Below, in pieces: positions 1 to 64,000 of a stretch of 64,000 nt of DNA. Every line of letters starts with the position of its first letter. Position 1 is the stretch's first letter. Made by a program: the position numbers and the translations under genes. The stretch spans positions 1-64,000 of the IMG/VR virus record IMGVR_UViG_3300023184_000035; one strand, 5' to 3'. The DNA is from a virus. The notes under the pieces are model-generated. The model did no database searches. It worked only from the letters and a program-made list of their open reading frames with translations, and was not told where the DNA came from.

Positions 1-361
1 GTGAGCGGGCAGTGTTGTGTCCGGGGCAACCAAAACAAAAAACAGGCAAGCAGAATATGATCAAGTGGCTGACGCAACAGACAAAATCATTGTGGCCACA
101 TATGGTGTCGCTGCTGTTGGTATTAATATTCCCCGTATTTTTAATCTGGTGCTTGTTGAGCCTGGTAAAAGTTTTGTTAGAGTTATACAGTCCATTGGTC
201 GTGGCATACGCAAAGCGGAAGATAAAGATCATGTTCAAATCTGGGACTTGACCAGCACTTGCAAATTTGCCAAGCGACACTTGACCAAGCGCAAACAGTT
301 CTACAAAGAAGCCAACTATCCCTTTACACAAGAGAAGTTGGACTGGATGAAAATAGGTTGA
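1..361 (+). CDS. uvsW: UvsW-like SF2 DNA helicase, C-terminal part (gene runs in from the left edge)
   Basis: Motif V VATYGVAAVGINIP and motif VI QSIGRGIRK, followed by WDL...RHL..RK.FY, typical of T4 UvsW C-termini. Confidence 0.85.
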
Positions 362-386
362 CATTTGTCACACAAACCTGTATTAT
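358..386 (+). promoter_or_regulatory. sigma70-type promoter giving a leaderless transcript
   Basis: TTGACA(358-363)-17 nt-TATTAT(381-386); ATG at 393 is 6 nt downstream. Confidence 0.75.
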
Positions 387-392
387 AACAAC

Positions 393-893
393 ATGCGAAT
401 ATTAACCCTAGACAACATCCATTACGACCTTGATCATTTGCCCGAAGAAGTAGATGACATGCGGTTTGCTATCTTAGACAACTCAAACCCTCAAGAGCCT
501 GATTACCATTTTATTCCCTTGATTTTTTTAGAGAGTTTCAATGCACCTGCACTGGTGCTACGCATAGGAACCAACACCATAAAGATGCCCATGGACTGGC
601 AGATACTTATAGGCGAACCAGAAGTGGGTGACCTGGAAGTGTTGCCGTTAACGTCAATCAATGATCGTGGATTTAAAGTGTTTCAATTCAATCCACTAAC
701 CAGTTTCCGCCCCAGCTTTCCGGACATTGAAATCTTAGATGTTTATCATGAAGTGTCGTGGTATGCACCCAAACTAAAGAATGGCCAGTTACTTGCTGTA
801 CCACTCAACAATGATTCAGATCCCGACTGTGTGTACTTTGTGAAAGACATCAGTCGCAACTGTGAGATAGTAGACTACAACAAGAGTTGGTAA
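393..893 (+). CDS. hypothetical phage protein (possibly degenerate Hint-like beta fold)
   Basis: 166-aa ORF directly behind a promoter; beta-rich hydrophobic pattern. Confidence 0.7.
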   Translation: MRILTLDNIHYDLDHLPEEVDDMRFAILDNSNPQEPDYHFIPLIFLESFNAPALVLRIGTNTIKMPMDWQILIGEPEVGDLEVLPLTSINDRGFKVFQFNPLTSFRPSFPDIEILDVYHEVSWYAPKLKNGQLLAVPLNNDSDPDCVYFVKDISRNCEIVDYNKSW

Positions 894-894
894 C

Positions 895-1041
895 ATGCCC
901 TACACTGAACCACAAATATTTGAAACACTCAATCGCTTGGCCAAGATTTACTTGGAAAGTTATCCAGAAGATCAGCAAGGACTAGAACGATTCCTGCGCT
1001 GGGCACACAGCCAATACGGTTATGAGTATGGGAACACTTAA
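895..1041 (+). CDS. small hypothetical protein (48 aa, not in ORF track)
   Basis: MPYTEPQIFETLNRLAKIYLESYPEDQQGLERFLRWAHSQYGYEYGNT fills the gap between two genes. Confidence 0.65.
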   Translation: MPYTEPQIFETLNRLAKIYLESYPEDQQGLERFLRWAHSQYGYEYGNT

Positions 1042-1327
1042 ACCCGGCGCCACTTACATCTACGAGCGTGTGGGTAATGAAGTGTATGCCCGCGAGTCAG
1101 GTGCTGATCCCAGTACACGTGAATTAATAGGGTATGGGTATGATCCAGTGACTGGACATCAGATTGATCACGACAAGCGCACTAGTGATGGTAGGCCCTT
1201 GTTTGATCACATGCAGGAAGATAAAATGTGGGGCGATATTCGGCGACTGGCCCGGACCAATCCTGCTTTACAAGATTCTCTAGAACGTGTTATAATGATA
1301 TACCGACTAATCAAAGTAGACAAGTGA
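1022..1327 (+). CDS. hypothetical protein
   Basis: Tightly packed ORF; stop overlaps the next start (GTGA). Confidence 0.7.
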   Translation: MSMGTLKPGATYIYERVGNEVYARESGADPSTRELIGYGYDPVTGHQIDHDKRTSDGRPLFDHMQEDKMWGDIRRLARTNPALQDSLERVIMIYRLIKVDK

Positions 1328-1776
1328 GCAATAAACTAAACATTGCCAATGAGATGCGACAACTGGATCGCAAGAATAGAAACTTTTACAGCGAACTCAC
1401 AGACGAGGAACGCAAGAAGTTTTCAAACTATCTCATGATTCGTTGGGCCAGTTGTGTCGAAGGATCAAGAGAACTGCAAGAGTTTTATTTGATTGCCACC
1501 AACGAGCGATTGAACAAACACTTCTTCAACATTAACAAGCACCCTGAACTGCAATGGCTGTGTGCCACAACAGTGAGTCCAGACATGGGCACACCCAGAC
1601 ACAACTGGATCTCGCCCAAGAAGAAAGAAACAGGTGCAGGGGCAAGCAGTATCAGAAAACAACTGGCAGAGTTGTTCCCTACATACAAAGAAGATGAAAT
1701 AGCCATGTTGGCCTCAATGACCACAAAGAAAGAACTTGATCAATACATCAGAGACCATGGCAGAGACACTAAATGA
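1324..1776 (+). CDS. clamp-loader small subunit (T4 gp62-like)
   Basis: GTG start at 1324; FSNYLMIRW, N..N.H and WI..KK patterns, size and replication context fit gp62. Confidence 0.6.
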   Translation: MSNKLNIANEMRQLDRKNRNFYSELTDEERKKFSNYLMIRWASCVEGSRELQEFYLIATNERLNKHFFNINKHPELQWLCATTVSPDMGTPRHNWISPKKKETGAGASSIRKQLAELFPTYKEDEIAMLASMTTKKELDQYIRDHGRDTK

Positions 1777-2446
1777 ACTCACTTGCGGCTACTGCAAGAA
1801 AACATTTCGTCGTGCAGAAAGTCTTGTGGTGCACATGTGTGAGCCCAAACGTCGACGTCAAGAACGCAGTGAGCGTGGTGTTGAACTGGGCTTTCAATCC
1901 TACTTGAGATTCTATGAGATTGCACAAGGATCAGCCAGGCTCAAAACATTTGATGACTTTGCAGACTCACCTTACTACCGAGCATTTGTAAAATTTGGCA
2001 GGTACTGTGTGTCCACCCGTGCAATCAATCCTAGACAGTTCACAGAGTGGTTGCTGAAACACAACAAAAAGATTGACAACTGGGGCAGTGACAAAATCTA
2101 CACTGAGTATTTGCTGGACTATTTGAAAGTAGAAGCAGTGGCAGATGCACTTGCCCGAGCAGTGGAGTTTGGTATAGATTGGAGTGAGACTCACTCAGCA
2201 CCTGCCCATGATTGTTTGCGTTACGGCAGCACACACGCCATGTGCCATGCTATCACAACAGGACGAGTCAGTCCTTGGGTGATATACAATTCAGAATCTG
2301 GGCAGAAGTTCCTGGGTGAACTCACCGCCGACCAAGTATCAATGATATGGCCCTACATAGACTCAGACATATGGCAAAAGAAGTTCTCAGACTACACCGC
2401 AGACGCTGAATACGCAAAAGAAATATTGAAACAAGCAGGATGGTAA
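1757..2446 (+). CDS. zinc-finger (CxxC...HxC) hypothetical protein
   Basis: N-terminal CGYCKKTF...HMC. Confidence 0.7.
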   Translation: MAETLNELTCGYCKKTFRRAESLVVHMCEPKRRRQERSERGVELGFQSYLRFYEIAQGSARLKTFDDFADSPYYRAFVKFGRYCVSTRAINPRQFTEWLLKHNKKIDNWGSDKIYTEYLLDYLKVEAVADALARAVEFGIDWSETHSAPAHDCLRYGSTHAMCHAITTGRVSPWVIYNSESGQKFLGELTADQVSMIWPYIDSDIWQKKFSDYTADAEYAKEILKQAGW

Positions 2447-2447
2447 C

Positions 2448-2801
2448 ATGATTGGTAAAATATGGCAAACTGGCAAGTATGTGGCAGTCACTGGTGGCCC
2501 CGCTGGTAACTATGTCAACAACACTGGTTTAATGAGTGTGGGGCAATTACAATTTAACACCCACAATCAACAACTAGAAGTGTACAACGGTACCGGTTGG
2601 CAAGTGTTAAATCTAGGTCAGTATCATGTTGGTCTTAATGAACATGCTGAAAATTTACTTGATTGGGTGAGTAAACGGCGTGATGAAGAAGCAGAAGCCC
2701 GGCGCATGGCTGAAGAATATCCTGCTGTGGCTGACGCATTGGGTGCTGTTCGTGAAGCTGAACAGCAATTGAAAACTGTTGTGGCATTGTGTAGAGTATG
2801 A
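2448..2801 (+). CDS. hypothetical protein
   Basis: Operon-packed ORF with a helical C-terminus. Confidence 0.65.
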   Translation: MIGKIWQTGKYVAVTGGPAGNYVNNTGLMSVGQLQFNTHNQQLEVYNGTGWQVLNLGQYHVGLNEHAENLLDWVSKRRDEEAEARRMAEEYPAVADALGAVREAEQQLKTVVALCRV

Positions 2802-3367
2802 GTGCAGACATTGACATTGATGTTCCGGATCGTGGTCGCATACTAGAACTGATTCAGCACACCCCTGCTAGACAAGTTGTGGACGGAAAACCGCGCAAGC
2901 ACAACTCTGGTATCTACATCACAGACATTCCGCAAGATCCTGAACATGGCTGTGCGGCCATTGACTATGAGTCAGCGGAACAGCGTGGCTACTTCAAAAT
3001 TGACTTGTTGAACATGAGTGTGTATCAGCTGATCCGAGACACTGCACACTACGAAGCCATGCTGTCGGAAACCCCTCCATGGTCAAGATTGTGGACCGAT
3101 CGAGCATGGACCAGTCAGTTGGTACATATAGGAAATTATGTGGATTTGTTGGCTGCAATGCAACCTGATTCCATACCCAGGATGGCTGCTTTTATTAGCA
3201 TTATCCGTCCAGGCAAAGCACACCTACAGCGAAAGCCTTGGGATCAAGTGTTTGCTGAAGTATGGGATGGGGATGAATCGCGTGGATATACGTTTAAAAA
3301 GTCACACGCTGTGAGCTATGCTGCTCTGGTGTCTTTACACATGAACTTACTCAATACGACGAACTAG
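2798..3367 (+). CDS. minimal DNA polymerase III alpha (DnaE, family C)-like catalytic core
   Basis: DIDID, KHNSGIYI, GYFKIDLL, IRPG and GYTFKKSHAVSYA match DnaE motifs in order. Confidence 0.8.
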   Translation: MSADIDIDVPDRGRILELIQHTPARQVVDGKPRKHNSGIYITDIPQDPEHGCAAIDYESAEQRGYFKIDLLNMSVYQLIRDTAHYEAMLSETPPWSRLWTDRAWTSQLVHIGNYVDLLAAMQPDSIPRMAAFISIIRPGKAHLQRKPWDQVFAEVWDGDESRGYTFKKSHAVSYAALVSLHMNLLNTTN

Positions 3368-3724
3368 TGTGATTGATTTGCGCTTGCTCTTTTTGCGAGC
3401 AATGTCTACCAGGCTGCACACAGGCCCATGTAGTATTTCAAGATCTTTGTTGCTAAATGTACGCAAGGTAAAACGGAATTGATCCCAATCCCTGCGCAGG
3501 AATATGTTAATGGGTATGCTGCGATTGCTTTCCCACCACCAAGTGTTGGCCAATTCCAAGAATGCCAGCTTGTCCGCTTGCGTGAGCACGGCACCAAAGT
3601 CGTAGATGGTGGTAACAGCGTCATCCTTGTTCTGCACAATGCCCACATATTCTTGACTGGCATACACACACAAGGTAATGAACGGATATTTTTCTGCTAG
3701 TTTCTCAAAAATATTGTTGCCCAT
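3347..3724 (-). CDS. hypothetical protein
   Basis: 125-aa ORF; minus-strand TAAATA at 3735-3740 upstream. Confidence 0.7.
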   Translation of the reverse strand: MGNNIFEKLAEKYPFITLCVYASQEYVGIVQNKDDAVTTIYDFGAVLTQADKLAFLELANTWWWESNRSIPINIFLRRDWDQFRFTLRTFSNKDLEILHGPVCSLVDIARKKSKRKSITLVRRIE

Positions 3725-3784
3725 AATACGAGAATATTTATGTACAAGTTTGACCGGTAACCGAAATCATTAAATAGATCAACA

Positions 3785-4867
3785 ATGCAAATTACTATAG
3801 AAAACCCATCAGTCAACATTAGAGACTTCTTGACAAGATATCAAGCCTGGCATTATAGCAAGTTACTTGCAGAGCCCAACAAAGCACTAGTGGTTGACTT
3901 TGGCAATCAAGGATATAGGATTCCTTGTTTTAGTGACCGGGACATTGAACAAATTAATGCATGTCAATCAAAAATTGTAGCAATTGATTGCCTCAATGAA
4001 GGCATACGTTACTGTGATCACTACACCCAGTACGACAAAAACAAACTCTACTTATTGTTTGTACCATGGTTTGATCAACACAGGATTGACCTACCTATTG
4101 ATTACGTCCCAATTTGGTATTCCCATTTGCTGTTTGACCTGGTAGACAACTATCTTGATTCAAAATCTTGGTACTATCATGTAGATCGAACATACACATT
4201 TGATTACCCCAAACCTTGTTTGTTTACCACTATTGCTGGCCCTAGAGGTCAAAGGGAAATAATTAAAAATGCCCTTGTCAACAACTTAGAAAAAAACAGC
4301 TTTATTTTTAGGTACGACGGAAAAGACTTTGGTAGAAACATCAGCGCAATTGATGTAGTTGACACATCAGTGCCTGGTTTTGTGGATGTTCCCCAAGCAT
4401 TTGAATCTCAGTTCTTGCACATACGTAATGAGCGCCATTACATTTACTGGAAGTTGATCAGCATGGCAGCGCACAACATGAGCTATTTTAACTTGGTGTT
4501 GGAAAGTGATGTGGGAACTGATGGATTTTTTATAACAGAAAAAGCCATAAAACCTCTATTGATTGGGCAACCATTTGTGATATACGGCAGTCAAGGATTC
4601 TTGCAACACATAAAAAATCTAGGGTTTGAAACGTTTGGTGCATTATGGGACGAGAGCTACGATCAAGAACCCAACTACGAAAAACGTGCCATAATGGTCA
4701 CTGAGTTGTGTGTCAAATTAAAAGATTTTGATTGGGCTGGCAATCGTGATCAACTTCAGGCAATTTGCACAAAAAATCAAATGCGTATTCACAACTTGAG
4801 TTCTGTGGCTCAACAAGAATTTCAAGATTTTGAAGCCACAATACAAGCACTATGCCTCGATAAATAG
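3785..4867 (+). CDS. GT10-like (TEK...DESYD family) putative glycosyltransferase, copy 1
   Basis: FNLVLES..FITEKAIKPLLIGQPFVIYG..GFETF..WDESYD. Confidence 0.6.
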   Translation: MQITIENPSVNIRDFLTRYQAWHYSKLLAEPNKALVVDFGNQGYRIPCFSDRDIEQINACQSKIVAIDCLNEGIRYCDHYTQYDKNKLYLLFVPWFDQHRIDLPIDYVPIWYSHLLFDLVDNYLDSKSWYYHVDRTYTFDYPKPCLFTTIAGPRGQREIIKNALVNNLEKNSFIFRYDGKDFGRNISAIDVVDTSVPGFVDVPQAFESQFLHIRNERHYIYWKLISMAAHNMSYFNLVLESDVGTDGFFITEKAIKPLLIGQPFVIYGSQGFLQHIKNLGFETFGALWDESYDQEPNYEKRAIMVTELCVKLKDFDWAGNRDQLQAICTKNQMRIHNLSSVAQQEFQDFEATIQALCLDK

Positions 4868-4870
4868 AAC

Positions 4871-5950
4871 ATGTATTCAACCACCATCTATCTTTACCAA
4901 CAAATCATCCGAGTTCTCTTGATAGACACCAGTGGAAGTTATTTTACAGCGAGGTACGACCCAGTGTACGCAAAACAATTAACCGTCAACAAAGGCGTGG
5001 ACAACGTCTTACTTTTTGAATTCATCAATCAAGATGAAAAACCTGTAAACATCACAGGCAGTACATTTCGATTTAGACTGCTGAATCAAACTGGAGATCG
5101 ACTGCTGTTGGAAAAAGACATGGTCACGCTGAGTGCTACTTTGGGCCGTGTAAAAGTTGTGCTAGACACCGCAGACACAATAGAAATCCTGGCACAACCT
5201 GGCAGCTACAGTATTGAACGAACACAGGGCAATTATGTACAAGCAGCATTTGTCAACGACAACGCCGGTGCCCGGGGCGATTGCAATATTGTAGACTCAG
5301 TATTGCCTGAATTCATGGCCAGCCAACCGGTGACCATTCCCACCATAAACGGTAAAAACTCCTGGCCACAGGCAGCGCCAAGTTCGTGGCCAGACTGGGC
5401 ACTGCAACCGCAGCCACTGTCACGCAATTATTTGACTGAATATTATTCAAGTCATATCAATACCACAGGCGCCAGCTTGACCACAATCAAGTATGATCTT
5501 GTGCATTTTACCGGCACAATCAAGGCACAGGCCGCACAAGATTACGAAGCACTTTGGGTAGATGTTACTGAAAGCACAGAATACTTTGATGAAACTGGCA
5601 CATTCTATTTAAATGTAATGGGATTTCATCCGTTGTTGCGACTGGGCATAAACAACAGTCAAGGCTACGGTGCTAGTGCAACTGCTACAGTAGTGGATGG
5701 CGTGGTTACTGGTGTATCAGTTACCAATGCAGGAATAGGTTATATGGCTGCACCATGTGTGCAATTACTAGGCAACGGAGCAGGTGCCACAGCCGTGGGG
5801 GCAGCATTTGTGGGTCCAAGTGGCATTGGTGCAATCACTGTGACCAACGGTGGTTCTGGATACTTGCCGCTAAACTTTGGCGGTACCGAAGCACAGGCCG
5901 TGACTGTGATGATCACAACAGGCTACGTTACCAATATCTTTTATCGTTAA
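4871..5950 (+). CDS. virion structural protein (baseplate/tail-associated)
   Basis: BppU-like N-part (FEFINQDEKPVNITG); VTNAGIGY/VTNGGSGY baseplate-type repeats; TAAATA 4 nt upstream. Confidence 0.6.
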   Translation: MYSTTIYLYQQIIRVLLIDTSGSYFTARYDPVYAKQLTVNKGVDNVLLFEFINQDEKPVNITGSTFRFRLLNQTGDRLLLEKDMVTLSATLGRVKVVLDTADTIEILAQPGSYSIERTQGNYVQAAFVNDNAGARGDCNIVDSVLPEFMASQPVTIPTINGKNSWPQAAPSSWPDWALQPQPLSRNYLTEYYSSHINTTGASLTTIKYDLVHFTGTIKAQAAQDYEALWVDVTESTEYFDETGTFYLNVMGFHPLLRLGINNSQGYGASATATVVDGVVTGVSVTNAGIGYMAAPCVQLLGNGAGATAVGAAFVGPSGIGAITVTNGGSGYLPLNFGGTEAQAVTVMITTGYVTNIFYR

Positions 5951-5953
5951 GCA

Positions 5954-5982
5954 TTGCATTTGCGTGACAAATCTGTTACACT
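5954..5982 (+). promoter_or_regulatory. sigma70-type promoter, leaderless primase mRNA
   Basis: TTGCAT-17 nt-TACACT with extended TG; ATG 6 nt downstream. Confidence 0.6.
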
Positions 5983-5988
5983 GTACAG

Positions 5989-6978
5989 ATGCTTGATATC
6001 CTTGCTTACCTACCTGCAAAAAAGAAACCCACACCTTCGGGGTGGTTGAGTTTCAATGCGGTATGCTGTCAGCACACAGGCGGCACACATGACAAACGAG
6101 GACGTGGCGGACTCAAAGCCACTGAGGCAGGTTGGAGTTATCACTGCTTCAATTGCAATTACACAGCCAGTTTTATCTTGGGACGCAGTGTAAGTTATAG
6201 AGCTCGAAAACTACTGAGCTGGATGGGTGTGCCAGAAGTAGAAATAGAAATGCTGGGATTGGAAAGTCTACGGCACAAAAACATACATGGCATACTGAGT
6301 GAACGGCAGCAAGTTTGGAATGCCATAAGCGATATTCAATTTGGTGAGTTTGATGAGTTGCCACCATTTGCAGAAATAGTCACACTTGAGCATGAATTAC
6401 AATGGAACTACCTGCGTACAAGAAAGGTGCCTGAAGACTTTCCTGTGCTCACAGCTGAAAAGAATGATGGCGTTCACTGGACTCGCCCACAGGTCATAAT
6501 ACCGTTTACCTACAACAATGTCATGGTGGGGTGGACTGCCAGGATGTTGGATGGCAAGGCACCCAAGTTTATCAGCCACAGTCAGCCTGGCTATGTGTTT
6601 GGCACAGACTTGCAACATGACAATTGGCAGCATGTGATAGTAACAGAAGGCATATTTGATGCACTCAGCATAGGTGGCCTGGCTGTGATGCACAACACCA
6701 TAAGTGATCTACAGGCAAGACTGATACGCAGTCTTGGCCGGGAAATTACAGTGGTACCAGACCAAGACACCGCTGGTGTTGAATTAATTGACCGTGCAGT
6801 GGAACTGGGCTGGGCAGTGAGCATACCCAACTGGCCTGCGGGTTGTAAAGATGTCAACGATGCTGTGATAAAGTTGGGCAAACTGGGTGCCTTGCTAACT
6901 ATAATGCAATCAAGAGAGACCAGCAAGATCAAAATAGAACTAAGGAAGAAAGCACTTGTTAAAAGAATACGGACTTGA
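5989..6978 (+). CDS. DNA primase (gp61/DnaG-like)
   Basis: Zn ligands (CC, HCFNC); TOPRIM motifs VTEGIFD, PDQD and KDVND. Confidence 0.92.
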   Translation: MLDILAYLPAKKKPTPSGWLSFNAVCCQHTGGTHDKRGRGGLKATEAGWSYHCFNCNYTASFILGRSVSYRARKLLSWMGVPEVEIEMLGLESLRHKNIHGILSERQQVWNAISDIQFGEFDELPPFAEIVTLEHELQWNYLRTRKVPEDFPVLTAEKNDGVHWTRPQVIIPFTYNNVMVGWTARMLDGKAPKFISHSQPGYVFGTDLQHDNWQHVIVTEGIFDALSIGGLAVMHNTISDLQARLIRSLGREITVVPDQDTAGVELIDRAVELGWAVSIPNWPAGCKDVNDAVIKLGKLGALLTIMQSRETSKIKIELRKKALVKRIRT

Positions 6979-8377
6979 CGTTCAACGTTTATTTTTAGAA
7001 ATGATGTTGGAAGATGCACAGAGCTATGTGCGTGTGCAAAACATCTACAACCCGCAGAACTTTGACAAAAGTTTACGAGCCGCGGCCGAGTTTATAAAAG
7101 AACATTCAGACAAGCATAAGACACTGCCTGACCGTATGCAGATTAGTGCCACTACGGGCATCAAACTGCAAGCAGTGCCAGATCTAAATGAAGGTCACTT
7201 TGATTGGTTCATGATTGAGTTCGAACAGTTTACCAAACGGCAAGAACTAGAACGTGCTATTTTAAAAGCCGCAGATATGCTGGAAAAAGGTGACTTTGAG
7301 CCTGTGGAGAAACTGATCAAGGATGCAGTGCAGATATCTCTAACTCGAGACATGGGCACAGATTACTTTGCAGACCCAGCGGCTCGTATCAACAAGTATT
7401 TCAACTCGGGCGGACAGGTCAGCACAGGCTGGCCACAACTGGATAGATTGTTGTATGGTGGATTCAGTAGAGGTGAACTAAACATCTTTGCTGGAGGATC
7501 AGGCTCGGGTAAATCACTTGTGATGATGAACATTGCATTGAACTGGTTGCAACAAGGTTTGAGTGGCGTGTACATCACACTGGAACTGAGTGAAGAACTC
7601 ACAAGTTTGCGAACAGATGCCATGCTCACAAACATGAGCACCAAAGACATTCGCAAAGACATAGACACCACAGAGCTCAAGGTCAAACTGGTGGCCAAGA
7701 AGTCGGGCAACTATCAAGTCAAAGGGTTGCCAGCACAAAGCAACATCAACGACATACGGGCATACTTGAAAGAGTATCAAATACAAACAGGCCGGCGTGT
7801 GGACTTTGTGATGATTGACTATTTGGACTTGCTGATGCCTGTCTCTGCAAAAGTTTCACCCAACGACTTGTTTGTGAAAGACAAATACGTTTCGGAAGAA
7901 CTGCGTAACTTGGCCAAAGAGCTGGGCATCTTGATGGTAACTGCAAGTCAGTTGAATCGATCGGCTGTGGAAGAAATTGAGTTTGATCACAGTCATATTA
8001 GTGGTGGTATATCTAAAATCAACACAGCAGATAACGTGTTTGGTATCTTTACAAGTCGTGCCATGAAAGAGCGTGGCAAGTATCAGATACAGTGTATGAA
8101 GTCTCGAAGCTCGACCGGCGTTGGTCAAAAAATTGATTTGGAGTACAACATTGAAACAATGCGCATTACTGATGAAGGCGGAGAAGATGGAGATGGGTAC
8201 TCAAAGAAACCATCAGCTTCGATCATGGACTCAATCAAGGCCCGCAGCCAAGTTAGCCCGGCTAGTGGTGAATCAGACACAGCTCCATGGGACAGTTCGG
8301 ACTCAGCACCAAAAATCACAGCAGATGTTCAGAGTGCAAAACTAAAACAACTGCTGGGCAAGATCAAAACTGGTTAA
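6956..8377 (+). CDS. replicative DnaB/gp41-like helicase
   Basis: Walker A GGSGSGKS, IDYLDL, ASQLNR, MKSR. Confidence 0.95.
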   Translation: MLKEYGLDVQRLFLEMMLEDAQSYVRVQNIYNPQNFDKSLRAAAEFIKEHSDKHKTLPDRMQISATTGIKLQAVPDLNEGHFDWFMIEFEQFTKRQELERAILKAADMLEKGDFEPVEKLIKDAVQISLTRDMGTDYFADPAARINKYFNSGGQVSTGWPQLDRLLYGGFSRGELNIFAGGSGSGKSLVMMNIALNWLQQGLSGVYITLELSEELTSLRTDAMLTNMSTKDIRKDIDTTELKVKLVAKKSGNYQVKGLPAQSNINDIRAYLKEYQIQTGRRVDFVMIDYLDLLMPVSAKVSPNDLFVKDKYVSEELRNLAKELGILMVTASQLNRSAVEEIEFDHSHISGGISKINTADNVFGIFTSRAMKERGKYQIQCMKSRSSTGVGQKIDLEYNIETMRITDEGGEDGDGYSKKPSASIMDSIKARSQVSPASGESDTAPWDSSDSAPKITADVQSAKLKQLLGKIKTG

Positions 8378-9675
8378 GCCACTGTGGTCACAGCAGTCCA
8401 TGTGGTTGAACCGCTGGTGTTGACATACATGCGATCGTTTGTGGTGGTGCCATCTGTGCGCAGGTACAAACTGCCCTTGGCAGCACTCAATGTGGGTGCA
8501 CCAGATCCAAAGAACACCCCAAGATTGGCAGTGCTTGAGAATTTGTAACCTGCTCCGGCTGTGCCACCTACAGGAACAGCAGTAGCTGACAGTATAGTAG
8601 CATTACCCACAGCAGATACTACAGCACTGCTCAGTATGTTGCCACCGGTGATGTTTGCGCTTGCGCTGACTGAGGCTGCTGAAATTGCAGCACCAGTGAT
8701 CAAGTTGCCACCAGTTACATTGCCAGTTACGCTGACTGTAGTGCCTGTATGCAATGTAGCATTGACGTTGGCGCCACCCAAGATGTTGCCACCTGAAATA
8801 TTGCCCGTGCCGCTAATGACACCTGAGCCAAACAGCACATTGCCACCAGTGACATTGCCTGACACCAAAACTGTGGTACCTGTGTGTATTGTAGAATTGA
8901 CGTTGGCAGTGATTACATTTCCACCAGTGATGTTGCCTGTTGCCGAAATCAAGCCTGCAGTTTTAACATTGCCACCTACCACGTTACCTGTGGCAGTCAC
9001 ACTGTTCACAGTGATATCAGTCAATGTAACGTTGCCAAAAATGTCTCCGCTCACAGTCAAATTTCCTGCCATGGTCACGTCATTGGTGTAATAACTTAGT
9101 GGACGATTGTAATCAAACAAGGTGATTGTAGTGCCTTGATCGTATGTAAGGAAACCAAATTCGTATGTGCCAGCAGCAGCAAATGTAATCACGTTTGTGC
9201 TATACCCTTGTACACCAGTTGTGCCCAGGCTGACACTTGCTGGCAAAGTCAATGTGCGAGCTGCTTGATCCACGGTGATTATTAATCGGATAATGCCCAC
9301 CGAGCCAGCAGCGGGCCATGTGGCAGTGGTAAAACTCACACTGATGTTGCCGCCCATGACAATGGTTTGCACATGCCCTGCACTGCAATCTACTGTGATT
9401 GCACCTGTGGTGTTGGCAATCTGTACTAGTGTGCCAGAGAACCCTTGTATTTTGGCATTGTAGATCAGGTTGTTGGCCATATTGTTGTCCAGGGTAGTAC
9501 CTGTCAATGCAGCCTTGAACACACCTTTTGATTGCAGATCATCTATTTCAGTCTCTGCATATTGAAAATTTGTTTTAATTGCTGTAAAATTGTCACGCAT
9601 GCCTTGTGTATTGTTGGGCACGCCAGCAATTGGGTAATTGCCATCTATGGTAGCGGGGTTGATCTGACTGGTCAT
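8374..9675 (-). CDS. virion structural/tail fibre-like protein
   Basis: G/T/N-rich GNITGGN beta repeats; TAAATA upstream on the minus strand. Confidence 0.75.
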   Translation of the reverse strand: MTSQINPATIDGNYPIAGVPNNTQGMRDNFTAIKTNFQYAETEIDDLQSKGVFKAALTGTTLDNNMANNLIYNAKIQGFSGTLVQIANTTGAITVDCSAGHVQTIVMGGNISVSFTTATWPAAGSVGIIRLIITVDQAARTLTLPASVSLGTTGVQGYSTNVITFAAAGTYEFGFLTYDQGTTITLFDYNRPLSYYTNDVTMAGNLTVSGDIFGNVTLTDITVNSVTATGNVVGGNVKTAGLISATGNITGGNVITANVNSTIHTGTTVLVSGNVTGGNVLFGSGVISGTGNISGGNILGGANVNATLHTGTTVSVTGNVTGGNLITGAAISAASVSASANITGGNILSSAVVSAVGNATILSATAVPVGGTAGAGYKFSSTANLGVFFGSGAPTLSAAKGSLYLRTDGTTTNDRMYVNTSGSTTWTAVTTVA

Positions 9676-9744
9676 ACTGTTTCCTTGTATTAGATATTTA
9701 TTGCAACAGCATTTCCGCTAAATAATCCAAAGGCCCGTGAACAA

Positions 9745-9993
9745 ATGCAAAAGAAGACACGCAGCATCTTAGAAGAACTAGATAACTTGTACGTAGAGCG
9801 AGATCGCCGACTGGTGATTGAGACTCGTGCCAGTAACATCATAGAATCTGCTATTAGATTGCTGGAACAAATAGAAGCTGAATACCCAGCTGACCAAGCT
9901 GAGAATCTGCAACGCAAATTGCTCAATGCCATTAGACATAGAGACACCGGCAAATTTGAACGCTCAGTCAGGAGAACACATGCAGATCTTTGA
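9745..9993 (+). CDS. hypothetical helical protein
   Basis: Follows TAAATA near 9719; overlaps the next gene. Confidence 0.7.
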   Translation: MQKKTRSILEELDNLYVERDRRLVIETRASNIIESAIRLLEQIEAEYPADQAENLQRKLLNAIRHRDTGKFERSVRRTHADL

Positions 9994-10786
9994 AATTACT
10001 GCTCGCAAAAAGCTAGATGAAGTCAACTTTGGTGCGTTTGCCAAAGGCGTTGGCAGCCAACTTGTTAAGAATGTCAAAAGTGATTTGGGCATTCAACCCG
10101 CAGATAACAAAGTCAGTGGAGTGGCAGCTCAACAGGCAGCCACCAAAGCCACTGCTGGAGCGGTCAAAGCACAGGCACAAGCACAGCAACAATTATGGAG
10201 TAACACACTAAAAACCATGACTGCGGCTGCTTCCCAAGCAGGTACCGCACAGATTGATCCGCAAGCGCTGGCCACAAACCTCAACAAACAGATTCAAGGC
10301 ATGATAAAACCACACGGACTCACAGCCAGCATAAAACCCATGAATGGCAGACCCGTGCCACAGGTTGATGATTTTACAGATGACATTGATCCAGAGATGT
10401 TGGATGCAAATACCAAGGCACAGGTGGCACAAACTGTGGCACAAATCAATCAGTCAATTGCCAGTATTCTTGCTGCACCTCCCAATGCCACAGCCGCTGA
10501 CTTGGCCAACAACTGGATGGGACTGGCGCAAGGTGTTGCTGATGCAGGATCAATGACCACATTCCATGCCAACCCAGGTGGCGGAGGCGGCAGAGTTGCC
10601 GGTGGTGGAGGCACAGATAGATCAATTCCTCCAGCAATTCAACCAGTGGTCACTGCACTGGGCACTGATTCTGCCAGCATGCAAAAATTTGCTCGACTAG
10701 TTCAAGCAAGCGGTAAACCAGTCAAAGCAACTGGTAACCCACAAATAGATTCGTTTCTTACACAATCAGGAATTAGATTAACTTAA
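9980..10786 (+). CDS. putative internal head protein
   Basis: AGGAG SD; N-terminus MQIFE...LDE resembles prohead-protease-processed proteins; A/Q-rich. Confidence 0.55.
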   Translation: MQIFEITARKKLDEVNFGAFAKGVGSQLVKNVKSDLGIQPADNKVSGVAAQQAATKATAGAVKAQAQAQQQLWSNTLKTMTAAASQAGTAQIDPQALATNLNKQIQGMIKPHGLTASIKPMNGRPVPQVDDFTDDIDPEMLDANTKAQVAQTVAQINQSIASILAAPPNATAADLANNWMGLAQGVADAGSMTTFHANPGGGGGRVAGGGGTDRSIPPAIQPVVTALGTDSASMQKFARLVQASGKPVKATGNPQIDSFLTQSGIRLT

Positions 10787-12711
10787 TGAAAAGCCTACGC
10801 ACACTCTTAGAAGGCGGCAATGTATTCAAGGATGCAGACGGCCAGCCACTCACAGGTCGTATCAATCAAAGCGATGTTCCTGCCACAGTGGCCTGGATTG
10901 AACAGCTAACTGGACTGCAATTCCCACGTGATCGTTGGCTGGGATCAACTGGCAAAGCCCCCACATCAGGCGACATGGATCTTGCAGTGGACACCAATGA
11001 AATTTCCAAGGACCAATTGGCCCAAATACTCATGCAGTGGATCGTCGGTCATAAACTGCCACCTGCTGAATGGATCAAAAAAGGCGGCGAAGTACACTTG
11101 CGCACACCCATACAAGGACGTCCTGAGTTGGGCTATGTGCAAACAGATTTTATGTTCTTTCCCAACTTGGACTGGGGTACATTCTTTTACTCAGGTGGTG
11201 AAGACTCTGCGTATAAAGGTATGAACCGCAATGTGTTGATGAGCAGCATAGCCAAACAACTGGGACTCAAAGTAGGTGCCAATGGCATGTTCAGTCGCGC
11301 CAACAATGCACTGGTACCTGGTGGCATGGATCCTGACTACGTGGCTCAGGCATTATTGGGGCAAGGCAAAACTAAAGCAAACTTAAAAAATGTAGAGAGT
11401 ATCTTTGCTGCCTTAGCCAAGGACCGAGACAAAGAAGCCAAGGTCAAGGACTTTCGCGATTACTTGAACAAAGAAGGTTTACAACAACCCGACGCTGTAA
11501 AAGAAGACACAGACACGTATTTCCTGGCACGCCTGCGTGACAGAATTGTGAATCAAGGCATGCAACCGCTAGTGGAGCGTGAAAGTTCTAATCCATATCA
11601 AATCTACGAGTCTGAAGAAGCTGGAGTAGGTGGCAAGGCCAAGGGCATTGAACACCTGGAAGACTATGTGTTCCGCAATGGCTTGCCGGGTGTGACCAAG
11701 GCATTGCAAATTGTTGCAGCCGCTGCTGCTGCTCCGGCCCAGACCACCACTGTGAAATGGGATGGCAAACCTGCTGTGATATTTGGACGCAAGCCCGACA
11801 CAGGCGAGTTTGTGCTGACAGACGGATCAGGATTTGAAGCCAAAGGCTACGATGGACTAGCAACAAGTCCCCAAATGATGGCTGACATACAGCGCACACG
11901 TTCGGGTGCTAGAGACGAGTTGATTCGACTGTACGCCACACTGTGGCCCAAACTAGAAGCGGCCACTCCCACCAACTTCCGGGGATATGTCAAGGGTGAT
12001 TTGTTGTACATGAGTACACCGCCGCTAGAAGCTGGCAACTATGTATTCAAGCCCAACACAGAGCAATACAGGATTCCGGCCAAGACTTCATTGGGCCAAA
12101 GAATAGGTGCCAGTGACACAGGTATTGCCATGCATTCCATGTACGCAGATGCAGGTGATGCACGTCAACCACTTAGAGGTGTGCGTTTTAATGAGGTTCC
12201 TGGCTTGTTGTTGATTGAACCCATTGGTGGCACAGAAATCGTGCCTGATGCCAACTTGATCAAGCAAATCAAATCTGTGGCCAACAGTGCAGACGGTCGT
12301 GCCATTGCCACACTGTTCAACCCTGCAGAGTTGCGAGCACAGCAGATCACAGACTTGGCCAAACTGTGTGTGGACTACATCAACTTCAGAATCAAACAAC
12401 CCAATGCCAACTTTGACAACTTGTTGCCAGGGTTTGGCGAGTGGTTGCAAACCAAAGTCAGTCCCAGAAAGTTTGGCAATATTGTGGAATACTTGAACAG
12501 TCCTGCCAGCAACGCAGGTGCGCTGTCGGCAGCATTTACACTGTTCTTGCTGTTGCACGATTTAAAGCAGAACGTTCTGCAGCAGTTAGATTTAAAAAAT
12601 CCTGGGCACGAGGGCTGGGTAATGGCCACTGATGCAGGTTACGCCAAAGCTGTCAATAGATTTGACTTTACTGCAAGAAATGCGGCACAAAATAATCCTC
12701 AACAGGCATGA
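10786..12711 (+). CDS. fusion of a pol-beta-type nucleotidyltransferase and a ligase-like (KxDG) nucleotidyltransferase
   Basis: N-domain LGSTGK..SGDMDL..VQTDF; C-domain TVKWDG, GDLLY, EGWV, YAK. Confidence 0.65.
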   Translation: MKSLRTLLEGGNVFKDADGQPLTGRINQSDVPATVAWIEQLTGLQFPRDRWLGSTGKAPTSGDMDLAVDTNEISKDQLAQILMQWIVGHKLPPAEWIKKGGEVHLRTPIQGRPELGYVQTDFMFFPNLDWGTFFYSGGEDSAYKGMNRNVLMSSIAKQLGLKVGANGMFSRANNALVPGGMDPDYVAQALLGQGKTKANLKNVESIFAALAKDRDKEAKVKDFRDYLNKEGLQQPDAVKEDTDTYFLARLRDRIVNQGMQPLVERESSNPYQIYESEEAGVGGKAKGIEHLEDYVFRNGLPGVTKALQIVAAAAAAPAQTTTVKWDGKPAVIFGRKPDTGEFVLTDGSGFEAKGYDGLATSPQMMADIQRTRSGARDELIRLYATLWPKLEAATPTNFRGYVKGDLLYMSTPPLEAGNYVFKPNTEQYRIPAKTSLGQRIGASDTGIAMHSMYADAGDARQPLRGVRFNEVPGLLLIEPIGGTEIVPDANLIKQIKSVANSADGRAIATLFNPAELRAQQITDLAKLCVDYINFRIKQPNANFDNLLPGFGEWLQTKVSPRKFGNIVEYLNSPASNAGALSAAFTLFLLLHDLKQNVLQQLDLKNPGHEGWVMATDAGYAKAVNRFDFTARNAAQNNPQQA

Positions 12712-12724
12712 TTTTTACCGATTG

Positions 12725-12732
12725 TATAAATA
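12725..12732 (+). promoter_or_regulatory. T4-type late promoter TATAAATA
   Basis: Exact T4 late consensus in the intergenic region upstream of a structural-like gene. Confidence 0.8.
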
Positions 12733-12774
12733 AAAGCAGGTCCAACAAGACCACTTAACCTAAAGGAAAAAATC

Positions 12775-13182
12775 ATGGCAAGTTTTACAAAAGTAAATGG
12801 AACTACACAACCAGTATTTGCACTGGACGTGGCAAACGGCAGTATCGCAGGAACAGCAAACGTTGCGGCTCAAGGCCCAGTTAATTTAGCTGGCCCACAA
12901 CTGCAATTCTTCTCATTGACAGCAAACGCTGCACTTACCAATGCTGGTAACGTCAACGGTTACTTGAACAATGTGTTGCAAGCAATTCAACAAACCGGCA
13001 CAATCGCTATCTATCAAGCAGGCGCCACAGCCGGTACAATCAACTTGGCTATTTACCCAGCTGGTGCTTACACCACAGCTACCTTGGTTGCCGCTGCTCA
13101 AACAGCCAATGCCACAGGTGGCTTGAACATTGGTATTCCAACTGGCAACGTCAGCGCAACTGCCAGCTTCACTAACCTGTAA
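12775..13182 (+). CDS. small virion structural protein
   Basis: A/G/T/N-rich; late promoter, AAGGA SD and own terminator. Confidence 0.7.
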   Translation: MASFTKVNGTTQPVFALDVANGSIAGTANVAAQGPVNLAGPQLQFFSLTANAALTNAGNVNGYLNNVLQAIQQTGTIAIYQAGATAGTINLAIYPAGAYTTATLVAAAQTANATGGLNIGIPTGNVSATASFTNL

Positions 13183-13200
13183 TCAGTTTAGTTCCAACGC

Positions 13201-13234
13201 AACCCTGGACGTAAAAAATCCAGGGTTTCTTTTT
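13201..13234 (+). terminator. rho-independent terminator
   Basis: AACCCTGGA-loop-TCCAGGGTT followed by TCTTTTT. Confidence 0.8.
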
Positions 13235-13253
13235 GGCGTTAAATATGCACATA

Positions 13254-13697
13254 ATGAAAGTCTTGTGCCGCACTCTTTTTGATTGTACCTTCACTGGGGT
13301 AACTGGACATCTCCGACCACAACAGTTGCCCTTTACCACAAAAACAAGCCTGGTAATTAACACGCCTGACCAATGGAATCGCAGTCGCAATCAACAACGC
13401 AACTGGGAAAGTCTATTGCAAATTGTCAGTCTAAGAACACAACCCATGAATGTTGTGCCACCCACCAAGCACAACGATGGTTGGCATTTTGAATTTGAAG
13501 TAGAAGCCGAAGGTGTTCTTGCCGGTGGACACAACACTGACGACCTAGCAGGGTTAGTAGCAGACTGTGAAGGTGTACCCATGATCACAGGACTTGACGA
13601 AGCAGAAGTTATCACTGCCACCTTGCATGCTCAAGGTACCAATCAAAACATTTGGTTCAGCGCCATAAATACGCCATTGGAGCCCGAACATGGTTGA
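13254..13697 (+). CDS. hypothetical protein (start approximate)
   Basis: ORF after TAAATA near 13240. Confidence 0.6.
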   Translation: MKVLCRTLFDCTFTGVTGHLRPQQLPFTTKTSLVINTPDQWNRSRNQQRNWESLLQIVSLRTQPMNVVPPTKHNDGWHFEFEVEAEGVLAGGHNTDDLAGLVADCEGVPMITGLDEAEVITATLHAQGTNQNIWFSAINTPLEPEHG

Positions 13698-13956
13698 TAC
13701 TACAGATATTGAAAAGAAAAGTCTTGAAGCTCACGTTGAGTTATGTGCCGAACGTTACCGCATGCTGGAACTCAAAATAGAAACAGTGGAACGAGAAGTT
13801 GGAGAAGTCAAACACATGATGTCAGATGTGCATGGCATTGTGCGCAAAATGGGCGAAAAACGCAACGATCAACTGATCGCCTGGGGCATAGGCGTCATTG
13901 GTGTGTTGCTGGGCATTGTGGGGTGGCTCACTACACAGTATGTAAAAACTCTATGA
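13690..13956 (+). CDS. coiled-coil protein with C-terminal TM helix
   Basis: Heptad pattern, then LIAWGIGVIGVLLGIVGWL. Confidence 0.7.
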   Translation: MVDTTDIEKKSLEAHVELCAERYRMLELKIETVEREVGEVKHMMSDVHGIVRKMGEKRNDQLIAWGIGVIGVLLGIVGWLTTQYVKTL

Positions 13957-14405
13957 CCCGTGATCAAAAATTAGAACGCTTTGCTGAGCGTGAACTCAAA
14001 CGTGTGTACACTGAACTTATCATAGATGATGAACACGGTGGATACGTTGCGTTTGGGCGTTATCACTTGTGTCCTGAGTCAGCGGGCTTTGCAGTGTATC
14101 ATAGTGATGATCTTGTGAGTATGTTTAGCAGTAAAAAAACTGCTATGTCATGGTGTGTGGCAGATCATTTGCAGCAGTATCGATTAGCACAAAACATCCG
14201 CATACTAGACAATAAAAAACAAACATTAACTGCTGATATCCATTGCCGCAGCGGGCAAGCGGACCGTAGCAACAGACCTGAATTCCGTGAAATGGTGCGC
14301 ACCAAACTTGCACCCAAGATCGAAAATCTTACCCTGCTGAATCAAGAACTTGAAAAATGTTTAAATTCGGCTAAATATCTACAACTAAGAGGATTTGCCA
14401 AATGA
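13953..14405 (+). CDS. hypothetical protein
   Basis: ATGA overlap with the upstream stop; MTRDQKLE start. Confidence 0.7.
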   Translation: MTRDQKLERFAERELKRVYTELIIDDEHGGYVAFGRYHLCPESAGFAVYHSDDLVSMFSSKKTAMSWCVADHLQQYRLAQNIRILDNKKQTLTADIHCRSGQADRSNRPEFREMVRTKLAPKIENLTLLNQELEKCLNSAKYLQLRGFAK

Positions 14406-15340
14406 AATTAACCGAACTGGCCACAACAAAAAAGAGCCGCCAAGCGACCCAAGTATTTGAAAGTTACTTTGGTACAAAAATGCCCGTGAACAAGATCACA
14501 GTGCGCGAAGCACGGGTCATGCTTAAACGTGTGCGTGGAGTCATTGCTGAACACCAGCGTGGCACCGGTCGTCACACCAGTGAACGTAACCCTGCGTATC
14601 TTAAATTGATCATGATGGAACAAGCACTGGCTCATCGTGTGAGTGAAGAAGCAATTCCAGTTGCACCACCCACACAGGCCAAACCAGGACAACCAGTTGC
14701 TGGGCAACCCACTACTGGGCAACCGTCCACAGTCAACATCAAAGATCCAAAGTTGGCAGCGGCATTGAAGAAAAGTCAAGCAGGCCAAACACTAAATCCT
14801 GAAGAACAAAAACTTGTGGCTGGCCAAGCATTGATGACTGCCGAAAGCCGGTTGCGCCGAGCATATCAAGTGTTGAAAGAATCAGAAGTTCAGCAAGCAC
14901 AAGTTGTGTTGGCTGCACAAGACATGGTAGACAAAATGCAATCAATGTTGGAAGACACAACAGAGATGCAATTCAAAGAACTGCCTGCACTAGTAGATAG
15001 TATCCGCAATCAAATTGGCATTGAACAAGCTACACAATTTAATTCTGACGTAACAGCAGCATTGCAAGGTCTTGTGCAAAACCTGCAAGGTTCTAAACAG
15101 CAATTAGAAACAGCACTGGGTGTTGTGACAGGTCAACCTGCACCACTAGACACCAGCATGGCTGCCAGTGGTGTGCCAGGTGCTGCTCCAGCCCCTGTGC
15201 CAGGTGCTGAAGCTGGTGCCGAAATGGGTGCTGACGTAGGTGCCGAAATGGGTGCCGAAATGGGTGCTGACGTAGGTGCCGAAATGGGTGCTGAAGAACC
15301 TGCCCCGGCTGGCGCTGGTCTAGGCCGAGCACGTAGATAA
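14402..15340 (+). CDS. putative head scaffold/internal protein
   Basis: MKLTE N-terminus, LxE sites, coiled coil, low-complexity acidic tail. Confidence 0.6.
   Translation: MKLTELATTKKSRQATQVFESYFGTKMPVNKITVREARVMLKRVRGVIAEHQRGTGRHTSERNPAYLKLIMMEQALAHRVSEEAIPVAPPTQAKPGQPVAGQPTTGQPSTVNIKDPKLAAALKKSQAGQTLNPEEQKLVAGQALMTAESRLRRAYQVLKESEVQQAQVVLAAQDMVDKMQSMLEDTTEMQFKELPALVDSIRNQIGIEQATQFNSDVTAALQGLVQNLQGSKQQLETALGVVTGQPAPLDTSMAASGVPGAAPAPVPGAEAGAEMGADVGAEMGAEMGADVGAEMGAEEPAPAGAGLGRARR
15203..15295 (+). repeat. in-frame 12-nt tandem repeat (GAEM/GADV)
   Basis: Alternating GGTGCCGAAATG and GGTGCTGACGTA units. Confidence 0.9.
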
Positions 15341-15693
15341 TGAGAATCGACGAAGTCGAAAATTCAAGTTCACTAGATCCAAACAAACTAATGGGTCTAG
15401 TGAATTTTCTTTCTGGCCGTGCAGATGACGAAAATGCACAAAAACAAATCAGCACTGACGCATTTATAAGTGCCGCACAAAGTTTGGGATTTCCAGTCAA
15501 TCAACGTAATATTATAAGCGTGGTAAGTACACCACCTTTGGACAGTGTACTAGAACCAATTGATCCCAGCAACCCTAGTGTGATCATGTACAAAGGCGCC
15601 AACACCGGTGCAACCCAAATGCCTGTAAACAAAGCACAAGACATTGTGGCCGCCTCGGCCAAATCTGCTGCCGGCAAAGAACGCGGCGTATAA
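15340..15693 (+). CDS. hypothetical protein
   Basis: MRIDE N-terminus; TAATG overlap with the upstream gene. Confidence 0.7.
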   Translation: MRIDEVENSSSLDPNKLMGLVNFLSGRADDENAQKQISTDAFISAAQSLGFPVNQRNIISVVSTPPLDSVLEPIDPSNPSVIMYKGANTGATQMPVNKAQDIVAASAKSAAGKERGV

Positions 15694-15702
15694 TCATTCT
15701 CA

Positions 15703-15731
15703 TTGACACTTGTTAGTAAATACGCTATAAT
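15703..15731 (+). promoter_or_regulatory. perfect sigma70 promoter with nested TAAATA
   Basis: TTGACA-17 nt-TATAAT; TAAATA at 15717-15722. Confidence 0.85.
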
Positions 15732-15748
15732 CAGCGAAGGAATATCAC

Positions 15749-16126
15749 ATGGCCTATTCAGAAAAAGTAATTGATCACTATGAAAACCCACGCAACGTGG
15801 GCAAGTTTGAAATTGACGACACCATTGGCACAGGCATGGTGGGAGCACCAGCATGCGGCGATGTGATGAAATTGCAGATCAAAGTTGAAGATGGAATTAT
15901 AACAGATGCCAGGTTCAAAACATACGGATGCGGAAGTGCGATTGCCTCATCCTCTCTTGTTACCGAGTGGGTTAAAGGACGAACGCTTGACCAGGCAGCA
16001 GCTCTTAAAAATTCAGAGATTGCTCAAGAACTCGCATTGCCACCAGTCAAGATTCATTGTTCTATTCTTGCTGAAGATGCTATACGAGCAGCCGTAGAAG
16101 ACTATCGTAACAAGCATGCTGCATGA
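15749..16126 (+). CDS. iscU: Fe-S cluster scaffold IscU
   Basis: YSEKVIDHYENPRNVG, APACGD, GCGSAIAS, LPPVKIHC. Confidence 0.97.
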   Translation: MAYSEKVIDHYENPRNVGKFEIDDTIGTGMVGAPACGDVMKLQIKVEDGIITDARFKTYGCGSAIASSSLVTEWVKGRTLDQAAALKNSEIAQELALPPVKIHCSILAEDAIRAAVEDYRNKHAA

Positions 16127-17870
16127 ACTCACGTTAGGAAATGACGTTGCGGTACTAGATTGTATAATTAGTACCAGCGTTCCGACAAAAAAAACAAAAA
16201 TACTATTCTATCACGGTTGTGTGGGTGAATGGATGTACTCGGCATCTATTTTGTTTAAAACGTACATTGAATGGTTTTATCCAGATACCGCTGAACATTT
16301 AGAATGGCTTATTCCTTTACAAAGTCAAATTGATGATCAATCATTGATTAACTACATAACTCAAAATCAAGTTGACTTGTTGTGTACTAGTCACTATGTT
16401 TGGAATCATGATTTTTTAATTTCGCAACTGGCTAGAGTTTCAAAACATCTTAAAGATGTAAAAATTATTTCTGGTGGGCCCAACATAGATGTCAACGCTG
16501 ACCCAAATTTTTTTGAAAAATATCCTTTTATTGATTATGCAGTGTATGCGGCCGGGGAACAGGCCTTTGCTGACATAATAAATCATCTAGTTCTTGACAA
16601 ACCATTGATTGCATTTAATACATCAAATTGCGCTTGGCGCAACAATAACGACAAAGTTGTTGTGGCTGATTATAAATTTGTGAAAATGATAGAAGTTAGC
16701 CCGTTTGTTTATAATGAAAAGTTTTTTGAAGAAATGACTTCAGCTTTTGTTAAAGAACATACCAACTTATGGTTTGCGTATACATTAACCAGAGGATGTC
16801 CGTATGCCTGCACCTTCTGCGATTGGAACAGCGGTCTTGGTAATAAAGTTTCTAGACGCAAAAATACCTATCAGCAAGAAATTGACTTGTTTCAACGACT
16901 AGGGATCAAGAACATATATTTGTCGGACGCCAACGTTGGGCAATACGAAGAAGATGTCAAAATGATTGAATATTTTGCAGAGAAAAATGTCAAAGAAAAT
17001 GTTGGGTTCCACGTGGGTGGTAATTTCAGCAAGCTCAAGAAAGAAAATAATTTAAAAATCTTTCATGCCATGGCCAAAAGTAAATTGCTTCACAAGGCAT
17101 TTAACTTTTCAATTCAAGATACAAACGAAGAGATATTAAAAAATATTGATCGTCCTGATGTGGGATGGGAAGTTCATGCTGCCATGGCAGATGAGTTACG
17201 ACAAAGCTATCCGCATCTGTGTGTGAAAGCACAACTGTTATATGGACTACCTGGGCAAACTGTTGAATCTTGGAGGGAAACACTTCGGCAAGTTACTCAA
17301 AAAAATATTTTTCCAAGGCCTTTGTTCAATGAACCCTTGCCATCAAGTCCGGCATTACTAGACCCAGAATATCAACGACGATTTCAATTTGAATATATTC
17401 AGACCAATCGACTCATAGAAGGATTTGTGCAGGCAACCAAATGTGTTACCATGGTGTCAAAAAAAAGCAGCTCTTTTGATCAAGCAGACATTGTACACAT
17501 GCTGATTATATCTGCAATGTATCAGGCGTTGACTGCATTTAAATTGGCAATGATCGAATGTGGATCTAATGGGTTTGATATTGAACCAGTTGTAACTGGG
17601 TTGATTCGCACCCCACAATATCAACGCATATATGACAATTTTTTATACAATTGGACTGTGGAAAATAATTTTTACTTTACCACAGATTTCAGTGGTAACC
17701 ACAACATAATTAGTGACTTGACTATAGGAATTAAATTGGTTTCGGATAATCAATTTGTAGCAAGTGTTATATCTAATTTGCCAAAAACTTCACGTTCTGA
17801 ATTTATTCAATATGTAGTGACTGATAAATTCAAAAAAACGATCAATGAAATATTTTCAGATTTTGATTGA
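16116..17870 (+). CDS. radical SAM protein with B12-binding-like N-domain
   Basis: TRGCPYACTFCDW (CxxxCxxC); N-part YVWN, GGPN, GE; visibly AT-rich. Confidence 0.88.
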   Translation: MLHELTLGNDVAVLDCIISTSVPTKKTKILFYHGCVGEWMYSASILFKTYIEWFYPDTAEHLEWLIPLQSQIDDQSLINYITQNQVDLLCTSHYVWNHDFLISQLARVSKHLKDVKIISGGPNIDVNADPNFFEKYPFIDYAVYAAGEQAFADIINHLVLDKPLIAFNTSNCAWRNNNDKVVVADYKFVKMIEVSPFVYNEKFFEEMTSAFVKEHTNLWFAYTLTRGCPYACTFCDWNSGLGNKVSRRKNTYQQEIDLFQRLGIKNIYLSDANVGQYEEDVKMIEYFAEKNVKENVGFHVGGNFSKLKKENNLKIFHAMAKSKLLHKAFNFSIQDTNEEILKNIDRPDVGWEVHAAMADELRQSYPHLCVKAQLLYGLPGQTVESWRETLRQVTQKNIFPRPLFNEPLPSSPALLDPEYQRRFQFEYIQTNRLIEGFVQATKCVTMVSKKSSSFDQADIVHMLIISAMYQALTAFKLAMIECGSNGFDIEPVVTGLIRTPQYQRIYDNFLYNWTVENNFYFTTDFSGNHNIISDLTIGIKLVSDNQFVASVISNLPKTSRSEFIQYVVTDKFKKTINEIFSDFD

Positions 17871-17871
17871 T

Positions 17872-18195
17872 ATGATAACCATAACTGATGTTGCTAAAAA
17901 TAAAATTCAAAAATTAGTACAGACCAAAGGTTATGCTGGTATACGATTGGGAGTAAAAACTACAGGTTGCTCAGGGCTTGCTTATGTGTTAGAATACGTT
18001 AACAAATACGTGCCTGAATCAGGAACCATAAATTATGCTCAAAATGATTTCTGTGTGTTAGTTGATAAAAAACATGATGTATACCTGCGTGGCACACAAG
18101 TAGACTATGTGCGCCAAGGCCTCAACGAGGGCTTTGAGTTTTCCAACCCCAATGAACGTGACCGCTGTGGTTGCGGAGAAAGTTTTAGAGTTTGA
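17872..18195 (+). CDS. iscA: A-type Fe-S carrier IscA
   Basis: GVKTTGCSGLAY, NPN, CGCGESF. Confidence 0.95.
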   Translation: MITITDVAKNKIQKLVQTKGYAGIRLGVKTTGCSGLAYVLEYVNKYVPESGTINYAQNDFCVLVDKKHDVYLRGTQVDYVRQGLNEGFEFSNPNERDRCGCGESFRV

Positions 18196-19226
18196 TACCA
18201 GGTTACTACACTACACAACAGCTGACAGAACTTGCACAAGGCAACGCTGACACATTTAGATCCATTGGCAAAACACACAGCAAAATGATCTTGGTCAATG
18301 ACAGTGTGATCATTATCTATGCCCATAAGTTTGGTGCTGCCTTGACCAAAGATCAACGTGAGATGTTGCTAGACGTAATTTGTAAACATTACCGCAATCA
18401 AACTATAGAAGTAATATCTGGGGACGGGGAAAATTTAGAGTTGCTGGGAGTGTTAGACTTACTAGAGCTCATAACTGCCAAGCTCAACATACCAATACAA
18501 CACATAAGATTAGCCAGTACCAATCCTGATTATGCAAGAGCTTTCCCTCATGTGCGTAAAAAGCCTGGAGTATTTCTTGCTGCCTGGAATTTTATCAACC
18601 CAGTTGCCACACCTGTCAAAACAGATGCCAAGTTTGTGGGCACCGCCATTGGGAGATTCACACCCAGTAGATTTAGATTGGCATATGAAATGGATCAGGC
18701 ATTTCCCAATGATGCAAAAATAGTTTTCCAACAAATACGCAATCAACTTGAAGTACTAAACTGGTCCAGTGGTGTTTATGATCGCGAACTAGCCTGGGCG
18801 CAAACTCGTCAATTTGACACAGATGTTTCTGTAGAAGATTATGCTCGAGAACATTGGGCTGCAGGATGCCGCAACTACAATGCTTGGTCGGCACAGTTTC
18901 AAATTGATGTTGTGGCCGAGAGTGATGTGTTTAACTATCACTGGCTCACAGAAAAAGTTGCCAAACCCTTGGCCACCGGAAAGCCTTTTGTATTACTAGG
19001 TGGCCGCCACAGTTTACGATTGCTACGTGCCTGGGGTTTTGCAACGTTTGATAACATCATTGATGAATCATATGATGACGAAGAAATTCCCACATTGCGA
19101 ATTACAAAAATTATCAATAGTCTAAAACAAGTTTACCACAGTCCTGATCGACAACACCTTGTAGCACAAATGAATCAAAACGCACACCGCAATATTGCAC
19201 AGTATCAAAAATTCTGTAGAACTTAA
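18192..19226 (+). CDS. GT10-like putative glycosyltransferase, copy 2
   Basis: LTEKVAKPLATGKPFVLLG..GFATF..IDESYD. Confidence 0.6.
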   Translation: MIPGYYTTQQLTELAQGNADTFRSIGKTHSKMILVNDSVIIIYAHKFGAALTKDQREMLLDVICKHYRNQTIEVISGDGENLELLGVLDLLELITAKLNIPIQHIRLASTNPDYARAFPHVRKKPGVFLAAWNFINPVATPVKTDAKFVGTAIGRFTPSRFRLAYEMDQAFPNDAKIVFQQIRNQLEVLNWSSGVYDRELAWAQTRQFDTDVSVEDYAREHWAAGCRNYNAWSAQFQIDVVAESDVFNYHWLTEKVAKPLATGKPFVLLGGRHSLRLLRAWGFATFDNIIDESYDDEEIPTLRITKIINSLKQVYHSPDRQHLVAQMNQNAHRNIAQYQKFCRT

Positions 19227-19227
19227 T

Positions 19228-19944
19228 ATGTACAATCCAAAATTCAATTACCAGTCCATTCCCCGGGAAAACGTCAACGGACGTAGACTATATGCCACTC
19301 CTGATGGCAATAAACTACCCAGTGTGACCACAATACTTGATGCCACCAAAAGCGAGGAAAGTAAAAAGGCCTTGCAAAATTGGCGCAACCGAGTGGGGCA
19401 CGAGCAAGCACAACAAATCACCACAGAAGCTGCCAACCGCGGTACAAGAATGCACACATACCTTGAACAGTATGTCAAAGAAGGTGCCATAAAAGACCGT
19501 GGTACAAATCCATTCAGTTGGGCCAGTCATGCCATGGCTCATAAAGTTGTAGAACATGGACTGAAAAATGTTAATGAGTTTTGGGGCATTGAAGTACCGT
19601 TGTATTTCCCTCGAGTGTATGCAGGCACCACAGACGGCGCAGGCATACACTTGAATGAAGAAGCCATCCTGGACTACAAGCAAACCAACAAGCCCAAAAA
19701 ACGTGAATGGATTGATGACTACTTTGTGCAGTTGTGCGCATACGCAGAAGCACACAATGAACTGCATGGCACAAACATCCGAAAAGGCGTGATTTTGATG
19801 TGCGTCAAACCTGCTGTAGACGATCAAATGAACATGATCTCCCAGCCAGAATACCAAGAATTTGTGCTGGAAGGCCGGGAGTTTGACAAGTACCGGGACC
19901 TATGGTGGAAAAAGGTTGAACAGTATTACTTGCTAAATATGTGA
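19228..19944 (+). CDS. PD-(D/E)XK exonuclease
   Basis: LPSVTTIL, GTRMH, AGTTD, DYKQ, QLCAY. Confidence 0.88.
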   Translation: MYNPKFNYQSIPRENVNGRRLYATPDGNKLPSVTTILDATKSEESKKALQNWRNRVGHEQAQQITTEAANRGTRMHTYLEQYVKEGAIKDRGTNPFSWASHAMAHKVVEHGLKNVNEFWGIEVPLYFPRVYAGTTDGAGIHLNEEAILDYKQTNKPKKREWIDDYFVQLCAYAEAHNELHGTNIRKGVILMCVKPAVDDQMNMISQPEYQEFVLEGREFDKYRDLWWKKVEQYYLLNM

Positions 19945-19963
19945 TACCCGAAGGAATCACACT

Positions 19964-21709
19964 GTGGCAATCGTACAAGTATCAAGAATCACCACTCGCA
20001 AGGGCTTACTAGAAGACCTACCACAGCCCTTGGCTGGCGCCGAACTAGGCTGGGCCATTAATGAACGCCAATTATTCATTGGCAACGGCACATTAGAAGA
20101 AGGCGCACCTGTTGTAGGCAACACTGAAATCTTAACTGAATTTTCAGACATATTGGGATTTGCCACAGCATACACCTACAAAGGTCAGGCGGCTGGATAC
20201 ACTGTCCAAACTGGCGAAACTCCCGGTACCCCCGTAACACAAAGCCTGCAAAGTCGTCTGGACAGTTATGCCATCATCACTGACTTTGGTGCCACCGGTG
20301 ATGGACTCACCGATGACACCGAGGCTATCAATCGCGCATTGTACCAATTGTATTGTGTGCAGAACAACACTCAGATTCGCAGAAGTTTGTTCTTCCCTGC
20401 AGGCACATACGTGGTTACTGACACCATCCTCATTCCACCTTATGCCAAATTGTATGGTGAAGGTGCCAACAGCAGTATAATCAATTTCACAGTGCAAAAC
20501 TGGGCCGCAAGCACCAGTTATGCTGCTGGTGTGTTGGTGTACTACACTGCCACTTCGGCCTACTACCGAAGTCAGGCTGTGGTACCTGCCACAGGAATCG
20601 CAATAACAAACACTGCCTATTGGTCGTTGGTGTCATTACCTGATTATGTTGTGAGAACTGCAGACAGTTTGCAACAAACAGGTGTGAACATTGGTACAAA
20701 CGGTGCTGTGGCACCACAAAATATTGAAGTATCTGGACTGGCCATCAGAACCGATCAGGTACATGATGCAGTGTTGTTGCAGGCCGCAAGTGATTGTTAT
20801 TTTGACAGCTTGGATATTGCTGGACCGTTGACCACTACAGATTTAACAACATCAGCTGATGATACTGCGGCTATTCGTTGGGATAGCACAGTGAGTCTTG
20901 TTACCAAACAAGTCACCTGGAATAATTGTGTATTTGGTGGGTTTACTTACGGCACTGCCACAGACGAACAAGTGCAAGGTATCACTATCAGTAACAGCCG
21001 ATTTGACACACTATACCAAGGCGTATACCTTGGTGGTGCATCACCAGTAAATGGCGGGCCAACTGGATTTCGACTCATGCACAACACGTTTGACAATATC
21101 TATGTTGAAGGTGTGGTGATCAACAATGTGAGTTTGAATGCCACAGGATACAATGTATTCTATGATGTGGGCAACCATTTCCAAGGTGTTACTATTCCTG
21201 CCAGCTCAATTATTTCAATTGACGCTGACAACAACATCAGCGTTGGTGACATGTTCCAACGCACCACGGCACAGAGTTCAACTTATCCAAGAATTTATCT
21301 TTACAATATAACCACAGGCACAGTACCCATCAGTATTGGAGTAGATTCAGCAGCACAAACACAGTTAGGCAGTTATGTTCGAGAAACCGGCACACAAGCC
21401 ACATTGAGTGCCGGTTCAACCAATGCCACATTGTTTACAAAAAATTCAACCTTGGTCAAGGCATTCTCAATGAATTACACCATAGTTCGAGAAACGTCAG
21501 TGCGCACCGGCACAATGATCATTGTGAATGATGCAGATGATTCAGCAGGTGATGGATTTTCATGGACTGAAGACTATGTACAAAATTCAGATCCTGATGT
21601 GACATTGAATGTGACAGATTCGGGGTCAGTCATTACAGTGCAATACTCTAGTAGTAGTGTTCGCGGCGCAGGAAAGATTTATTACAGTCTCACGCATCTC
21701 GGCGTATAA
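19964..21709 (+). CDS. tail/virion protein with pectate-lyase-like beta-helix
   Basis: LAGAELGW N-motif; DFGATGDGLTDDTEAI and FFPAGTY. Confidence 0.8.
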   Translation: MAIVQVSRITTRKGLLEDLPQPLAGAELGWAINERQLFIGNGTLEEGAPVVGNTEILTEFSDILGFATAYTYKGQAAGYTVQTGETPGTPVTQSLQSRLDSYAIITDFGATGDGLTDDTEAINRALYQLYCVQNNTQIRRSLFFPAGTYVVTDTILIPPYAKLYGEGANSSIINFTVQNWAASTSYAAGVLVYYTATSAYYRSQAVVPATGIAITNTAYWSLVSLPDYVVRTADSLQQTGVNIGTNGAVAPQNIEVSGLAIRTDQVHDAVLLQAASDCYFDSLDIAGPLTTTDLTTSADDTAAIRWDSTVSLVTKQVTWNNCVFGGFTYGTATDEQVQGITISNSRFDTLYQGVYLGGASPVNGGPTGFRLMHNTFDNIYVEGVVINNVSLNATGYNVFYDVGNHFQGVTIPASSIISIDADNNISVGDMFQRTTAQSSTYPRIYLYNITTGTVPISIGVDSAAQTQLGSYVRETGTQATLSAGSTNATLFTKNSTLVKAFSMNYTIVRETSVRTGTMIIVNDADDSAGDGFSWTEDYVQNSDPDVTLNVTDSGSVITVQYSSSSVRGAGKIYYSLTHLGV

Positions 21710-21713
21710 CTAG

Positions 21714-22142
21714 TTGATGTGGCCACGTAGTTTTGCCGAAAGGCTGGAGTCTTGGGCAGACCTAAGACAGCATTGTGCAGATCTTGATCCTGAATCTGCT
21801 GTAACCAAAATCAACACCTGGTGGTTTCAATCACCTTGGTGTGCATATCATTTGCACTGGGATGATCAAGCAGACTGGCCTGATCCTTGGCAGTTGTTGA
21901 GCGACGATGTGTATTGTCCTCTTGCTCGCGGGCTGGGAATCCTGTATACTATAACACTGTTGGATCGTGCAGATCTGCAGGATGCTTGCATGATTGAGTA
22001 TCTAGGGGACAATTTAGTCCTGATTCGGGGTGAGAAATATATACTGAATTGGGATCCTGATCAAGTGTTAAATATCAGCCTGGGGAGTTCAAAACCCAGA
22101 CGGCGTGTCAGTCAAGAAGAAATAAAACAAAAAATTCGTTAG
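21714..22142 (+). CDS. hypothetical protein
   Basis: Trp-rich ORF directly upstream of nrdA. Confidence 0.7.
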   Translation: MMWPRSFAERLESWADLRQHCADLDPESAVTKINTWWFQSPWCAYHLHWDDQADWPDPWQLLSDDVYCPLARGLGILYTITLLDRADLQDACMIEYLGDNLVLIRGEKYILNWDPDQVLNISLGSSKPRRRVSQEEIKQKIR

Positions 22143-22148
22143 GACGAG

Positions 22149-24470
22149 ATGAAAAGCATTACAGTTGTAAAGCGCAGTGGCCTTCGTGAGCCGCTGGCAT
22201 TGGAGAAATGGCAGACTCAAATTGCCAAAGTATGCGCAGGCATAGCAGATGTTAGCCAGAGCATGGTGGAGATCAAAGCACAGTTGCACTTTTATGATGG
22301 TATTACCACCAAAGAAATTGACGGTATTACCTTACGTGCCATTGTGGACTTGATTGACGTGGAATCAAATCCTGATGTTGGGCACACCAACTATCAGTAT
22401 GTAGCAGGTAAACAGAGACTCAGCATGCTACGCAAAGACGTATACGGTAGTTACGATCCTCCTCACTTGTATGACATCGTGAAGACCAACGTGGCCACTG
22501 GTCTGTACACTCCTGAACTGCTAGAGTGGTATTCAGAAGACGACTGGAACCGCATGAATGACATGATTGACCATGCCAAGGATGAATCCTACAGTTATGC
22601 CGCAGTAGAGCAATTGATTGAAAAATACCTAGTAAAGAATCGTAGTACAGGACAAACATATGAAACCCCTCAAGTTAGATACATGGTGGCCGCGGCTACT
22701 GTGTTTCACAAAGAAGAGCCTAACTCAGCTAGAATGCGTTATATCAAAGAATATTATCAAGCCGCCAGTGATGGTTTGTTTACTCTTGCTACACCTGTGC
22801 TTGCAGGGCTCGGCACTCCTACTAAACAGTTTAGTTCCTGTGTGCTTATCAGGAGTGACGACGATCTTGATAGTATATTTGCTTCTGGTGAGATGATGGC
22901 CAAGTATGCCAGCAAACGTGCCGGCATTGGTTTGGAAATTGGTCGCTTACGTCCACTAGGCTCACCCATCCGTGGTGGCGAGATCATGCACACCGGCATG
23001 ATACCATTCTTAAAGAAATGGTTTGGTGATTTACGTTCATGTTCACAAGGAGGTATTCGTAATGCTAGTGCTACAGTGTTCTATCCAATTTGGCATCATC
23101 AGTTTGATGATCTTATTGTGCTTAAAAACAACCAGGGCACTGAAGAAACTCGGGTACGACACATGGACTACGGGGTGGTGCTGTCCGCATTTTTCTGGAG
23201 ACGATTCAAGAACAAAGAAAACATAACATTCTTTGATCCCAACCAAGTGCCAGACCTGTACGAAGCCTTTTATTCAAACACAGAACTGTTTGAGGAACTG
23301 TATGTAAAATACGAAAAGCGTAAAGACCTACGCACTAAGACTATGAGTGCTGAAGAAGTATTCAAGTCAGGCATACTAAAAGAACGTACTGACACTGGAC
23401 GCATCTACTTGGTGTTCATTGACAATGTCATGAGTCAAGGCCCATTCAACCCTGAATACCATACCATTTACCAGAGTAACCTTTGCTGTGAAATTCTTCT
23501 TCCTACTAAACCCTTTAAACGTCTGGATGACCGTGATGGTCGTATCGCTCTTTGCACACTGGGATCAATCAACTGGGGTGCGTTCCGTAATCCAGAAGAC
23601 ATGCGTCGTGCTTGCCGTATACTTCAGCGTAGCCTGTGTAACATTCTTGACTATCAAGACTTTCTCTCCATCCAGTCTCAACTCTCCAATGACGAGATCC
23701 AGCCCCTGGGCATTGGAATCACCAACCTTGCCTACTGGCACGCCAAACGCAGCCTCAAGTACGGAGAACGAGACGCCTTGGCTGAAGTCAAGACGTGGAT
23801 GGAACATCAAGCCTACTACTTGACCGAAGCCACAGTGGAACTGGCCAAAGAACGTGGTCGTTGCAAAGACTCAGACAAAACACGGTATGGACAAGGCATC
23901 TTCCCTTGGGAACTACGTGCCAAAGGGGTAAATGAACTTGCAGACTTCACACCTGATCCTGCACTGGACTGGAATACCCTGCGTGGCAACATGAGAGCAT
24001 ATGGTGTACGTAACGCCACATTGATGGCGGTGGCACCTGTGGAGAGCAGTAGTGTTGTGATCAACTCAACCAATGGCATTGAAATGCCCATGAGCCTCAT
24101 TAGTGTCAAAGAATCAAAAGCAGGCAGCCTTACACAAGTTGTGCCTGAGTATCACAGACTCAAAAACCGATATCAAATGATGTGGCAACAACAAGATTGT
24201 ATTGGATATTTGAAAACAGCCGCTGTGCTGGCAGCATACATTGACCAGAGTATCAGCACCAACACATTTTACAATCCTGCACACTGGCCAGATCGTAAGG
24301 TGCCCACAACACTGATTGCCAAAAACTTGATGCAAGCACATCATTGGGGTATTAAGACATTTTACTATAGTCTAATCAACAAACAAGGCGCCAAGGCAGA
24401 TAAAGAAGATGCACCATTGGAAGCTATAGACTTTGATGAGGCAGATGACTGCGAAAGTTGCAAACTTTAA
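22149..24470 (+). CDS. nrdA: ribonucleotide reductase class Ia alpha subunit
   Basis: ATP cone, SSCVL, SNLCCEI, KTFYY, C-terminal CESC. Confidence 0.97.
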   Translation: MKSITVVKRSGLREPLALEKWQTQIAKVCAGIADVSQSMVEIKAQLHFYDGITTKEIDGITLRAIVDLIDVESNPDVGHTNYQYVAGKQRLSMLRKDVYGSYDPPHLYDIVKTNVATGLYTPELLEWYSEDDWNRMNDMIDHAKDESYSYAAVEQLIEKYLVKNRSTGQTYETPQVRYMVAAATVFHKEEPNSARMRYIKEYYQAASDGLFTLATPVLAGLGTPTKQFSSCVLIRSDDDLDSIFASGEMMAKYASKRAGIGLEIGRLRPLGSPIRGGEIMHTGMIPFLKKWFGDLRSCSQGGIRNASATVFYPIWHHQFDDLIVLKNNQGTEETRVRHMDYGVVLSAFFWRRFKNKENITFFDPNQVPDLYEAFYSNTELFEELYVKYEKRKDLRTKTMSAEEVFKSGILKERTDTGRIYLVFIDNVMSQGPFNPEYHTIYQSNLCCEILLPTKPFKRLDDRDGRIALCTLGSINWGAFRNPEDMRRACRILQRSLCNILDYQDFLSIQSQLSNDEIQPLGIGITNLAYWHAKRSLKYGERDALAEVKTWMEHQAYYLTEATVELAKERGRCKDSDKTRYGQGIFPWELRAKGVNELADFTPDPALDWNTLRGNMRAYGVRNATLMAVAPVESSSVVINSTNGIEMPMSLISVKESKAGSLTQVVPEYHRLKNRYQMMWQQQDCIGYLKTAAVLAAYIDQSISTNTFYNPAHWPDRKVPTTLIAKNLMQAHHWGIKTFYYSLINKQGAKADKEDAPLEAIDFDEADDCESCKL

Positions 24471-24472
24471 AC

Positions 24473-25402
24473 ATGCAATTTTTAAAACACATTGATTTTC
24501 GATATCACGATGGAGTAAATCTGCCCATGATCAATGATTTCATGCGCAATCAATTTTATGATCGTGTGCTGTCAAGATATGTTGTCAATCAACGTTGTAC
24601 TGACATTGGATTTGGCACAGGACTGTTGTCAATGCTGGCACTCAAACACGGTGCTGAACATGTGCGAGCATTTGAGTCAGACCGTAACAGATATTTGTTG
24701 GGTTGTGAGATTATCAGTCAGTTAAAGTTGCAACACCGTATTGAATTGATACATGATCGATACACTACTTCAACACACGCACCAACTGCTGTTACATTTA
24801 CCGAAACTGTAAATGGTAACCTGTGGTGGGAAGGTTTGTGGAACAGTTTGCCACCACACCCAGGACACATATTTTTACCTGGTGAATATTTTTTAGAATT
24901 GTGGGCTGTGGAAGTTCCTGACAGTTTTGCCCGGGGACTGTGTAGAGTTGGGCAAACACAACAGTATTTTGCACCCGGCGTTGATGTTGACCCTGAGTTT
25001 GTTGCAGTGGTTGATGCACTGGCTGGGCGTGAACCAGCACCTGCATGCTTGCCATTGCCACAGGGCATAGTGCAATTTGAACGCCAGCAAGAAACTGACT
25101 GGGGATGGATTCCTTACATGCGAGCAGTGCAAGCAGGCAGTGTGGTTGCCAAGTATCACGCAAAGTATCATCAGGATGGGCAAACAGAATTTGTACTCAC
25201 AGTACCAACTGACAAATGGCATAATAAGACAGTGTTGATTGTGCCACGAATGGGCATGCAACAAGATCAGGATCGATTGTATCTAGACACTGGACACTGG
25301 GGGCCAGGCGAGAATCCAGTGTTGTTGGTAAATCCCCAAAATACATTGGTTGTAACACACAACATAAAAAGTGGAATAATTAACTATTCCCAAGGAACAT
25401 AA
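24473..25402 (+). CDS. SAM-dependent methyltransferase, PRMT-like
   Basis: MIND..RNQFY, DIGFGTGLLSMLA..GA..V.AFE, TE..N..EG. Confidence 0.75.
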   Translation: MQFLKHIDFRYHDGVNLPMINDFMRNQFYDRVLSRYVVNQRCTDIGFGTGLLSMLALKHGAEHVRAFESDRNRYLLGCEIISQLKLQHRIELIHDRYTTSTHAPTAVTFTETVNGNLWWEGLWNSLPPHPGHIFLPGEYFLELWAVEVPDSFARGLCRVGQTQQYFAPGVDVDPEFVAVVDALAGREPAPACLPLPQGIVQFERQQETDWGWIPYMRAVQAGSVVAKYHAKYHQDGQTEFVLTVPTDKWHNKTVLIVPRMGMQQDQDRLYLDTGHWGPGENPVLLVNPQNTLVVTHNIKSGIINYSQGT

Positions 25403-25403
25403 C

Positions 25404-26516
25404 ATGAGCAAAGAACAATACAATCTCGCAACAAAAACAGACTACCTACACCGCAAGATGTTTCTTGATCCAGCAGGACCTGTCACAATCCAACGCTTTG
25501 AAGAAGTCAAATACAACAAACTTGTGAAGTTTGAGCAAGAGGCACGTGGCTTTTTTTGGATCCCTGAAGAGGTGTCCTTGACCAAAGACGCTAACGACTT
25601 CAAAGAATCGTCAGACACTGTGCGACACATCTTTACCAGTAACCTGTTGCGTCAAACCGCCTTGGACAGTTTGCAAGGACGTGGTCCTGCACAGGTGTTT
25701 ACTCCTGTTGTGAGCATTCCTGAACTGGAAGCCTTGATGTACAACTGGAGTTTCTTTGAAACCAACATCCACAGTAGAAGTTACAGTCACATCATTCGCA
25801 ACATCTACAACGTGCCCAAAGATGTGTTCAACACCATTCATGACACACAAGAGATCGTGGACATGGCATCAAGTGTGGGCAACTACTATGACGAACTACA
25901 CAGAATAAATTGCCATAAAGAATTAAGCAGTGAAATGACAGGCATGGTTCTCGAACAAGAACACATCAAGGCCATCTGGTTAGCACTGAATGCGTCATAT
26001 GCATTGGAAGCATTCCGTTTCATGGTAAGTTTTGCCACAAGCCTGGCCATGGTTGAGAACCGTATCTTTATTGGCAATGGCAACATCATTAGTCTAATCC
26101 TGCAAGATGAAATCCTGCACAAAGACTGGACTGCTTGGATCATCAATCAAGTTGTGAAAGAAGATCCACGCTTTGCTGCCGCCCGAGCCGAATGTGAAGC
26201 TGAAGTGTACCAAATGTACTTGGATGTTATCCGTGAAGAAAAAGTCTGGGCCGACTACTTGTTCCAGAAAGGTCCTGTGATCGGACTCAATGCCAACATT
26301 CTCAAAGACTTTGTGGACTACACAGCAGTGGGCGCACTCAAAGAAATTGGCGTCAAGTACTTGGAGCCTGCACCGCGTAGTACACCCATTCCTTGGTTTA
26401 TGAAGCATGTGGACACCTCCAAGAAACAATCTGCACTGCAAGAGACAGAGAGTACCAATTATGTTTTGGGAGTTATGTCGGAAGAGTTAGATTACGATGA
26501 TTTACCAAATTTATAA
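25404..26516 (+). CDS. nrdB: ribonucleotide reductase class Ia beta subunit
   Basis: FWIPEE, ETNIHSRSY, LEAFRF, DEILH, QETE..Y. Confidence 0.97.
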   Translation: MSKEQYNLATKTDYLHRKMFLDPAGPVTIQRFEEVKYNKLVKFEQEARGFFWIPEEVSLTKDANDFKESSDTVRHIFTSNLLRQTALDSLQGRGPAQVFTPVVSIPELEALMYNWSFFETNIHSRSYSHIIRNIYNVPKDVFNTIHDTQEIVDMASSVGNYYDELHRINCHKELSSEMTGMVLEQEHIKAIWLALNASYALEAFRFMVSFATSLAMVENRIFIGNGNIISLILQDEILHKDWTAWIINQVVKEDPRFAAARAECEAEVYQMYLDVIREEKVWADYLFQKGPVIGLNANILKDFVDYTAVGALKEIGVKYLEPAPRSTPIPWFMKHVDTSKKQSALQETESTNYVLGVMSEELDYDDLPNL

Positions 26517-26524
26517 GGAATAAT

Positions 26525-26746
26525 ATGAAAGCAATAATCTGGAGTCGAGACCAATGCGCCTTCTGCGAGCAAGCCAAAAACTTGTTGGAAAGTCGAGGCA
26601 TTGAATACGAAGTGCGCAACATCAGTCACGACTGGACACGTGAACAACTGCTAGAAGCAGTGCCCGCTGCCAGATCAGTACCACAAATCTTCTTGGATGA
26701 AGAATATGTGGGCGGATTTCAGGAACTGCGCCAAAGGTTGATGTAA
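26525..26746 (+). CDS. glutaredoxin
   Basis: CAFC, SVPQIF, YVGG. Confidence 0.93.
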   Translation: MKAIIWSRDQCAFCEQAKNLLESRGIEYEVRNISHDWTREQLLEAVPAARSVPQIFLDEEYVGGFQELRQRLM

Positions 26747-27351
26747 TGCCACAATTCACATCTGACTGGTTCAGCAATGCACTGGTCAACTTTGATTTCA
26801 TTACCAACTACTTACAAAAACAAAAAACAGTTGATAGCATATTAGAAATAGGCAGCCATGAAGGCCGCAGTACCTGTTGGATGTTGGAAAACATGCTGGC
26901 AGACACAGGCACCATTACCTGTGTTGATCCATTTGCGGATCGTCCTGTGACAGCATTCAGTTATGATAGCATACCAGAAGATCGCAGCATTGAACAAATC
27001 TTTCGTGCCAACACTGCAGAAGTTAAGAAGCCTGGACAAACTGTAGAAGTAATACCCAACATGAGTTTCCCTGCATTGGCACAGCTGATTGTGGATCAAC
27101 GTCAATATGACTTTGTCTATGTGGATGGCAGTCACAATGCAGATGACGCCTTGGCAGATGCTGTGATGTGCTTTGGACTGCTGCGGCCAGGCGGCGTAAT
27201 GTTGTTTGACGATTACTTGTGGGAGGATGATCAGCACTACTTGGGTCGTTGCAAGCAAAGCATTGATGCCTTTGTGAACATGTTTTATCACAGGCTCAAG
27301 TTAGGCCTGGTAAATTATCAGTTGGCAATAGTTAAAAAGGAACTAGAATGA
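26746..27351 (+). CDS. class I SAM methyltransferase (Methyltransf_24-like)
   Basis: LEIGSHEGRS, YVDGSH, LRPGGVMLFDDY. Confidence 0.88.
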   Translation: MPQFTSDWFSNALVNFDFITNYLQKQKTVDSILEIGSHEGRSTCWMLENMLADTGTITCVDPFADRPVTAFSYDSIPEDRSIEQIFRANTAEVKKPGQTVEVIPNMSFPALAQLIVDQRQYDFVYVDGSHNADDALADAVMCFGLLRPGGVMLFDDYLWEDDQHYLGRCKQSIDAFVNMFYHRLKLGLVNYQLAIVKKELE

Positions 27352-27647
27352 GCGTCGAAATAGGAAAAACATACACCATGCGCATGGGCTATGGTGAAGA
27401 AATTGTAGCAAAAATCACAGGATTCAACAGCAGTACTTACACACTGAGCAAGCCAGTAGCAGTGGTGCCCGGACAGCAAGGTATACAGTTGATGAACAGT
27501 TTGTTCACCGCAGATCCTGAGGCAGAAGTCACGGTAAATATATCTAGCGTGGCCATGATTGCCCCTGTGCGTGAAGACGTGGGGGACAGTTATTTGGAAG
27601 CCACAACAGGCATCAAGCCTGTGCGCAGTAAAATCTTAATGGGATAA
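27348..27647 (+). CDS. hypothetical protein (possible Sm-like fold)
   Basis: GEEIVAK..L..P pattern. Confidence 0.65.
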   Translation: MSVEIGKTYTMRMGYGEEIVAKITGFNSSTYTLSKPVAVVPGQQGIQLMNSLFTADPEAEVTVNISSVAMIAPVREDVGDSYLEATTGIKPVRSKILMG

Positions 27648-27648
27648 C

Positions 27649-27933
27649 ATGCCAGCAGTACAACGACAGGGAGATCCAAACGGTTCAGGTGGTGTAAACA
27701 CTTCTGGTGTGGCTTCTGTGCGAGTAAACGGTCGTCCTATTGTTGTACCTGGAATTAGTGTAACACCACATCCTTGCTGCGGCGATCCTGGTTGCGGAAT
27801 ACATTGCTCAGCAGTGACATCAGGTGGGTCAGGCACAGTACGTGCTGGCGGACGTCCTGTGATACGTGATGGTGATAGTGACACTTGCGGACACAGTCGT
27901 GTGGCAGGATCTAGTACAGTGAGAGCAGGATAA
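27649..27933 (+). CDS. PAAR spike-tip protein (gp5.4-like)
   Basis: R.GD, VNGRP, H..C, GD.DTCGH, GSSTV. Confidence 0.9.
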   Translation: MPAVQRQGDPNGSGGVNTSGVASVRVNGRPIVVPGISVTPHPCCGDPGCGIHCSAVTSGGSGTVRAGGRPVIRDGDSDTCGHSRVAGSSTVRAG

Positions 27934-29087
27934 TGGCCGAGTCAACAGCAACACCACTACAACTCACAGCAGGTGTGGGATTTTACTCAGGCAATGCAAT
28001 AACAGCCAACACCCAATTGGCCAATAACATTGCCAGTTACAATGCTCTTGCACCCATAGCCAATTTGGTTTACACCATTGGTCAGGCCACAAGCAATGTC
28101 ACGCTGGCCATCAGTGCTGGAACATTGGCCAGTCTCAAAGCCATTGGTGCCAGCGTGTCGGGCAACTATTGTCCTGCCCTGGGCGATTCAGTACCCAGCA
28201 ATGTTTCATGGACTGTGGGCAGTGCAGGATATGCCACATCAATTTCCACAGCAGGCAGCACGTATTTGGGTGGCGGCGACTTTAGTAAGTTTGCGCAGGC
28301 ATTTGGTGCGGCACAAGGTTACATTGCACTCACAAACAATGTCATACTCAGTGCAGTCAACGTCAACAGTGATGACTATCTTGGTCCCACATTCAGCAAC
28401 ATGAACAACCTAATCACTGGAGACATAGCCAAGGTCAATTTGGCTTTTCCAGCATTTGGTGCTGATCTTGAAGCTTCGGGTGATTTAATTGATTTTGAAA
28501 ACGTTGACATGTTTGGTACGCCAGCTGTGTTGTTGCATCAGTTGGCAGTGAAAGGTAACATGTTGAATGGCTCTACTCCTTGTGTGACCAATGAATTAAA
28601 AACTCAAGGATTAACAGATCAAAATATTTCTGATCTTGTAAATCTTAATGTTCAAAGTTTGTTTAATCCTAATGGATTGACCAAAAATGCTTTTGATACA
28701 CTACAACAACGTGCGTATCCTGCATTGTGTAACGTGACTGGATCATGTTTGCAGGATGTGTTGGACATATTGGCATGTACCTTGCCAAATATTTCCAAGA
28801 TGTGCGAACTGTTGAACCCTGTAAAGATATTCCCCACAAGTTATTCGAGTTTGACGCTGCCTACCCCTGATGGACCTGTGCTGATATATGACACAACTGG
28901 TGCAGTAAACAGTGTGGTTACTCCCATATTGAATTCAGGTGTGTTGACTCCAGTGGGGTGTGATGACTTGAGCAAAATAATTCCTCCAGCCAATGCTGCT
29001 GCCGCTCGTGCGCTGCAAATTGCATTTCAACAGGTCAAAGGCATCACTGGAACAACTGGACCCAAACTGGCAGCAATATTACAATGA
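27933..29087 (+). CDS. virion structural protein (baseplate region)
   Basis: A/G/N/T-rich; coupled to PAAR. Confidence 0.6.
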   Translation: MAESTATPLQLTAGVGFYSGNAITANTQLANNIASYNALAPIANLVYTIGQATSNVTLAISAGTLASLKAIGASVSGNYCPALGDSVPSNVSWTVGSAGYATSISTAGSTYLGGGDFSKFAQAFGAAQGYIALTNNVILSAVNVNSDDYLGPTFSNMNNLITGDIAKVNLAFPAFGADLEASGDLIDFENVDMFGTPAVLLHQLAVKGNMLNGSTPCVTNELKTQGLTDQNISDLVNLNVQSLFNPNGLTKNAFDTLQQRAYPALCNVTGSCLQDVLDILACTLPNISKMCELLNPVKIFPTSYSSLTLPTPDGPVLIYDTTGAVNSVVTPILNSGVLTPVGCDDLSKIIPPANAAAARALQIAFQQVKGITGTTGPKLAAILQ

Positions 29088-29935
29088 CCACACTAGCACA
29101 AACCGCCGCAGAAACTGCCACATACTCACAACGACTAGGCACCTTGAAAGGCCTGGACTTGATTGCCAACACTACTACACCTGTGCCTGCAGCGGTAGCC
29201 ACATACTATGATACCAACATAGCCCTGGGGTCAGGACCCAGTGGTACATTTTTAACCACAGACTTTTTTGGCTCAGCTGCTGGCATTCCCTACAACACCA
29301 ACTTGGCCACAGTCACATCAACCATCTCAGCACAACTCACAGCAGGCACACTGACCACACTAAACACTGTGTACTCTTATATGAAGACCTTGGTAACTGG
29401 TGGCTATGGGTTGCCAGGAGCAATAGCTCTTCCTGCACCGTATAACGCAGGTAATCCTTATGCTTCATATGATGCAGCCTTGGTTGCATTGATTACTGGA
29501 GCAGATGCTGCCGTTGGCGCAGCCATCTCAGCCATGGGCGCCACCACAACTGCCACATTAAATACCGCCTGGACTGAGATGACCACACACAGTGCCAACG
29601 AAAGTACATTCCAAACTTTAGCATCAATTAATTTTTCAACACTGACTGCTGGCGCACAGTTGCCCATCACTGCGTTTATTCCTTCACTTGCTGGCTACGG
29701 CAAAGAAACACAAACAGGCATGGCCGCTGAATTTTTGGAAAGCATTGCCAACACTGCCAATCAGTATGGCCAGGCCATGGTAGGTGCGCTACGCGAAGGT
29801 CGCAACACTGCCGGACTTGATGCCATTAACTTGAAAATTGACAATGCAGTACCACAGCAACCCAATGCGGTGCCGCCGCAGGCCACGCTGAGTAGCAGTA
29901 CATACACACCCGCCGAAGCCAGAGCACTGGTGTAA
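29084..29935 (+). CDS. virion structural protein
   Basis: A/T-rich; ATGA overlap. Confidence 0.6.
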   Translation: MTTLAQTAAETATYSQRLGTLKGLDLIANTTTPVPAAVATYYDTNIALGSGPSGTFLTTDFFGSAAGIPYNTNLATVTSTISAQLTAGTLTTLNTVYSYMKTLVTGGYGLPGAIALPAPYNAGNPYASYDAALVALITGADAAVGAAISAMGATTTATLNTAWTEMTTHSANESTFQTLASINFSTLTAGAQLPITAFIPSLAGYGKETQTGMAAEFLESIANTANQYGQAMVGALREGRNTAGLDAINLKIDNAVPQQPNAVPPQATLSSSTYTPAEARALV

Positions 29936-29940
29936 CGCTC

Positions 29941-29971
29941 AAGTACTACCGTAAAAAAGTAGTACTTTTTT
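29941..29971 (+). terminator. hairpin/terminator
   Basis: AAGTACTAC-loop-GTAGTACTT followed by a T run. Confidence 0.6.
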
Positions 29972-29976
29972 GTGAC

Positions 29977-30005
29977 TTGACCAGAAATTCCCTTTTTGCT
30001 ATACT
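29977..30005 (+). promoter_or_regulatory. phage early promoter (TTGACC family)
   Basis: TTGACC-17 nt-TATACT with extended TG. Confidence 0.8.
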
Positions 30006-30035
30006 AGTGGCATACAAAGCAAAAAGGAGCCTGAA

Positions 30036-30314
30036 ATGAGTTATTACATTGTTGCAAAAGGTACTGGGATGATTGTTACAGATGGTCCCCACAAAACCCG
30101 TGCATACAAAACTTTTGGTGCCGCACGTGCCACCCGGACACGCCTGTGCAACAAAGCAGGCTGGATCGCGGACGAACTCAGCATCATTGCCACCAAGTAC
30201 TACACACCCAAGATGGTCGAACGGGTCAACATCATGACTGGCGAGAAGTTCAAGGAAGATGTCAACACACCGCACTTCTGCTCACCCAGCTCAGAATCAT
30301 TCTGGAGCATGTAA
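30036..30314 (+). CDS. early hypothetical protein
   Basis: AAGGAG SD; C-terminal TPHFCSPSSESFWSM. Confidence 0.8.
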   Translation: MSYYIVAKGTGMIVTDGPHKTRAYKTFGAARATRTRLCNKAGWIADELSIIATKYYTPKMVERVNIMTGEKFKEDVNTPHFCSPSSESFWSM

Positions 30315-30339
30315 TACTTGAGTATTACCGTTTTGGTGG

Positions 30340-30368
30340 TTGACCAATAATTGCCAAAATGCTATAAT
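30340..30368 (+). promoter_or_regulatory. phage early promoter (TTGACC family)
   Basis: TTGACC-17 nt-TATAAT, preceded by near-palindrome GTAATACTTGAGTATTAC (30311-30328). Confidence 0.85.
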
Positions 30369-30398
30369 ATGGACATATTGTAACAAAAGGAGCCCAAG

Positions 30399-30683
30399 AT
30401 GACTACATACGCAACAATCCAAGAAATCAACACCGCGATCATGTTCAGCAATTTTACAAACGAACAACTCAACAGCATCAATGATGCGGTGAGCTATGCT
30501 CGTGCCCAGCTTCGTGCTGTAAAGATCCGCTCGTTCACCAAAGGTGATACTGTGAAGTTCCACAGCATCAAACGTGGTGTCACTGTGACAGGCACAGTGA
30601 CCAAGGTTGCCATCAAATATGTCACAGTCAAAGACGGTGTGACGCTGTGGAAGGTGCCAGCCAACATGTTGGAAGCCGCATAA
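30399..30683 (+). CDS. early hypothetical protein (SH3-like C-terminus)
   Basis: AAGGAG SD; GDTVKF..GTVTKV..WKVP. Confidence 0.8.
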   Translation: MTTYATIQEINTAIMFSNFTNEQLNSINDAVSYARAQLRAVKIRSFTKGDTVKFHSIKRGVTVTGTVTKVAIKYVTVKDGVTLWKVPANMLEAA

Positions 30684-30802
30684 TGATGTATGACTTTAGT
30701 TGGAGTGATCCTCTTAGTTGGATAGCAATAGGAGTACCGGTTGTGATCTTTGCTGGTATTGTTATTGGTATCTGGGAATTGTCAAAATGGATTTGGAGTT
30801 GA
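30683..30802 (+). CDS. small single-TM protein (39 aa, not in ORF track)
   Basis: MMYDFSWSDPLSWIAIGVPVVIFAGIVIGIWELSKWIWS fills the gap exactly. Confidence 0.6.
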   Translation: MMYDFSWSDPLSWIAIGVPVVIFAGIVIGIWELSKWIWS

Positions 30803-30805
30803 ATA

Positions 30806-31231
30806 ATGGGACTTGACATGTATGCATACGTGGCCGCCCGAGCAGGCCAGCAAGATGAATTTTACGAAGGTGCAGAGCTTGATCCTGACACTAGGGAATA
30901 TGTAAACCCCACGGTCAATAAGCCGCGACAAATTTGTTACTGGCGCAAACATCCCAACCTGCATGGATGGATGGCTCAACGCTGGCTGGCTCGTGAAGGC
31001 AATGCCTTACGAGAAACAGACAACTTCAACGGCATTGAATTTGAACTCACACGCGAGGACTTGGATGACTTAGAAGCCACAGTAAAGGCACGTGAACTAC
31101 CAGCAACATCAGGATTCTTTTTTGGTAGCGATGCTGACAAACACTACTACAACGATGATTTGAAATTCATCCAAGAAGCCCGAGCAGAAATGTTCTTGGG
31201 TTTGAAAGTGTTTTACAACAGTTCGTGGTAG
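30806..31231 (+). CDS. conserved phage hypothetical protein (MGLD...YWRK...GFFFG...SSW)
   Basis: Motif pattern seen in many phage ORFs. Confidence 0.8.
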   Translation: MGLDMYAYVAARAGQQDEFYEGAELDPDTREYVNPTVNKPRQICYWRKHPNLHGWMAQRWLAREGNALRETDNFNGIEFELTREDLDDLEATVKARELPATSGFFFGSDADKHYYNDDLKFIQEARAEMFLGLKVFYNSSW

Positions 31232-31286
31232 TATTCTTATTAAAATAATACAAGCATGATGACTCAATTCCAAGGCAATTAAATAT

Positions 31287-32675
31287 ATGAATGACATTGA
31301 CTTCACACACAAACAATTCAACGGTATCACTGTGGCAGCCGACTGGATAAGGGACCTTGAAAGTTCGGACAGCCGACTGCACAAAGAGCGGGTGATTGAA
31401 AAAGCCCTGATGGCCTCAAAGTTGGGCAGTGCCAATGCGCAATGTTTTTTGTTCAATTGCTATCAAGCCTATAATCCCTACTACACATTCCATGTTCGAC
31501 AGGTGCCCGAGAGCGAAGGTATTGAGCATGCAGAAAATCCTTGGCCTGTATTTTGGGGACTGTTGGAAGGCCTGCGCACACGATCATTTACCGGACATCG
31601 TGCCCGAGATGCCATTGCGGAATGTATGAAACGCTTTGACAGTGTGGAGTGGAACAATCTCTGCAGACGTGTTATCACCAAAGACCTACGATGCGGCATC
31701 AGTGAGAAAACACTGAACAAAGTGCTGGGCCGAACAGAGTGGCGTATTCCTGTGTTCACTTGCCAGTTAGCACAAGATTCAACGGACCAACCCAAGAAGT
31801 TAAAAGGTATCAAACGCCTGGAGTGCAAGTTAGATGGTGTGCGTGTGCTGGCTGTGATTGAAGATGGCAATGTCACACTGTACAGCCGTAATGGCAAGGT
31901 GTTTGAAAACTTCCCCGAAATTGAAGAAGCTGTTCGACAACACAGCACCAAGTTCATGCTGGGCGATGGTGGCGGTCATAGAGTGCATCAACGCCTAGTC
32001 TTGGACGGTGAAATTGTGGGCGAGAGTTTTCAGAAGCTGATGAAACAGGCACATCGCAAAAGCAATGCAGTGACCACAGGCATGACCTATCATATCTTTG
32101 ACATGTTGCCCTTGAGCAGTTTTCAAGAAGGTCACTTTAACGCACAACAACACAAACGTATTGAGAGCCTGGAACGTGCTCGGGCTCGACTGCCCGAACA
32201 TGGTCCTTTGCAGATCATGAACGGCCTGGACGTGGACCTGGACACAGCCGAAGGGCATGACATCATGCAACGCTATGCCGAAGCTGCCATTGAAGGTGGT
32301 TTTGAAGGCATCATGATCAAGAGCATGGACGCACCGTACCTGTGCAAACGCACAGATTCATGGATGAAATGGAAACCCACAATCACAGTTGACCTGAACA
32401 TTGTGGGATTTGAACAAGGTACTGGTCGCAATCTAAACCGCCTGGGTGCTATAATCTGTGAAGGAGATGACAATGGACGACATATACGAGTCAATGTTGG
32501 TAGTGGCCTGTCTGATAGCGATCGTGATGAGTATTGGAACAGCAGGGACACTCTTCTTGGTCACTTGGTGGAAGTGCAGGCTGACGCAGTTACGCAAAAC
32601 CAAGACGGATCATACAGTTTGAGATTCCCAAGATTTTTACGTTTCAGAGATTTTGAAGCCGGCGAAAAAGTATGA
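31287..32675 (+). CDS. ATP-dependent DNA ligase
   Basis: KLDGVR, LDGE, EGIMIK, WMKWK, SLRFPRF. Confidence 0.96.
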   Translation: MNDIDFTHKQFNGITVAADWIRDLESSDSRLHKERVIEKALMASKLGSANAQCFLFNCYQAYNPYYTFHVRQVPESEGIEHAENPWPVFWGLLEGLRTRSFTGHRARDAIAECMKRFDSVEWNNLCRRVITKDLRCGISEKTLNKVLGRTEWRIPVFTCQLAQDSTDQPKKLKGIKRLECKLDGVRVLAVIEDGNVTLYSRNGKVFENFPEIEEAVRQHSTKFMLGDGGGHRVHQRLVLDGEIVGESFQKLMKQAHRKSNAVTTGMTYHIFDMLPLSSFQEGHFNAQQHKRIESLERARARLPEHGPLQIMNGLDVDLDTAEGHDIMQRYAEAAIEGGFEGIMIKSMDAPYLCKRTDSWMKWKPTITVDLNIVGFEQGTGRNLNRLGAIICEGDDNGRHIRVNVGSGLSDSDRDEYWNSRDTLLGHLVEVQADAVTQNQDGSYSLRFPRFLRFRDFEAGEKV

Positions 32676-32959
32676 TCAATCTTAACTTTAACCTATACAA
32701 TCCCTGGAGCCGTCGTTGGGATATCATGTGGAACCGGTTCCTTTGGACCAAACACGGTACGTTGACCACACACAAAGTCTGCGAATTTAACGGCTATCGC
32801 ACCAACCATGTCATTGACTTGGAGTTTGATCTAACATTCCGAGGTGACCATGCCGGCGCCAGAGTCATGCTGGGCGTGTTTGGATATAGTGTTGAACTGC
32901 ACGTCTACGACACCCGACACTGGGACTATGAAACCGACACCTGGGAAGTGTATGACTAA
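32672..32959 (+). CDS. hypothetical protein
   Basis: ATGA overlap; DHAG..YDTRHW. Confidence 0.7.
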   Translation: MINLNFNLYNPWSRRWDIMWNRFLWTKHGTLTTHKVCEFNGYRTNHVIDLEFDLTFRGDHAGARVMLGVFGYSVELHVYDTRHWDYETDTWEVYD

Positions 32960-33419
32960 GAGACTCTACTACGAAAAACGTGGGCGTAGGTATGTACCTG
33001 TTGCGGAACATGACTACGAACTACATGATGCCATGCCCAAGGGCAACCATTTGATCATGTGTTATCCTGGCGGGCGTAGCACACGCTACAACATTGAGCC
33101 GGCCTTGGCTCCCATGATCGCCGCTGGCCGTGTGGCCGAAGATCGCATGTGTGCAGCAATGCGTAAGGCCAGTGAAATGCGGCCATCTCGTACACCTATC
33201 ACTCCAGGACAGCAAAGAGCTTGGAAAAAGTTAGCCAAAGAATTTGGAGACGAGCTGGCCACATTGAACGGTGCTAGTTCCAGAGACATAGCCGAAGCCG
33301 GCTTAAAAGCCATGCAAGAGGAAGCTGAAAAACTCTTGACCAACCCTGCTGTGAAACTGGCCTATGAGCAGTTTCTCCTAGTGTGTGAATTGACTAAAAA
33401 ACAAGTTGACAACGCCTGA
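32952..33419 (+). CDS. hypothetical protein
   Basis: MTKRLYYEKRGRRYVPV start overlapping the upstream stop. Confidence 0.75.
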   Translation: MTKRLYYEKRGRRYVPVAEHDYELHDAMPKGNHLIMCYPGGRSTRYNIEPALAPMIAAGRVAEDRMCAAMRKASEMRPSRTPITPGQQRAWKKLAKEFGDELATLNGASSRDIAEAGLKAMQEEAEKLLTNPAVKLAYEQFLLVCELTKKQVDNA

Positions 33420-33434
33420 CTTGTGCAGTATAAT
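33406..33434 (+). promoter_or_regulatory. perfect sigma70 promoter
   Basis: TTGACA(33406-33411)-17 nt-TATAAT(33429-33434). Confidence 0.88.
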
Positions 33435-33440
33435 TACTGT

Positions 33441-33630
33441 GCATGACCAGGGAGATTGGGTGGTTTAATGGGTGCAACAGAGAAAGATCTTTAACCGGTT
33501 CTGTTGCATGCCGTGGCATCAGAAGCAGAAATCCCGTAGGATGAGACACTGGCTAGACCTGGCAACAGGTCAAAACACTGGCTGATACCCAGTGGAGTAT
33601 GCCCATGTAGATAAAAACAGTGTAAAGGAT
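33441..33630 (+). ncRNA. candidate structured ncRNA or long 5' leader
   Basis: Longest noncoding gap in the window; five hairpins including GACCTG-GCAA-CAGGTC. Confidence 0.5.
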
Positions 33631-33634
33631 AGTA

Positions 33635-33952
33635 ATGTCTGTTGAAATTGAAACCTCTGCGCAGAGTACGTTTGAATCCCTTGACTCTCTTAAATTAACG
33701 CCCTTGGTCATGCACCGTATTCAAGTGGAACTGCGTGACATTGCCACATGGTATGCAGTTATTCGAGAACTCAATCAGGTGTATGGGGCCAACAACTGGC
33801 GGGGCCAAAGTCATGTTCGACGACGCCTGGAAGGCTTGATCTGGGACGACAGCAAGTCTCTCTGGGTTTGGTTTGACGTGCCTGATGTGTCCATTACATC
33901 TTGGTTGGCCGTTAAACTAGCCGTCCAAGTGCGTATACCACCCAATAAATAA
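33635..33952 (+). CDS. hypothetical protein
   Basis: AAGGA SD; 105 aa. Confidence 0.7.
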   Translation: MSVEIETSAQSTFESLDSLKLTPLVMHRIQVELRDIATWYAVIRELNQVYGANNWRGQSHVRRRLEGLIWDDSKSLWVWFDVPDVSITSWLAVKLAVQVRIPPNK

Positions 33953-33956
33953 ATCT

Positions 33957-35474
33957 ATGTTCCTCAGTTATTTCACATTGTTAACCGCGCTCTCTTTGAG
34001 CATGGTAGCGGCCTGGTACAGTATCTTGGGCCTTACTGCTATTTTTGCGTCAGCAGTTGTGCCCATTATCATCATGGGATCAATACTGGAAGTGGCCAAG
34101 GTCACTGTCACAGTATGGTTGCACGAATACTGGCCACGATGCCGACTGCTGATGAAAATATACCTGGTGCCGGCTGTGGGTATGCTAATGGTGATAACAT
34201 CAATGGGCATCTTTGGTTTCCTATCAAAGGCACACAGTGACCAAAATTTAATCAGCGGTGATGTACTCAGCAAGATTGCAATATATGATGAAAAGATCAA
34301 GACCCAAAAGGAAAATATTGAAGCAAACCGTAAAGCACTTAAACAGATGGATGAGGGAGTGGACTCGGTATTGGGCCGCTCAGCAGATGAAAAAGGTGCC
34401 GACAAGGCTGTGGCTTTGCGAAGAGCCCAGCAGAAAGAGCGTGTTAGACTTCAAGCTGAAATACTACAGTCGCAGAAGTCCATTGCGGAACTTACGGATG
34501 CCCGTGCGCCTGTTGCCGCCGAGGTACGTAAGGTCGAAGCAGAAGTTGGGCCAATTAAGTATATCGCGGCGTTCATCTACGGGGACAACCCGGACGCCAA
34601 TGTACTAGAACGTGCTGTGCGTTGGGTCATCATCATCTTGGTTGTGGTGTTTGATCCCTTGGCCATCATGATGGTGCTGGCTGCCACAGAGAGCATGAAG
34701 TGGGAACGTGAACGCCGAGCCGAACAACCTGCTTACGAGGCCGATGATGGGCCATTGACCGATGAACAAGTTACACAACTGCGTGAGACAGCGCAAGCAG
34801 AATTGCCCACAGGTGAAACTGTGGCCATCAGCAAGTTGTTTGATGATCCAGGTGAACATCCTGCAGACACATTTGATCATGAATTACCACAAGACCCGCA
34901 CCCGCCAGGGTGGATGTATGACGATTTGGCATCACATCCCATACTTGATGAACATGCGGTAGAAGAAATTGTTGCTGAATTTGATCACGCTCGCGCCGCC
35001 GTGGCATTCGATCAGGCGTACTTGAACGCCGTGGCACAAGACATTGAACCGGAAGATACAGACGATGTTGGGATCAAAGCCGCAATCAAGCAGTGGAAAA
35101 CTGAAAATCCTGATGGCACCATAAAAGAAGAACGTGCCAAATTGGCTCGTGGTCAGATTCAACAACTACCGTGGACACAACTGGTGGCGGACAATGACCT
35201 GGGAAGAGAGCCCACATCTGGGTTTGGCATTAGTTTTCCTAATAAGCCCATCAAAGGTGACACATACATGCGTGTGGATCAAATGCCCAATGTGCTGTAC
35301 AAGTTCAACGGACACCATTGGATTATTGTGGACAAGAATTTAACTGATAACTACACATACGACGATGCATATATTGAGCATTTGATCGCCAAGCTCACAA
35401 GTGGAGAATATGATCCAGACATGCTGAGTGACGCAGAAGCTGATGCCATTGCTCGTCGTGTAAAACCAATTTAA
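33957..35474 (+). CDS. multi-TM membrane protein with coiled coil
   Basis: Three N-terminal TMs, coiled coil, EVGPIKY, TM with FDPLA, acidic tail. Confidence 0.8.
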   Translation: MFLSYFTLLTALSLSMVAAWYSILGLTAIFASAVVPIIIMGSILEVAKVTVTVWLHEYWPRCRLLMKIYLVPAVGMLMVITSMGIFGFLSKAHSDQNLISGDVLSKIAIYDEKIKTQKENIEANRKALKQMDEGVDSVLGRSADEKGADKAVALRRAQQKERVRLQAEILQSQKSIAELTDARAPVAAEVRKVEAEVGPIKYIAAFIYGDNPDANVLERAVRWVIIILVVVFDPLAIMMVLAATESMKWERERRAEQPAYEADDGPLTDEQVTQLRETAQAELPTGETVAISKLFDDPGEHPADTFDHELPQDPHPPGWMYDDLASHPILDEHAVEEIVAEFDHARAAVAFDQAYLNAVAQDIEPEDTDDVGIKAAIKQWKTENPDGTIKEERAKLARGQIQQLPWTQLVADNDLGREPTSGFGISFPNKPIKGDTYMRVDQMPNVLYKFNGHHWIIVDKNLTDNYTYDDAYIEHLIAKLTSGEYDPDMLSDAEADAIARRVKPI

Positions 35475-35476
35475 AT

Positions 35477-36685
35477 ATGAAATCATCTGACACGTTAGAC
35501 AACTGTAGTTTCTGCGGCAAACACAAAGACAGTGTGGCCAAACTCATAGTAGGTAATGAAGTCTCTATCTGCAACGAGTGTGTGGACTTGTGCCAGACCT
35601 TACTTGTAGAAGAACTGCCTGAGAAATCAAAAGAAATCACAGACGACACTTTGGATCCCAGAGCCATCAAAGATCACTTGGACAATTATGTGATTGGGCA
35701 GGATCATGCCAAAATGGTATTGAGTGTGGCCATTGCCAATCACTACAAACGCATAGCCAATGCTGATCCAGATGTGGAAATTGAAAAAGCCAACATCCTT
35801 ATGTTGGGGCCAACCGGCTCAGGTAAAACATTGTTGGCACGTACAGTGGCACGTTACTTGGATGTGCCATTTGTGATTGCAGATGCTACAAGTTTAACCG
35901 AAGCCGGCTACGTGGGCGACGATGTAGAGAGCCTGATCACAAGACTGTACACAGCAGCCGGCGGCGATGTGGCAAAAACTCAGCGCGGTATTGTGTTTGT
36001 GGACGAAATTGACAAGATCAGTCGGCGTAGCGAGAGTGCCAGTATCACTAGAGATGTGTCAGGCGAAGGTGTACAGCAAGCATTGTTGAAACTGGTGGAG
36101 GGCACCCGGTGCAGAATTACCCCACAAGGTGGTCGCAAGCACCCGCAAGGTGAAACTGTGGAAATTGACACAGCCAACATATTGTTTATTGCTGGCGGCG
36201 CATTTGTGGGACTAGACAGCATTGTCAAGAGTCGTGTTAAAGGCACCAGCATAGGATTCAATGCCAAGGTCAGTGTAGACACCGGTGCACACCTGGATCA
36301 AACCACACCTGAAGATCTAATCAAATTTGGCATGATACCTGAGTTTGTGGGACGTTTCCCCAGTTGGGTGGCCTTGAATGAGCTTACCAAACCGGACCTG
36401 ATACGTATACTTCAAGATGTCAAACACAGTTATGTCAGCCAGTATCAGTGGATATTCAAGCGAGATCAAGTTGAACTAAACTTTAGCCCAGACAGCCTAG
36501 ATCTCATTGCTGAACGCACTATTGCCAACAAAACTGGTGCCCGTGGGTTACACAGCGAACTAGAACGTGTGCTGTTGCCACACATGTACGACTTGGCTCG
36601 TTATCGCAAAGGCGGCATCCAGACCTTGAATATCAATACTGACCTGGTAAATAATCCTGAATCACTTCGGGAAATAAATGAATAA
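35477..36685 (+). CDS. clpX: ClpX AAA+ unfoldase
   Basis: CSFC/CNEC Zn finger, GPTGSGKT, GYVG, DEIDK, RKH, IGF loop. Confidence 0.97.
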   Translation: MKSSDTLDNCSFCGKHKDSVAKLIVGNEVSICNECVDLCQTLLVEELPEKSKEITDDTLDPRAIKDHLDNYVIGQDHAKMVLSVAIANHYKRIANADPDVEIEKANILMLGPTGSGKTLLARTVARYLDVPFVIADATSLTEAGYVGDDVESLITRLYTAAGGDVAKTQRGIVFVDEIDKISRRSESASITRDVSGEGVQQALLKLVEGTRCRITPQGGRKHPQGETVEIDTANILFIAGGAFVGLDSIVKSRVKGTSIGFNAKVSVDTGAHLDQTTPEDLIKFGMIPEFVGRFPSWVALNELTKPDLIRILQDVKHSYVSQYQWIFKRDQVELNFSPDSLDLIAERTIANKTGARGLHSELERVLLPHMYDLARYRKGGIQTLNINTDLVNNPESLREINE

Positions 36686-36902
36686 ACCACATGCTAGATC
36701 AGTCATAGTACAAGACAACAATGTTGAAAAAGCCCTGCGCAAGTTCAAGAAAAAAGTGCAGAACTCAGGCATACTGAATGATCTCCGTGAACGTGAATTC
36801 TACATCAAACCCACCACAGAGCGCAAACTCAAACGCAGTGCAGCCCGAAATCGTTGGCGCAAGTACATTGAAGGTCAGCAACTGCCCCCACGAACACATT
36901 GA
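36678..36902 (+). CDS. rpsU: ribosomal protein bS21
   Basis: V..NNVEKALRKFKKKV..G...LREREFYIKPT..RK. Confidence 0.92.
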   Translation: MNKPHARSVIVQDNNVEKALRKFKKKVQNSGILNDLREREFYIKPTTERKLKRSAARNRWRKYIEGQQLPPRTH

Positions 36903-36905
36903 ATA

Positions 36906-37856
36906 ATGAAATGTTTGATAAGCCATAGAGCTGATCAGTATATTACTCATCGCCTTGAACAAAACTTTGAAGTGGTCAGAATTGATCTTGCACAGGTGCA
37001 TGAGTATGATGCTAGAAATCATGTGGTGTTTGTGGATGTGTCAGACACCGAGTTAATTAGCCAACTACGCAATCAAGGATTTGGGCTGATCATATCCAAG
37101 TTTTATGATGAGATACTGGATGATGCTCGTGGTACGTACACAGAAGACAACTGCTTGTACTTGTACGCAAGAAACTGGTGCCGCATGCACAGTGCCACAA
37201 TATGGACCAAGGCACAATACAATTACATTAGACCCGCTGCAACGCCTGACCAATTCTTTTTGCTAATGATGAATTTGCAAAGGGAACACCGAACTCAATT
37301 GTTTGACGCTACTCAGCCCTATCACGCAGAGTCATTGTACAGTTACATAGAGCAAGGGCATTACTTGCCAGATGATGCTCCACTGTCCGCGCAAAAACGT
37401 GGCACCAGCGATCAACATTTTTACAACCCTGCTTGGTATACAAGAACCAATTTCAGCATGGTATCTGAAGCAAGAGTGCAGTGGCCGTCACGATCCGCCA
37501 CAGCACGATTTGTCACTGAAAAAACGTTTAAACCCATTGCAGCACAACATCCTTTTATGGTGTATGGAACTCCGGGCACACTGGCGTATTTGCATGAGTT
37601 GGGATTTGAAACATTTGATCATGTGATTGATGAAAGTTATGATCATGTAACTGATCCGGCAGCACGGCTTGATGCAATTAAAAAAATACTTGATGCACTG
37701 TATCAACCATATCAACAAGGTCAGCAGTTGTTTGCTGATACAATATCTCAGCAAAAAACACTGCACAATTATTATAATTTTTATGATCCAGGCAAACTAA
37801 ACCAGCTGTGGACCACAGAAATTATCAATCCCATTGGAGAGTTTTTAAATGCATAA
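36906..37856 (+). CDS. GT10-like putative glycosyltransferase, copy 3
   Basis: VTEKTFKPIAAQHPFMVYG..GFETF..IDESYD. Confidence 0.6.
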   Translation: MKCLISHRADQYITHRLEQNFEVVRIDLAQVHEYDARNHVVFVDVSDTELISQLRNQGFGLIISKFYDEILDDARGTYTEDNCLYLYARNWCRMHSATIWTKAQYNYIRPAATPDQFFLLMMNLQREHRTQLFDATQPYHAESLYSYIEQGHYLPDDAPLSAQKRGTSDQHFYNPAWYTRTNFSMVSEARVQWPSRSATARFVTEKTFKPIAAQHPFMVYGTPGTLAYLHELGFETFDHVIDESYDHVTDPAARLDAIKKILDALYQPYQQGQQLFADTISQQKTLHNYYNFYDPGKLNQLWTTEIINPIGEFLNA

Positions 37857-38541
37857 ACTGGGCTTGATTGGCAGTCGTGGATTGTTTGGTAATGAAATTT
37901 GTAAATTTTACACCCCCACACTGGTTTACAATTCCAACAACATTAGTGATCTAGCACAGGAACAATTTGACACAGTGATCTGCGCTGCACCCGGTGCCAA
38001 CCGCCGAACAGCACAAGCAGATCCCAAAGCAGATTCTGCCAGTGTGGATCGAATCATTGCAGCTCTGAGCGCCCAACGCATACAACGTGTAGTGCTGATT
38101 GGCACAATTGATGCTGTGGTCAATCCTGATACTGCATATGGTCAAAATCGACTGCGCCTGGAAAACTTTGTCAAGCAGGAATTTGAGCACCACTATGTGC
38201 TGAGATTTGGCAACATTGTGGGGCCTGGCATAAAAAAGAATGTGCTGTTTGATCTCAAGCATGATCAATTTTTAGACAGCATAAATTTGGATTCAGTAAC
38301 ACAATGGTATCCCTTGGATCGTTTGCAATCAGATATTGAGCATGCACTGTCGCACCACAGTTACGAACACACCTTGGTGTCAGAGCCCATTCAAGTACGG
38401 GAAATTGTACAAAAGTTCTTCCCTGAAAAGCTCAGTCAGGTAGGCACCGCACCAGGACCAAGAGCCAATTACAACCTGCCTCCCAGTTTTTCAAAACAAT
38501 TGGTGTTTGAAAAAATGGCACAGTACTGCCAAAAAAATTGA
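37849..38541 (+). CDS. NAD(P)-binding epimerase/dehydratase-like protein
   Basis: LIGSRGLFG Rossmann loop; YGQNR at the YxxxK position. Confidence 0.75.
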   Translation: MHKLGLIGSRGLFGNEICKFYTPTLVYNSNNISDLAQEQFDTVICAAPGANRRTAQADPKADSASVDRIIAALSAQRIQRVVLIGTIDAVVNPDTAYGQNRLRLENFVKQEFEHHYVLRFGNIVGPGIKKNVLFDLKHDQFLDSINLDSVTQWYPLDRLQSDIEHALSHHSYEHTLVSEPIQVREIVQKFFPEKLSQVGTAPGPRANYNLPPSFSKQLVFEKMAQYCQKN

Positions 38542-38637
38542 CTTCAGTTGAAATTTGTGTTATAAATATACATGTAGTGCCCATAGTGGGGCTACAAATC
38601 AAAAAGTCATCTTGCTTAATAAAGGAGAAAACAAATG
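38538..38637 (+). promoter_or_regulatory. promoter (TTGACT-17-TATAAA, overlapping TATAAATA) and ROSE-like RNA thermometer of hsp20
   Basis: TCTTGCTT(38610-38617) pairs with AAGGAGA(38622-38628) with a bulged G; upstream hairpin at 38574-38595. Confidence 0.75.
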
Positions 38638-39093
38638 ACAAAAACTCTAACCCTTCGCACATTCGATATTCCCTCAATTCACAAATTTGGTATTGGTTTC
38701 GACAACCTGTTTGATGATCTCATGCGTGTGAATGCCCAACAAAGCAGCAACAACTATCCACCTTATGACATTGTGCAAATCAATGATGATGAGTACATGA
38801 TCAGTTTGGCTGTGGCTGGTTTTGGACCGGACAACCTAAGTATTACCAAGGACAAAAAATTCTTGATAATTGAAGGCCAGCACAGTCGTGAGACCGTGGA
38901 CAACGAAGATTCAACTGCAAAGTACTTGCACAAAGGCATCAGCGAACGAAGTTTCCGCAGGGAATTTCAACTGGCCGATCACGTGGAAATCAGCAATGCA
39001 CATCTTGAACTTGGTATCCTCAGTGTTCATCTAAAACGTGAAGTTCCTGAAGAAGTCAAACCAAAGACCATTGCGATCTCTTACAAAGAGTAA
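38635..39093 (+). CDS. small heat-shock protein Hsp20 (IbpA-like)
   Basis: IGFD, YPPYDI, LAVAGF, YLHKGI..R.F.R.F.LA. Confidence 0.95.
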   Translation: MTKTLTLRTFDIPSIHKFGIGFDNLFDDLMRVNAQQSSNNYPPYDIVQINDDEYMISLAVAGFGPDNLSITKDKKFLIIEGQHSRETVDNEDSTAKYLHKGISERSFRREFQLADHVEISNAHLELGILSVHLKREVPEEVKPKTIAISYKE

Positions 39094-39132
39094 TATAATG
39101 TAAATACAGTGACAGCAATCCTGCTGTCACTG
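39071..39132 (+). promoter_or_regulatory. sigma70 plus late promoter and 11-bp perfect hairpin before clpS
   Basis: TTGCGA-17 nt-TATAAT, TAAATA (39101-39106), CAGTGACAGCA-ATCC-TGCTGTCACTG. Confidence 0.65.
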
Positions 39133-39158
39133 ATTGTGTAACAATGCAAGGAATACAA

Positions 39159-39470
39159 ATGTCACAGAGCGATACCCGCACAAGAATCAAACCATCAGAA
39201 GCTGTGAAAGAGCCGCCTATGTTTAAAGTTATCTACTTGAATGATAATCAAACCACAATGGATTTTGTTGTAGACAGCCTGATTGAGTACTTTGATTACA
39301 CTGCTGAAACTGCTGAACAAATCACTGTAGATATTCATCAAGCAGGACAGGCCACTGTGGCGGTGTTACCTTATGAAATCGCCGAACAAAAAGGCATTGA
39401 AGTCACGCTGAGTGCAAGATCACAAAGCTATCCACTGCAAATCAAACTGGAACCTGAAACTGTAAATTAA
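39159..39470 (+). CDS. clpS: N-end-rule adaptor ClpS
   Basis: PPMFKVIYLNDNQTTMDFVV..IH..G..EIAEQK..YPL. Confidence 0.93.
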   Translation: MSQSDTRTRIKPSEAVKEPPMFKVIYLNDNQTTMDFVVDSLIEYFDYTAETAEQITVDIHQAGQATVAVLPYEIAEQKGIEVTLSARSQSYPLQIKLEPETVN

Positions 39471-40255
39471 TCGTCTACAACAATGCGTAGCGGATGGTAC
39501 ACGTACTGACGCCACTCAGTATCACCCCGGCCCCTGCAGTTGTTGATAAAACGCACACCTTGACGTGCTTGGTCCACACTTCCGTGATAATGTCCAAAGC
39601 ACCAGGTGTGTATTTTCTTTTGTGTGTCTGCACTCAATGCTCGCATCATGAATCCATTGCCCATGGTGTTGAATCGCAGTGTGTCAGCAAGCCCAATGTC
39701 GTGTGCAATCAAACTTGAATTGGGTACTGTATGTGTCACACACACAATCTTTCGAACATCATTATGAGTTTGCAATCGTTTGATACTTGTGACCATGTAA
39801 GTGGCATCTGTTGTGGCCAGGCGCCCAGTGGTCTTGGCCACTTGCGCACTGACTTGGCATTGATTCTGGAACCACAGTGATGTTTGCTCTGCATCTATTG
39901 ACGGGTCAAGGTTGTAAGTCCACCAACCATTGGTGCCTACTATTGCAACCCCATCTACTACCACAACATTATCTTGCAAAAACACAACGTTGGGTATGCG
40001 CTTTATTCGATGTGCAAGATCAGCATAACTGGCATTCAAGTCATCATAGAAGTACCGGTGCTCATCATTGCCATCTACGTAAAACACTGCTTGATAACAA
40101 CTGCCAAGATGCCGCAACATGTCAATCACAGTGTCGCGATCTCGTGCAAGATCTCCTGCTACAACACAATATGGACTGGTGGCACGGCCAGACCAATCAA
40201 AATCAGGCCAAGTTTCTGAGTGAATATCAGAAATTAAATCAAATGCAAAACTCAT
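39467..40255 (-). CDS. calcineurin-like metallophosphoesterase
   Basis: SDIH, AGD, GNDE, THT, GHYH. Confidence 0.85.
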   Translation of the reverse strand: MSFAFDLISDIHSETWPDFDWSGRATSPYCVVAGDLARDRDTVIDMLRHLGSCYQAVFYVDGNDEHRYFYDDLNASYADLAHRIKRIPNVVFLQDNVVVVDGVAIVGTNGWWTYNLDPSIDAEQTSLWFQNQCQVSAQVAKTTGRLATTDATYMVTSIKRLQTHNDVRKIVCVTHTVPNSSLIAHDIGLADTLRFNTMGNGFMMRALSADTQKKIHTWCFGHYHGSVDQARQGVRFINNCRGRGDTEWRQYVYHPLRIVVDD

Positions 40256-40279
40256 GATACATATTTAAAAGGAAACTGT

Positions 40280-40639
40280 ATGAACATTATATTTGGCGAA
40301 GCCCTTGACACCATCCCTGACAACTATGTGGTATTGGAATTGGATACATTTGTATTGCCCCCGGACAGTAGAAAAGTCACATCGTATTGTGTGGTTGAAA
40401 AGATCGCCCTGCATGATTTCCCTGTGTTGGAGTCATACAAAAAAGTACACGCAGACTTGATACAGGCATATCGTGATCAAAACTGGGAGTACTGCGAGCA
40501 TGCCATCAAAGGGTTACTGGGCCGTTGGAATGGCGAAGCGGACACTTTTTATGAAAACTTGTTGACACGAGTGCAGGAATTCCAGGCCACGCCACCTGGT
40601 GACTACTGGACTGGCTATATCGACAAGACTGTGGCTTAA
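40280..40639 (+). CDS. hypothetical protein
   Basis: AAGGA SD; YR.QNW...PP..W.G resembles the C-terminal tail of some class III cyclases. Confidence 0.7.
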   Translation: MNIIFGEALDTIPDNYVVLELDTFVLPPDSRKVTSYCVVEKIALHDFPVLESYKKVHADLIQAYRDQNWEYCEHAIKGLLGRWNGEADTFYENLLTRVQEFQATPPGDYWTGYIDKTVA

Positions 40640-40923
40640 ATATTGTCAGGGTTGCTGCCAACTGTACCTGATCCCAGCACACATGCAGTGGTGTCTGTGT
40701 ATTCTACCACGGTCCAGGTTTTCTTTTGTTTATTTGCCAGCAATGTGATATGACTGTTGGTATCTGATTTGCCCACCCATACTGGTGTTTCTCCAAATTC
40801 TTTGGCAAAATGTGGTATCACAAAGTCTGCATTGCTACATTTTAATGGCTTTTGTAATTGAACAAGCTCTTGTGCTTGGCCAGTTAAACAAACCAATAAT
40901 GACAGTGCTAATAATTTTTTCAT
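40636..40923 (-). CDS. small exported protein (paralogue A)
   Basis: Signal peptide; C..EFGE..W.G..TVV.Y..AC. Confidence 0.75.
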   Translation of the reverse strand: MKKLLALSLLVCLTGQAQELVQLQKPLKCSNADFVIPHFAKEFGETPVWVGKSDTNSHITLLANKQKKTWTVVEYTDTTACVLGSGTVGSNPDNI

Positions 40924-41237
40924 TGTATACTTCCTGGCTCGGGACTACTTGAGGGTCCTGATGAATGTATACATGCAACATGAGCACTGTATTGTACCAC
41001 TGTAAATGATCCTGTAACACTATTACGCATGACTGCAATAGTTGTGGGCGATTTAGTTAGTTTGTCTTGTCCTACCCATATTTGTTCCTGACCAAATTCT
41101 CTAGCCAAGAACTCTAACATAGTTTGTGCCGGAGCACAATTCAATTGCACTTCTGCTTGGAACATGCGATCTGGTACTTGGGCGCCGGCTATAGAGCTAA
41201 TTAGGCAGAATAGGAACGCCATTATTAATTTTTGCAT
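40920..41237 (-). CDS. small exported protein (paralogue B)
   Basis: Signal peptide; same C..EFG..W.G..TVV.Y..AC pattern. Confidence 0.75.
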   Translation of the reverse strand: MQKLIMAFLFCLISSIAGAQVPDRMFQAEVQLNCAPAQTMLEFLAREFGQEQIWVGQDKLTKSPTTIAVMRNSVTGSFTVVQYSAHVACIHSSGPSSSPEPGSIQ

Positions 41238-41258
41238 AATGGATCCTTAAAATATTAT

Positions 41259-41777
41259 TTATTGCGTTGGGTTAGAGAGACAGCTTCTTTGTACTTCATT
41301 TAACATCATATAACGTTCACGCTGTCCGTGATAAACGTTATAAATTACCTCGGCAATGTCCCGAGTGATCTGCATGAATTCTGGATTACAATGATGCGGG
41401 AATGTTTGTACGAATGTTTTCTTTGTGTGGTCCCAGTTATTATCTCGCATGATGAATGCGTAATGTGTGAGTTCGTGACCCAGGCCCCAATCTATCATCT
41501 CATAACCATAATGTTTCAGTGTTTCGGGAGAGATGATGATTTGCATATCATAGTCAGAATCATCTGGTATGGGAAATTGAAACATCATTCTTGCTCCGGC
41601 TGGCAGCGTTTCAACAGTAATCGGAGGCATGGGTAAATCTACAGGGGCGCCCACACGCTGTTTGATAAATTTCCACTCTAGTTCAATCACTGGCCAATCT
41701 AAATCCGATATTCCCGGTTGGACGTTGGCTATAGAGCTAGTTAGGCAGAATAGGAACGCCATTGCTATGTATTTCAT
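41259..41777 (-). CDS. exported HExxH zinc-metallopeptidase-like protein
   Basis: Signal peptide; LGHELTHY and a downstream His. Confidence 0.65.
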   Translation of the reverse strand: MKYIAMAFLFCLTSSIANVQPGISDLDWPVIELEWKFIKQRVGAPVDLPMPPITVETLPAGARMMFQFPIPDDSDYDMQIIISPETLKHYGYEMIDWGLGHELTHYAFIMRDNNWDHTKKTFVQTFPHHCNPEFMQITRDIAEVIYNVYHGQRERYMMLNEVQRSCLSNPTQ

Positions 41778-41802
41778 AGTGGCTTCTCCTGTTGCATATT
41801 TA

Positions 41803-42801
41803 TTACACAACAGGCACTAAATTATCCCTAAAAATTTCCCAAGCCCTGTCCCAGTTCCACCGCTGACTGCCATCAAATACCCGATGTCTGGGCAGGAACA
41901 AACAGTCAGTAACTGCTTGTTTTAACTGAGCATTGATACAGCCTGTTATACCTTCATCTATTACATCTAATGGACCTGTAGCAGGATACGCAGCTACCGG
42001 TGTGCCACAGGCCATGGCTTCGATCATCACAATGCCAAATGTCTCCCACTGGCTGGGAAACACAAACACATCTGCCAAATTGTAATAATATGCTAGATCA
42101 GCGCCAGTTTTGAATCCCACAAACTCCACGTCAGGATATCGAGACTCTAACTCTGCACGATATGGTCCATCCCCTACCATGATCTTGCGTGAGTTGGGGT
42201 AACTCATGCCGCAGAAATCATCCAGGTTTTTTTCTTTGCTGACTCTGCTGACACACACCAGCGTGGTCTTGGCATTGGGCAAGCGTTCTCTGGGATAGAA
42301 CACAGTGCGATCAACACCGCGTGTCCAGGAAATAATTTCTCCATCAAATCCATGTGCTTTTAATTCTCGAACCATGGTGTCAGTCGTGGTCAGCACCTTG
42401 CCTGAGTGTTTGTGGAACCAACGCACTAGAGGCCAAGTAACTGCTTCAGGGATGCCAAACAGTTTTCTAAGTCCTTCTGGAAACTTAGTATGATAAGCAG
42501 TATTGTACCTATAATGACGTTTGTCAAGATATTGTCTAACACGCAGACCAATAGGACCCTCGGTGGCGATGTGGATATGATCCGGACGGATCTCCTCAAG
42601 TATCGGGCCCAGGTTCCGCGGAAAGGCAATCTTGACTTCGTTGTAGCCAGGGCAATCAACATAGCGGAACCTCCGGGGATCAAGGTATACAACACGATAG
42701 TGATCCCGAATCGCACACGCCTCAATATTTTTGTAAGTGGTAACCACGCCATTGATCTGATCCGGTAAGTTATCTGTGACTATTAAGATTGTTTTTTGCA
42801 T
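41803..42801 (-). CDS. GT4 glycosyltransferase, Agt-like (glycosyl-diacylglycerol synthase)
   Basis: IVTD..PDQINGVVTT, IHIATEGPIG, YHTKFPE, RGVD, EKN, ETFGIVMIEAMACG. Confidence 0.85.
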   Translation of the reverse strand: MQKTILIVTDNLPDQINGVVTTYKNIEACAIRDHYRVVYLDPRRFRYVDCPGYNEVKIAFPRNLGPILEEIRPDHIHIATEGPIGLRVRQYLDKRHYRYNTAYHTKFPEGLRKLFGIPEAVTWPLVRWFHKHSGKVLTTTDTMVRELKAHGFDGEIISWTRGVDRTVFYPRERLPNAKTTLVCVSRVSKEKNLDDFCGMSYPNSRKIMVGDGPYRAELESRYPDVEFVGFKTGADLAYYYNLADVFVFPSQWETFGIVMIEAMACGTPVAAYPATGPLDVIDEGITGCINAQLKQAVTDCLFLPRHRVFDGSQRWNWDRAWEIFRDNLVPVV

Positions 42802-42956
42802 TCGCCCGTTACCTTGAATGTTTTAAACTTTAACTCATATCGCATGGTCGCCAGCACCTGTTCGCAACTGAGTTGATTTGGGAAAACTAATTCTATTCTT
42901 CCGGGTTGATCTTGCGGATTCGTTGTGTGTACTGCTATCAATATCATCAACCACAT
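42783..42956 (-). CDS. hidden 57-aa ORF overlapping both neighbours
   Basis: AGGAG SD; MWLMILIAVH...SCEQ...GECKKQS. Confidence 0.55.
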   Translation of the reverse strand: MWLMILIAVHTTNPQDQPGRIELVFPNQLSCEQVLATMRYELKFKTFKVTGECKKQS

Positions 42957-43707
42957 TGTCAGTCTCCTGTGTCCACGTTACAATTTCCCATGTGCCATCA
43001 TGCCGTTCTACCAAGGCAGTGCATGATTCTACCCAGTCGCCGTCGTTCATGTATACAACGCCATCTATATCTTTGATCTCTGCGTGATGTATGTGTCCGC
43101 AGATCACACCATCAAACCCACGCTTCTTGCAGTACTGTGCAAGATTGTGTTCAAAATGAAATATAAAGTCTACTGCTTTTTTGACCCGATGTTTAAGGAA
43201 CAGGCTAAGGCTAAAGTACCCAAAACCAAAATGATGACGAATCCAATTAATCCGAGTATTGAGTCCAAGAATGAAATCATATGCTTTGTCTCCCAACATT
43301 GCCAACCACGGCGCCAGTCTAGTGATGCCGTCAAACAGATCACCGTGTACCACAAGATAGTGCTTGCCGTCGGCACCTATGTGTTCAGTTTGATTTACCA
43401 ATTCAATTATGCCAAACCCAATGCCATATTGCATGAAGGGCCTTAGAAACTCGTCATGATTACCAGCCACATATACCACACGAGTACCACGTTTGCTATG
43501 ACCCAGCACACGGCGAATGACGTTGGTGTGACTTTGTTTCCAGCGCCATTTGTTTTGTTTGATTTTCCAAGCATCAATAATATCTCCCACAAGATATAGT
43601 GTTTCGCAAGTGTTGTGTTTGAGGAAGTTGTTGAGTTTGTCAGCCTGGCTGTCTTTAGTGCCAAGATGTACGTCGCTGATGAAAATGCTGCGATAAGTTT
43701 TTTGCAT
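42835..43707 (-). CDS. PlcP-like metallophosphoesterase (LpxH superfamily)
   Basis: ISDVHLG, LVGDIID, GNHD, HGD.FD, CGHIH, NDGDWVES; adjacent to the GT4 gene. Confidence 0.85.
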   Translation of the reverse strand: MQKTYRSIFISDVHLGTKDSQADKLNNFLKHNTCETLYLVGDIIDAWKIKQNKWRWKQSHTNVIRRVLGHSKRGTRVVYVAGNHDEFLRPFMQYGIGFGIIELVNQTEHIGADGKHYLVVHGDLFDGITRLAPWLAMLGDKAYDFILGLNTRINWIRHHFGFGYFSLSLFLKHRVKKAVDFIFHFEHNLAQYCKKRGFDGVICGHIHHAEIKDIDGVVYMNDGDWVESCTALVERHDGTWEIVTWTQETDNVVDDIDSSTHNESARSTRKNRISFPKSTQLRTGAGDHAI

Positions 43708-43728
43708 ATATTATTTAAATCTAGATGT

Positions 43729-43746
43729 GTTACAATAGCATTACAA
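43729..43746 (-). promoter_or_regulatory. Pho-box-like site upstream of the plcP-like gene
   Basis: Minus strand TTGTAAT-GCTA-TTGTAAC (11-nt period), then 9 nt, then TTTAAATAA. Confidence 0.7.
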
Positions 43747-43791
43747 ACTGGTATCACACAAATGTGTAATATATTGGCACATAAATACCCC

Positions 43792-44433
43792 GTGAAACCC
43801 ACCATAGCCCTTTTCATATACGATCCCAAATGCTCGGTGCAGAGCGGGAATGGGGTTATTCGGGCCTTGAGCCCACATTACAACATCAAGCTATTTTCAA
43901 AAAATCGTGTGGAAGATGTGTTCTTCAATGATGTAGACATGATTGTTGTGCCCGGCGGGTTTGGTGATGCAGATAGTTATGCCAGCCTGTTCAAAAACAA
44001 CGAAAAAAAAGTCAAAGATTTTGTTGCTGATGGGGGCAGATATCTGGGCATTTGCATGGGTGCATACTGGGCAGGCAGTCACTATCTTGATGTGTTGGAT
44101 AGTGTGGATGCAGTACAGTATTTGACACGCCCGGGCACAGACACACGCAGACCACATGCCAAGTCCATTAATGTGATGTGGCGGGGTCAGGCAGATCAGA
44201 TGTTTTGGTATGATGGGTGTGCGTTAGTTGGGGATTCAACAAAGTTTGAAACTGTGAGCACATACGCCAATGGTGATGCTATGGCCATCATACAGAACAG
44301 AATTGGCCTAATTGGCTGCCATCCCGAAGCAGACCGATTCTGGTACGACAGTTACTCATGGATGCGCCGACACTGGCGTGGCGGACATCACAACGTGCTG
44401 TTACAGTTTGCTGATGAGTTGATGACGAAGTAA
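43792..44433 (+). CDS. BPL_N / class I glutamine-amidotransferase-like protein
   Basis: VPGG, GGRYLGICMGAY, HPE triad. Confidence 0.8.
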   Translation: MKPTIALFIYDPKCSVQSGNGVIRALSPHYNIKLFSKNRVEDVFFNDVDMIVVPGGFGDADSYASLFKNNEKKVKDFVADGGRYLGICMGAYWAGSHYLDVLDSVDAVQYLTRPGTDTRRPHAKSINVMWRGQADQMFWYDGCALVGDSTKFETVSTYANGDAMAIIQNRIGLIGCHPEADRFWYDSYSWMRRHWRGGHHNVLLQFADELMTK

Positions 44434-45051
44434 TGTAACACCGTTTTCAAACGGAAAGTCCATGACTTGTATGTTGGGCTGTGTCTTTAGCTGATCAATG
44501 TAATCGCATACTGAATAATGGTACACTTGATCTGCACCGTAAATTCGGGAAGGATTTCTAGTCATGCTGTCATGGAACACCACAATGCTGTTGGTACTGA
44601 GTTGATCAACAAAGGCTTCATGATCGTACTGTGCTTGTTCAGCACTGTGATATCCGTCCACAAACAGTATGTCAATGTTGTGCAAATTGCGATACACATT
44701 GCTTTGCACAAACTCTTGAGTGGTTTTCTTGTGGTGTGTGATGTTGTTGGCATCGTAATGATCAAACCATTCACTCACACGTTCGGGCGACTGCCAGTGA
44801 TCATCCACCATGCCCGGATCCACAAAGTGTACTGTGCCGGCTTGGCCATTGTCCTGAATGCCACGGGCAAACATCATGGGCACAAACCCACGCCATGAGC
44901 CAATGCACACCACTGTGACCGGGCGGTACATACGTGCCAGTGCATAATACATCCAGCCCATACCCAAGTTCTTGTCCTCAGCACGTTGGCCATGCCCCAT
45001 GCTCATAAGTTCAGGATTGGCAACAATTTGTTCCAGCCAGGCGTTATTCAT
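44401..45051 (-). CDS. class I SAM methyltransferase (Methyltransf_24-like)
   Basis: IGSWRG, FVDGYH, VFHD. Confidence 0.85.
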   Translation of the reverse strand: MNNAWLEQIVANPELMSMGHGQRAEDKNLGMGWMYYALARMYRPVTVVCIGSWRGFVPMMFARGIQDNGQAGTVHFVDPGMVDDHWQSPERVSEWFDHYDANNITHHKKTTQEFVQSNVYRNLHNIDILFVDGYHSAEQAQYDHEAFVDQLSTNSIVVFHDSMTRNPSRIYGADQVYHYSVCDYIDQLKTQPNIQVMDFPFENGVTLLRHQLISKL

Positions 45052-46810
45052 TTCTGTACACTTTCAAAGGTTTGATATTGGCACTGTGTGGTGCAACCCA
45101 GTTCACAACATCATCGGGGTTTTCTATTAGGATTTGATCAAACTGATCCAAGGGCAAGCCCAGTTCTGCAACTTCGGCCTTGGTCATAATGCACACAGCA
45201 GACTCGACTTGTTGGTCAAATATCACTGCTCTGGCTGCGGTAAAGCCATTGGCAAAAGGTCTGCTCATGCACTTGCTGTTGATCCAAATGCCTGTGCTGG
45301 CACTGAATGCATTGCTGCCAGTGATCGCAGCCAGTTCATGTGCCAAATGCAAGTCATCTTGGCCCCATGATTCAACTATGACCATGTGCATGGGCACACG
45401 CACACCAGTTTGAAAAATGTGATCCACTATCTGTGTGATGCCATGATTGTAACCCACTTGTGGCACAGCATTTACTTCGCAGATCAGTGCGCCAGTTTCC
45501 AGCCAGCTTTGTGTGATGTCTGGAATCAACAGGTCAATGCCGGCAATGTCCAAGTCCATGACACGGGCAGCACGTAAACACAGTTGTTGATTGTCGGGAT
45601 GTACTGTGCTTTTGTCAATGGCCTGTGTGACACCACCTGCACTGGCATTGTTGCGTCGGCGCAGTTGCAGTTGTTCACCTGCTGACGGCACAGTGTTCAA
45701 CGTGTGTGACTGTTGTGTGAGCATGCCCACAACTTCATCGTCCACAGTCAAGGGTGGCACAGCGGATCCTATCAAGATAAATGGTTCTCCACCTTCGGGA
45801 CGTTTGATGTATCGTGATGGTCCTTGTTGTGCGTCAATCAGTTGTTGCACTGTGCTGACACCATCTCCTGTGACAGTGGCCGACAGTTTCTTGGTCACTG
45901 TGATGATGTTTTGATCCACAATGGTGATTCTGTGTCCCACACCTTCAAAGTGTCGCTCTACCAGGAACTGTGGCACAATCTTTGTGACTTCTGTGTAGGC
46001 ATGTTGCAAGTCTGCCTCTGTGGTGATACCAGCATACACGCCCTGACCATTGTCACGGTCATAAGGTTTGATCACTACAGGATAACCATAGTGCTGGGCT
46101 GCTTTGACAGTTTGTTCCCAGGTTGACACCACTTGATGTTCACTGCCCGGTAACCCTGCTAGGTTCAACAATTCAGCAGTGGAAATTTTGTTCTTGGCAT
46201 ACAACACAGCCTGTGCTGATGTGCGGCCAGTCATGGTGCTGCTGATGCGCTGTGAGTATTTTCCAGTACCCACCATGTGTGTGCCCGGCCATATTTGATT
46301 CACGGGCATGGCACGTTTCATGCACAGGGTCAACAAGAAGCCTTGATTCTGTCCTGGTAATCCATAACGGTCAAGATTGCTGGAAGCCCAGGCCACCAAG
46401 GGTTCAATGTCATGCGGTGCCGGTTGTGAGTACAAGTCAACAATGTCATTGGCAAATTTAAATGCTGTGGCAGTGGCATCCGGATTGGTCACACTCACTG
46501 CCACACGAAAACACACTGCACCTGCAGCAGACTTTTCACGGGTCAACACTTGATAACGATTGGACACAACCACACGATTCATGCCTTGCACAAAACAAGC
46601 CAGACCAATGCCGCGATGCAGCAGTTGCAATTCAACGTCATCAGTGTCAATGTGACTGACAAATCCCAACACACGATCCAGGTCCGCATCCATTGTGTCT
46701 TGATCAAATTGATCGGGTCGTTGTACAATGATATCCAACACAGCCATAGGCCCAAGTATGCCCAGGGCACTGCCTTCACAGGCCGAATACACTGTGCCAA
46801 GTTCAAGCAT
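45044..46810 (-). CDS. cyanophycin-synthetase-like ATP-grasp ligase
   Basis: GYPVVIKP, G.GV, LVE, GDGVSTV..LI, N.S.GG, GIDL, EVN; GGAGG SD before ATG 46810. Confidence 0.8.
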   Translation of the reverse strand: MLELGTVYSACEGSALGILGPMAVLDIIVQRPDQFDQDTMDADLDRVLGFVSHIDTDDVELQLLHRGIGLACFVQGMNRVVVSNRYQVLTREKSAAGAVCFRVAVSVTNPDATATAFKFANDIVDLYSQPAPHDIEPLVAWASSNLDRYGLPGQNQGFLLTLCMKRAMPVNQIWPGTHMVGTGKYSQRISSTMTGRTSAQAVLYAKNKISTAELLNLAGLPGSEHQVVSTWEQTVKAAQHYGYPVVIKPYDRDNGQGVYAGITTEADLQHAYTEVTKIVPQFLVERHFEGVGHRITIVDQNIITVTKKLSATVTGDGVSTVQQLIDAQQGPSRYIKRPEGGEPFILIGSAVPPLTVDDEVVGMLTQQSHTLNTVPSAGEQLQLRRRNNASAGGVTQAIDKSTVHPDNQQLCLRAARVMDLDIAGIDLLIPDITQSWLETGALICEVNAVPQVGYNHGITQIVDHIFQTGVRVPMHMVIVESWGQDDLHLAHELAAITGSNAFSASTGIWINSKCMSRPFANGFTAARAVIFDQQVESAVCIMTKAEVAELGLPLDQFDQILIENPDDVVNWVAPHSANIKPLKVYRNE

Positions 46811-47732
46811 CACCATCCTCCAGACGTTGTTCAAAGTAATCAACAAGATAGCGTTGTAATTCGGGTTGTGGCCTTGCCCAGTGCCAAGCACCGTTGTTGC
46901 CAACCACAATATCTGTGGCAGGATCAAATCCCAGTTGTTGTACAGGATCAAATCGATTCCAGTATCCGCGATTGGGTATTTCTCCGTGCCACAAATGATA
47001 TATGGTATGATCAATGTAACCCACACTGCCTTGCACAGTGGCGTAAAAAGAGTGGGCCCACTTCAAATAGTGTGCAAAATGTGCATCAGTCATGGGCACT
47101 GTGGTGGGTTGTCTTGCTAACTCACCATACGCCGCATGCAAGAACATTCGATCTCCTGCACCCACAATCATGGCGTCATACCACCCGTGTTGATCTATCA
47201 CATCTCTGCGTATGCACCAGGCCAAGCCCGGCATCACTGTGCGTCGAGGATGTCCCCAGGTGTACTGACTGCGTCGTTCTATGGCACCGATGCCATCAGA
47301 TTCAATCTTGGCAACAATGCTTTGTGCGTAATGCTCGTGACTGATTGAGATGTCGGTGTTGCCACGTTCAAGATCCACACTGCGAGAAAACAACTGCACC
47401 GCTTGGTATTGTTGAAGTTGTTGTTGCGCTTTTTCTACCCAGGAATCACTGTCAAACAACACATCACAATCAATCCAGGCCACGGCGTCACAGTCTGGCG
47501 GCAGGTGTTGCAGTGCAACGTTCAGCAGCCGTTCTTTTTGCCACAGCACAGCGCCACCATGCAGTTGTACCATGACATCGGCGTCGGTGGGCGCAAGTTC
47601 AAATTCTCCGTCAAAGCTGAGTTCCACAGTGATCAGTGGCACAGCCAGTTGTTTACGGAACCGTCGGTAATTGTTTAATTTGGTTTGATACCGGGCTGAA
47701 TTGAAATAGGTGGTGATTGCATACAAGTACAT
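46803..47732 (-). CDS. GT-A fold glycosyltransferase
   Basis: WQKERLLN, WIDCD (DxD), GAGD, HLWHG. Confidence 0.75.
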   Translation of the reverse strand: MYLYAITTYFNSARYQTKLNNYRRFRKQLAVPLITVELSFDGEFELAPTDADVMVQLHGGAVLWQKERLLNVALQHLPPDCDAVAWIDCDVLFDSDSWVEKAQQQLQQYQAVQLFSRSVDLERGNTDISISHEHYAQSIVAKIESDGIGAIERRSQYTWGHPRRTVMPGLAWCIRRDVIDQHGWYDAMIVGAGDRMFLHAAYGELARQPTTVPMTDAHFAHYLKWAHSFYATVQGSVGYIDHTIYHLWHGEIPNRGYWNRFDPVQQLGFDPATDIVVGNNGAWHWARPQPELQRYLVDYFEQRLEDGDA

Positions 47733-47738
47733 GTTGTA

Positions 47739-47767
47739 ATTATAACATGTCGGCCCAGTAGTGTCAA
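47739..47767 (-). promoter_or_regulatory. perfect sigma70 promoter, leaderless
   Basis: Minus strand TTGACA-17 nt-TATAAT; ATG 6 nt downstream. Confidence 0.88.
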
Positions 47768-47768
47768 A

Positions 47769-48476
47769 TTAATAGCCAAATCTTGTTTTGTATGTGGCGT
47801 ATAGGGATTGTACAGTGGTCAAGTCCAACACACCGTTGTAAACTTTGATGAAACCTATGTTGCCAGTTTGCACTTCACTGCCGGCTGATCTACTGAACAT
47901 TCGCAACTGATTGAAACCACCGCCGCCCGCATTGGTTGTAGAAAATGCCACAGCGGATGGCTGAGTGTTTGTTGCAGTGTACAGTTGTCCCAAACTGGTT
48001 GTGGTGTTCCAGGTGGCCCAACCAAAGTGCCATATCAGGTCAGCGCCAGACCCGGGCAAGTTCACTGACACGTTGGGATAGAATGTGTCAGGGTTGCCGT
48101 TGTACAAGCCCATGAGCCAATCTTTTGATGCTTCACTTTGAGTGTTCAACAATCTACCATTGGCCACGTTGGTTCTTTGATAGGCCATGAACACACTGTA
48201 ACTCTGGCTGGTAACGTAATTAGGACCTCCATACATGGTGTCTGTGGTTGAGGTGCCGGATCCAGTGAAAGTAAAAATTCCACCATTGGTGGCGCTCCAA
48301 CCCAGTCTACTGCCAGCATTGGCCACTGTGATGGTATAAGCACCTGTGCCAGCCACTGTGCTTCCTGTAGTAGGCACAGCCGCATAGTTGGCAGCATCTA
48401 GGTCATACACCAATGTGGGGGCAGATGACACTGCTGGCCTCCAGTTGCTGATAGCAGACTGCATGATACCACTCAT
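47769..48476 (-). CDS. LamG/concanavalin-like tail-associated protein
   Basis: LDAANY N-motif; IG...VYN..L...Y...K.RFG C-motif. Confidence 0.75.
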   Translation of the reverse strand: MSGIMQSAISNWRPAVSSAPTLVYDLDAANYAAVPTTGSTVAGTGAYTITVANAGSRLGWSATNGGIFTFTGSGTSTTDTMYGGPNYVTSQSYSVFMAYQRTNVANGRLLNTQSEASKDWLMGLYNGNPDTFYPNVSVNLPGSGADLIWHFGWATWNTTTSLGQLYTATNTQPSAVAFSTTNAGGGGFNQLRMFSRSAGSEVQTGNIGFIKVYNGVLDLTTVQSLYATYKTRFGY

Positions 48477-51400
48477 CAAGTGACTCCTGTGCCGTTGATA
48501 AACCAAGTGTTGGTAGCCACTTTCATAATGGTGGCCATTCCGTATGTGCTGACAACTCTGTTGCCTGCGGTTGAGTTACCAGCAAAGTAAAGTGTTGTGC
48601 CTGCTTGTGTGACCACCAGCACATTGCCTGCTGCCTGCACTACTAGGCTGAGTGCTGTGCCCACAGGGAATGCCACGTTGGCATTGTCTGGTAAGGTCAG
48701 TGCTAAGTTGCCAGCTGTGGTTGAATAGTAGTGTTTGCCAGCATCGGTTAGTGCTGCTGTGGCATTGGCAGAAAAACTCACCTGTGGAATATCTCTGTAA
48801 CCAATGGCAAATCCAGCTGTGTTGCCTGAAATGTTACCTGTACCAGATATAATGCCTGTGCCAAACAGTATGTTGCCACCTGTTATATTGCCAGTGCCAC
48901 TCACAATGCCTGTGCCAAATAACACGTTGCCACCAGTGATGTTGCCTGTGCCACTCACGATGCCTGTGCCAAACAGTATGTTGCCACCAGTGATATTGCC
49001 TGTAGTTGACACAGTAGTTCCAGTTACATTGCCAACGTGTGTGCCAAGTATATTGCCACCTGAAATATTGGCAGTGGTGGTGATGTTGGCAGCACTGACC
49101 AGAGCACTAACAACATTACTAGATAAACTCAATCCAGCTGCATTCAAGTTGCCACCAGTGATATTGCCTGTAGTTGACACTGTTGTGCCAGTTACATTGC
49201 CCACATGCGTTCCAAGTATATTGCCACCTGAAATATTGGCAGTGGTGGTGATGTTGGCAGCACTGACCAGAGCACTTACAACATTACCACTGAGGCTCAA
49301 TCCTGCACCGTTCAGTGTATTGGCACTGGTGATGTTACCTAAGGCACTTATGGTGCCGCCAGTGATGCCTGGACCAACTCTGATGTCCAGGGCTATGACA
49401 TTGCCTGTGGTAGAAATATTACCACCTGTGTTGATATTACCACCTGTGACATTGCCTGTGGCCGAAACTGTGTTGGTGGACAACAGCACACCTGACACTG
49501 CAATGTTACCACCAGTGATATTGCCGGTGCCTGACACTGTGCCAGTAGCAAATGCCACATTACCATTGAATGTTGCACCATTCACATTGCCGCCGGTGCT
49601 GATCACACCCGATCCTGCCAATATGTTGCCACCTGTGATGTTGCCGGTAGTGCTTATGGGATTTGTGCCCAGCGCAGCCAAGTTGGCCACTACGTTGGCA
49701 TTGCCATAAGAACCTGTGATTCCTGTCAATTGACTACCATTACCCAGTATGTAACTGCCTGTGATGTTGCCAGCCACACTTATAGCATTGCCGTAAGTGA
49801 TTTCTTTTGAAGTGGCATTGTAGAACATCACATTGCCAATGTTGGCCACATCATTGCGCACCGGTGCCACAGTGAATGTGTTGGCAGTGGTCTGATTCAG
49901 GTTAGCGCCAGTGGCGTTCAGAATGATTGAGTTATTGCCTTGTGAGGTTGCACCAGCGTATGCACCAATAGCCACTGCTGCATTGCCTTGATTGGTATTG
50001 CCGGCATACACACCAATGGCCACTGCATTTGCGCTTTGCAAGTTAAAGCCAGCCTGGCTGCCAATGGCTATTGCTGAAAAACCTTGTGTGAATTGACCAG
50101 CACTGGCACCAATAGCTATAGCTTGATCAGATTGTGTAACTCCACCAGCTGTGTCGCCAATTCCTATCGAGTATCGACCTTGTGTATCATAACCAGCGGC
50201 TGCACCAACTGCCACAGAGTTATTGCCTTGTGTGGTCTTGCCAGCCCACCAACCAACTGCTACTGCAAAATTCTTTTGTGTAGTTGCACCAGCTTCTCGT
50301 CCAAATGCTACTGCATTGGCAACGGTGTTTGTAATTGTTGCACCGTTTGTGAGTGTGATCATGCCAGTGCTGATGTTGCCGCCGGTGATGTTGCCAGCCA
50401 CACTTATAGCATTACCATAAGTGACTTCTTTTGTGGTGGCATTGTAAAACATCACATTGGCAATATTGGCCACATCATTGCGCACTGGTGCCACAGTGAA
50501 TGTGTTGGCTGTGGTTTGATTTAAGGCCACACCTGTGGCGTTCAGAATGATTGAGTTATTGCCTTGTGAGGTTGCACCAGCGTATGCACCAATAGCCACT
50601 GCTGCATTGCCTTGTGAGGATTCGCCAGCTGACTCACCAACTGCTACTGCACTATTGCCTTGTGAGACATAACCAGCACTGGCTCCAACTGCCACTGCTG
50701 CATTGCCTTGTGCAGTATTGCCAGCATAAGATCCTATGGCCACTGCTATAGAACCTTGATTGGAAAATCCAGCCTGGGTACCAATTGCTATTGCATTGGC
50801 ACTTTGATTGGACGACCCAGAATCAGTGCCAATTGCCACGGCATTGATACCCTGATCTTGATAACCAGAATGATCGCCCACGGCCACTGCTGAGTTGCCT
50901 TGTAAATTTTGACCTGCAGCATAACCAATGGCCACAGCGGCAGTGCCTTGTGGCTGCCAGGCAGTCCATTCAGTGCCTGGGTCAGGAGTTCCGGTAATGG
51001 CCTGACTGAGGTCTAAAAATTCACCAGTCGGGTCAATGTTCACAACAAAAGTGTCATCCGGCACAAATTCGCCAGTTATGCGCTGTCCAATTCTGATGTC
51101 TGCGTTTGGAGAGATTGTTATCGCAGTGCCACTGCCGCTCTGGTATAGTATACCAAATGTGGTGCCTGCAGCACCAGCACTATCACCAATAGCCACTGCC
51201 GTGATGCCCTGGAAATTTTGACCAGCAGCATAACCAATGGCCACAGCGGCAGGTAGTTGATTGTAGAGCCCAGCCCAATAACCAACAGCCACAGAATTGG
51301 CACCTTGTGAGGTATTGCCGGACAGTTCACCAATGGCCACAGCCGACGAACCTTGTGCATACGAAGCTGCATTGGCACCAATTGCCACTGCTGATAATTG

Positions 51401-52915
51401 TTGACTGACTAGACCAGCACCATAACCAATGGCCACGGCCTGTTCACCTTGACCACTGGTCCCGGCTGTGTTACCAATGGCCACAGAGAAGCGTCCTTGA
51501 CTGAATTGTCCGGCCTTTTGCCCAATGGCCACAGCGTCTTCACCTTGAACATTGTATCCGGCGTCTTCGCCAATGGCCACTGCACGGGTACCTTGTTGGT
51601 AGTAACCCGCCTTGTAGCCCACGGCCACAGCATTGACAGCTTGAGTAAACTCACCAGCATTGGCGCCCACAGCCACTGCATTGGCACTTTGATTGCTATA
51701 ACCAGCAAACTCACCAACAGCCACTGTTCTTATGCTTTGATTCTGCCGACCAGCTGAATAACCAATGGCCACTGCACCATCAGCCTGGAAAGAATATCCT
51801 GCTTGATAACCAACGGCTGTGGAGTATGGACCTTGTCCTATGGTGAATACAAGACTTGCACCATCTGTCAGCGGCGCTGTGGGATACTGATTCAATGTCA
51901 CAACACTGCATCCTGCGCTCTGCACAAATGTGTTGGCAGGAATGTCGGTTCCAGTGACTCGCATTGGGTATACCAAGTTGCTGGCGTCGTTGACGCCGAT
52001 CACAAGGCCCACAAATGTCAAAGAGTCACCAGATGACATGGCTGCTGTGTAGTTTGGAGTGATATCAACTCGGTCTTCGCCAGGGAATATGCCTGTGACC
52101 ACTGTGTTGGCCTGAATGTTGTTGCCAAATACTAGTTGGCTGACCGCAATATTGGCAGTGCTGGCCACATACAATCTGCTGGGCTGAGGTGCTAATACCC
52201 CAGGGGTATAAGTTGTGACCGGTCCTGATCCGCCTTGGGCATCGCTCACACTTCGGTACAAGGTTCCACCAACACCAGCTTGATATCCAATGGCCACACC
52301 GCGGCTTTGATTTTGGTATCCAGCTTGGTAACCAATGGCAATGGAATCTTCACCTTGATACAGACTGCCAGCACTAGAACCAATGGCCACAGCGTGTTGG
52401 GCTTGACTGGTATTACCGGCATTTTGCCCAAACGCCACACTGTCACCTGACGTGTCGTTGAGTAAAGCACCATTGGGCAATGTTATTTTATGATTTAATC
52501 CAAAAGACCATTGTTCTGAGCCGTTGGTAGAGACATAAGCACCTGTGTTATCGACCCACATCCAATTGAGTTCATCATTACTGCCCAATTCTGCATAACC
52601 GCCTGGCCCTGCTATTAAATCAACACCGCCACCAGCATAAGAACCAATTTTACTATTACCGGGTAATGTTAAATTACCAGTTGTGCCAAAGGTCCATACA
52701 CTGTTGGCACTGGCTGATTGTATTGTGACATTACCGTCACTGGTGGCTATGTTGATAATGCTGTTGCCATTGGCAATGGGCAATCCGCCACCAAAATAGT
52801 TGGTTAAATTTGCCCCGGTGATCTGATATGTGACGCCACCTGCCACAACAGGGATTTCAGCGGCGTCTGTCATTGTTGTCAGACTTGGTAGTTGGGAGAT
52901 TTTTACGTTTGCCAT
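48476..52915 (-). CDS. long tail fibre/adhesin with YadA-like AVAIG repeats
   Basis: MANVKISQL start; dozens of 15-aa AVAIG..AG...Q repeats; GNITGGN repeats. Confidence 0.88.
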   Translation of the reverse strand: MANVKISQLPSLTTMTDAAEIPVVAGGVTYQITGANLTNYFGGGLPIANGNSIINIATSDGNVTIQSASANSVWTFGTTGNLTLPGNSKIGSYAGGGVDLIAGPGGYAELGSNDELNWMWVDNTGAYVSTNGSEQWSFGLNHKITLPNGALLNDTSGDSVAFGQNAGNTSQAQHAVAIGSSAGSLYQGEDSIAIGYQAGYQNQSRGVAIGYQAGVGGTLYRSVSDAQGGSGPVTTYTPGVLAPQPSRLYVASTANIAVSQLVFGNNIQANTVVTGIFPGEDRVDITPNYTAAMSSGDSLTFVGLVIGVNDASNLVYPMRVTGTDIPANTFVQSAGCSVVTLNQYPTAPLTDGASLVFTIGQGPYSTAVGYQAGYSFQADGAVAIGYSAGRQNQSIRTVAVGEFAGYSNQSANAVAVGANAGEFTQAVNAVAVGYKAGYYQQGTRAVAIGEDAGYNVQGEDAVAIGQKAGQFSQGRFSVAIGNTAGTSGQGEQAVAIGYGAGLVSQQLSAVAIGANAASYAQGSSAVAIGELSGNTSQGANSVAVGYWAGLYNQLPAAVAIGYAAGQNFQGITAVAIGDSAGAAGTTFGILYQSGSGTAITISPNADIRIGQRITGEFVPDDTFVVNIDPTGEFLDLSQAITGTPDPGTEWTAWQPQGTAAVAIGYAAGQNLQGNSAVAVGDHSGYQDQGINAVAIGTDSGSSNQSANAIAIGTQAGFSNQGSIAVAIGSYAGNTAQGNAAVAVGASAGYVSQGNSAVAVGESAGESSQGNAAVAIGAYAGATSQGNNSIILNATGVALNQTTANTFTVAPVRNDVANIANVMFYNATTKEVTYGNAISVAGNITGGNISTGMITLTNGATITNTVANAVAFGREAGATTQKNFAVAVGWWAGKTTQGNNSVAVGAAAGYDTQGRYSIGIGDTAGGVTQSDQAIAIGASAGQFTQGFSAIAIGSQAGFNLQSANAVAIGVYAGNTNQGNAAVAIGAYAGATSQGNNSIILNATGANLNQTTANTFTVAPVRNDVANIGNVMFYNATSKEITYGNAISVAGNITGSYILGNGSQLTGITGSYGNANVVANLAALGTNPISTTGNITGGNILAGSGVISTGGNVNGATFNGNVAFATGTVSGTGNITGGNIAVSGVLLSTNTVSATGNVTGGNINTGGNISTTGNVIALDIRVGPGITGGTISALGNITSANTLNGAGLSLSGNVVSALVSAANITTTANISGGNILGTHVGNVTGTTVSTTGNITGGNLNAAGLSLSSNVVSALVSAANITTTANISGGNILGTHVGNVTGTTVSTTGNITGGNILFGTGIVSGTGNITGGNVLFGTGIVSGTGNITGGNILFGTGIISGTGNISGNTAGFAIGYRDIPQVSFSANATAALTDAGKHYYSTTAGNLALTLPDNANVAFPVGTALSLVVQAAGNVLVVTQAGTTLYFAGNSTAGNRVVSTYGMATIMKVATNTWFINGTGVT

Positions 52916-52925
52916 GTTGTTTTTG

Positions 52926-53066
52926 TTATTCCGTTGTTAAATCATCACCAGATTCGGTTTGTAAATCAAATCCGTCTTCTGTGATGATCAGCAGGATGGG
53001 AATAGGCTCTGAACCTATAAAGATTCCAGGGCCTATAAAGATTCCGGGTCCGATTTCTATATCCAT
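52926..53066 (-). CDS. small tail-associated protein (46 aa, not in ORF track)
   Basis: MDIEIGPGIFIGPGIFIG...ITEDGFDLQTESGDDLTTE; AGGA SD and TAAATA upstream. Confidence 0.75.
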   Translation of the reverse strand: MDIEIGPGIFIGPGIFIGSEPIPILLIITEDGFDLQTESGDDLTTE

Positions 53067-53097
53067 GCTTTTTCCTGCTCTTTGTATTTATGCGGCC

Positions 53098-53125
53098 AAA
53101 AAAATAGCACCCCAGGGGGTGCTAT
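53098..53125 (-). terminator. rho-independent terminator of the porin transcript
   Basis: ATAGCACCC/GGGTGCTAT stem followed by T7 on the minus strand. Confidence 0.8.
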
Positions 53126-53185
53126 CCAAGCTGGTTACGAGTTCCAGCGCCGCTCTATCGTTGCGGTCGGTTTATCTAATGCTGA

Positions 53186-54337
53186 TCAGAAGCGGAACTG
53201 CATGCCAATCGCCACAGCGTGTTGGGCATACTTGCTGTCTGAGTATGTTGATCCGTCTGCATTGGGAATCCAACGATCATAGATTGTGAATGGTGAAACT
53301 GCACCACTAGCACGATCAGCTCTTACATAATCAATAAAGATTTCTGTACGCTTATCAAATGCGTAGGTAGCACCAACAGCAGCCATTTTCACATTGTCAA
53401 TACCGGCAGTGATTTTATCTGTCACACTGTAGTAACCACCGTTCAGGCTCACACGGTCCGAAACTTTGTACTTGGCACCAACAAACCATGTGTCTGCGTC
53501 TGTCTTACCATTTGCATAGCTTGAGCTAGAGTAGTATGTGGTCTGTGACGTTGGGTTACGTGTTTCTGCATAGCCTGCGTTTAGTGTCAATGCAGGAGTA
53601 ACAGCATATTTGGCAGCAACCAAGTCAATGTTTTCGCTGACTACTGTATTGCTCAAACGTGCTTCTTCGTGTGTGTATGCTAGATCCAATGGACCATCAG
53701 TGTAACGAACACCTGCGTTGTAGCTGGACTTGTAGCTGGTGTCACCCAATTGGTTGCCGGCTGCGTATGCATAATCAAACTTCAAACCACCAAAACTGGG
53801 TGATGTGTAACGAATCATGTTGTCAAATCTGCTAACACCTGAACCTGAGTAGAAACCAGCATAACGAGCTACTGATTTAGCACCACCAAAGTTCCAGTTA
53901 CCACGTGAGTCAAACTCATCAAGTACGTTGTACAAGAAGTTCTTGCCACGACCCAATTGTAATTGGCCGTATTCTTTGTTGCTTAGTGCCACGTTGGCTT
54001 CACGGTCAAACAATGTTGTGCCTGCTGAACCTGTTGCGCCAGAGTCTTTACCGGCTGCACCAGTACGTGCGCTGAAGTTACCTTCCATTTGGAAGCTGGC
54101 CTTGAAGCCGTCACCCAGGTCCTGTGAACCTTTGAAGCCAAAGCGATTGCTGTTGTGTAGTTGTTCACCTACACCTGAAAAGTCTTGATTGCTAGAACCA
54201 AAACCACTTCCACTGACTGCGCCAACACCAATAACACCATACAATTCTGTATTGCGAGCTGCGTCCTGTGCCTGTGCTGCGCTGGTAGCGATACCAACGG
54301 TCAACAATGCGGCTAGAACAATTTTTGTAAATTTCAT
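53186..54337 (-). CDS. Gram-negative trimeric porin (betaproteobacterial type)
   Basis: Signal peptide, LYG, RFGFKGSQDLG.G.KA.F..E, FDREA.V.L, Y.FDKRT, C-terminal F. Confidence 0.92.
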   Translation of the reverse strand: MKFTKIVLAALLTVGIATSAAQAQDAARNTELYGVIGVGAVSGSGFGSSNQDFSGVGEQLHNSNRFGFKGSQDLGDGFKASFQMEGNFSARTGAAGKDSGATGSAGTTLFDREANVALSNKEYGQLQLGRGKNFLYNVLDEFDSRGNWNFGGAKSVARYAGFYSGSGVSRFDNMIRYTSPSFGGLKFDYAYAAGNQLGDTSYKSSYNAGVRYTDGPLDLAYTHEEARLSNTVVSENIDLVAAKYAVTPALTLNAGYAETRNPTSQTTYYSSSSYANGKTDADTWFVGAKYKVSDRVSLNGGYYSVTDKITAGIDNVKMAAVGATYAFDKRTEIFIDYVRADRASGAVSPFTIYDRWIPNADGSTYSDSKYAQHAVAIGMQFRF

Positions 54338-54365
54338 AGTTTCTCCTTTTTAATTTACTCTTAAT

Positions 54366-54393
54366 AGTATAACATATTATGTAGCTTTGTCAA
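54366..54393 (-). promoter_or_regulatory. sigma70-type promoter of the porin
   Basis: Minus strand TTGACA-16 nt-TATACT with extended TG. Confidence 0.65.
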
Positions 54394-54404
54394 GCCTGCA
54401 TAAT

Positions 54405-55421
54405 TTATTTCTTGATCTGTGTCCAAACGTCACTGCGGATGCGATCCGTTAGTGATTTTGGCAATGGCACGTAATCAAGATCAGCAGCCATTTTACCACC
54501 ATTCACAAATGCCCAGTCAAAGAACTTGATGGTTTCTTGGCTGTTCTTTGCATTTTTTGGTTCACGGTACATCAACACAAATGTTGCGCCTGTGATGGGC
54601 CATGATTGTGCGCCCTTTTGATTTACCAAACTGATACCCATGCCTGGAACTGAGAACCAGTCTGCACCCTTGGCAGCTGACGCAAACGTTTCATCATCAG
54701 GTTCCACCCACTTGCCATCGCGATTTTGCAATTTAACATGGGTCATTTTGTTCTTTTTAGCATAAGCATATTCCACGTATCCAATTGAATTCTTCACACG
54801 ACTCACATTGGCTGCAACACCCTCGTTGCCCTTGCCACCCACACTACTGGTAGCAGGCCATTTGACAGCGGCACCCCGGCCAACTTCTTCTTTCCAAACG
54901 GCGCTGACTTCAGTCAAGTAGTCTGTGAAAATAAATGTTGTTCCTGACCCATCTGCACGATGCACCACTGTGATGTTGGCATCGGGCAATTTTACTTTGG
55001 GATTTAACTCTTGAATACGTCGGTCATTCCACATAACAATGTGACCAACAAATATCTTGGCCAAGACTTCACCAGTTAACTGTAACTCGCCAGGTTTAAC
55101 GCCTTCTACATTGATCACAGGAACAACACCGCCCAGCACTGTGGGGAATTGTACAAGTCCTGCGGCTGTTAAATCATCACCTTTAAGGGGTGCATCTGTT
55201 GCGCCAAAGTCCACTGTGGCTGCTTTGATTTGCTTGATACCACCTGAACTGCCAATGCTTTGATAGTTAAGTTCAATGCCAGCTTTTTCCTTGTATGCTT
55301 CTGACCACTTGCTATAAATGGGAAAGGGGAAGGTTGCGCCTGCCCCTGTGATTGTTTCTGAATTTGCCTGCGGGCTCATCAAATACAATGACGCCGCAAT
55401 TACTGCTAAGATTTTTTTCAT
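54405..55421 (-). CDS. pstS: phosphate-binding protein PstS
   Basis: GAGATFP, YQSIGSSGG, DFGATD, RADGSGTT, IGYVE, WPI. Confidence 0.97.
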   Translation of the reverse strand: MKKILAVIAASLYLMSPQANSETITGAGATFPFPIYSKWSEAYKEKAGIELNYQSIGSSGGIKQIKAATVDFGATDAPLKGDDLTAAGLVQFPTVLGGVVPVINVEGVKPGELQLTGEVLAKIFVGHIVMWNDRRIQELNPKVKLPDANITVVHRADGSGTTFIFTDYLTEVSAVWKEEVGRGAAVKWPATSSVGGKGNEGVAANVSRVKNSIGYVEYAYAKKNKMTHVKLQNRDGKWVEPDDETFASAAKGADWFSVPGMGISLVNQKGAQSWPITGATFVLMYREPKNAKNSQETIKFFDWAFVNGGKMAADLDYVPLPKSLTDRIRSDVWTQIKK

Positions 55422-55473
55422 GTGTTTGTTCCTTTGTGAATGTGCAATGCACAAATTATTTAAACACAAAGAT

Positions 55474-55502
55474 GTTACAGTAGTGTTACAGTTTCTTGAC
55501 TG
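55474..55502 (-). promoter_or_regulatory. Pho box upstream of pstS
   Basis: Minus strand CAGTCAA-GAAA-CTGTAAC-ACTA-CTGTAAC, then 9 nt, then TTTAAATAA. Confidence 0.85.
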
Positions 55503-55638
55503 ATTTGTTCTTTTTGACAGGACCAGTTGATTTGGCTTCTTCCAGCATGCGCTCTGTGGCGGGAGTGTTTTGGGGAGGATGATATACGTGGGGTTTCGGG
55601 GGTTCGTGCCGTCTTGGGGCTCGCTTAAACCAACTCAT
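55486..55638 (-). CDS. small basic protein (50 aa, not in ORF track)
   Basis: AAGGA SD; MSWFKRAPRRHEPPKPH...KSVKKL; stop lies inside the Pho box. Confidence 0.55.
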   Translation of the reverse strand: MSWFKRAPRRHEPPKPHVYHPPQNTPATERMLEEAKSTGPVKKNKSVKKL

Positions 55639-55697
55639 AGGCGTTTCCTTTGCAGGTTAAAATACTTATTACATGTGTTTGAGATATAAACTCCCAG

Positions 55698-56903
55698 TTA
55701 TTGCTGGTTTATAAGTTCTTCAATTTGAGCAAGATGTTGCCCTGTACAGTGTTGTTGCATTGTGCGCATGGCATGATCCATGTTTGCTTTGTATTCATTT
55801 ATGACTTGATCATGCAACCCATTGAAAAATCGCTGTTTGTTACGCTTGGCAATGGCATTCAACTTGATGTAAAGTTGATTTTTTGATTCAAGACTCATTG
55901 AAGAAATCCTGGTCATTTCTGCAATCACAGCCTGCAATCTCTGTCGGTGATTGACAATTTGATCATAACTCTCGTCAATCAATTCACCAAAAGTTTCAAA
56001 TCCGTATTGTTTTAAATATTGTAAACTTCCTGGAGTGGCCATCAATATAAAAGGTTTGCCACAGGCAATGGGTCGCAAAGTTTTTTCAGTCAAGTGCCAG
56101 CGATGATCATCAAACACCGTCTCCAGCACAACTTCAATGCCAGTGGTAGCATAATCTTCACTGCAATAGTCTGCGCTGGCCGCAGAGTCATGTGTATTGA
56201 GTCTCAGCTCATCGTGCAGATTGTAGTTGACAATTTTAAACTGATCATTTGCAAATTGATGGGTGCTGTAATGCTCGCCGTCTTCGGGATCAAAGCTGAT
56301 GTTGCAATATTGTTCTAGTCTGTTGGCCAATAGTTGTTCCGCAAAACACAGTCGATATTCTCTAGTGCCAGCCCAGGCCCGATTGTAGATCAAAAAATCT
56401 TGTTGGATCGTTGACAGGTCAAACTCCAGCATGGGATCATGTTCAGCATACCTAAACCAATCTTGTGCAATCACAGCATGGCTCCAGTAGTAAACAGGAA
56501 CAAATCCACACTGTGCAAAAACATCAACTTCTGCACTGTGCCATTCAGAATGCACCAAAATTGTAAGATCGTACTGATTCACACAACATGTTATTCCTCT
56601 AAAATGTTGCCGGGACAAGTAGTCCAGCACTGAATTGGCCAACATTGCTGGCCGATTATCACGCAAGAACAACATCTCTGCACAATTCTTTATTTGTTCT
56701 GCGGAGTAAAAAGCATGATTCAATGGTTCTTGATCATGAAATACAGCAATTGGACTGTGATACCATTTGACTTCTGGGTAATTCATCAGTTGGTCCAGAT
56801 CTTCAAGTTTTCTTGAGCCATGTGGTGCCCAGCGATAAATTAGTAAATCATGGTTGACACAGTCAGCCAAATAGTGATATAATCTGTCTAAAGGAACACT
56901 CAT
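55698..56903 (-). CDS. GT10-like putative glycosyltransferase, copy 4
   Basis: LTEKTLRPIACGKPFIL..GFETF..IDESYD; probable start MSVPLDRLY. Confidence 0.6.
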   Translation of the reverse strand: MSVPLDRLYHYLADCVNHDLLIYRWAPHGSRKLEDLDQLMNYPEVKWYHSPIAVFHDQEPLNHAFYSAEQIKNCAEMLFLRDNRPAMLANSVLDYLSRQHFRGITCCVNQYDLTILVHSEWHSAEVDVFAQCGFVPVYYWSHAVIAQDWFRYAEHDPMLEFDLSTIQQDFLIYNRAWAGTREYRLCFAEQLLANRLEQYCNISFDPEDGEHYSTHQFANDQFKIVNYNLHDELRLNTHDSAASADYCSEDYATTGIEVVLETVFDDHRWHLTEKTLRPIACGKPFILMATPGSLQYLKQYGFETFGELIDESYDQIVNHRQRLQAVIAEMTRISSMSLESKNQLYIKLNAIAKRNKQRFFNGLHDQVINEYKANMDHAMRTMQQHCTGQHLAQIEELINQQ

Positions 56904-58145
56904 ATGAAAAAAATTGGTTTTATTGGGATTGGCAAGTTGGGTCTCGATTGTGCAGAAGTCATGGCTGAGAAGCATGAAGTACGGGGTTACGATATTTACC
57001 CACGCTCTAGCGACTCAGTAAAAGTCTGTGGCATTGACGAGCTAGTGAACGAAAGCGAATGGATCTTTATTGCTGTGCCCACACCACATGCACCAGGCTA
57101 CGATGGATCAGTGCCCAGCAGCCACATGGAGCCTCGAGACTTTGGGCATGACGCTGTGATTGATGCTATTAAGAATGTGAACCGGTATGCAACCACACCC
57201 AAAAAGGTTGTGTTGATCAGTACTGTATTACCAGGTACCACACGCAAACACTTTTATCCATTACTGGATTCAAAACATCAGTTCCTGTACAACCCTTACT
57301 TGATTGCCATGGGCAGTGTGAAGTGGGATATGATTAATCCTGAAATGGTCATGATTGGAACAGAAGATGGCAACCCCAATGCCTTGGCAGGTGAACTAAT
57401 AGACCTGTACAAGACCATCATGGCGAACGATCCACGTTACGAAATTGGCACCTGGGACGAATGCGAAGCCATCAAGATCTTCTACAACACATTCATCTCT
57501 GCCAAAGTTGGCTTGGTCAACATGATTCAAGACTTTGCACTACGCATTGGCAACATCAATGTTGATGTAGTTACAGATGCTCTAGCACGTAGCACCATGC
57601 GTATCATGGGACCCAAGTACATGACAGCAGGCATGGGCGATGCAGGTGCATGTCATCCCAGAGACAACATTGCCCTGCGTTGGTTGGCCAAGGAATACAA
57701 CATTGGATATGACTTGTTTGACACTGTGATGCATGCACGTGAAGTGCAGGCCAAGAACTTGGCCATGTACTTGTTGGACCTGAGTGTGATGAACAACGAT
57801 ATGCCCATTGTGATCCATGGCAAAGCATACAAGCCTGATGTTGAGTATTGCATTGGATCTTACTCAACACTTGTGGGACACTACATTGAACAAGAAGGCC
57901 GTCAAGTTGTATACGTTGATCCCTTGGCAGATGATCCCACTAATGTTGTGGCCACTGTGGACACTCCGGCAATCTTTTTGTGGGCACACAACCGCAAAAT
58001 CACATACGAATACACAGGTGATCAATTGGACACACTGCCCTACTGCAACATCATGTCAGGCAGTATCATTGTTGATCCATGGCGCAAACTAACATCAACT
58101 CCCGAGGTCGAAGTTGTCCACTACGGTAACACCCGAGTTCATTAA
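56904..58145 (+). CDS. ugd: UDP-glucose/GDP-mannose 6-dehydrogenase
   Basis: GIGKLG, IAVPTP, STVLPGT, E.IK..YN, GACHPRD, AYKP. Confidence 0.9.
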   Translation: MKKIGFIGIGKLGLDCAEVMAEKHEVRGYDIYPRSSDSVKVCGIDELVNESEWIFIAVPTPHAPGYDGSVPSSHMEPRDFGHDAVIDAIKNVNRYATTPKKVVLISTVLPGTTRKHFYPLLDSKHQFLYNPYLIAMGSVKWDMINPEMVMIGTEDGNPNALAGELIDLYKTIMANDPRYEIGTWDECEAIKIFYNTFISAKVGLVNMIQDFALRIGNINVDVVTDALARSTMRIMGPKYMTAGMGDAGACHPRDNIALRWLAKEYNIGYDLFDTVMHAREVQAKNLAMYLLDLSVMNNDMPIVIHGKAYKPDVEYCIGSYSTLVGHYIEQEGRQVVYVDPLADDPTNVVATVDTPAIFLWAHNRKITYEYTGDQLDTLPYCNIMSGSIIVDPWRKLTSTPEVEVVHYGNTRVH

Positions 58146-58641
58146 GTATCACATCCCAGTGTTCTGGGATGATGAGTACTGCAGGCTGGACTATGTTAAC
58201 GAATCGTTTAACGACCCAGCCAGCGTGGAACTATGGACCAGCCAAGGCTACACCAATCAGTTCACTGGTGACATGTGCGATATGCGCAGTCAGCAACCAA
58301 GGTGGAACAAAACATTCCTAGACATCTATACTGAAATGGGCTGGAAAGACATCGGCACCAGTTACTACAGAATGAACACTGGCACAGTGTTGCCCATGCA
58401 TCAAGACTTGTACGTGAAATACATCCGGTTATTCAACTTGGCAGGTCAAGAACATCGCATACGCAGAGCCATTGTGTTTTTGGATGATTGGAAAAGTGGA
58501 CACTATTTTGAAGGTGCCCAAGCACCGGTCACACAATGGAGAGCTGGTGATGTGATTGAATGGATGTATGATGCACCTCATATGGCTGCCAACATTGGAC
58601 TAGAGCCCAGATACACACTACAAATAACAGGATGGGTATGA
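58114..58641 (+). CDS. 2OG-Fe(II)/cupin oxygenase-like protein
   Basis: HQD...H metal triad; RYTLQITG. Confidence 0.7.
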   Translation: MSTTVTPEFIKYHIPVFWDDEYCRLDYVNESFNDPASVELWTSQGYTNQFTGDMCDMRSQQPRWNKTFLDIYTEMGWKDIGTSYYRMNTGTVLPMHQDLYVKYIRLFNLAGQEHRIRRAIVFLDDWKSGHYFEGAQAPVTQWRAGDVIEWMYDAPHMAANIGLEPRYTLQITGWV

Positions 58642-59555
58642 TTTCAACATACAACGAATGGGACCCACTGAAACGCATTGTGGTAGGTCGTGCTGACACT
58701 GCCAACTGGCCTGTGAATGATCCTGTGTTTAAAAACGAGGGCGAGAAGACCACCTGGAAGGAAACTCCTGTACCGCGTGGGCCTGTGGCACAATGGATTA
58801 TAGATGAAGCCAATGAAGACCTTGACATCTTGACCAAGACATTGCAGGACTTGGGGGTTGTTGTAGAACGTCCAGATCCTTGTTTGAACTTTCAAACACA
58901 TGACGGTCTCAGTGCCTACTGCCCTAGAGACCGGTTGTTGGTATATGGCAGTACCATTGTGAATCCTGTGATGATGTACCCCTGCAGAGACATGGAAGCA
59001 CAGTGCTACTACGACATCATTGACAAAGCTGAACACTACCTGCACATGCCCAGAAACGAAGGCATGGTGCTGGAAGCAGCCAATGTGTGCAGACTCAATG
59101 ATTCATGGTTGGTATTGGAATCTGCAGGATGCAACACACCTGCCTTAAACTGGTTGCGGGATCACTTCCCTGACGTCAAGATAGAAAGTTGCAACTTCTA
59201 TGCTGGTGTGCATATTGATAGCACCATTGTGCCCATACGTGAAGGTTTGGTGCTGTTGAATGGTGCCAGAGTAAATGACAGCAACTGCCCAGAAGTGTTC
59301 CGTACATGGGACAAGATCTACGTGGATGATGTTGTGGCACAAGGATTTCATGAGTATCCTTATGCATCAAAATGGGTGGGTATGAACATGCTGGCCGTTA
59401 ATCCAAATACTGTGATTATGGATCGGAACCAACCCAACCTAATTGCCCAACTAGAACAACGCAACTTCACAGTGATTCCGTTGGAATTGCGCCACAGTCG
59501 CACACTGGGCGGTGGATTCCATTGTGTCACACTGGATCTTGTGCGTTCAAATTGA
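58638..59555 (+). CDS. amidinotransferase (AGAT/StrB1 family)
   Basis: YNEWDPL..IVVG, PRD, HIDST, GGGFHCVTLD. Confidence 0.9.
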   Translation: MISTYNEWDPLKRIVVGRADTANWPVNDPVFKNEGEKTTWKETPVPRGPVAQWIIDEANEDLDILTKTLQDLGVVVERPDPCLNFQTHDGLSAYCPRDRLLVYGSTIVNPVMMYPCRDMEAQCYYDIIDKAEHYLHMPRNEGMVLEAANVCRLNDSWLVLESAGCNTPALNWLRDHFPDVKIESCNFYAGVHIDSTIVPIREGLVLLNGARVNDSNCPEVFRTWDKIYVDDVVAQGFHEYPYASKWVGMNMLAVNPNTVIMDRNQPNLIAQLEQRNFTVIPLELRHSRTLGGGFHCVTLDLVRSN

Positions 59556-59557
59556 GA

Positions 59558-59586
59558 TTGACCAATAAAGACAATTCATGTATACT
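59558..59586 (+). promoter_or_regulatory. early promoter, leaderless
   Basis: TTGACC-17 nt-TATACT; ATG at 59593 is 6 nt downstream. Confidence 0.75.
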
Positions 59587-59592
59587 ACACAC

Positions 59593-60621
59593 ATGAACAC
59601 ACCTAAAATTGGCTTTTGTTGCAAGTGGCTCAATGATCCGTCCGAATGTGGCGGCATGAAGGTCAATGCAGTGGACCGTGACTTAAACGGCAGATCAACT
59701 ACCATGAGGTGGCTCCGCGAACACGCGGGCGAAGCCGAGCAACGTCAGTGGGACATTATGAACCACAATGCTGCCGCGGCTGTGCGACTGATTGAGCGGG
59801 TAGGCACACTGCCGCCTGAACGGCGCATGGTACGTTTAGGTTCAGAAATGCTACAAGGCTACACTGAGCCATCGTGGATTGACTGGTGGCAACGTGCAGA
59901 AATACAAGAACACTGTGCCAAGATCTTTGCTCCTGTGGGCGAAGCCGCAAGACGACTGGGTGTGCGTATTTCGTTCCATCCCGGACAGTTTTGTGTGCTG
60001 GCGTCAGAGTCGGACGAGATTGTTCGACGCAGTATCTTAGAGTTTGAATATCATGTGGATATGGCACGTTGGATGGGCTACGGCGCTGGCTGGCATGATC
60101 ATGGTTTTAAAATTAATGTGCATTTGTCGGGCAAAGGCGGGCCTGCCAAGTTCCTACGCACCTTGGGTCAGCTGACCCCAGAAGCAAGGAATTTAATCGC
60201 TATTGAGAATGATGAGATGTCAAATGGTTTGGACGTTACTCTTGCTGTGGCTGATAGTGTGGCTCTTACTTTGGATATTCATCACCATTGGATCAACACC
60301 GGAGAATATATTCAGCCCCGGGATCCACGTGCTCAACGGGTTGTTGAGTCTTGGCGTGGTGTGCGCCCTGTTTGTCACTACAGTGTTAGCCGTGAAGATG
60401 TTGTTGTGGGACACAATACCTTTGTTAGACCAGACTTATCAGCCCTCCTCAGTGCAGGCTACAAAAAGCAAAAACTGCGAGCACACTCAGACTTCATGTG
60501 GAATACCGCTGTGAATGACTGGGCATTGACTTTCTTGGATCAGTGGGACATACAGGTTGAAGCCAAAGGCAAGAACTTGGCCAGTGAAATGCTGTACAAT
60601 CAATGGAAAGCCAATGCCTGA
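59593..60621 (+). CDS. UV damage endonuclease (UvsE/UvdE family)
   Basis: SFHPGQF, INVH, IENDE, DIHHH, HYS, AHSD, EAKGK. Confidence 0.92.
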   Translation: MNTPKIGFCCKWLNDPSECGGMKVNAVDRDLNGRSTTMRWLREHAGEAEQRQWDIMNHNAAAAVRLIERVGTLPPERRMVRLGSEMLQGYTEPSWIDWWQRAEIQEHCAKIFAPVGEAARRLGVRISFHPGQFCVLASESDEIVRRSILEFEYHVDMARWMGYGAGWHDHGFKINVHLSGKGGPAKFLRTLGQLTPEARNLIAIENDEMSNGLDVTLAVADSVALTLDIHHHWINTGEYIQPRDPRAQRVVESWRGVRPVCHYSVSREDVVVGHNTFVRPDLSALLSAGYKKQKLRAHSDFMWNTAVNDWALTFLDQWDIQVEAKGKNLASEMLYNQWKANA

Positions 60622-60904
60622 TATTTTAGCTGGAATTTTTGAATGGATACGAAATGACTATCGTACTAATCGCACTAGGTTTGCTGTTGAGCTCTTGGCT
60701 TGGGCTATCAGTATTGGGTGCTCGGTTACCATGGCACTCACCGTACCAACCCCTCCTCTTCTTTACATGTATCCTGTGTGGATTAGTGGTTGTGCCATGT
60801 ATGCTTGGGCTGCCTATACTCGAAAGAGTTTTGGCATGCTGGCCAATTACATATTGTTGACTACAATAGATTCAATTGGCCTGGCACGGATGTTGTTAAA
60901 CTGA
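60614..60904 (+). CDS. small multi-TM membrane protein
   Basis: Three hydrophobic segments. Confidence 0.7.
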   Translation: MPDILAGIFEWIRNDYRTNRTRFAVELLAWAISIGCSVTMALTVPTPPLLYMYPVWISGCAMYAWAAYTRKSFGMLANYILLTTIDSIGLARMLLN

Positions 60905-61258
60905 TTTCTTTTTAGCAGGTGCTTTTTTGGCGGCAGCTGGCTTGGCTGCCGTTTTCTTGGCTGCTGGCTTTTTGGCCGGGGTCTTTTTAGCAGGTGCTTG
61001 TTCCACAACTGGTGCAGGTGCTTCTACTCGATTCTCACTGCCTGTGGGCTCTGCAGGTGCCACCGGTGCTAAATCAGACACTTTGACATGAATTTTGCCT
61101 TCAGGCAATTTCTCGCCGTAAGGCCAAGGTTTGTCAGTCAAATGCATTTCTTTGGGCGGCTCCCAAGTCTCAATAGAATCCTTTGATTTGTTGGCCTTGT
61201 CTCTGGCCCAAACCACTGCAATCAACGCAATCACTGCCAATACGATAATAATTTCCAT
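60896..61258 (-). CDS. membrane-anchored protein with histone-H1-like K/A/P tail
   Basis: N-terminal TM; AKKTPAKKPAAKK tail; AGGAG SD. Confidence 0.75.
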   Translation of the reverse strand: MEIIIVLAVIALIAVVWARDKANKSKDSIETWEPPKEMHLTDKPWPYGEKLPEGKIHVKVSDLAPVAPAEPTGSENRVEAPAPVVEQAPAKKTPAKKPAAKKTAAKPAAAKKAPAKKKSV

Positions 61259-61332
61259 GTGTAAATCTCCTATGAAATATTTAGTGACAGAATTAGTGAG
61301 CCAACACTAAAATGACTCAAAGAACCAAAAAG

Positions 61333-61430
61333 ATGTTGCACTGCAACATAAATAATGTTACAATAGAAGCACAAGACGCTGAATGGTTCGGGTCTTGTGT
61401 TCTAGAACTTGCTTAATTTAAGGAGAAAAC
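61333..61430 (+). promoter_or_regulatory. palindromic operator over the -35, sigma70 promoter, and ROSE-like leader
   Basis: ATGTTGCA-C-TGCAACAT; TTGCAC-17 nt-TACAAT; CTTGCTT pairing with AAGGAG. Confidence 0.7.
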
Positions 61431-61688
61431 ATGTTCAATTCCGTAATCGAATCTGTGCAAAATGCACAAAAAACTTTTGTCAATACCTTTGTCACCAACG
61501 AGGAAATTGCCAAGCCCATGATCCGAATGATCGACAGCCAGTATGACACTGCCAAGTTGACTGCTAAAGCAGTGTTGGATATCAGTACAACCCTGGCCTC
61601 AGCAACAACTGAAAAAGTGCAGGAAGCAATGAAGTTTGACGTGACCAAATTTGCTGACACCTTCAAACCAGCCGCTGTTAAAAAGTAA
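61431..61688 (+). CDS. amphipathic helical protein, phasin-like
   Basis: All-helical A/T/K/Q-rich amphipathic pattern; strong SD; own terminator. Confidence 0.55.
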   Translation: MFNSVIESVQNAQKTFVNTFVTNEEIAKPMIRMIDSQYDTAKLTAKAVLDISTTLASATTEKVQEAMKFDVTKFADTFKPAAVKK

Positions 61689-61710
61689 TACTCAAGTAGT
61701 ACTTTTGAAG

Positions 61711-61736
61711 ACCCTGCTGAGTGCAGGGTTTTTCTT
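61711..61736 (+). terminator. rho-independent terminator
   Basis: ACCCTGC-TGAGT-GCAGGGT followed by TTTTCTT. Confidence 0.8.
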
Positions 61737-61763
61737 GACCAGAATTTACCGATCTGCTATAAT
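61735..61763 (+). promoter_or_regulatory. early promoter (TTGACC family)
   Basis: TTGACC-17 nt-TATAAT with extended TG. Confidence 0.85.
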
Positions 61764-61769
61764 ACGGTT

Positions 61770-61946
61770 ATGAAAACAAAAAAGGAAGAAATCATGCAAT
61801 TTTTCTTAGTGTCAAGTGTAGATGGTAGTGTGGTTCTTCAAGCAAGAGATCAAGAACATGCATTTGAATTAGCAGACGAATATGACTTTGATTGGGACAC
61901 TATAGAACCAATTGAAGTGTATTTCACAGAAGAAACTGGAGAATAA
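61770..61946 (+). CDS. small acidic early protein (not in ORF track; alternative start 61794)
   Basis: MQFFLVSSVDG...DEYDFDWDTIEPIEVYFTEETGE. Confidence 0.65.
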   Translation: MKTKKEEIMQFFLVSSVDGSVVLQARDQEHAFELADEYDFDWDTIEPIEVYFTEETGE

Positions 61947-61947
61947 A

Positions 61948-62175
61948 ATGGAAAAAGTTAAAATTGCAGTAAATGATCTGGTGTACTACCGAAGTACCGC
62001 CGGCAATCAATGCATGGGACGAGTACGCAAGGTAAATCGAGTGAACTCCAAAGTTCAAGTATTGGCGGTCAATGGCTGGATAACTTTGCACTCAGACACA
62101 AAAGTGGTAAACAAGGGATTCTTGCGCCGTGCTACCTCCGGCATGGTTGAACTTGCCAATGAGTATGATTTATAA
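61948..62175 (+). CDS. early hypothetical protein
   Basis: GGAG SD; 75 aa. Confidence 0.65.
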   Translation: MEKVKIAVNDLVYYRSTAGNQCMGRVRKVNRVNSKVQVLAVNGWITLHSDTKVVNKGFLRRATSGMVELANEYDL

Positions 62176-62183
62176 TCAAAGGC

Positions 62184-62212
62184 TTGACCAATAATTACCA
62201 ATCTGCTATAAT
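62184..62212 (+). promoter_or_regulatory. early promoter (TTGACC family), leaderless
   Basis: TTGACC-17 nt-TATAAT; ATG at 62219. Confidence 0.85.
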
Positions 62213-62218
62213 TACAAC

Positions 62219-62368
62219 ATGAAAACACTAAGCTTCACTATACAACTGCCCCGACAGCGCCGACGTGCGGTGGAGTTGTATAGCCGTGACACTCCGTTCA
62301 AGCCCAAGGTTGAACAGAACAAGACAGTGTACAACCGCAAAGTCAAGCATCGGAGCCGTGATGAATAA
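62219..62368 (+). CDS. 49-aa basic protein resembling ArfA (not in ORF track)
   Basis: LYSRDTPFKPKVEQNKTVYNRKVKH versus E. coli ArfA [26 protein letters not shown]. Confidence 0.55.
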   Translation: MKTLSFTIQLPRQRRRAVELYSRDTPFKPKVEQNKTVYNRKVKHRSRDE

Positions 62369-62609
62369 ACTGTTGATTGCTTTACTGGCTGTGGCAGCGA
62401 CCGGATGTGTCAGTGTGGTGCAACGTGCCCCACTGGACGCATCTCAGATTCCAAATGACTGTGCAAATAGAAATGCCATAATTGGCTGGCTGGAACAAAA
62501 TGCCCGAGTCCCCCAACAAACCACTGAGTCAAAGGAAGACTATGAAAGAAGTCGCGGACAAATTCGCTCGCGTATCTGGAGCATGCGTTATACTTGCCAG
62601 CCTGTGTAG
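62361..62609 (+). CDS. lipoprotein
   Basis: MNKLLIALLAVAATGC lipobox. Confidence 0.75.
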   Translation: MNKLLIALLAVAATGCVSVVQRAPLDASQIPNDCANRNAIIGWLEQNARVPQQTTESKEDYERSRGQIRSRIWSMRYTCQPV

Positions 62610-62832
62610 TGGTTGCGCTTCAGGAACCCCCAGTGCTCGGCCCATGGCGTATGAAGATCTCAACTACTTTCAAGTTGACTGTAGAATTGCAGTGCAACAA
62701 CGAGCCATGTTGATGAATATGAGACAGACCCGTGACGAAGTGGCTCTGGATCGACTGACTTTTTGGGACCGTCAAGGCAACATCAACCGACAAATTGATC
62801 GCAACTTATTTTTACTGAGGTACTGTTCATGA
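62542..62832 (+). CDS. putative lipoprotein (start uncertain)
   Basis: VILASLCSGC lipobox; DC...C pattern like the upstream gene. Confidence 0.6.
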   Translation: MKEVADKFARVSGACVILASLCSGCASGTPSARPMAYEDLNYFQVDCRIAVQQRAMLMNMRQTRDEVALDRLTFWDRQGNINRQIDRNLFLLRYCS

Positions 62833-63389
62833 AACGACTACTAGTTCTTGCACTGATTCCTGCCACTGTGTGGGCATCCGAATGTGTGTTACAAGATCGC
62901 ACGGTGAGTCGCTCAGCGGTGACCATTGCAGAACGTAGCCGAATCACTCGCGAGGTTGTTCCCAGCATCAACAACGGTAAGAAGTGCATGGTCACGTTCC
63001 GTGTACGCATTGGCACAGATTGGCACAGTGCTCATGGTGAATATGAATGGGCTGGAGACCGTCCACGTGAAGAAGCCTGTGCTGTGGCCGTGAGCCGTGC
63101 AGAGGATGAAGTACGTGCCAGAGTAGGCCGCTCACAGACTGTGAGTGAAAAGACCATGATATGTAGTGACCGTCCAGACTTGGATGCATTGCGTAGCACC
63201 AATCCCGGAACTGTGGCAGAACTGCACCAATTCCGACCACATCCAGACTTTCCAAATGAATTTTGGCATAATGGCGCACCCTGCAGATACTTTTTGGACA
63301 GTGCATACGTCCAAAAGGATGTGCGCACCTTTCAAGGAGTGATCTGTCGAGTGCATGACTCACGCTGGGTTGTGGTGGATAAATGGTAG
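62829..63389 (+). CDS. exported Cys-rich protein
   Basis: Signal peptide MKRLLVLALIPATVWA; six Cys. Confidence 0.75.
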   Translation: MKRLLVLALIPATVWASECVLQDRTVSRSAVTIAERSRITREVVPSINNGKKCMVTFRVRIGTDWHSAHGEYEWAGDRPREEACAVAVSRAEDEVRARVGRSQTVSEKTMICSDRPDLDALRSTNPGTVAELHQFRPHPDFPNEFWHNGAPCRYFLDSAYVQKDVRTFQGVICRVHDSRWVVVDKW

Positions 63390-63418
63390 TTGACCAATTA
63401 TTCACTCTGTGTTAAACT
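63390..63418 (+). promoter_or_regulatory. early promoter (TTGACC family)
   Basis: TTGACC-17 nt-TAAACT. Confidence 0.65.
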
Positions 63419-63449
63419 TGTGTTATCGTAAACTGTTCAAAGGAACATC

Positions 63450-64000
63450 ATGAAAAAAGTATTTGCAATTCTTCCGTTAGTAGCTCTTGTGGCGTGTAGT
63501 GCAACCAAGCCTGCTCCAGTAAGCACGGCTCCTGTATTGCCCACAGAGCAATACGAAAATCGTGTGGCACAAGCACAGGTTGCTCGTGAGGCTCATGTTG
63601 AGCGAGCCATTGTTCAGGCTCCCAAATGGATGACTGACTTGCCTGTGAGTAACAGTGCAGTATATGCCAATGGCTCAGCAGTGAGCTCGGACATGAGCAT
63701 GGCTGACTACAAGGCCAAACTGTTTGCGTTTGGCAAGATCTGTATGGCGGCTGGGGGTAAAGTCAACCAGCAAGCCAAGGTGTACATGCAGGACACCACA
63801 GAAGCCAGCACTGAGATTTCTGAGTTGGCCATCAAGTCAATGTGCCCTGCTGTGGACATCACTGGCGTAGAGATCAAGGAAGTCAAACGCATTTCAGAAG
63901 GCGGCCGATTCCGTACTTACATGCTGGTTGCACTGCCCACAGGCGATGCCAATGCACTGCAAAAGCGCAAAGATCAGCTCCGACTGAAAGATCGTGCAGA
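63450..64000 (+). CDS. lipoprotein (LPP20-like), runs off the right edge
   Basis: AAGGA SD; MKKVFAILPLVALVAC lipobox; PKWM..P..YANGSA.S. Confidence 0.75.
   Translation, partial: MKKVFAILPLVALVACSATKPAPVSTAPVLPTEQYENRVAQAQVAREAHVERAIVQAPKWMTDLPVSNSAVYANGSAVSSDMSMADYKAKLFAFGKICMAAGGKVNQQAKVYMQDTTEASTEISELAIKSMCPAVDITGVEIKEVKRISEGGRFRTYMLVALPTGDANALQKRKDQLRLKDRA

Follow-up and report, generated by a model that had tools for sequence, protein, structure and literature searches.

Phage phosphate-uptake genes are a textbook case of viral reprogramming of host metabolism, and in the 2012 work of Zeng and Chisholm the cyanophage genes pstS and phoA were reportedly under host PhoBR control. On the bacterial side, lipid renovation operons that pair the esterase PlcP with the glycosyltransferase Agt behind an upstream Pho box have been described (PMC4796936, PMC8528852, PMC9239053, PMC13691135); they include Sinorhizobium meliloti SMc00171, Phaeobacter MED193, SAR11 HTCC7211, P. 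aeruginosa PA3219-PA3218, Methylosinus OB3b and B. cenocepacia plcP-agt-dagK. The Pho box consensus is quoted as CTGTCATNNNNCTGTCAT (PMC8528852). The Agt reference enzyme is a GT4 protein of about 330 aa with a GT-B fold, in which the UDP-sugar motifs GRVAxEKN and FPSxTDTFG, an essential Asp256, the catalytic His104 and the diacylglycerol-contacting Arg163 and Trp320 have been defined (PMC8231724).

Here we analysed the IMG/VR record IMGVR_UViG_3300023184_000035 (148,133 bp, about 42% complete), of which positions 1-64,000 form the window, that is, the whole 64,000-nucleotide stretch in which the locus was noticed. The record is a large, uncultured freshwater phage, with genes for a tail fibre, virion structural proteins, RNR, ligase and helicase. 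Its relatives among cultured phages are distant, the helicase being 47% identical to that of Pseudomonas phage PA5oct and a virion protein 43-49% identical to cyanomyovirus counterparts; a DNA search of a phage collection gave no match to the record.

The window holds a plcP-like gene, a 57-aa gene and an agt-like gene behind a predicted Pho box (Table 1). The analyses below directly support the family placement of the genes, their order, and a control site that is both conserved and specific. We interpret the locus, with a probability of roughly 70%, as a phage operon that host PhoB would switch on and that would swap phospholipid for glycolipid and free phosphorus for the phage. The sequence-only reading had described a GNHD-type esterase followed by a GT4, which is what we find; it had also taken the operon to consist of two genes, and here the two enzyme genes stand but the count does not, as a third gene overlaps both. 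A terminator scan found none convincing within the operon or directly after it. Envelope-related genes lie around the cassette, namely a porin, small exported proteins and a UDP-glucose dehydrogenase.

Table 1. Coordinates (window numbering) of the predicted lipid operon, the pstS-porin operon and their control sites.
Feature	Position	Strand	Remarks
Pho-box-like direct repeat TTGTAAT-GCTA-TTGTAAC	43729..43746	-	two 7-nt half-sites, 11-nt period
TTTAAATAA containing -10-like TAAATA	43711..43719	-	9 nt past the box; then TAT, ATG at 43707
PlcP-type metallophosphoesterase P0001 (predicted), 290 aa	42835..43707	-	Metallophos, GNHDEF
Conserved protein P0123, 57 aa	42783..42956	-	own AGGAG ribosome-binding site
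GT4 glycosyltransferase P0002, 332 aa, diverged Agt-group member (predicted)	41803..42801	-	motif comparison with PMC8231724 residues
Second control site CTGTAAC-ACTA-CTGTAAC, 9 nt, TTTAAATAA	55456..55491	-	upstream of pstS; repeat at 55491-55474, TTTAAATAA at 55464-55456
Phage pstS, periplasmic phosphate-binding protein	54405..55421	-	reference gene, same predicted regulon
Porin (Porin_4)	53186..54337	-	immediately 3' of pstS

Comparison with uncharacterised orthologs and with residues quoted in the literature supports the assignment of P0001 to the PlcP branch of the LpxH-like metallophosphoesterases rather than to LpxH. On the LpxH equivalog models P0001 reached 45.9 bits on NF003743 (cut-off 134) and 36.6 on TIGR01854 (cut-off 190); in genomes with two paralogs, the true LpxH scored 239-339 bits on the LpxH model and the paralog 36-39 bits, and when proteins were scored against P0001, LpxH gave 18-30 bits and PlcP-like proteins 156-559 bits. 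The tree was built with uncharacterised bacterial orthologs; in it LpxH separates at an SH-aLRT of 100, and the phage esterases form a single clade (support 99) nested among alphaproteobacterial proteins. The earlier proposal of a PlcP-like rather than LpxH identity is thus upheld by the phylogeny, with which scores and motifs agree. The diagnostic motifs of the PlcP branch are GDI[IV]D.W, GNHDE, CGHIH and YMNDGDWV, their LpxH counterparts GDLFE.W, GNRDFL, HGHTH and VLGDW; P0001 lacks the LpxH signature GNRD and has GNHD instead. Its metal-binding set is complete (D12-x-H14, GD42, GNH84D, H121, GH205-x-H207, GD224) and invariant in the alignment. Identity to the uncharacterised alphaproteobacterial orthologs is mostly 45-58%, and a homolog, mostly at 45-56%, is present in 104 of the 151 genomes sampled from the order to which a Hyphomicrobiales MAG belongs; validated PlcPs share 46-51% with one another (PMC8528852, PMC9239053). 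The structural model predicts the LpxH fold, including the metal-binding scaffold and a helical insertion that binds lipid, in a catalytic core of about residues 1-246 followed by a disordered, non-conserved tail (247-290). LpxH accounts for all of the 23 structures that match the model best, which points to a metallophosphoesterase of the lipid-binding type. Such esterases carry LpxH-type names in IMG, and those of phages Mosig and S-SRM01 are recorded as UDP-2,3-diacylglucosamine hydrolase, diphosphatase or pyrophosphatase.

For the second enzyme, the sequence evidence supports a place among the Agt glycolipid synthases as a diverged relative, the key residues being kept except that the catalytic Asp has become Glu. 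The Agt-like assignment made from the letters is supported by homology to the Agt-type GT4 behind alphaproteobacterial plcP. A GT4 34-42% identical to P0002 lies immediately after the esterase in 22 bacterial loci, and these plcP-linked enzymes have the Agt motifs GRVAxEKN and FPSxTDTFG. This identity falls between the 46-58% found within the described Agt/GTcp clade and the <25% to other GT4 enzymes (PMC8231724); validated Agts from other species share 35-43% (PMC8528852, PMC9239053). P0002 retains H104, T160/R161, W317, R186, K191, T254-F255-G256 and E261; in the SAR11 enzyme, mutation of the corresponding residues causes inactivation (PMC8231724). H104, T160-R161 and W317 are invariant across 29 phage GT4 sequences. 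It departs from the UDP-sugar motifs (SRVSKEKN, FPSQWETFG), with Glu253 replacing the essential Asp256 and a Thr-to-Trp change beside it; in the SAR11 enzyme, D256E abolishes more than 90% of activity (PMC8231724). The Asp is kept in a second phage GT4 subgroup, TDTFG or xDTFG being found there and in the bacterial plcP-linked GT4s. NCBIfam matches of P0002 all lie far under their cut-offs. Among the best 80 viral loci the partner enzyme is a GT4 in 38 and a GT2 in 36, a GT4 or GT2/GT21-like gene thus following the esterase in 74 of 80. The GT2 partner also matches Glyco_transf_21, the family to which processive lipid glycosyltransferases belong. Since about half of the relatives use another glycosyltransferase, the product lipid may differ among them.

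The third gene, P0123, overlaps the esterase gene by 122 nt and the GT4 gene by 19 nt. Its frame is free of stops in about 80 viral loci, where the frame of the esterase tail contains stops, and its AlphaFold2 model has a pLDDT of 90. It matched no Pfam family and, at E below 0.001, no PDB fold, and it was absent from all 40 bacterial plcP loci examined. Together with the putatively leaderless promoter described below, this overlapping gene is one of two small, well-conserved oddities of the locus.

The control site is rare and specifically placed. The pattern YTGTAAY-N4-YTGTAAY occurs twice in the whole 148,133-bp record against 0.02 expected (50 shuffles), once before the esterase operon and once before pstS; TTTAAATAA has four copies in the record, both strands counted, and is found at equal spacing from both boxes. 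The sequence-only reading had placed an 11-nt-period repeat, TTGTAAT-N4-TTGTAAC, 9 nt before TTTAAATAA and had seen the same geometry upstream of pstS; both are there (Table 1). The box also proved to be conserved in related phages: 85 related viral loci (1.1 Mb) contain 30 occurrences, against 0.9 in shuffles (maximum 3); 22 of them precede the esterase and 7 precede pstS, the remaining one lying at the end of a contig. The 29 unique sites share the consensus TTGTAAC-N4-YTGTAAY-N10-TAAATA, with spacer and flanks free to vary, and TAAATA is kept at 1.4-1.6 bits though it lies outside the search pattern. The strict box before the esterase is limited to the 22 viral loci, and in some lineages the esterase follows directly behind another ORF.

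The geometry of the box, 7+4+7 repeats and then 10 nt to the -10, fits a PhoB-dependent promoter. The half-site TGTAAC differs at one or two positions from the classical TGTCAT, and the variants TGTCAC and TGTCAT are present in related phages. TGTCA/TGTAA repeats with an 11-nt period lie upstream of 13 of the 25 cellular pstS genes that most resemble the phage pstS, and these sites account for 14 of the 17 pattern matches in 188 kb. Upstream of 35 bacterial plcP genes, mostly from Alphaproteobacteria, the box pattern was not found, with one exception; these genomes may use another half-site. The 148 kb of the record encode no protein with a winged-helix domain of the PhoB type. The -10-like element stops 3-4 nt short of the ATG, from which we infer a leaderless or near-leaderless mRNA for the esterase operon, or else another transcription start.

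We envision that the Pho box, set 10 nt before the TAAATA -10, would substitute for a -35 element, and that in a phosphate-starved infected cell host PhoB~P would bind the box and turn the operon on, together with the pstS-porin operon. The esterase, probably an Mn-type enzyme of the PlcP branch, would strip host glycerophospholipids of their phosphorylated head group to leave diacylglycerol; the GT4 would then move a sugar from a UDP-sugar to the diacylglycerol, yielding a phosphorus-free glycolipid such that the membrane would stay intact. The released phosphate esters would enter the phosphate pool needed for phage DNA synthesis, to the presumed benefit of the phage. PlcP frees phospho-head groups rather than free phosphate, and no phosphatase gene was identified beside the operon.

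Set against the bacterial PlcP-Agt operons, the phage locus has a same-clade LpxH-like esterase followed by an Agt-related GT4 with a box upstream, and the predicted chemistry, phospholipid to diacylglycerol to glycolipid, is the same. Unlike them, it is phage-borne, has a phage-specific 57-aa gene overlapping both enzyme genes and lacks dagK; moreover, Glu stands for the Agt Asp in its GT4, its mRNA is predicted to be leaderless, and in its relatives a GT2/GT21-like enzyme can take the place of the GT4. As with cyanophage pstS and phoA, phosphorus-economy genes lie behind predicted host Pho boxes and induction would be expected in a phosphate-starved host; however, the cyanophage genes serve uptake and external organic phosphorus, whereas the cassette described here would target lipids of the host membrane itself, and the presumed host is a freshwater proteobacterium rather than a cyanobacterium. 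With LpxH, P0001 has the predicted fold, helical lipid-binding insertion and metal scaffold in common; clade and signature motifs differ. Esterases of the same PlcP-like clade occur in Pelagibacter phage Mosig EXVC030M (47% identity) and Synechococcus phage S-SRM01 (36%), and in Mosig pstS adjoins the esterase homolog in divergent orientation. Unlike the present operon, both loci are without an adjacent glycosyltransferase and without the 57-aa gene. The genome announcement of Mosig does not discuss the esterase gene. Our literature search yielded no published account of a PlcP in a phage.

Several other explanations have to be weighed. The enzymes could act as proposed and yet serve the phage in some way other than phosphorus supply: changed envelope lipids in the infected cell might block superinfecting phages, alter receptors and porins, or keep a starving host alive until the infection is complete. 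Lipid renovation does alter bacterial membrane protein content and phage attachment (PMC9804370, PMC9938194), and the porin, exported-protein and UDP-glucose dehydrogenase genes surrounding the cassette would suit such a purpose; the control site common to the cassette and pstS, and the repeated clustering of the two, tie the cassette to the phosphorus economy instead, so that we regard an envelope benefit as unlikely to be the main one, while noting that it can coexist with a phosphorus benefit. Alternatively, a PlcP-type esterase might be paired with a glycosyltransferase whose acceptor is the LPS core, a protein or another lipid, and no glyco-diacylglycerol would be made. The loss of the catalytic Asp and its adjacent Thr in P0002, the sub-threshold NCBIfam matches and the replacement of GT4 by GT2 in 36 of 80 loci would all fit this. 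We consider it quite improbable nonetheless: every other donor- and diacylglycerol-contact residue of Agt is kept in P0002, the Asp itself survives in the second phage subgroup, the GT2 alternative matches GT21, a known family of lipid glycosyltransferases, and the GT4 gene lies directly behind plcP as in the bacterial operons.

The repeat itself might be an operator or promoter element for a phage-encoded or other regulator that serves the two operons by chance. The deviation of TGTAAC from the classical half-site leaves room for this, and, with the record about 42% complete, a phage regulator could sit in the missing part. Yet 29 of the 30 sites in 1.1 Mb of related phage DNA precede pstS or plcP, relatives carry TGTCAC and TGTCAT variants, similar boxes precede cellular pstS, the geometry is that of PhoB-dependent promoters, and the 148 kb at hand encode no winged-helix regulator; a regulator other than host PhoB thus seems improbable. 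Least probable by far is that the esterase is a true LpxH and the pair modifies lipid A or LPS synthesis. That is how IMG and the Mosig and S-SRM01 annotations would have it, and the nearest solved folds are LpxH, but a score of 45.9 bits against 134, a tree split at 100, GNHD for GNRD and the other motif differences all speak against it, as do genomes with a true LpxH that keep the PlcP-like protein as a separate paralog. PhoB-switched replacement of phospholipid by glycolipid remains our preferred reading.

If that reading is true, mining of host-membrane phosphorus would give phages a second, internal phosphorus route beside uptake, and a viral source would have to be added for glycolipids measured in phosphorus-poor waters. 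Matches to "lpxH" in viromes would need re-reading; at least one lake survey lists lpxH (K03269) under lipopolysaccharide biosynthesis (PMC9611531). The phage genes would also supply enzymology with natural variants that differ in an active-site residue of the Agt-type enzyme (Asp or Glu) or in the type of partner (GT4 or GT2).

The cassette appears to be very widespread rather than a one-off. The esterase is present on at least 597 IMG/VR contigs; its carriers are mostly metagenomic, close relatives are found on phage-like contigs of 146-513 kb, and in 17 of the best 80 viral loci no more than 3 kb separates pstS from the esterase. We tentatively entertain, at somewhat less than even odds, the wider idea that freshwater phages of about 150-500 kb, a large and varied group, have passed one captured plcP from phage to phage and made of it a phage-specific, PhoB-switched module, comprising a leaderless plcP, an overlapping 57-aa protein of a new fold family and interchangeable glycolipid synthases. 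If so, viruses would direct the conversion of phospholipid to glycolipid in the membranes of infected cells in phosphorus-poor lakes; this would add a new class to the known auxiliary metabolic functions, with a bearing on the lake phosphorus cycle and on lipid biomarkers.

As for the host, identity of the phage PstS is 54-65% to proteins of the sampled GTDB Gammaproteobacteria and 50-59% to those of Alphaproteobacteria, ranges that fit either class, and porin similarity places the host no finer than Pseudomonadota. One sampled genome gave a weak PstS match only. Two sampled bacterial genomes of similarly low G+C content, each with a related pstS, encode LpxH and lack the PlcP paralog, so that a native pathway of this kind may be absent from some hosts.

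On its minus strand, this phage carries a metallophosphoesterase gene followed by a GT4 glycosyltransferase gene behind an 11-nt-period direct repeat, the arrangement that the sequence-only reading had described as a two-gene operon. Both enzyme genes are present, but a third, 57-aa gene had been missed. We propose that, under phosphate starvation, host PhoB~P would activate this cassette together with a second phage operon, whose PstS and porin would increase phosphate uptake; the PlcP-type enzyme is predicted to strip phospho-head groups off host phospholipids, and the glycosyltransferase would cap the resulting diacylglycerol with a sugar, presumably to the benefit of the phage. What the analysis establishes is the family placement of the enzymes, the order of the genes and the cis-element.

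Features of the cassette, its control sites and their surroundings (window positions unless stated)
Feature	Position	Strand	Remark
Three small ORFs with signal peptides (172, 105, 95 aa)	40636-41777	-	downstream of GT4
GT4 glycosyltransferase P0002, 332 aa	41803-42801	-	downstream of esterase
57-aa ORF P0123	42783-42956	-	overlaps both enzyme genes
Metallophosphoesterase P0001, 290 aa	42835-43707	-	first gene after box
Esterase promoter, TAAATA-to-ATG region	43705-43719	-	
TTTAAATAA, esterase promoter	43719-43711	-	then TAT and ATG at 43707
Box TTGTAAT-GCTA-TTGTAAC	43746-43729	-	9 nt before TTTAAATAA
BPL_N/GATase-like ORF	43795-44433	+	upstream of esterase, divergent
Methyltransf_24 methyltransferase (216 aa), overlapping 660-aa protein with ATP-grasp matches	44401-47026	-	
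1479-aa ORF	48476-52915	-	no match in Pfam search
pstS and Porin_4 porin with second box	53186-55491	-	porin after pstS
pstS	54405-55421	-	behind second box
TTTAAATAA, pstS promoter	55464-55456	-	
Box CTGTAAC-ACTA-CTGTAAC	55491-55474	-	9 nt before TTTAAATAA
UDP-glucose/GDP-mannose dehydrogenase family gene	56904-58145	+	13 kb from cassette; no box before gene
CTGTCAC-ATAA-CTGTGAC	91879-91896 (genome position, beyond window)	+	partly palindromic

The esterase is of the PlcP type rather than an LpxH. Its score on the LpxH equivalog model of NCBIfam is 45.9 bits, against a cut-off of 134, and it aligns to solved LpxH sequences at an E of only ~2e-4, with GNHDEF placed on GNRDFL. In each of five bacterial genomes this model recovers the true LpxH at 239-339 bits and, in three of them, also a second paralog at 36-39 bits; scored against P0001, the true LpxH proteins stay at 18-30 bits, compared with 214-268 bits for these second paralogs. 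In a maximum-likelihood tree built from 79 proteins, LpxH splits off at SH-aLRT 100, in agreement with the PlcP-like identity first suggested from sequence, and all 35 uncultured-phage esterases form one clade (SH-aLRT 99), which is nested among alphaproteobacterial proteins and also takes in a 2.7-kb contig from the bin of a Competibacteraceae MAG. The homolog of Pelagibacter phage Mosig falls beside Hyphomonadaceae and Parvularcula in this quick tree, which has several long branches, so that only its LpxH split and its phage clade are to be trusted. Clade-specific motifs concur with the grouping (GDI[IV]D.W, GNHDE, CGHIH and YMNDGDWV versus GDLFE.W, GNRDFL, HGHTH and VLGDW in LpxH). Homologs, mostly at 45-56% identity, occur in 104 of 151 sampled genomes from the order of a Hyphomicrobiales MAG; characterised PlcPs share 46-51% among themselves (PMC8528852; PMC9239053), the identities of P0001 being those to uncharacterised bacterial homologs and not to characterised PlcP sequences. 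In its AlphaFold2 model the core is confident, a helical insertion (residues 123-195) less so, and the tail beyond residue 246 is disordered. All of the 23 best PDB matches of this model are LpxH, with E values some four orders of magnitude better than those of other metallophosphoesterases, and the protein therefore has the architecture of a lipid-handling enzyme.

The glycosyltransferase is a relative of Agt that probably works alike, short of proven membership in that group. In 22 bacterial loci, mostly from Alphaproteobacteria, the gene directly after the esterase codes for a GT4 with 34-42% identity to P0002, an arrangement that Sebastian et al. (PMC4796936) class as 'type 2' plcP-agt. 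These plcP-linked enzymes bear the motifs GRVAxEKN and FPSxTDTFG that define the Agt/GTcp group (PMC8231724). P0002 and the 334-aa SAR11 enzyme are collinear, and P0002 retains His104, Thr160-Arg161, Arg186, Lys191, Thr254-Phe255-Gly256, Glu261 and Trp317, which correspond to sites where mutation inactivates the SAR11 enzyme and are invariant in 29 phage sequences. The Agt-like assignment made earlier stands in its collinearity and key residues but not at the catalytic Asp256, where P0002 and its closest phage relatives have Glu253 (FPSxWETFG); D256E costs the SAR11 enzyme >90% of its activity (PMC8231724). A second phage GT4 subgroup, 52-56% identical to P0002, retains the Asp. The dehydrogenase family gene is a possible source of UDP-glucuronate, should the lipid be a glucuronosyl one.

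The third gene starts 7 nt after an AGGAG, shares the final 122 nt of the esterase gene in a different frame and extends 19 nt into the GT4 gene. Its frame is stop-free in ~80 related viral loci, with M1, W2, A8, D16, P18, F25, C31 and C53 invariant in a 31-sequence alignment; the esterase frame over the same DNA has stops in many relatives, which fits the disordered esterase tail of the model. The 57-aa protein is modelled by AlphaFold2 as a confident strand-strand-helix-strand fold (pLDDT 90), without a match in Pfam or a significant one in a PDB fold search. A profile search of 40 bacterial plcP loci and the Mosig and S-SRM01 loci found none; the gene is specific to this phage clade.

The gene upstream of the esterase points the other way, so the esterase must have a promoter of its own within the 87-nt gap where the box lies. 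As had been noted from sequence, the geometry is the same at the esterase and pstS. YTGTAAY-N4-YTGTAAY occurs exactly twice in the whole record, against 0.02 expected, and TTTAAATAA four times, both boxes pairing with it at equal spacing; the only other site fitting a loosened pattern lies at genome position 91879 onwards. The box is also conserved in related phages: YTGT[AC]AY-N4-YTGT[AC]AY has 30 sites on both strands of 85 viral loci (1.1 Mb), compared with 0.9 (maximum 3) in first-order Markov shuffles. All are correctly oriented: 22 immediately precede the esterase, 7 precede pstS and one sits at a contig end. In the 29 unique sites, spacer and flanks are almost without information, and TAAATA, 10 nt past the box and outside the search pattern, carries 1.4-1.6 bits per position. 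The half-sites of relatives (TGTCAC, TGTCAT, TGTAAC) span the classical consensus CTGTCAT-N4-CTGTCAT (quoted in PMC8528852). Such repeats lie within 280 nt upstream of 13 of the 25 cellular pstS genes nearest the phage gene, making up 14 of the 17 matches in all 188 kb of those loci. As the 148-kb record encodes no OmpR/PhoB-type DNA-binding domain, the natural reader of the site would be host PhoB, with the caveat that 58% of the genome is missing from the record. In most lineages only 4-7 nt separate the end of TAAATA from the ATG of the esterase and a Shine-Dalgarno sequence is absent, for which a leaderless plcP mRNA is the simplest predicted reading; at the pstS copies of the promoter, a leader of 25-45 nt includes a Shine-Dalgarno sequence.

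The main doubts concern lineages without a recognisable box, for Pho control, and, for the glycolipid, the Asp to Glu change together with an alternative partner: among the best 80 loci, the gene after the esterase is a P0002-type GT4 in 38, a 239-aa GT2 in 36 and missing in 6, mostly at contig ends. This GT2 is also above the cut-off of Glyco_transf_21, a family of processive lipid glycosyltransferases (PMC8231724).

We consider pstS and the porin a putative phage phosphate-uptake pair; pstS lies within the 3-kb esterase flanks in 17 of the best 80 viral loci. Porin homologs (69-71% identity) occur near pstS and esterase in four related phage loci. Two sampled bacterial genomes (G183, G396) have 46% G+C around pstS and TGTCAT/TGTAAY boxes before it; searched with the LpxH model, they contain LpxH and no detectable PlcP-like paralog. 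If hosts resemble these, the phage would bring a pathway absent from its host.

The window, the first 64 kb of a linear 148,133-bp IMG/VR record (46% G+C; ~42% complete by CheckV), comes from a large tailed phage without a close cultured relative; the record encodes ribonucleotide reductase, DNA ligase, a DnaB-type helicase, tail fibre proteins, a virion structural protein (phrog_5838, E 1e-160) and a head decoration protein. In IMG and in two phage records the esterase is annotated as an LpxH-type UDP-2,3-diacylglucosamine enzyme, in the Mosig record among them as UDP-2,3-diacylglucosamine hydrolase, and in a viral metatranscriptome from Lake Baikal lpxH (K03269) is assigned to lipopolysaccharide synthesis (PMC9611531). 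A full-text literature search found no paper tying plcP to phages or auxiliary metabolic genes; the bacterial PlcP papers searched contain neither 'phage' nor 'virus', a review on P. aeruginosa lipid renovation and phage therapy (PMC9804370) does not mention a phage-encoded PlcP, and the Mosig announcement does not discuss the gene.

Relatives of the esterase number thousands in a large protein collection, where the best 120 share 76-94% identity with it; contigs bearing such relatives include phage-like ones of 146, 188, 359 and 513 kb full of small ORFs, and an IMG/VR scan gave at least 597 confirmed contigs. In the cultured SAR11 phage Mosig EXVC030M (MT647606.1; locus L048, 2894-4729), a 47% identical homolog diverges from pstS across a 150-nt gap and, unlike here, adjoins no glycosyltransferase; Synechococcus phage S-SRM01 has the esterase without cassette partners. 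BPL_N/class I glutamine-amidotransferase-like homologs lie within 3 kb of the cassette, at varying positions, in ~35 of 80 related loci; neither the methyltransferase nor the ATP-grasp-type gene is kept beside it. Eleven related viral loci likewise have the small signal-peptide ORFs adjoining the cassette, in some cases on its opposite side; the 105- and 95-aa ones are apparently paralogs, as both match the same stretches in relatives. Short contigs in the bins of Haliscomenobacter, Bacteroidia and Competibacteraceae MAGs (L001, L002, L010) also bear the phage-type cassette; their esterases, 53-80% identical, fall inside the phage clade, L010 has pstS adjoining, and all three are probably phage sequences that ended up among bacterial ones during binning.

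Follow-up and report, generated by a model that had tools for sequence, protein, structure and literature searches.

Phages couple auxiliary genes to the phosphate or nitrogen regulators of their hosts, and the pstS gene of cyanophages is a phage auxiliary gene under Pho-box control. In Herbaspirillum seropedicae, the footprinted motif of PhbF is TG-N-TGC-N3-GCAA (PMC3206438), and the footprint-derived consensus of PhaR from Bradyrhizobium diazoefficiens is TGCRNYGCASMA (PMC6201568); the PhaR-phaP circuit of Cupriavidus necator is considered here as it is cited in these two papers (PMC3206438, PMC6201568). ROSE leaders usually serve small heat-shock genes, and their defining feature is a U(U/C)GCU motif with a bulged G, imperfectly paired to the SD sequence in the 3' hairpin (PMC3669281).

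Here we describe a phage locus in which control elements of both kinds appear to be combined. The window, that is, the whole stretch of DNA analyzed, comprises the initial 64 kb of an IMG/VR virus record that spans 148 kb and has an estimated completeness of 42%. Because 148 kb amounts to only an estimated 42% of the genome, the phage is a giant; it is uncultured, comes from a lake and is of the lytic type. Judging from sequence comparison, we consider it probable that the locus is a PhaR-gated, ROSE-controlled cassette with a phasin-like product at PHB granules. The predicted regulatory wiring, namely the operator and the leader, is well supported, and the product is phasin-like in its character and putative regulation, a weakly supported assignment that stops short of membership in the phasin family.

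Layout of the cassette and its genomic context

A direct reading of the sequence recovered, in the same positions, every feature that had been listed in a preliminary description of this locus (Table 1).

Table 1. Features of the 85-aa gene cassette, in window coordinates
Feature	Position	Strand	Description
Second conserved dyad TTAGTG-N6-CACTAA	61293..61310		~25 bp 5' of the operator
PhaR-box-like operator (predicted)	61333..61349		Perfect 17-bp palindrome with TGC-N3-GCA core, overlapping the -35
Sigma-70-type promoter	61336..61364	+	-35 TTGCAC (61336-61341), 17-nt spacer, extended -10 TG-n-TACAAT (61356-64)
Predicted transcription start	~61370/61371	+	From promoter position
Complete ROSE-like 5' leader	61370..61436	+	Match to Rfam RF02523 (ROSE_3), reaching the start codon
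Leader hairpin 1 (= ROSE_3 hairpin I)	61371..61398	+	ACAAGAC/GTCTTGT, at the predicted mRNA 5' end; from the fold
Leader hairpin 2	61408..61425	+	CTTGCTT...AAGGAG; UUGCU anti-SD motif with bulged G; SD AAGGAG at 61420-61425
85-aa ORF, amphipathic all-helical phage-specific protein	61431..61688	+	ATG at 61431
Intrinsic terminator	61709..61736	+	G+C-rich stem (61709-61731), then T tract

Because its upstream neighbor is divergent and a separate consensus promoter (61735-61763) serves the gene that follows, the 85-aa gene is a stand-alone cassette. None of 200 shuffled sequences was as stable as the terminator hairpin (-16.4 kcal/mol, z -3.9), the stem of which is invariant among relatives and the loop variable. 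The dyad upstream of the operator occurs once in the 148-kb record and recurs 5' of many distant homologues of the 85-aa gene, some of them without a PhaR box.

The small genes downstream are preceded by near-consensus TTGACC-17-TATAAT promoters with TG extensions at 61735-61763 and 62184-62212, an arrangement that suggests a run of early genes, each independently and strongly expressed; homologues of these genes are absent from the related loci. The divergent gene (60896-61258, minus strand) encodes a 120-aa protein with an N-terminal membrane helix and a tail rich in PAKK/AAKK, and is conserved only among close relatives. The tail recalls those of the granule-associated proteins PhaM and PhaF, which are lysine-rich.

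The PstS protein of the phage shares 60-70% identity with its counterparts in freshwater Burkholderiales, among them Polynucleobacter and Limnohabitans, and on this ground these bacteria are taken as the likely host group. By the same sequence criteria, the host is probably Polynucleobacter or a close Burkholderiales relative; Polynucleobacter in particular is indicated because the leader of the cassette resembles a Polynucleobacter ibpA leader (see below). Comparisons with bacterial genes were made in five host-like genomes, drawn from Polynucleobacter, Limnohabitans and Actimicrobium.

A family of small amphipathic proteins with phasin-like traits

Between relatives, 607 substitutions fall at third codon positions versus 254 and 122 at first and second positions, respectively, and this clustering identifies the 85-aa ORF as a real gene. 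Giant-phage contigs from freshwater carry the family in abundance, with 131 clusters at 50% identity; close homologues number 131 and are 85-87 aa long, and homologues often lie on contigs of 100 to ~350 kb. AlphaFold2 models the protein as a single helix spanning residues 2-77 (pLDDT 70), and proline 29 is invariant in the family. The mean hydrophobic moment is 0.34, compared with 0.20 for shuffled sequences, none of which (0/1000) was as high.

It is possible, although in our estimation somewhat unlikely, that the gene is regulated as proposed and yet encodes a protein that does not bind granules but is some other small protein linked to stress. Such a protein could be a holdase-like chaperone, bind membranes or lipids, or act as a decoy for a host protein, PhaR or another; the phage would then borrow the signals of PHB and heat only for timing. 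In line with this alternative, the window protein matched no phasin model in Pfam or NCBIfam. Searches of Pfam, PHROGs and NCBIfam found nothing meaningful for it, BLASTP against a host phasin gave no match, and a search of the phage record with Phasin_2 (PF09361) was equally negative. Blastn and tblastn searches with the window protein or a distant relative gave no match among 50,697 phage genomes on deposit, and designed helical bundles were all that a profile search of PDB sequences retrieved. Relatives are absent from 185,579 species genomes as well as from 41 Polynucleobacter genomes, which favors a function other than that of a phasin. The same holds for the leader, given that ROSE leaders are usual for small heat-shock protein (sHSP) genes and that the sHSP gene of this very phage has a similar one.

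On the other side, the protein is strongly amphipathic, bacterial boxes of the type found at its promoter mainly precede phasin, depolymerase and phaR genes, and Phasin_2 is by far the commonest Pfam attraction within the family, being matched by 15 of 71 relatives at E <=0.1 (best 1.6e-4), compared with at most 3 for any other family. Among ten selected relatives, nine had Phasin_2 scores of 13.6-22.3 bits, against a cut-off of 24.9, and the registers of these matches differed. An HMM of our own, built from 38 bacterial phasin domains, gave median scores of 8.5 bits for the real sequences, 5.3 for reversed and below 0 for shuffled ones, with the real sequences aligning in two registers. Because the Phasin_2 register shifts in this manner, shared helical composition fits the matches as well as homology does. 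Comparison of the family with host phasins by hhalign yielded a probability of 0.8% with the alignments made by the tool and of 40%, over just 22 columns, with cleaned alignments. In the ESM Atlas, the named clusters closest to the protein were Phasin_2, the C-terminal domain of PhaR (second, which again suits a decoy or other non-phasin role) and PHA synthase subunit E. All three are PHA-related, which speaks for the phasin-like reading, and all score below the level at which they would count as more than a lead.

Thus far, the identification of the gene as phasin-like, put forward in the preliminary description, finds weak support: sub-threshold Phasin_2 matches recur among the relatives, whereas the window protein itself matches no phasin model.

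A ROSE-like leader related to those of host ibpA genes

The leader matches the Rfam family ROSE_3 (RF02523) over model positions 1-69 of 69 with a score of 41.7 bits (E 1e-7), 1.3 bits short of the curated gathering cut-off of 43; the leaders of relatives score 34.4-37.9 bits. Hairpin 1 aligns with model positions 1-30, and in hairpin 2 the alignment pairs CUU-G-CUUA with UAAG-GAG, leaving the G bulged. In place of the usual target of ROSE leaders, the gene downstream encodes a protein that is not Hsp20, as judged by a Pfam search. An earlier rendering of the anti-SD hairpin as an unsupported 3-bp helix was dropped, given that the ROSE_3 alignment yields a 7-bp helix with a bulged G.

Comparison of 57 leaders of the family revealed changes on both sides in 5 of the 9 pairs of hairpin 1, for which 87% of cells were paired. 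The corresponding figure for hairpin 2 was 85%; its motif alternates between U and C, and most of its positions are conserved rather than covarying. In a control in which the partners were slid against each other, the complete structure of 16-18 pairs was paired in only 30-59% of cells. At 4, 25, 37 and 42 C, the predicted free energy of hairpin 2 is -5.4, -2.3, -0.6 and +0.15 kcal/mol, respectively, and by standard energy rules its stability is no better than that of shuffled sequence.

These observations bear on a distinctly unlikely alternative, namely, that the leader is not a thermosensor, with hairpin 1 shielding the 5' end of the mRNA and the second element serving as a strong ribosome-binding site for constitutively high translation. 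The position of hairpin 1 exactly at the predicted 5' end would suit such a role, as would the weakness of hairpin 2 at 37 C, its stability no better than that of shuffled sequences, its conservation in place of covariation, and the Rfam score under the curated cut-off. However, all ROSE_3 positions are matched at a low E value, the U(U/C)GCU motif and bulged G that define ROSE elements are retained with U and C alternating, and the predicted marginal stability of hairpin 2 at 4-25 C is what the thermometer of a lake organism would need.

Further evidence for a thermometer comes from a covariance model, R1, that was built from these phage leaders only and that also picks out leaders of ibpA genes in Polynucleobacter, the likely host genus. 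R1 scores the leader of the phasin-like gene at 59.6 bits. Of 41 Polynucleobacter genomes, 3 contain a full-length match, in every case directly 5' of a gene for a 154-aa Hsp20/IbpA protein (L405-L407). Over 27 aligned bases, GAACTTGCTTAATTTAAGGAGAAAAC, the hairpin 2/SD region of the phage is identical to a Polynucleobacter ibpA leader. The leaders of these ibpA genes are themselves two-hairpin and ROSE-like, behind a promoter that, by eye, resembles those of sigma-32. A ROSE_3 search of the five host-like genomes, a set apart from the three genomes with ibpA leaders, gave no match, and the control was equally silent.

R1 has a second match in the window, at 38563-38636 (30.4 bits), ahead of the phage Hsp20 gene. 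This locus (38563-39093, plus strand) encodes an sHSP of the Hsp20/IbpA type of 152 aa (PF00011, E 2e-16), and the leader of the gene reads CTTGCTTAA...AAGGAG behind a TTGACT-17-TATAAA promoter. Taken together, the ROSE_3-like features of the cassette leader and its relationship to a host ibpA leader argue for the RNA-thermometer-like element more strongly than the features on which the preliminary description had relied.

A candidate PhaR operator over the promoter

The palindrome at the promoter reads ATGTTGCA-C-TGCAACAT. Within it, TGTTGCACTGCAA fits the Herbaspirillum PhbF motif exactly, and TGCACTGCAACA fits the Bradyrhizobium PhaR consensus at 11 of 12 positions. Perfect 8-N1-8 palindromes are not rare as such, with 12 in 148 kb versus ~3 in shuffled sequence. 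However, GTTGCA-N-TGCAAC has a single promoter-located copy in the 148-kb record, that of the phasin-like gene. A weight matrix made from 49 host boxes located 5' of bacterial phasin genes (host median, 20.4 bits) returned the operator as its top match in 148 kb, at 22.4 bits, a score reached by 0.4% of shuffled genomes (P 0.004). The -35 element sits inside the palindrome, and a phasin promoter of P. necessarius is laid out alike: over the segment that begins with the box and extends to the TG of the -10, it is identical to the phage promoter at 25 of 28 bases. A reading of the palindrome as a minus-strand terminator was rejected, as the palindrome has no minus-strand gene reading into it and relatives do not keep the flanking A/T run as a T tract.

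Each of the five host-like genomes encodes PhaR, and four of them carry 2-5 Phasin_2 genes. Of the 13 phasin genes in these genomes, 9 have one to three TGC-N3-GCA boxes in the 130 bp 5' of the gene, and in a random draw of phasin genes from Pseudomonadota boxes were present 5' of 20 out of 29; over both sets the boxes lie within ~165 bp. The 12-mer GTGCA-N-TGCAAC occurs in 3-4 copies per Polynucleobacter genome, against 0-1 for a reversed control pattern, and precedes a phasin gene in each of three Polynucleobacter genomes and, in one of them, a PHB depolymerase gene as well. In P. necessarius, phaR too is preceded by a box, ~30 nt ahead of its start codon. The loose 13-mer PhbF pattern was dropped as evidence, being too common across Polynucleobacter genomes. 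With its match both to the published PhaR/PhbF consensus and to the boxes that the likely host genus has ahead of genes for phasins, a PHB depolymerase and PhaR, the palindrome has the sequence expected of the PhaR-type operator that had been proposed. No PhaR homologue was found in the 148-kb phage record (an estimated 42% of the genome), and for this reason it is a host repressor that would read the phage site; isocitrate lyase was likewise not found in the 148-kb record.

Conservation of the candidate operator in related phages

The preliminary description had considered the case of a palindrome that is not conserved upstream of homologues, and the opposite was found, in most close relatives as well as in distant ones. 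Among 78 distinct upstream regions, taken from homologues 40-50% identical in protein, 44 carry a box between -85 and -103 relative to the ATG, compared with a mean of 1.2 and a maximum of 7 in shuffles; in these distant homologues the box is mostly ATGTTGC-R-N-Y-GCAACAT. The left arm does not vary among close relatives, for which 37 distinct upstream regions were compared, and the right arm varies as TGC-R-N-Y-GCA, with symmetric TGCG/CGCA changes as well as non-complementary TGCA/CGCA combinations, a pattern that fits a protein-binding site better than a hairpin. In one clade of close relatives the right half-site is degenerate (TGCC AGGT), and the -10 block is invariant among the relatives.

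About 11 of 70 distant relatives lack the box and have a better -35, TTGAT(T/C), in the same place, the pattern expected of an operator laid over a promoter. Other distant relatives carry boxes with one mismatch or TGC-N4-GCA variants. At loci L189, L191, L192, L201, L202, L205, L250, L273 and L308, a variant 17-mer, ATGCTGCGACCGCACAT, with a TGC-N4-GCA core replaces the N3 box, in either orientation. The TGC-N4-GCA variant matches no published PhaR site and may represent another operator specificity or the site of another host repressor.

That the palindrome is read by another regulator of the phage or host, or is a family-specific part of the promoter, with its likeness to a PhaR site being coincidental, is very unlikely: the excess of perfect palindromes, the second conserved dyad 25 bp upstream, the relatives with TGC-N4-GCA variants or no box, and the room for a phage-encoded regulator in the part of the genome beyond the 42% in the record all speak for it, but they are set against the matrix P value, a match that reaches beyond the core into the flanks and the -10 when compared with a host phasin promoter, the occurrence of the same box, equal to the footprinted motifs, 5' of PHA genes across Pseudomonadota, and the uniqueness of this promoter-located site in 148 kb.

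As both elements match host-type counterparts, the control region appears to consist of a phasin-type operator and promoter joined to an ibpA-type thermometer.

The pstS leader and the proposed link to phosphate

In the preliminary description, the cassette had been tied to the Pho module of the phage. The second-best match to the PhaR matrix, at 55439-55455 on the minus strand, is a palindrome resembling a PhaR box that has the Pho box of pstS on one side and the SD on the other; its score of 18.6 bits is reached in 6% of shuffles. The palindrome is present in 61 related phage pstS leaders at -32 to -36, with its arms separated by N3, N4 or N5, and this variable spacing makes an RNA hairpin likelier than a PhaR site. 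A second PhaR box at pstS was therefore not accepted, and the tie to the Pho module is conjectural. The true start of pstS is the ATG at 55421.

Proposed mechanism and implications

In the mechanism that we propose, host RNA polymerase would start at a promoter whose -35 lies within a site for host PhaR, and PhaR would quit the DNA on binding PHB granules. The gene would thus be off in PHB-free cells and on in cells that build PHB, like host phasin genes. In the transcript, the ROSE-type hairpin 2, predicted to be marginally stable, would mask the ribosome-binding site behind UUGCU, such that translation would increase with temperature, as for host ibpA, and would be limited in the cold. The amphipathic 85-aa product would then most likely act in a phasin-like manner on PHB granule surfaces, where it might, for instance, displace coat proteins of the host or expose the polymer to depolymerase. 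We infer repression by PhaR and thermosensing by the leader from strong sequence and comparative evidence, and we infer granule binding by the 85-aa protein.

A more elaborate version, which we regard as rather unlikely, envisages a two-input gate built of borrowed host parts, with PHB sensed through PhaR and warmth through an ibpA-type thermometer, controlling a phage-invented granule protein that would open PHB to depolymerase and so fuel replication. If this version were true, PHB stores would be a resource both sensed and exploited by lake phages.

If the PhaR-gated, ROSE-controlled reading is true, many lake phages would check the PHB status of the host and the temperature before producing the protein. 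The locus would offer a compact and testable case of a phage control region assembled out of two host regulons. It would also add a new small-protein family whose members may have PHB granules as their site of action and might find use as granule tags.

Comparison with known systems

Full-text literature searches yielded no published example of a phage phasin or of a phage PhaR box, and a PhaR link combined with an RNA thermometer in a phage is new relative to the searchable literature. The cassette resembles the PhaR-phaP circuit in having a TGC-N3-GCA operator that overlaps a sigma-70 -35/-10 promoter ahead of a gene for a small helical protein. It differs from that circuit in that the gene belongs to a phage, a giant of the lytic type, the product is not recognizable as Phasin_2, and the PhaR site is predicted from sequence. 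The product itself is small, amphipathic, all-helical and rich in A, T, K, Q and E, as are Phasin_2 proteins (PF09361); however, it has 85 aa, compared with 175-210 aa in host phasins, and the phage protein has no bacterial homologues.

With the ROSE-like thermometers of ibpA genes (Pseudomonas, PMC3669281; ROSE_3), the phage leader shares a length of ~60 nt, two hairpins and an AUG that follows immediately. Unlike them, it controls a gene for a protein other than an sHSP and stands behind a putatively PhaR-gated promoter, which is of the sigma-70 and not the sigma-32 type.

Finally, the cassette can be compared with the Pho-box-controlled pstS of cyanophages and with the Pho-box pstS of this phage itself. 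In both cases, the operator of a host sensor is placed on a phage gene, so that expression would track the physiology of the host. The signal differs, however, and for the phasin-like gene it would be the carbon store PHB, predicted to be read through PhaR, with a putative RNA thermometer in addition.
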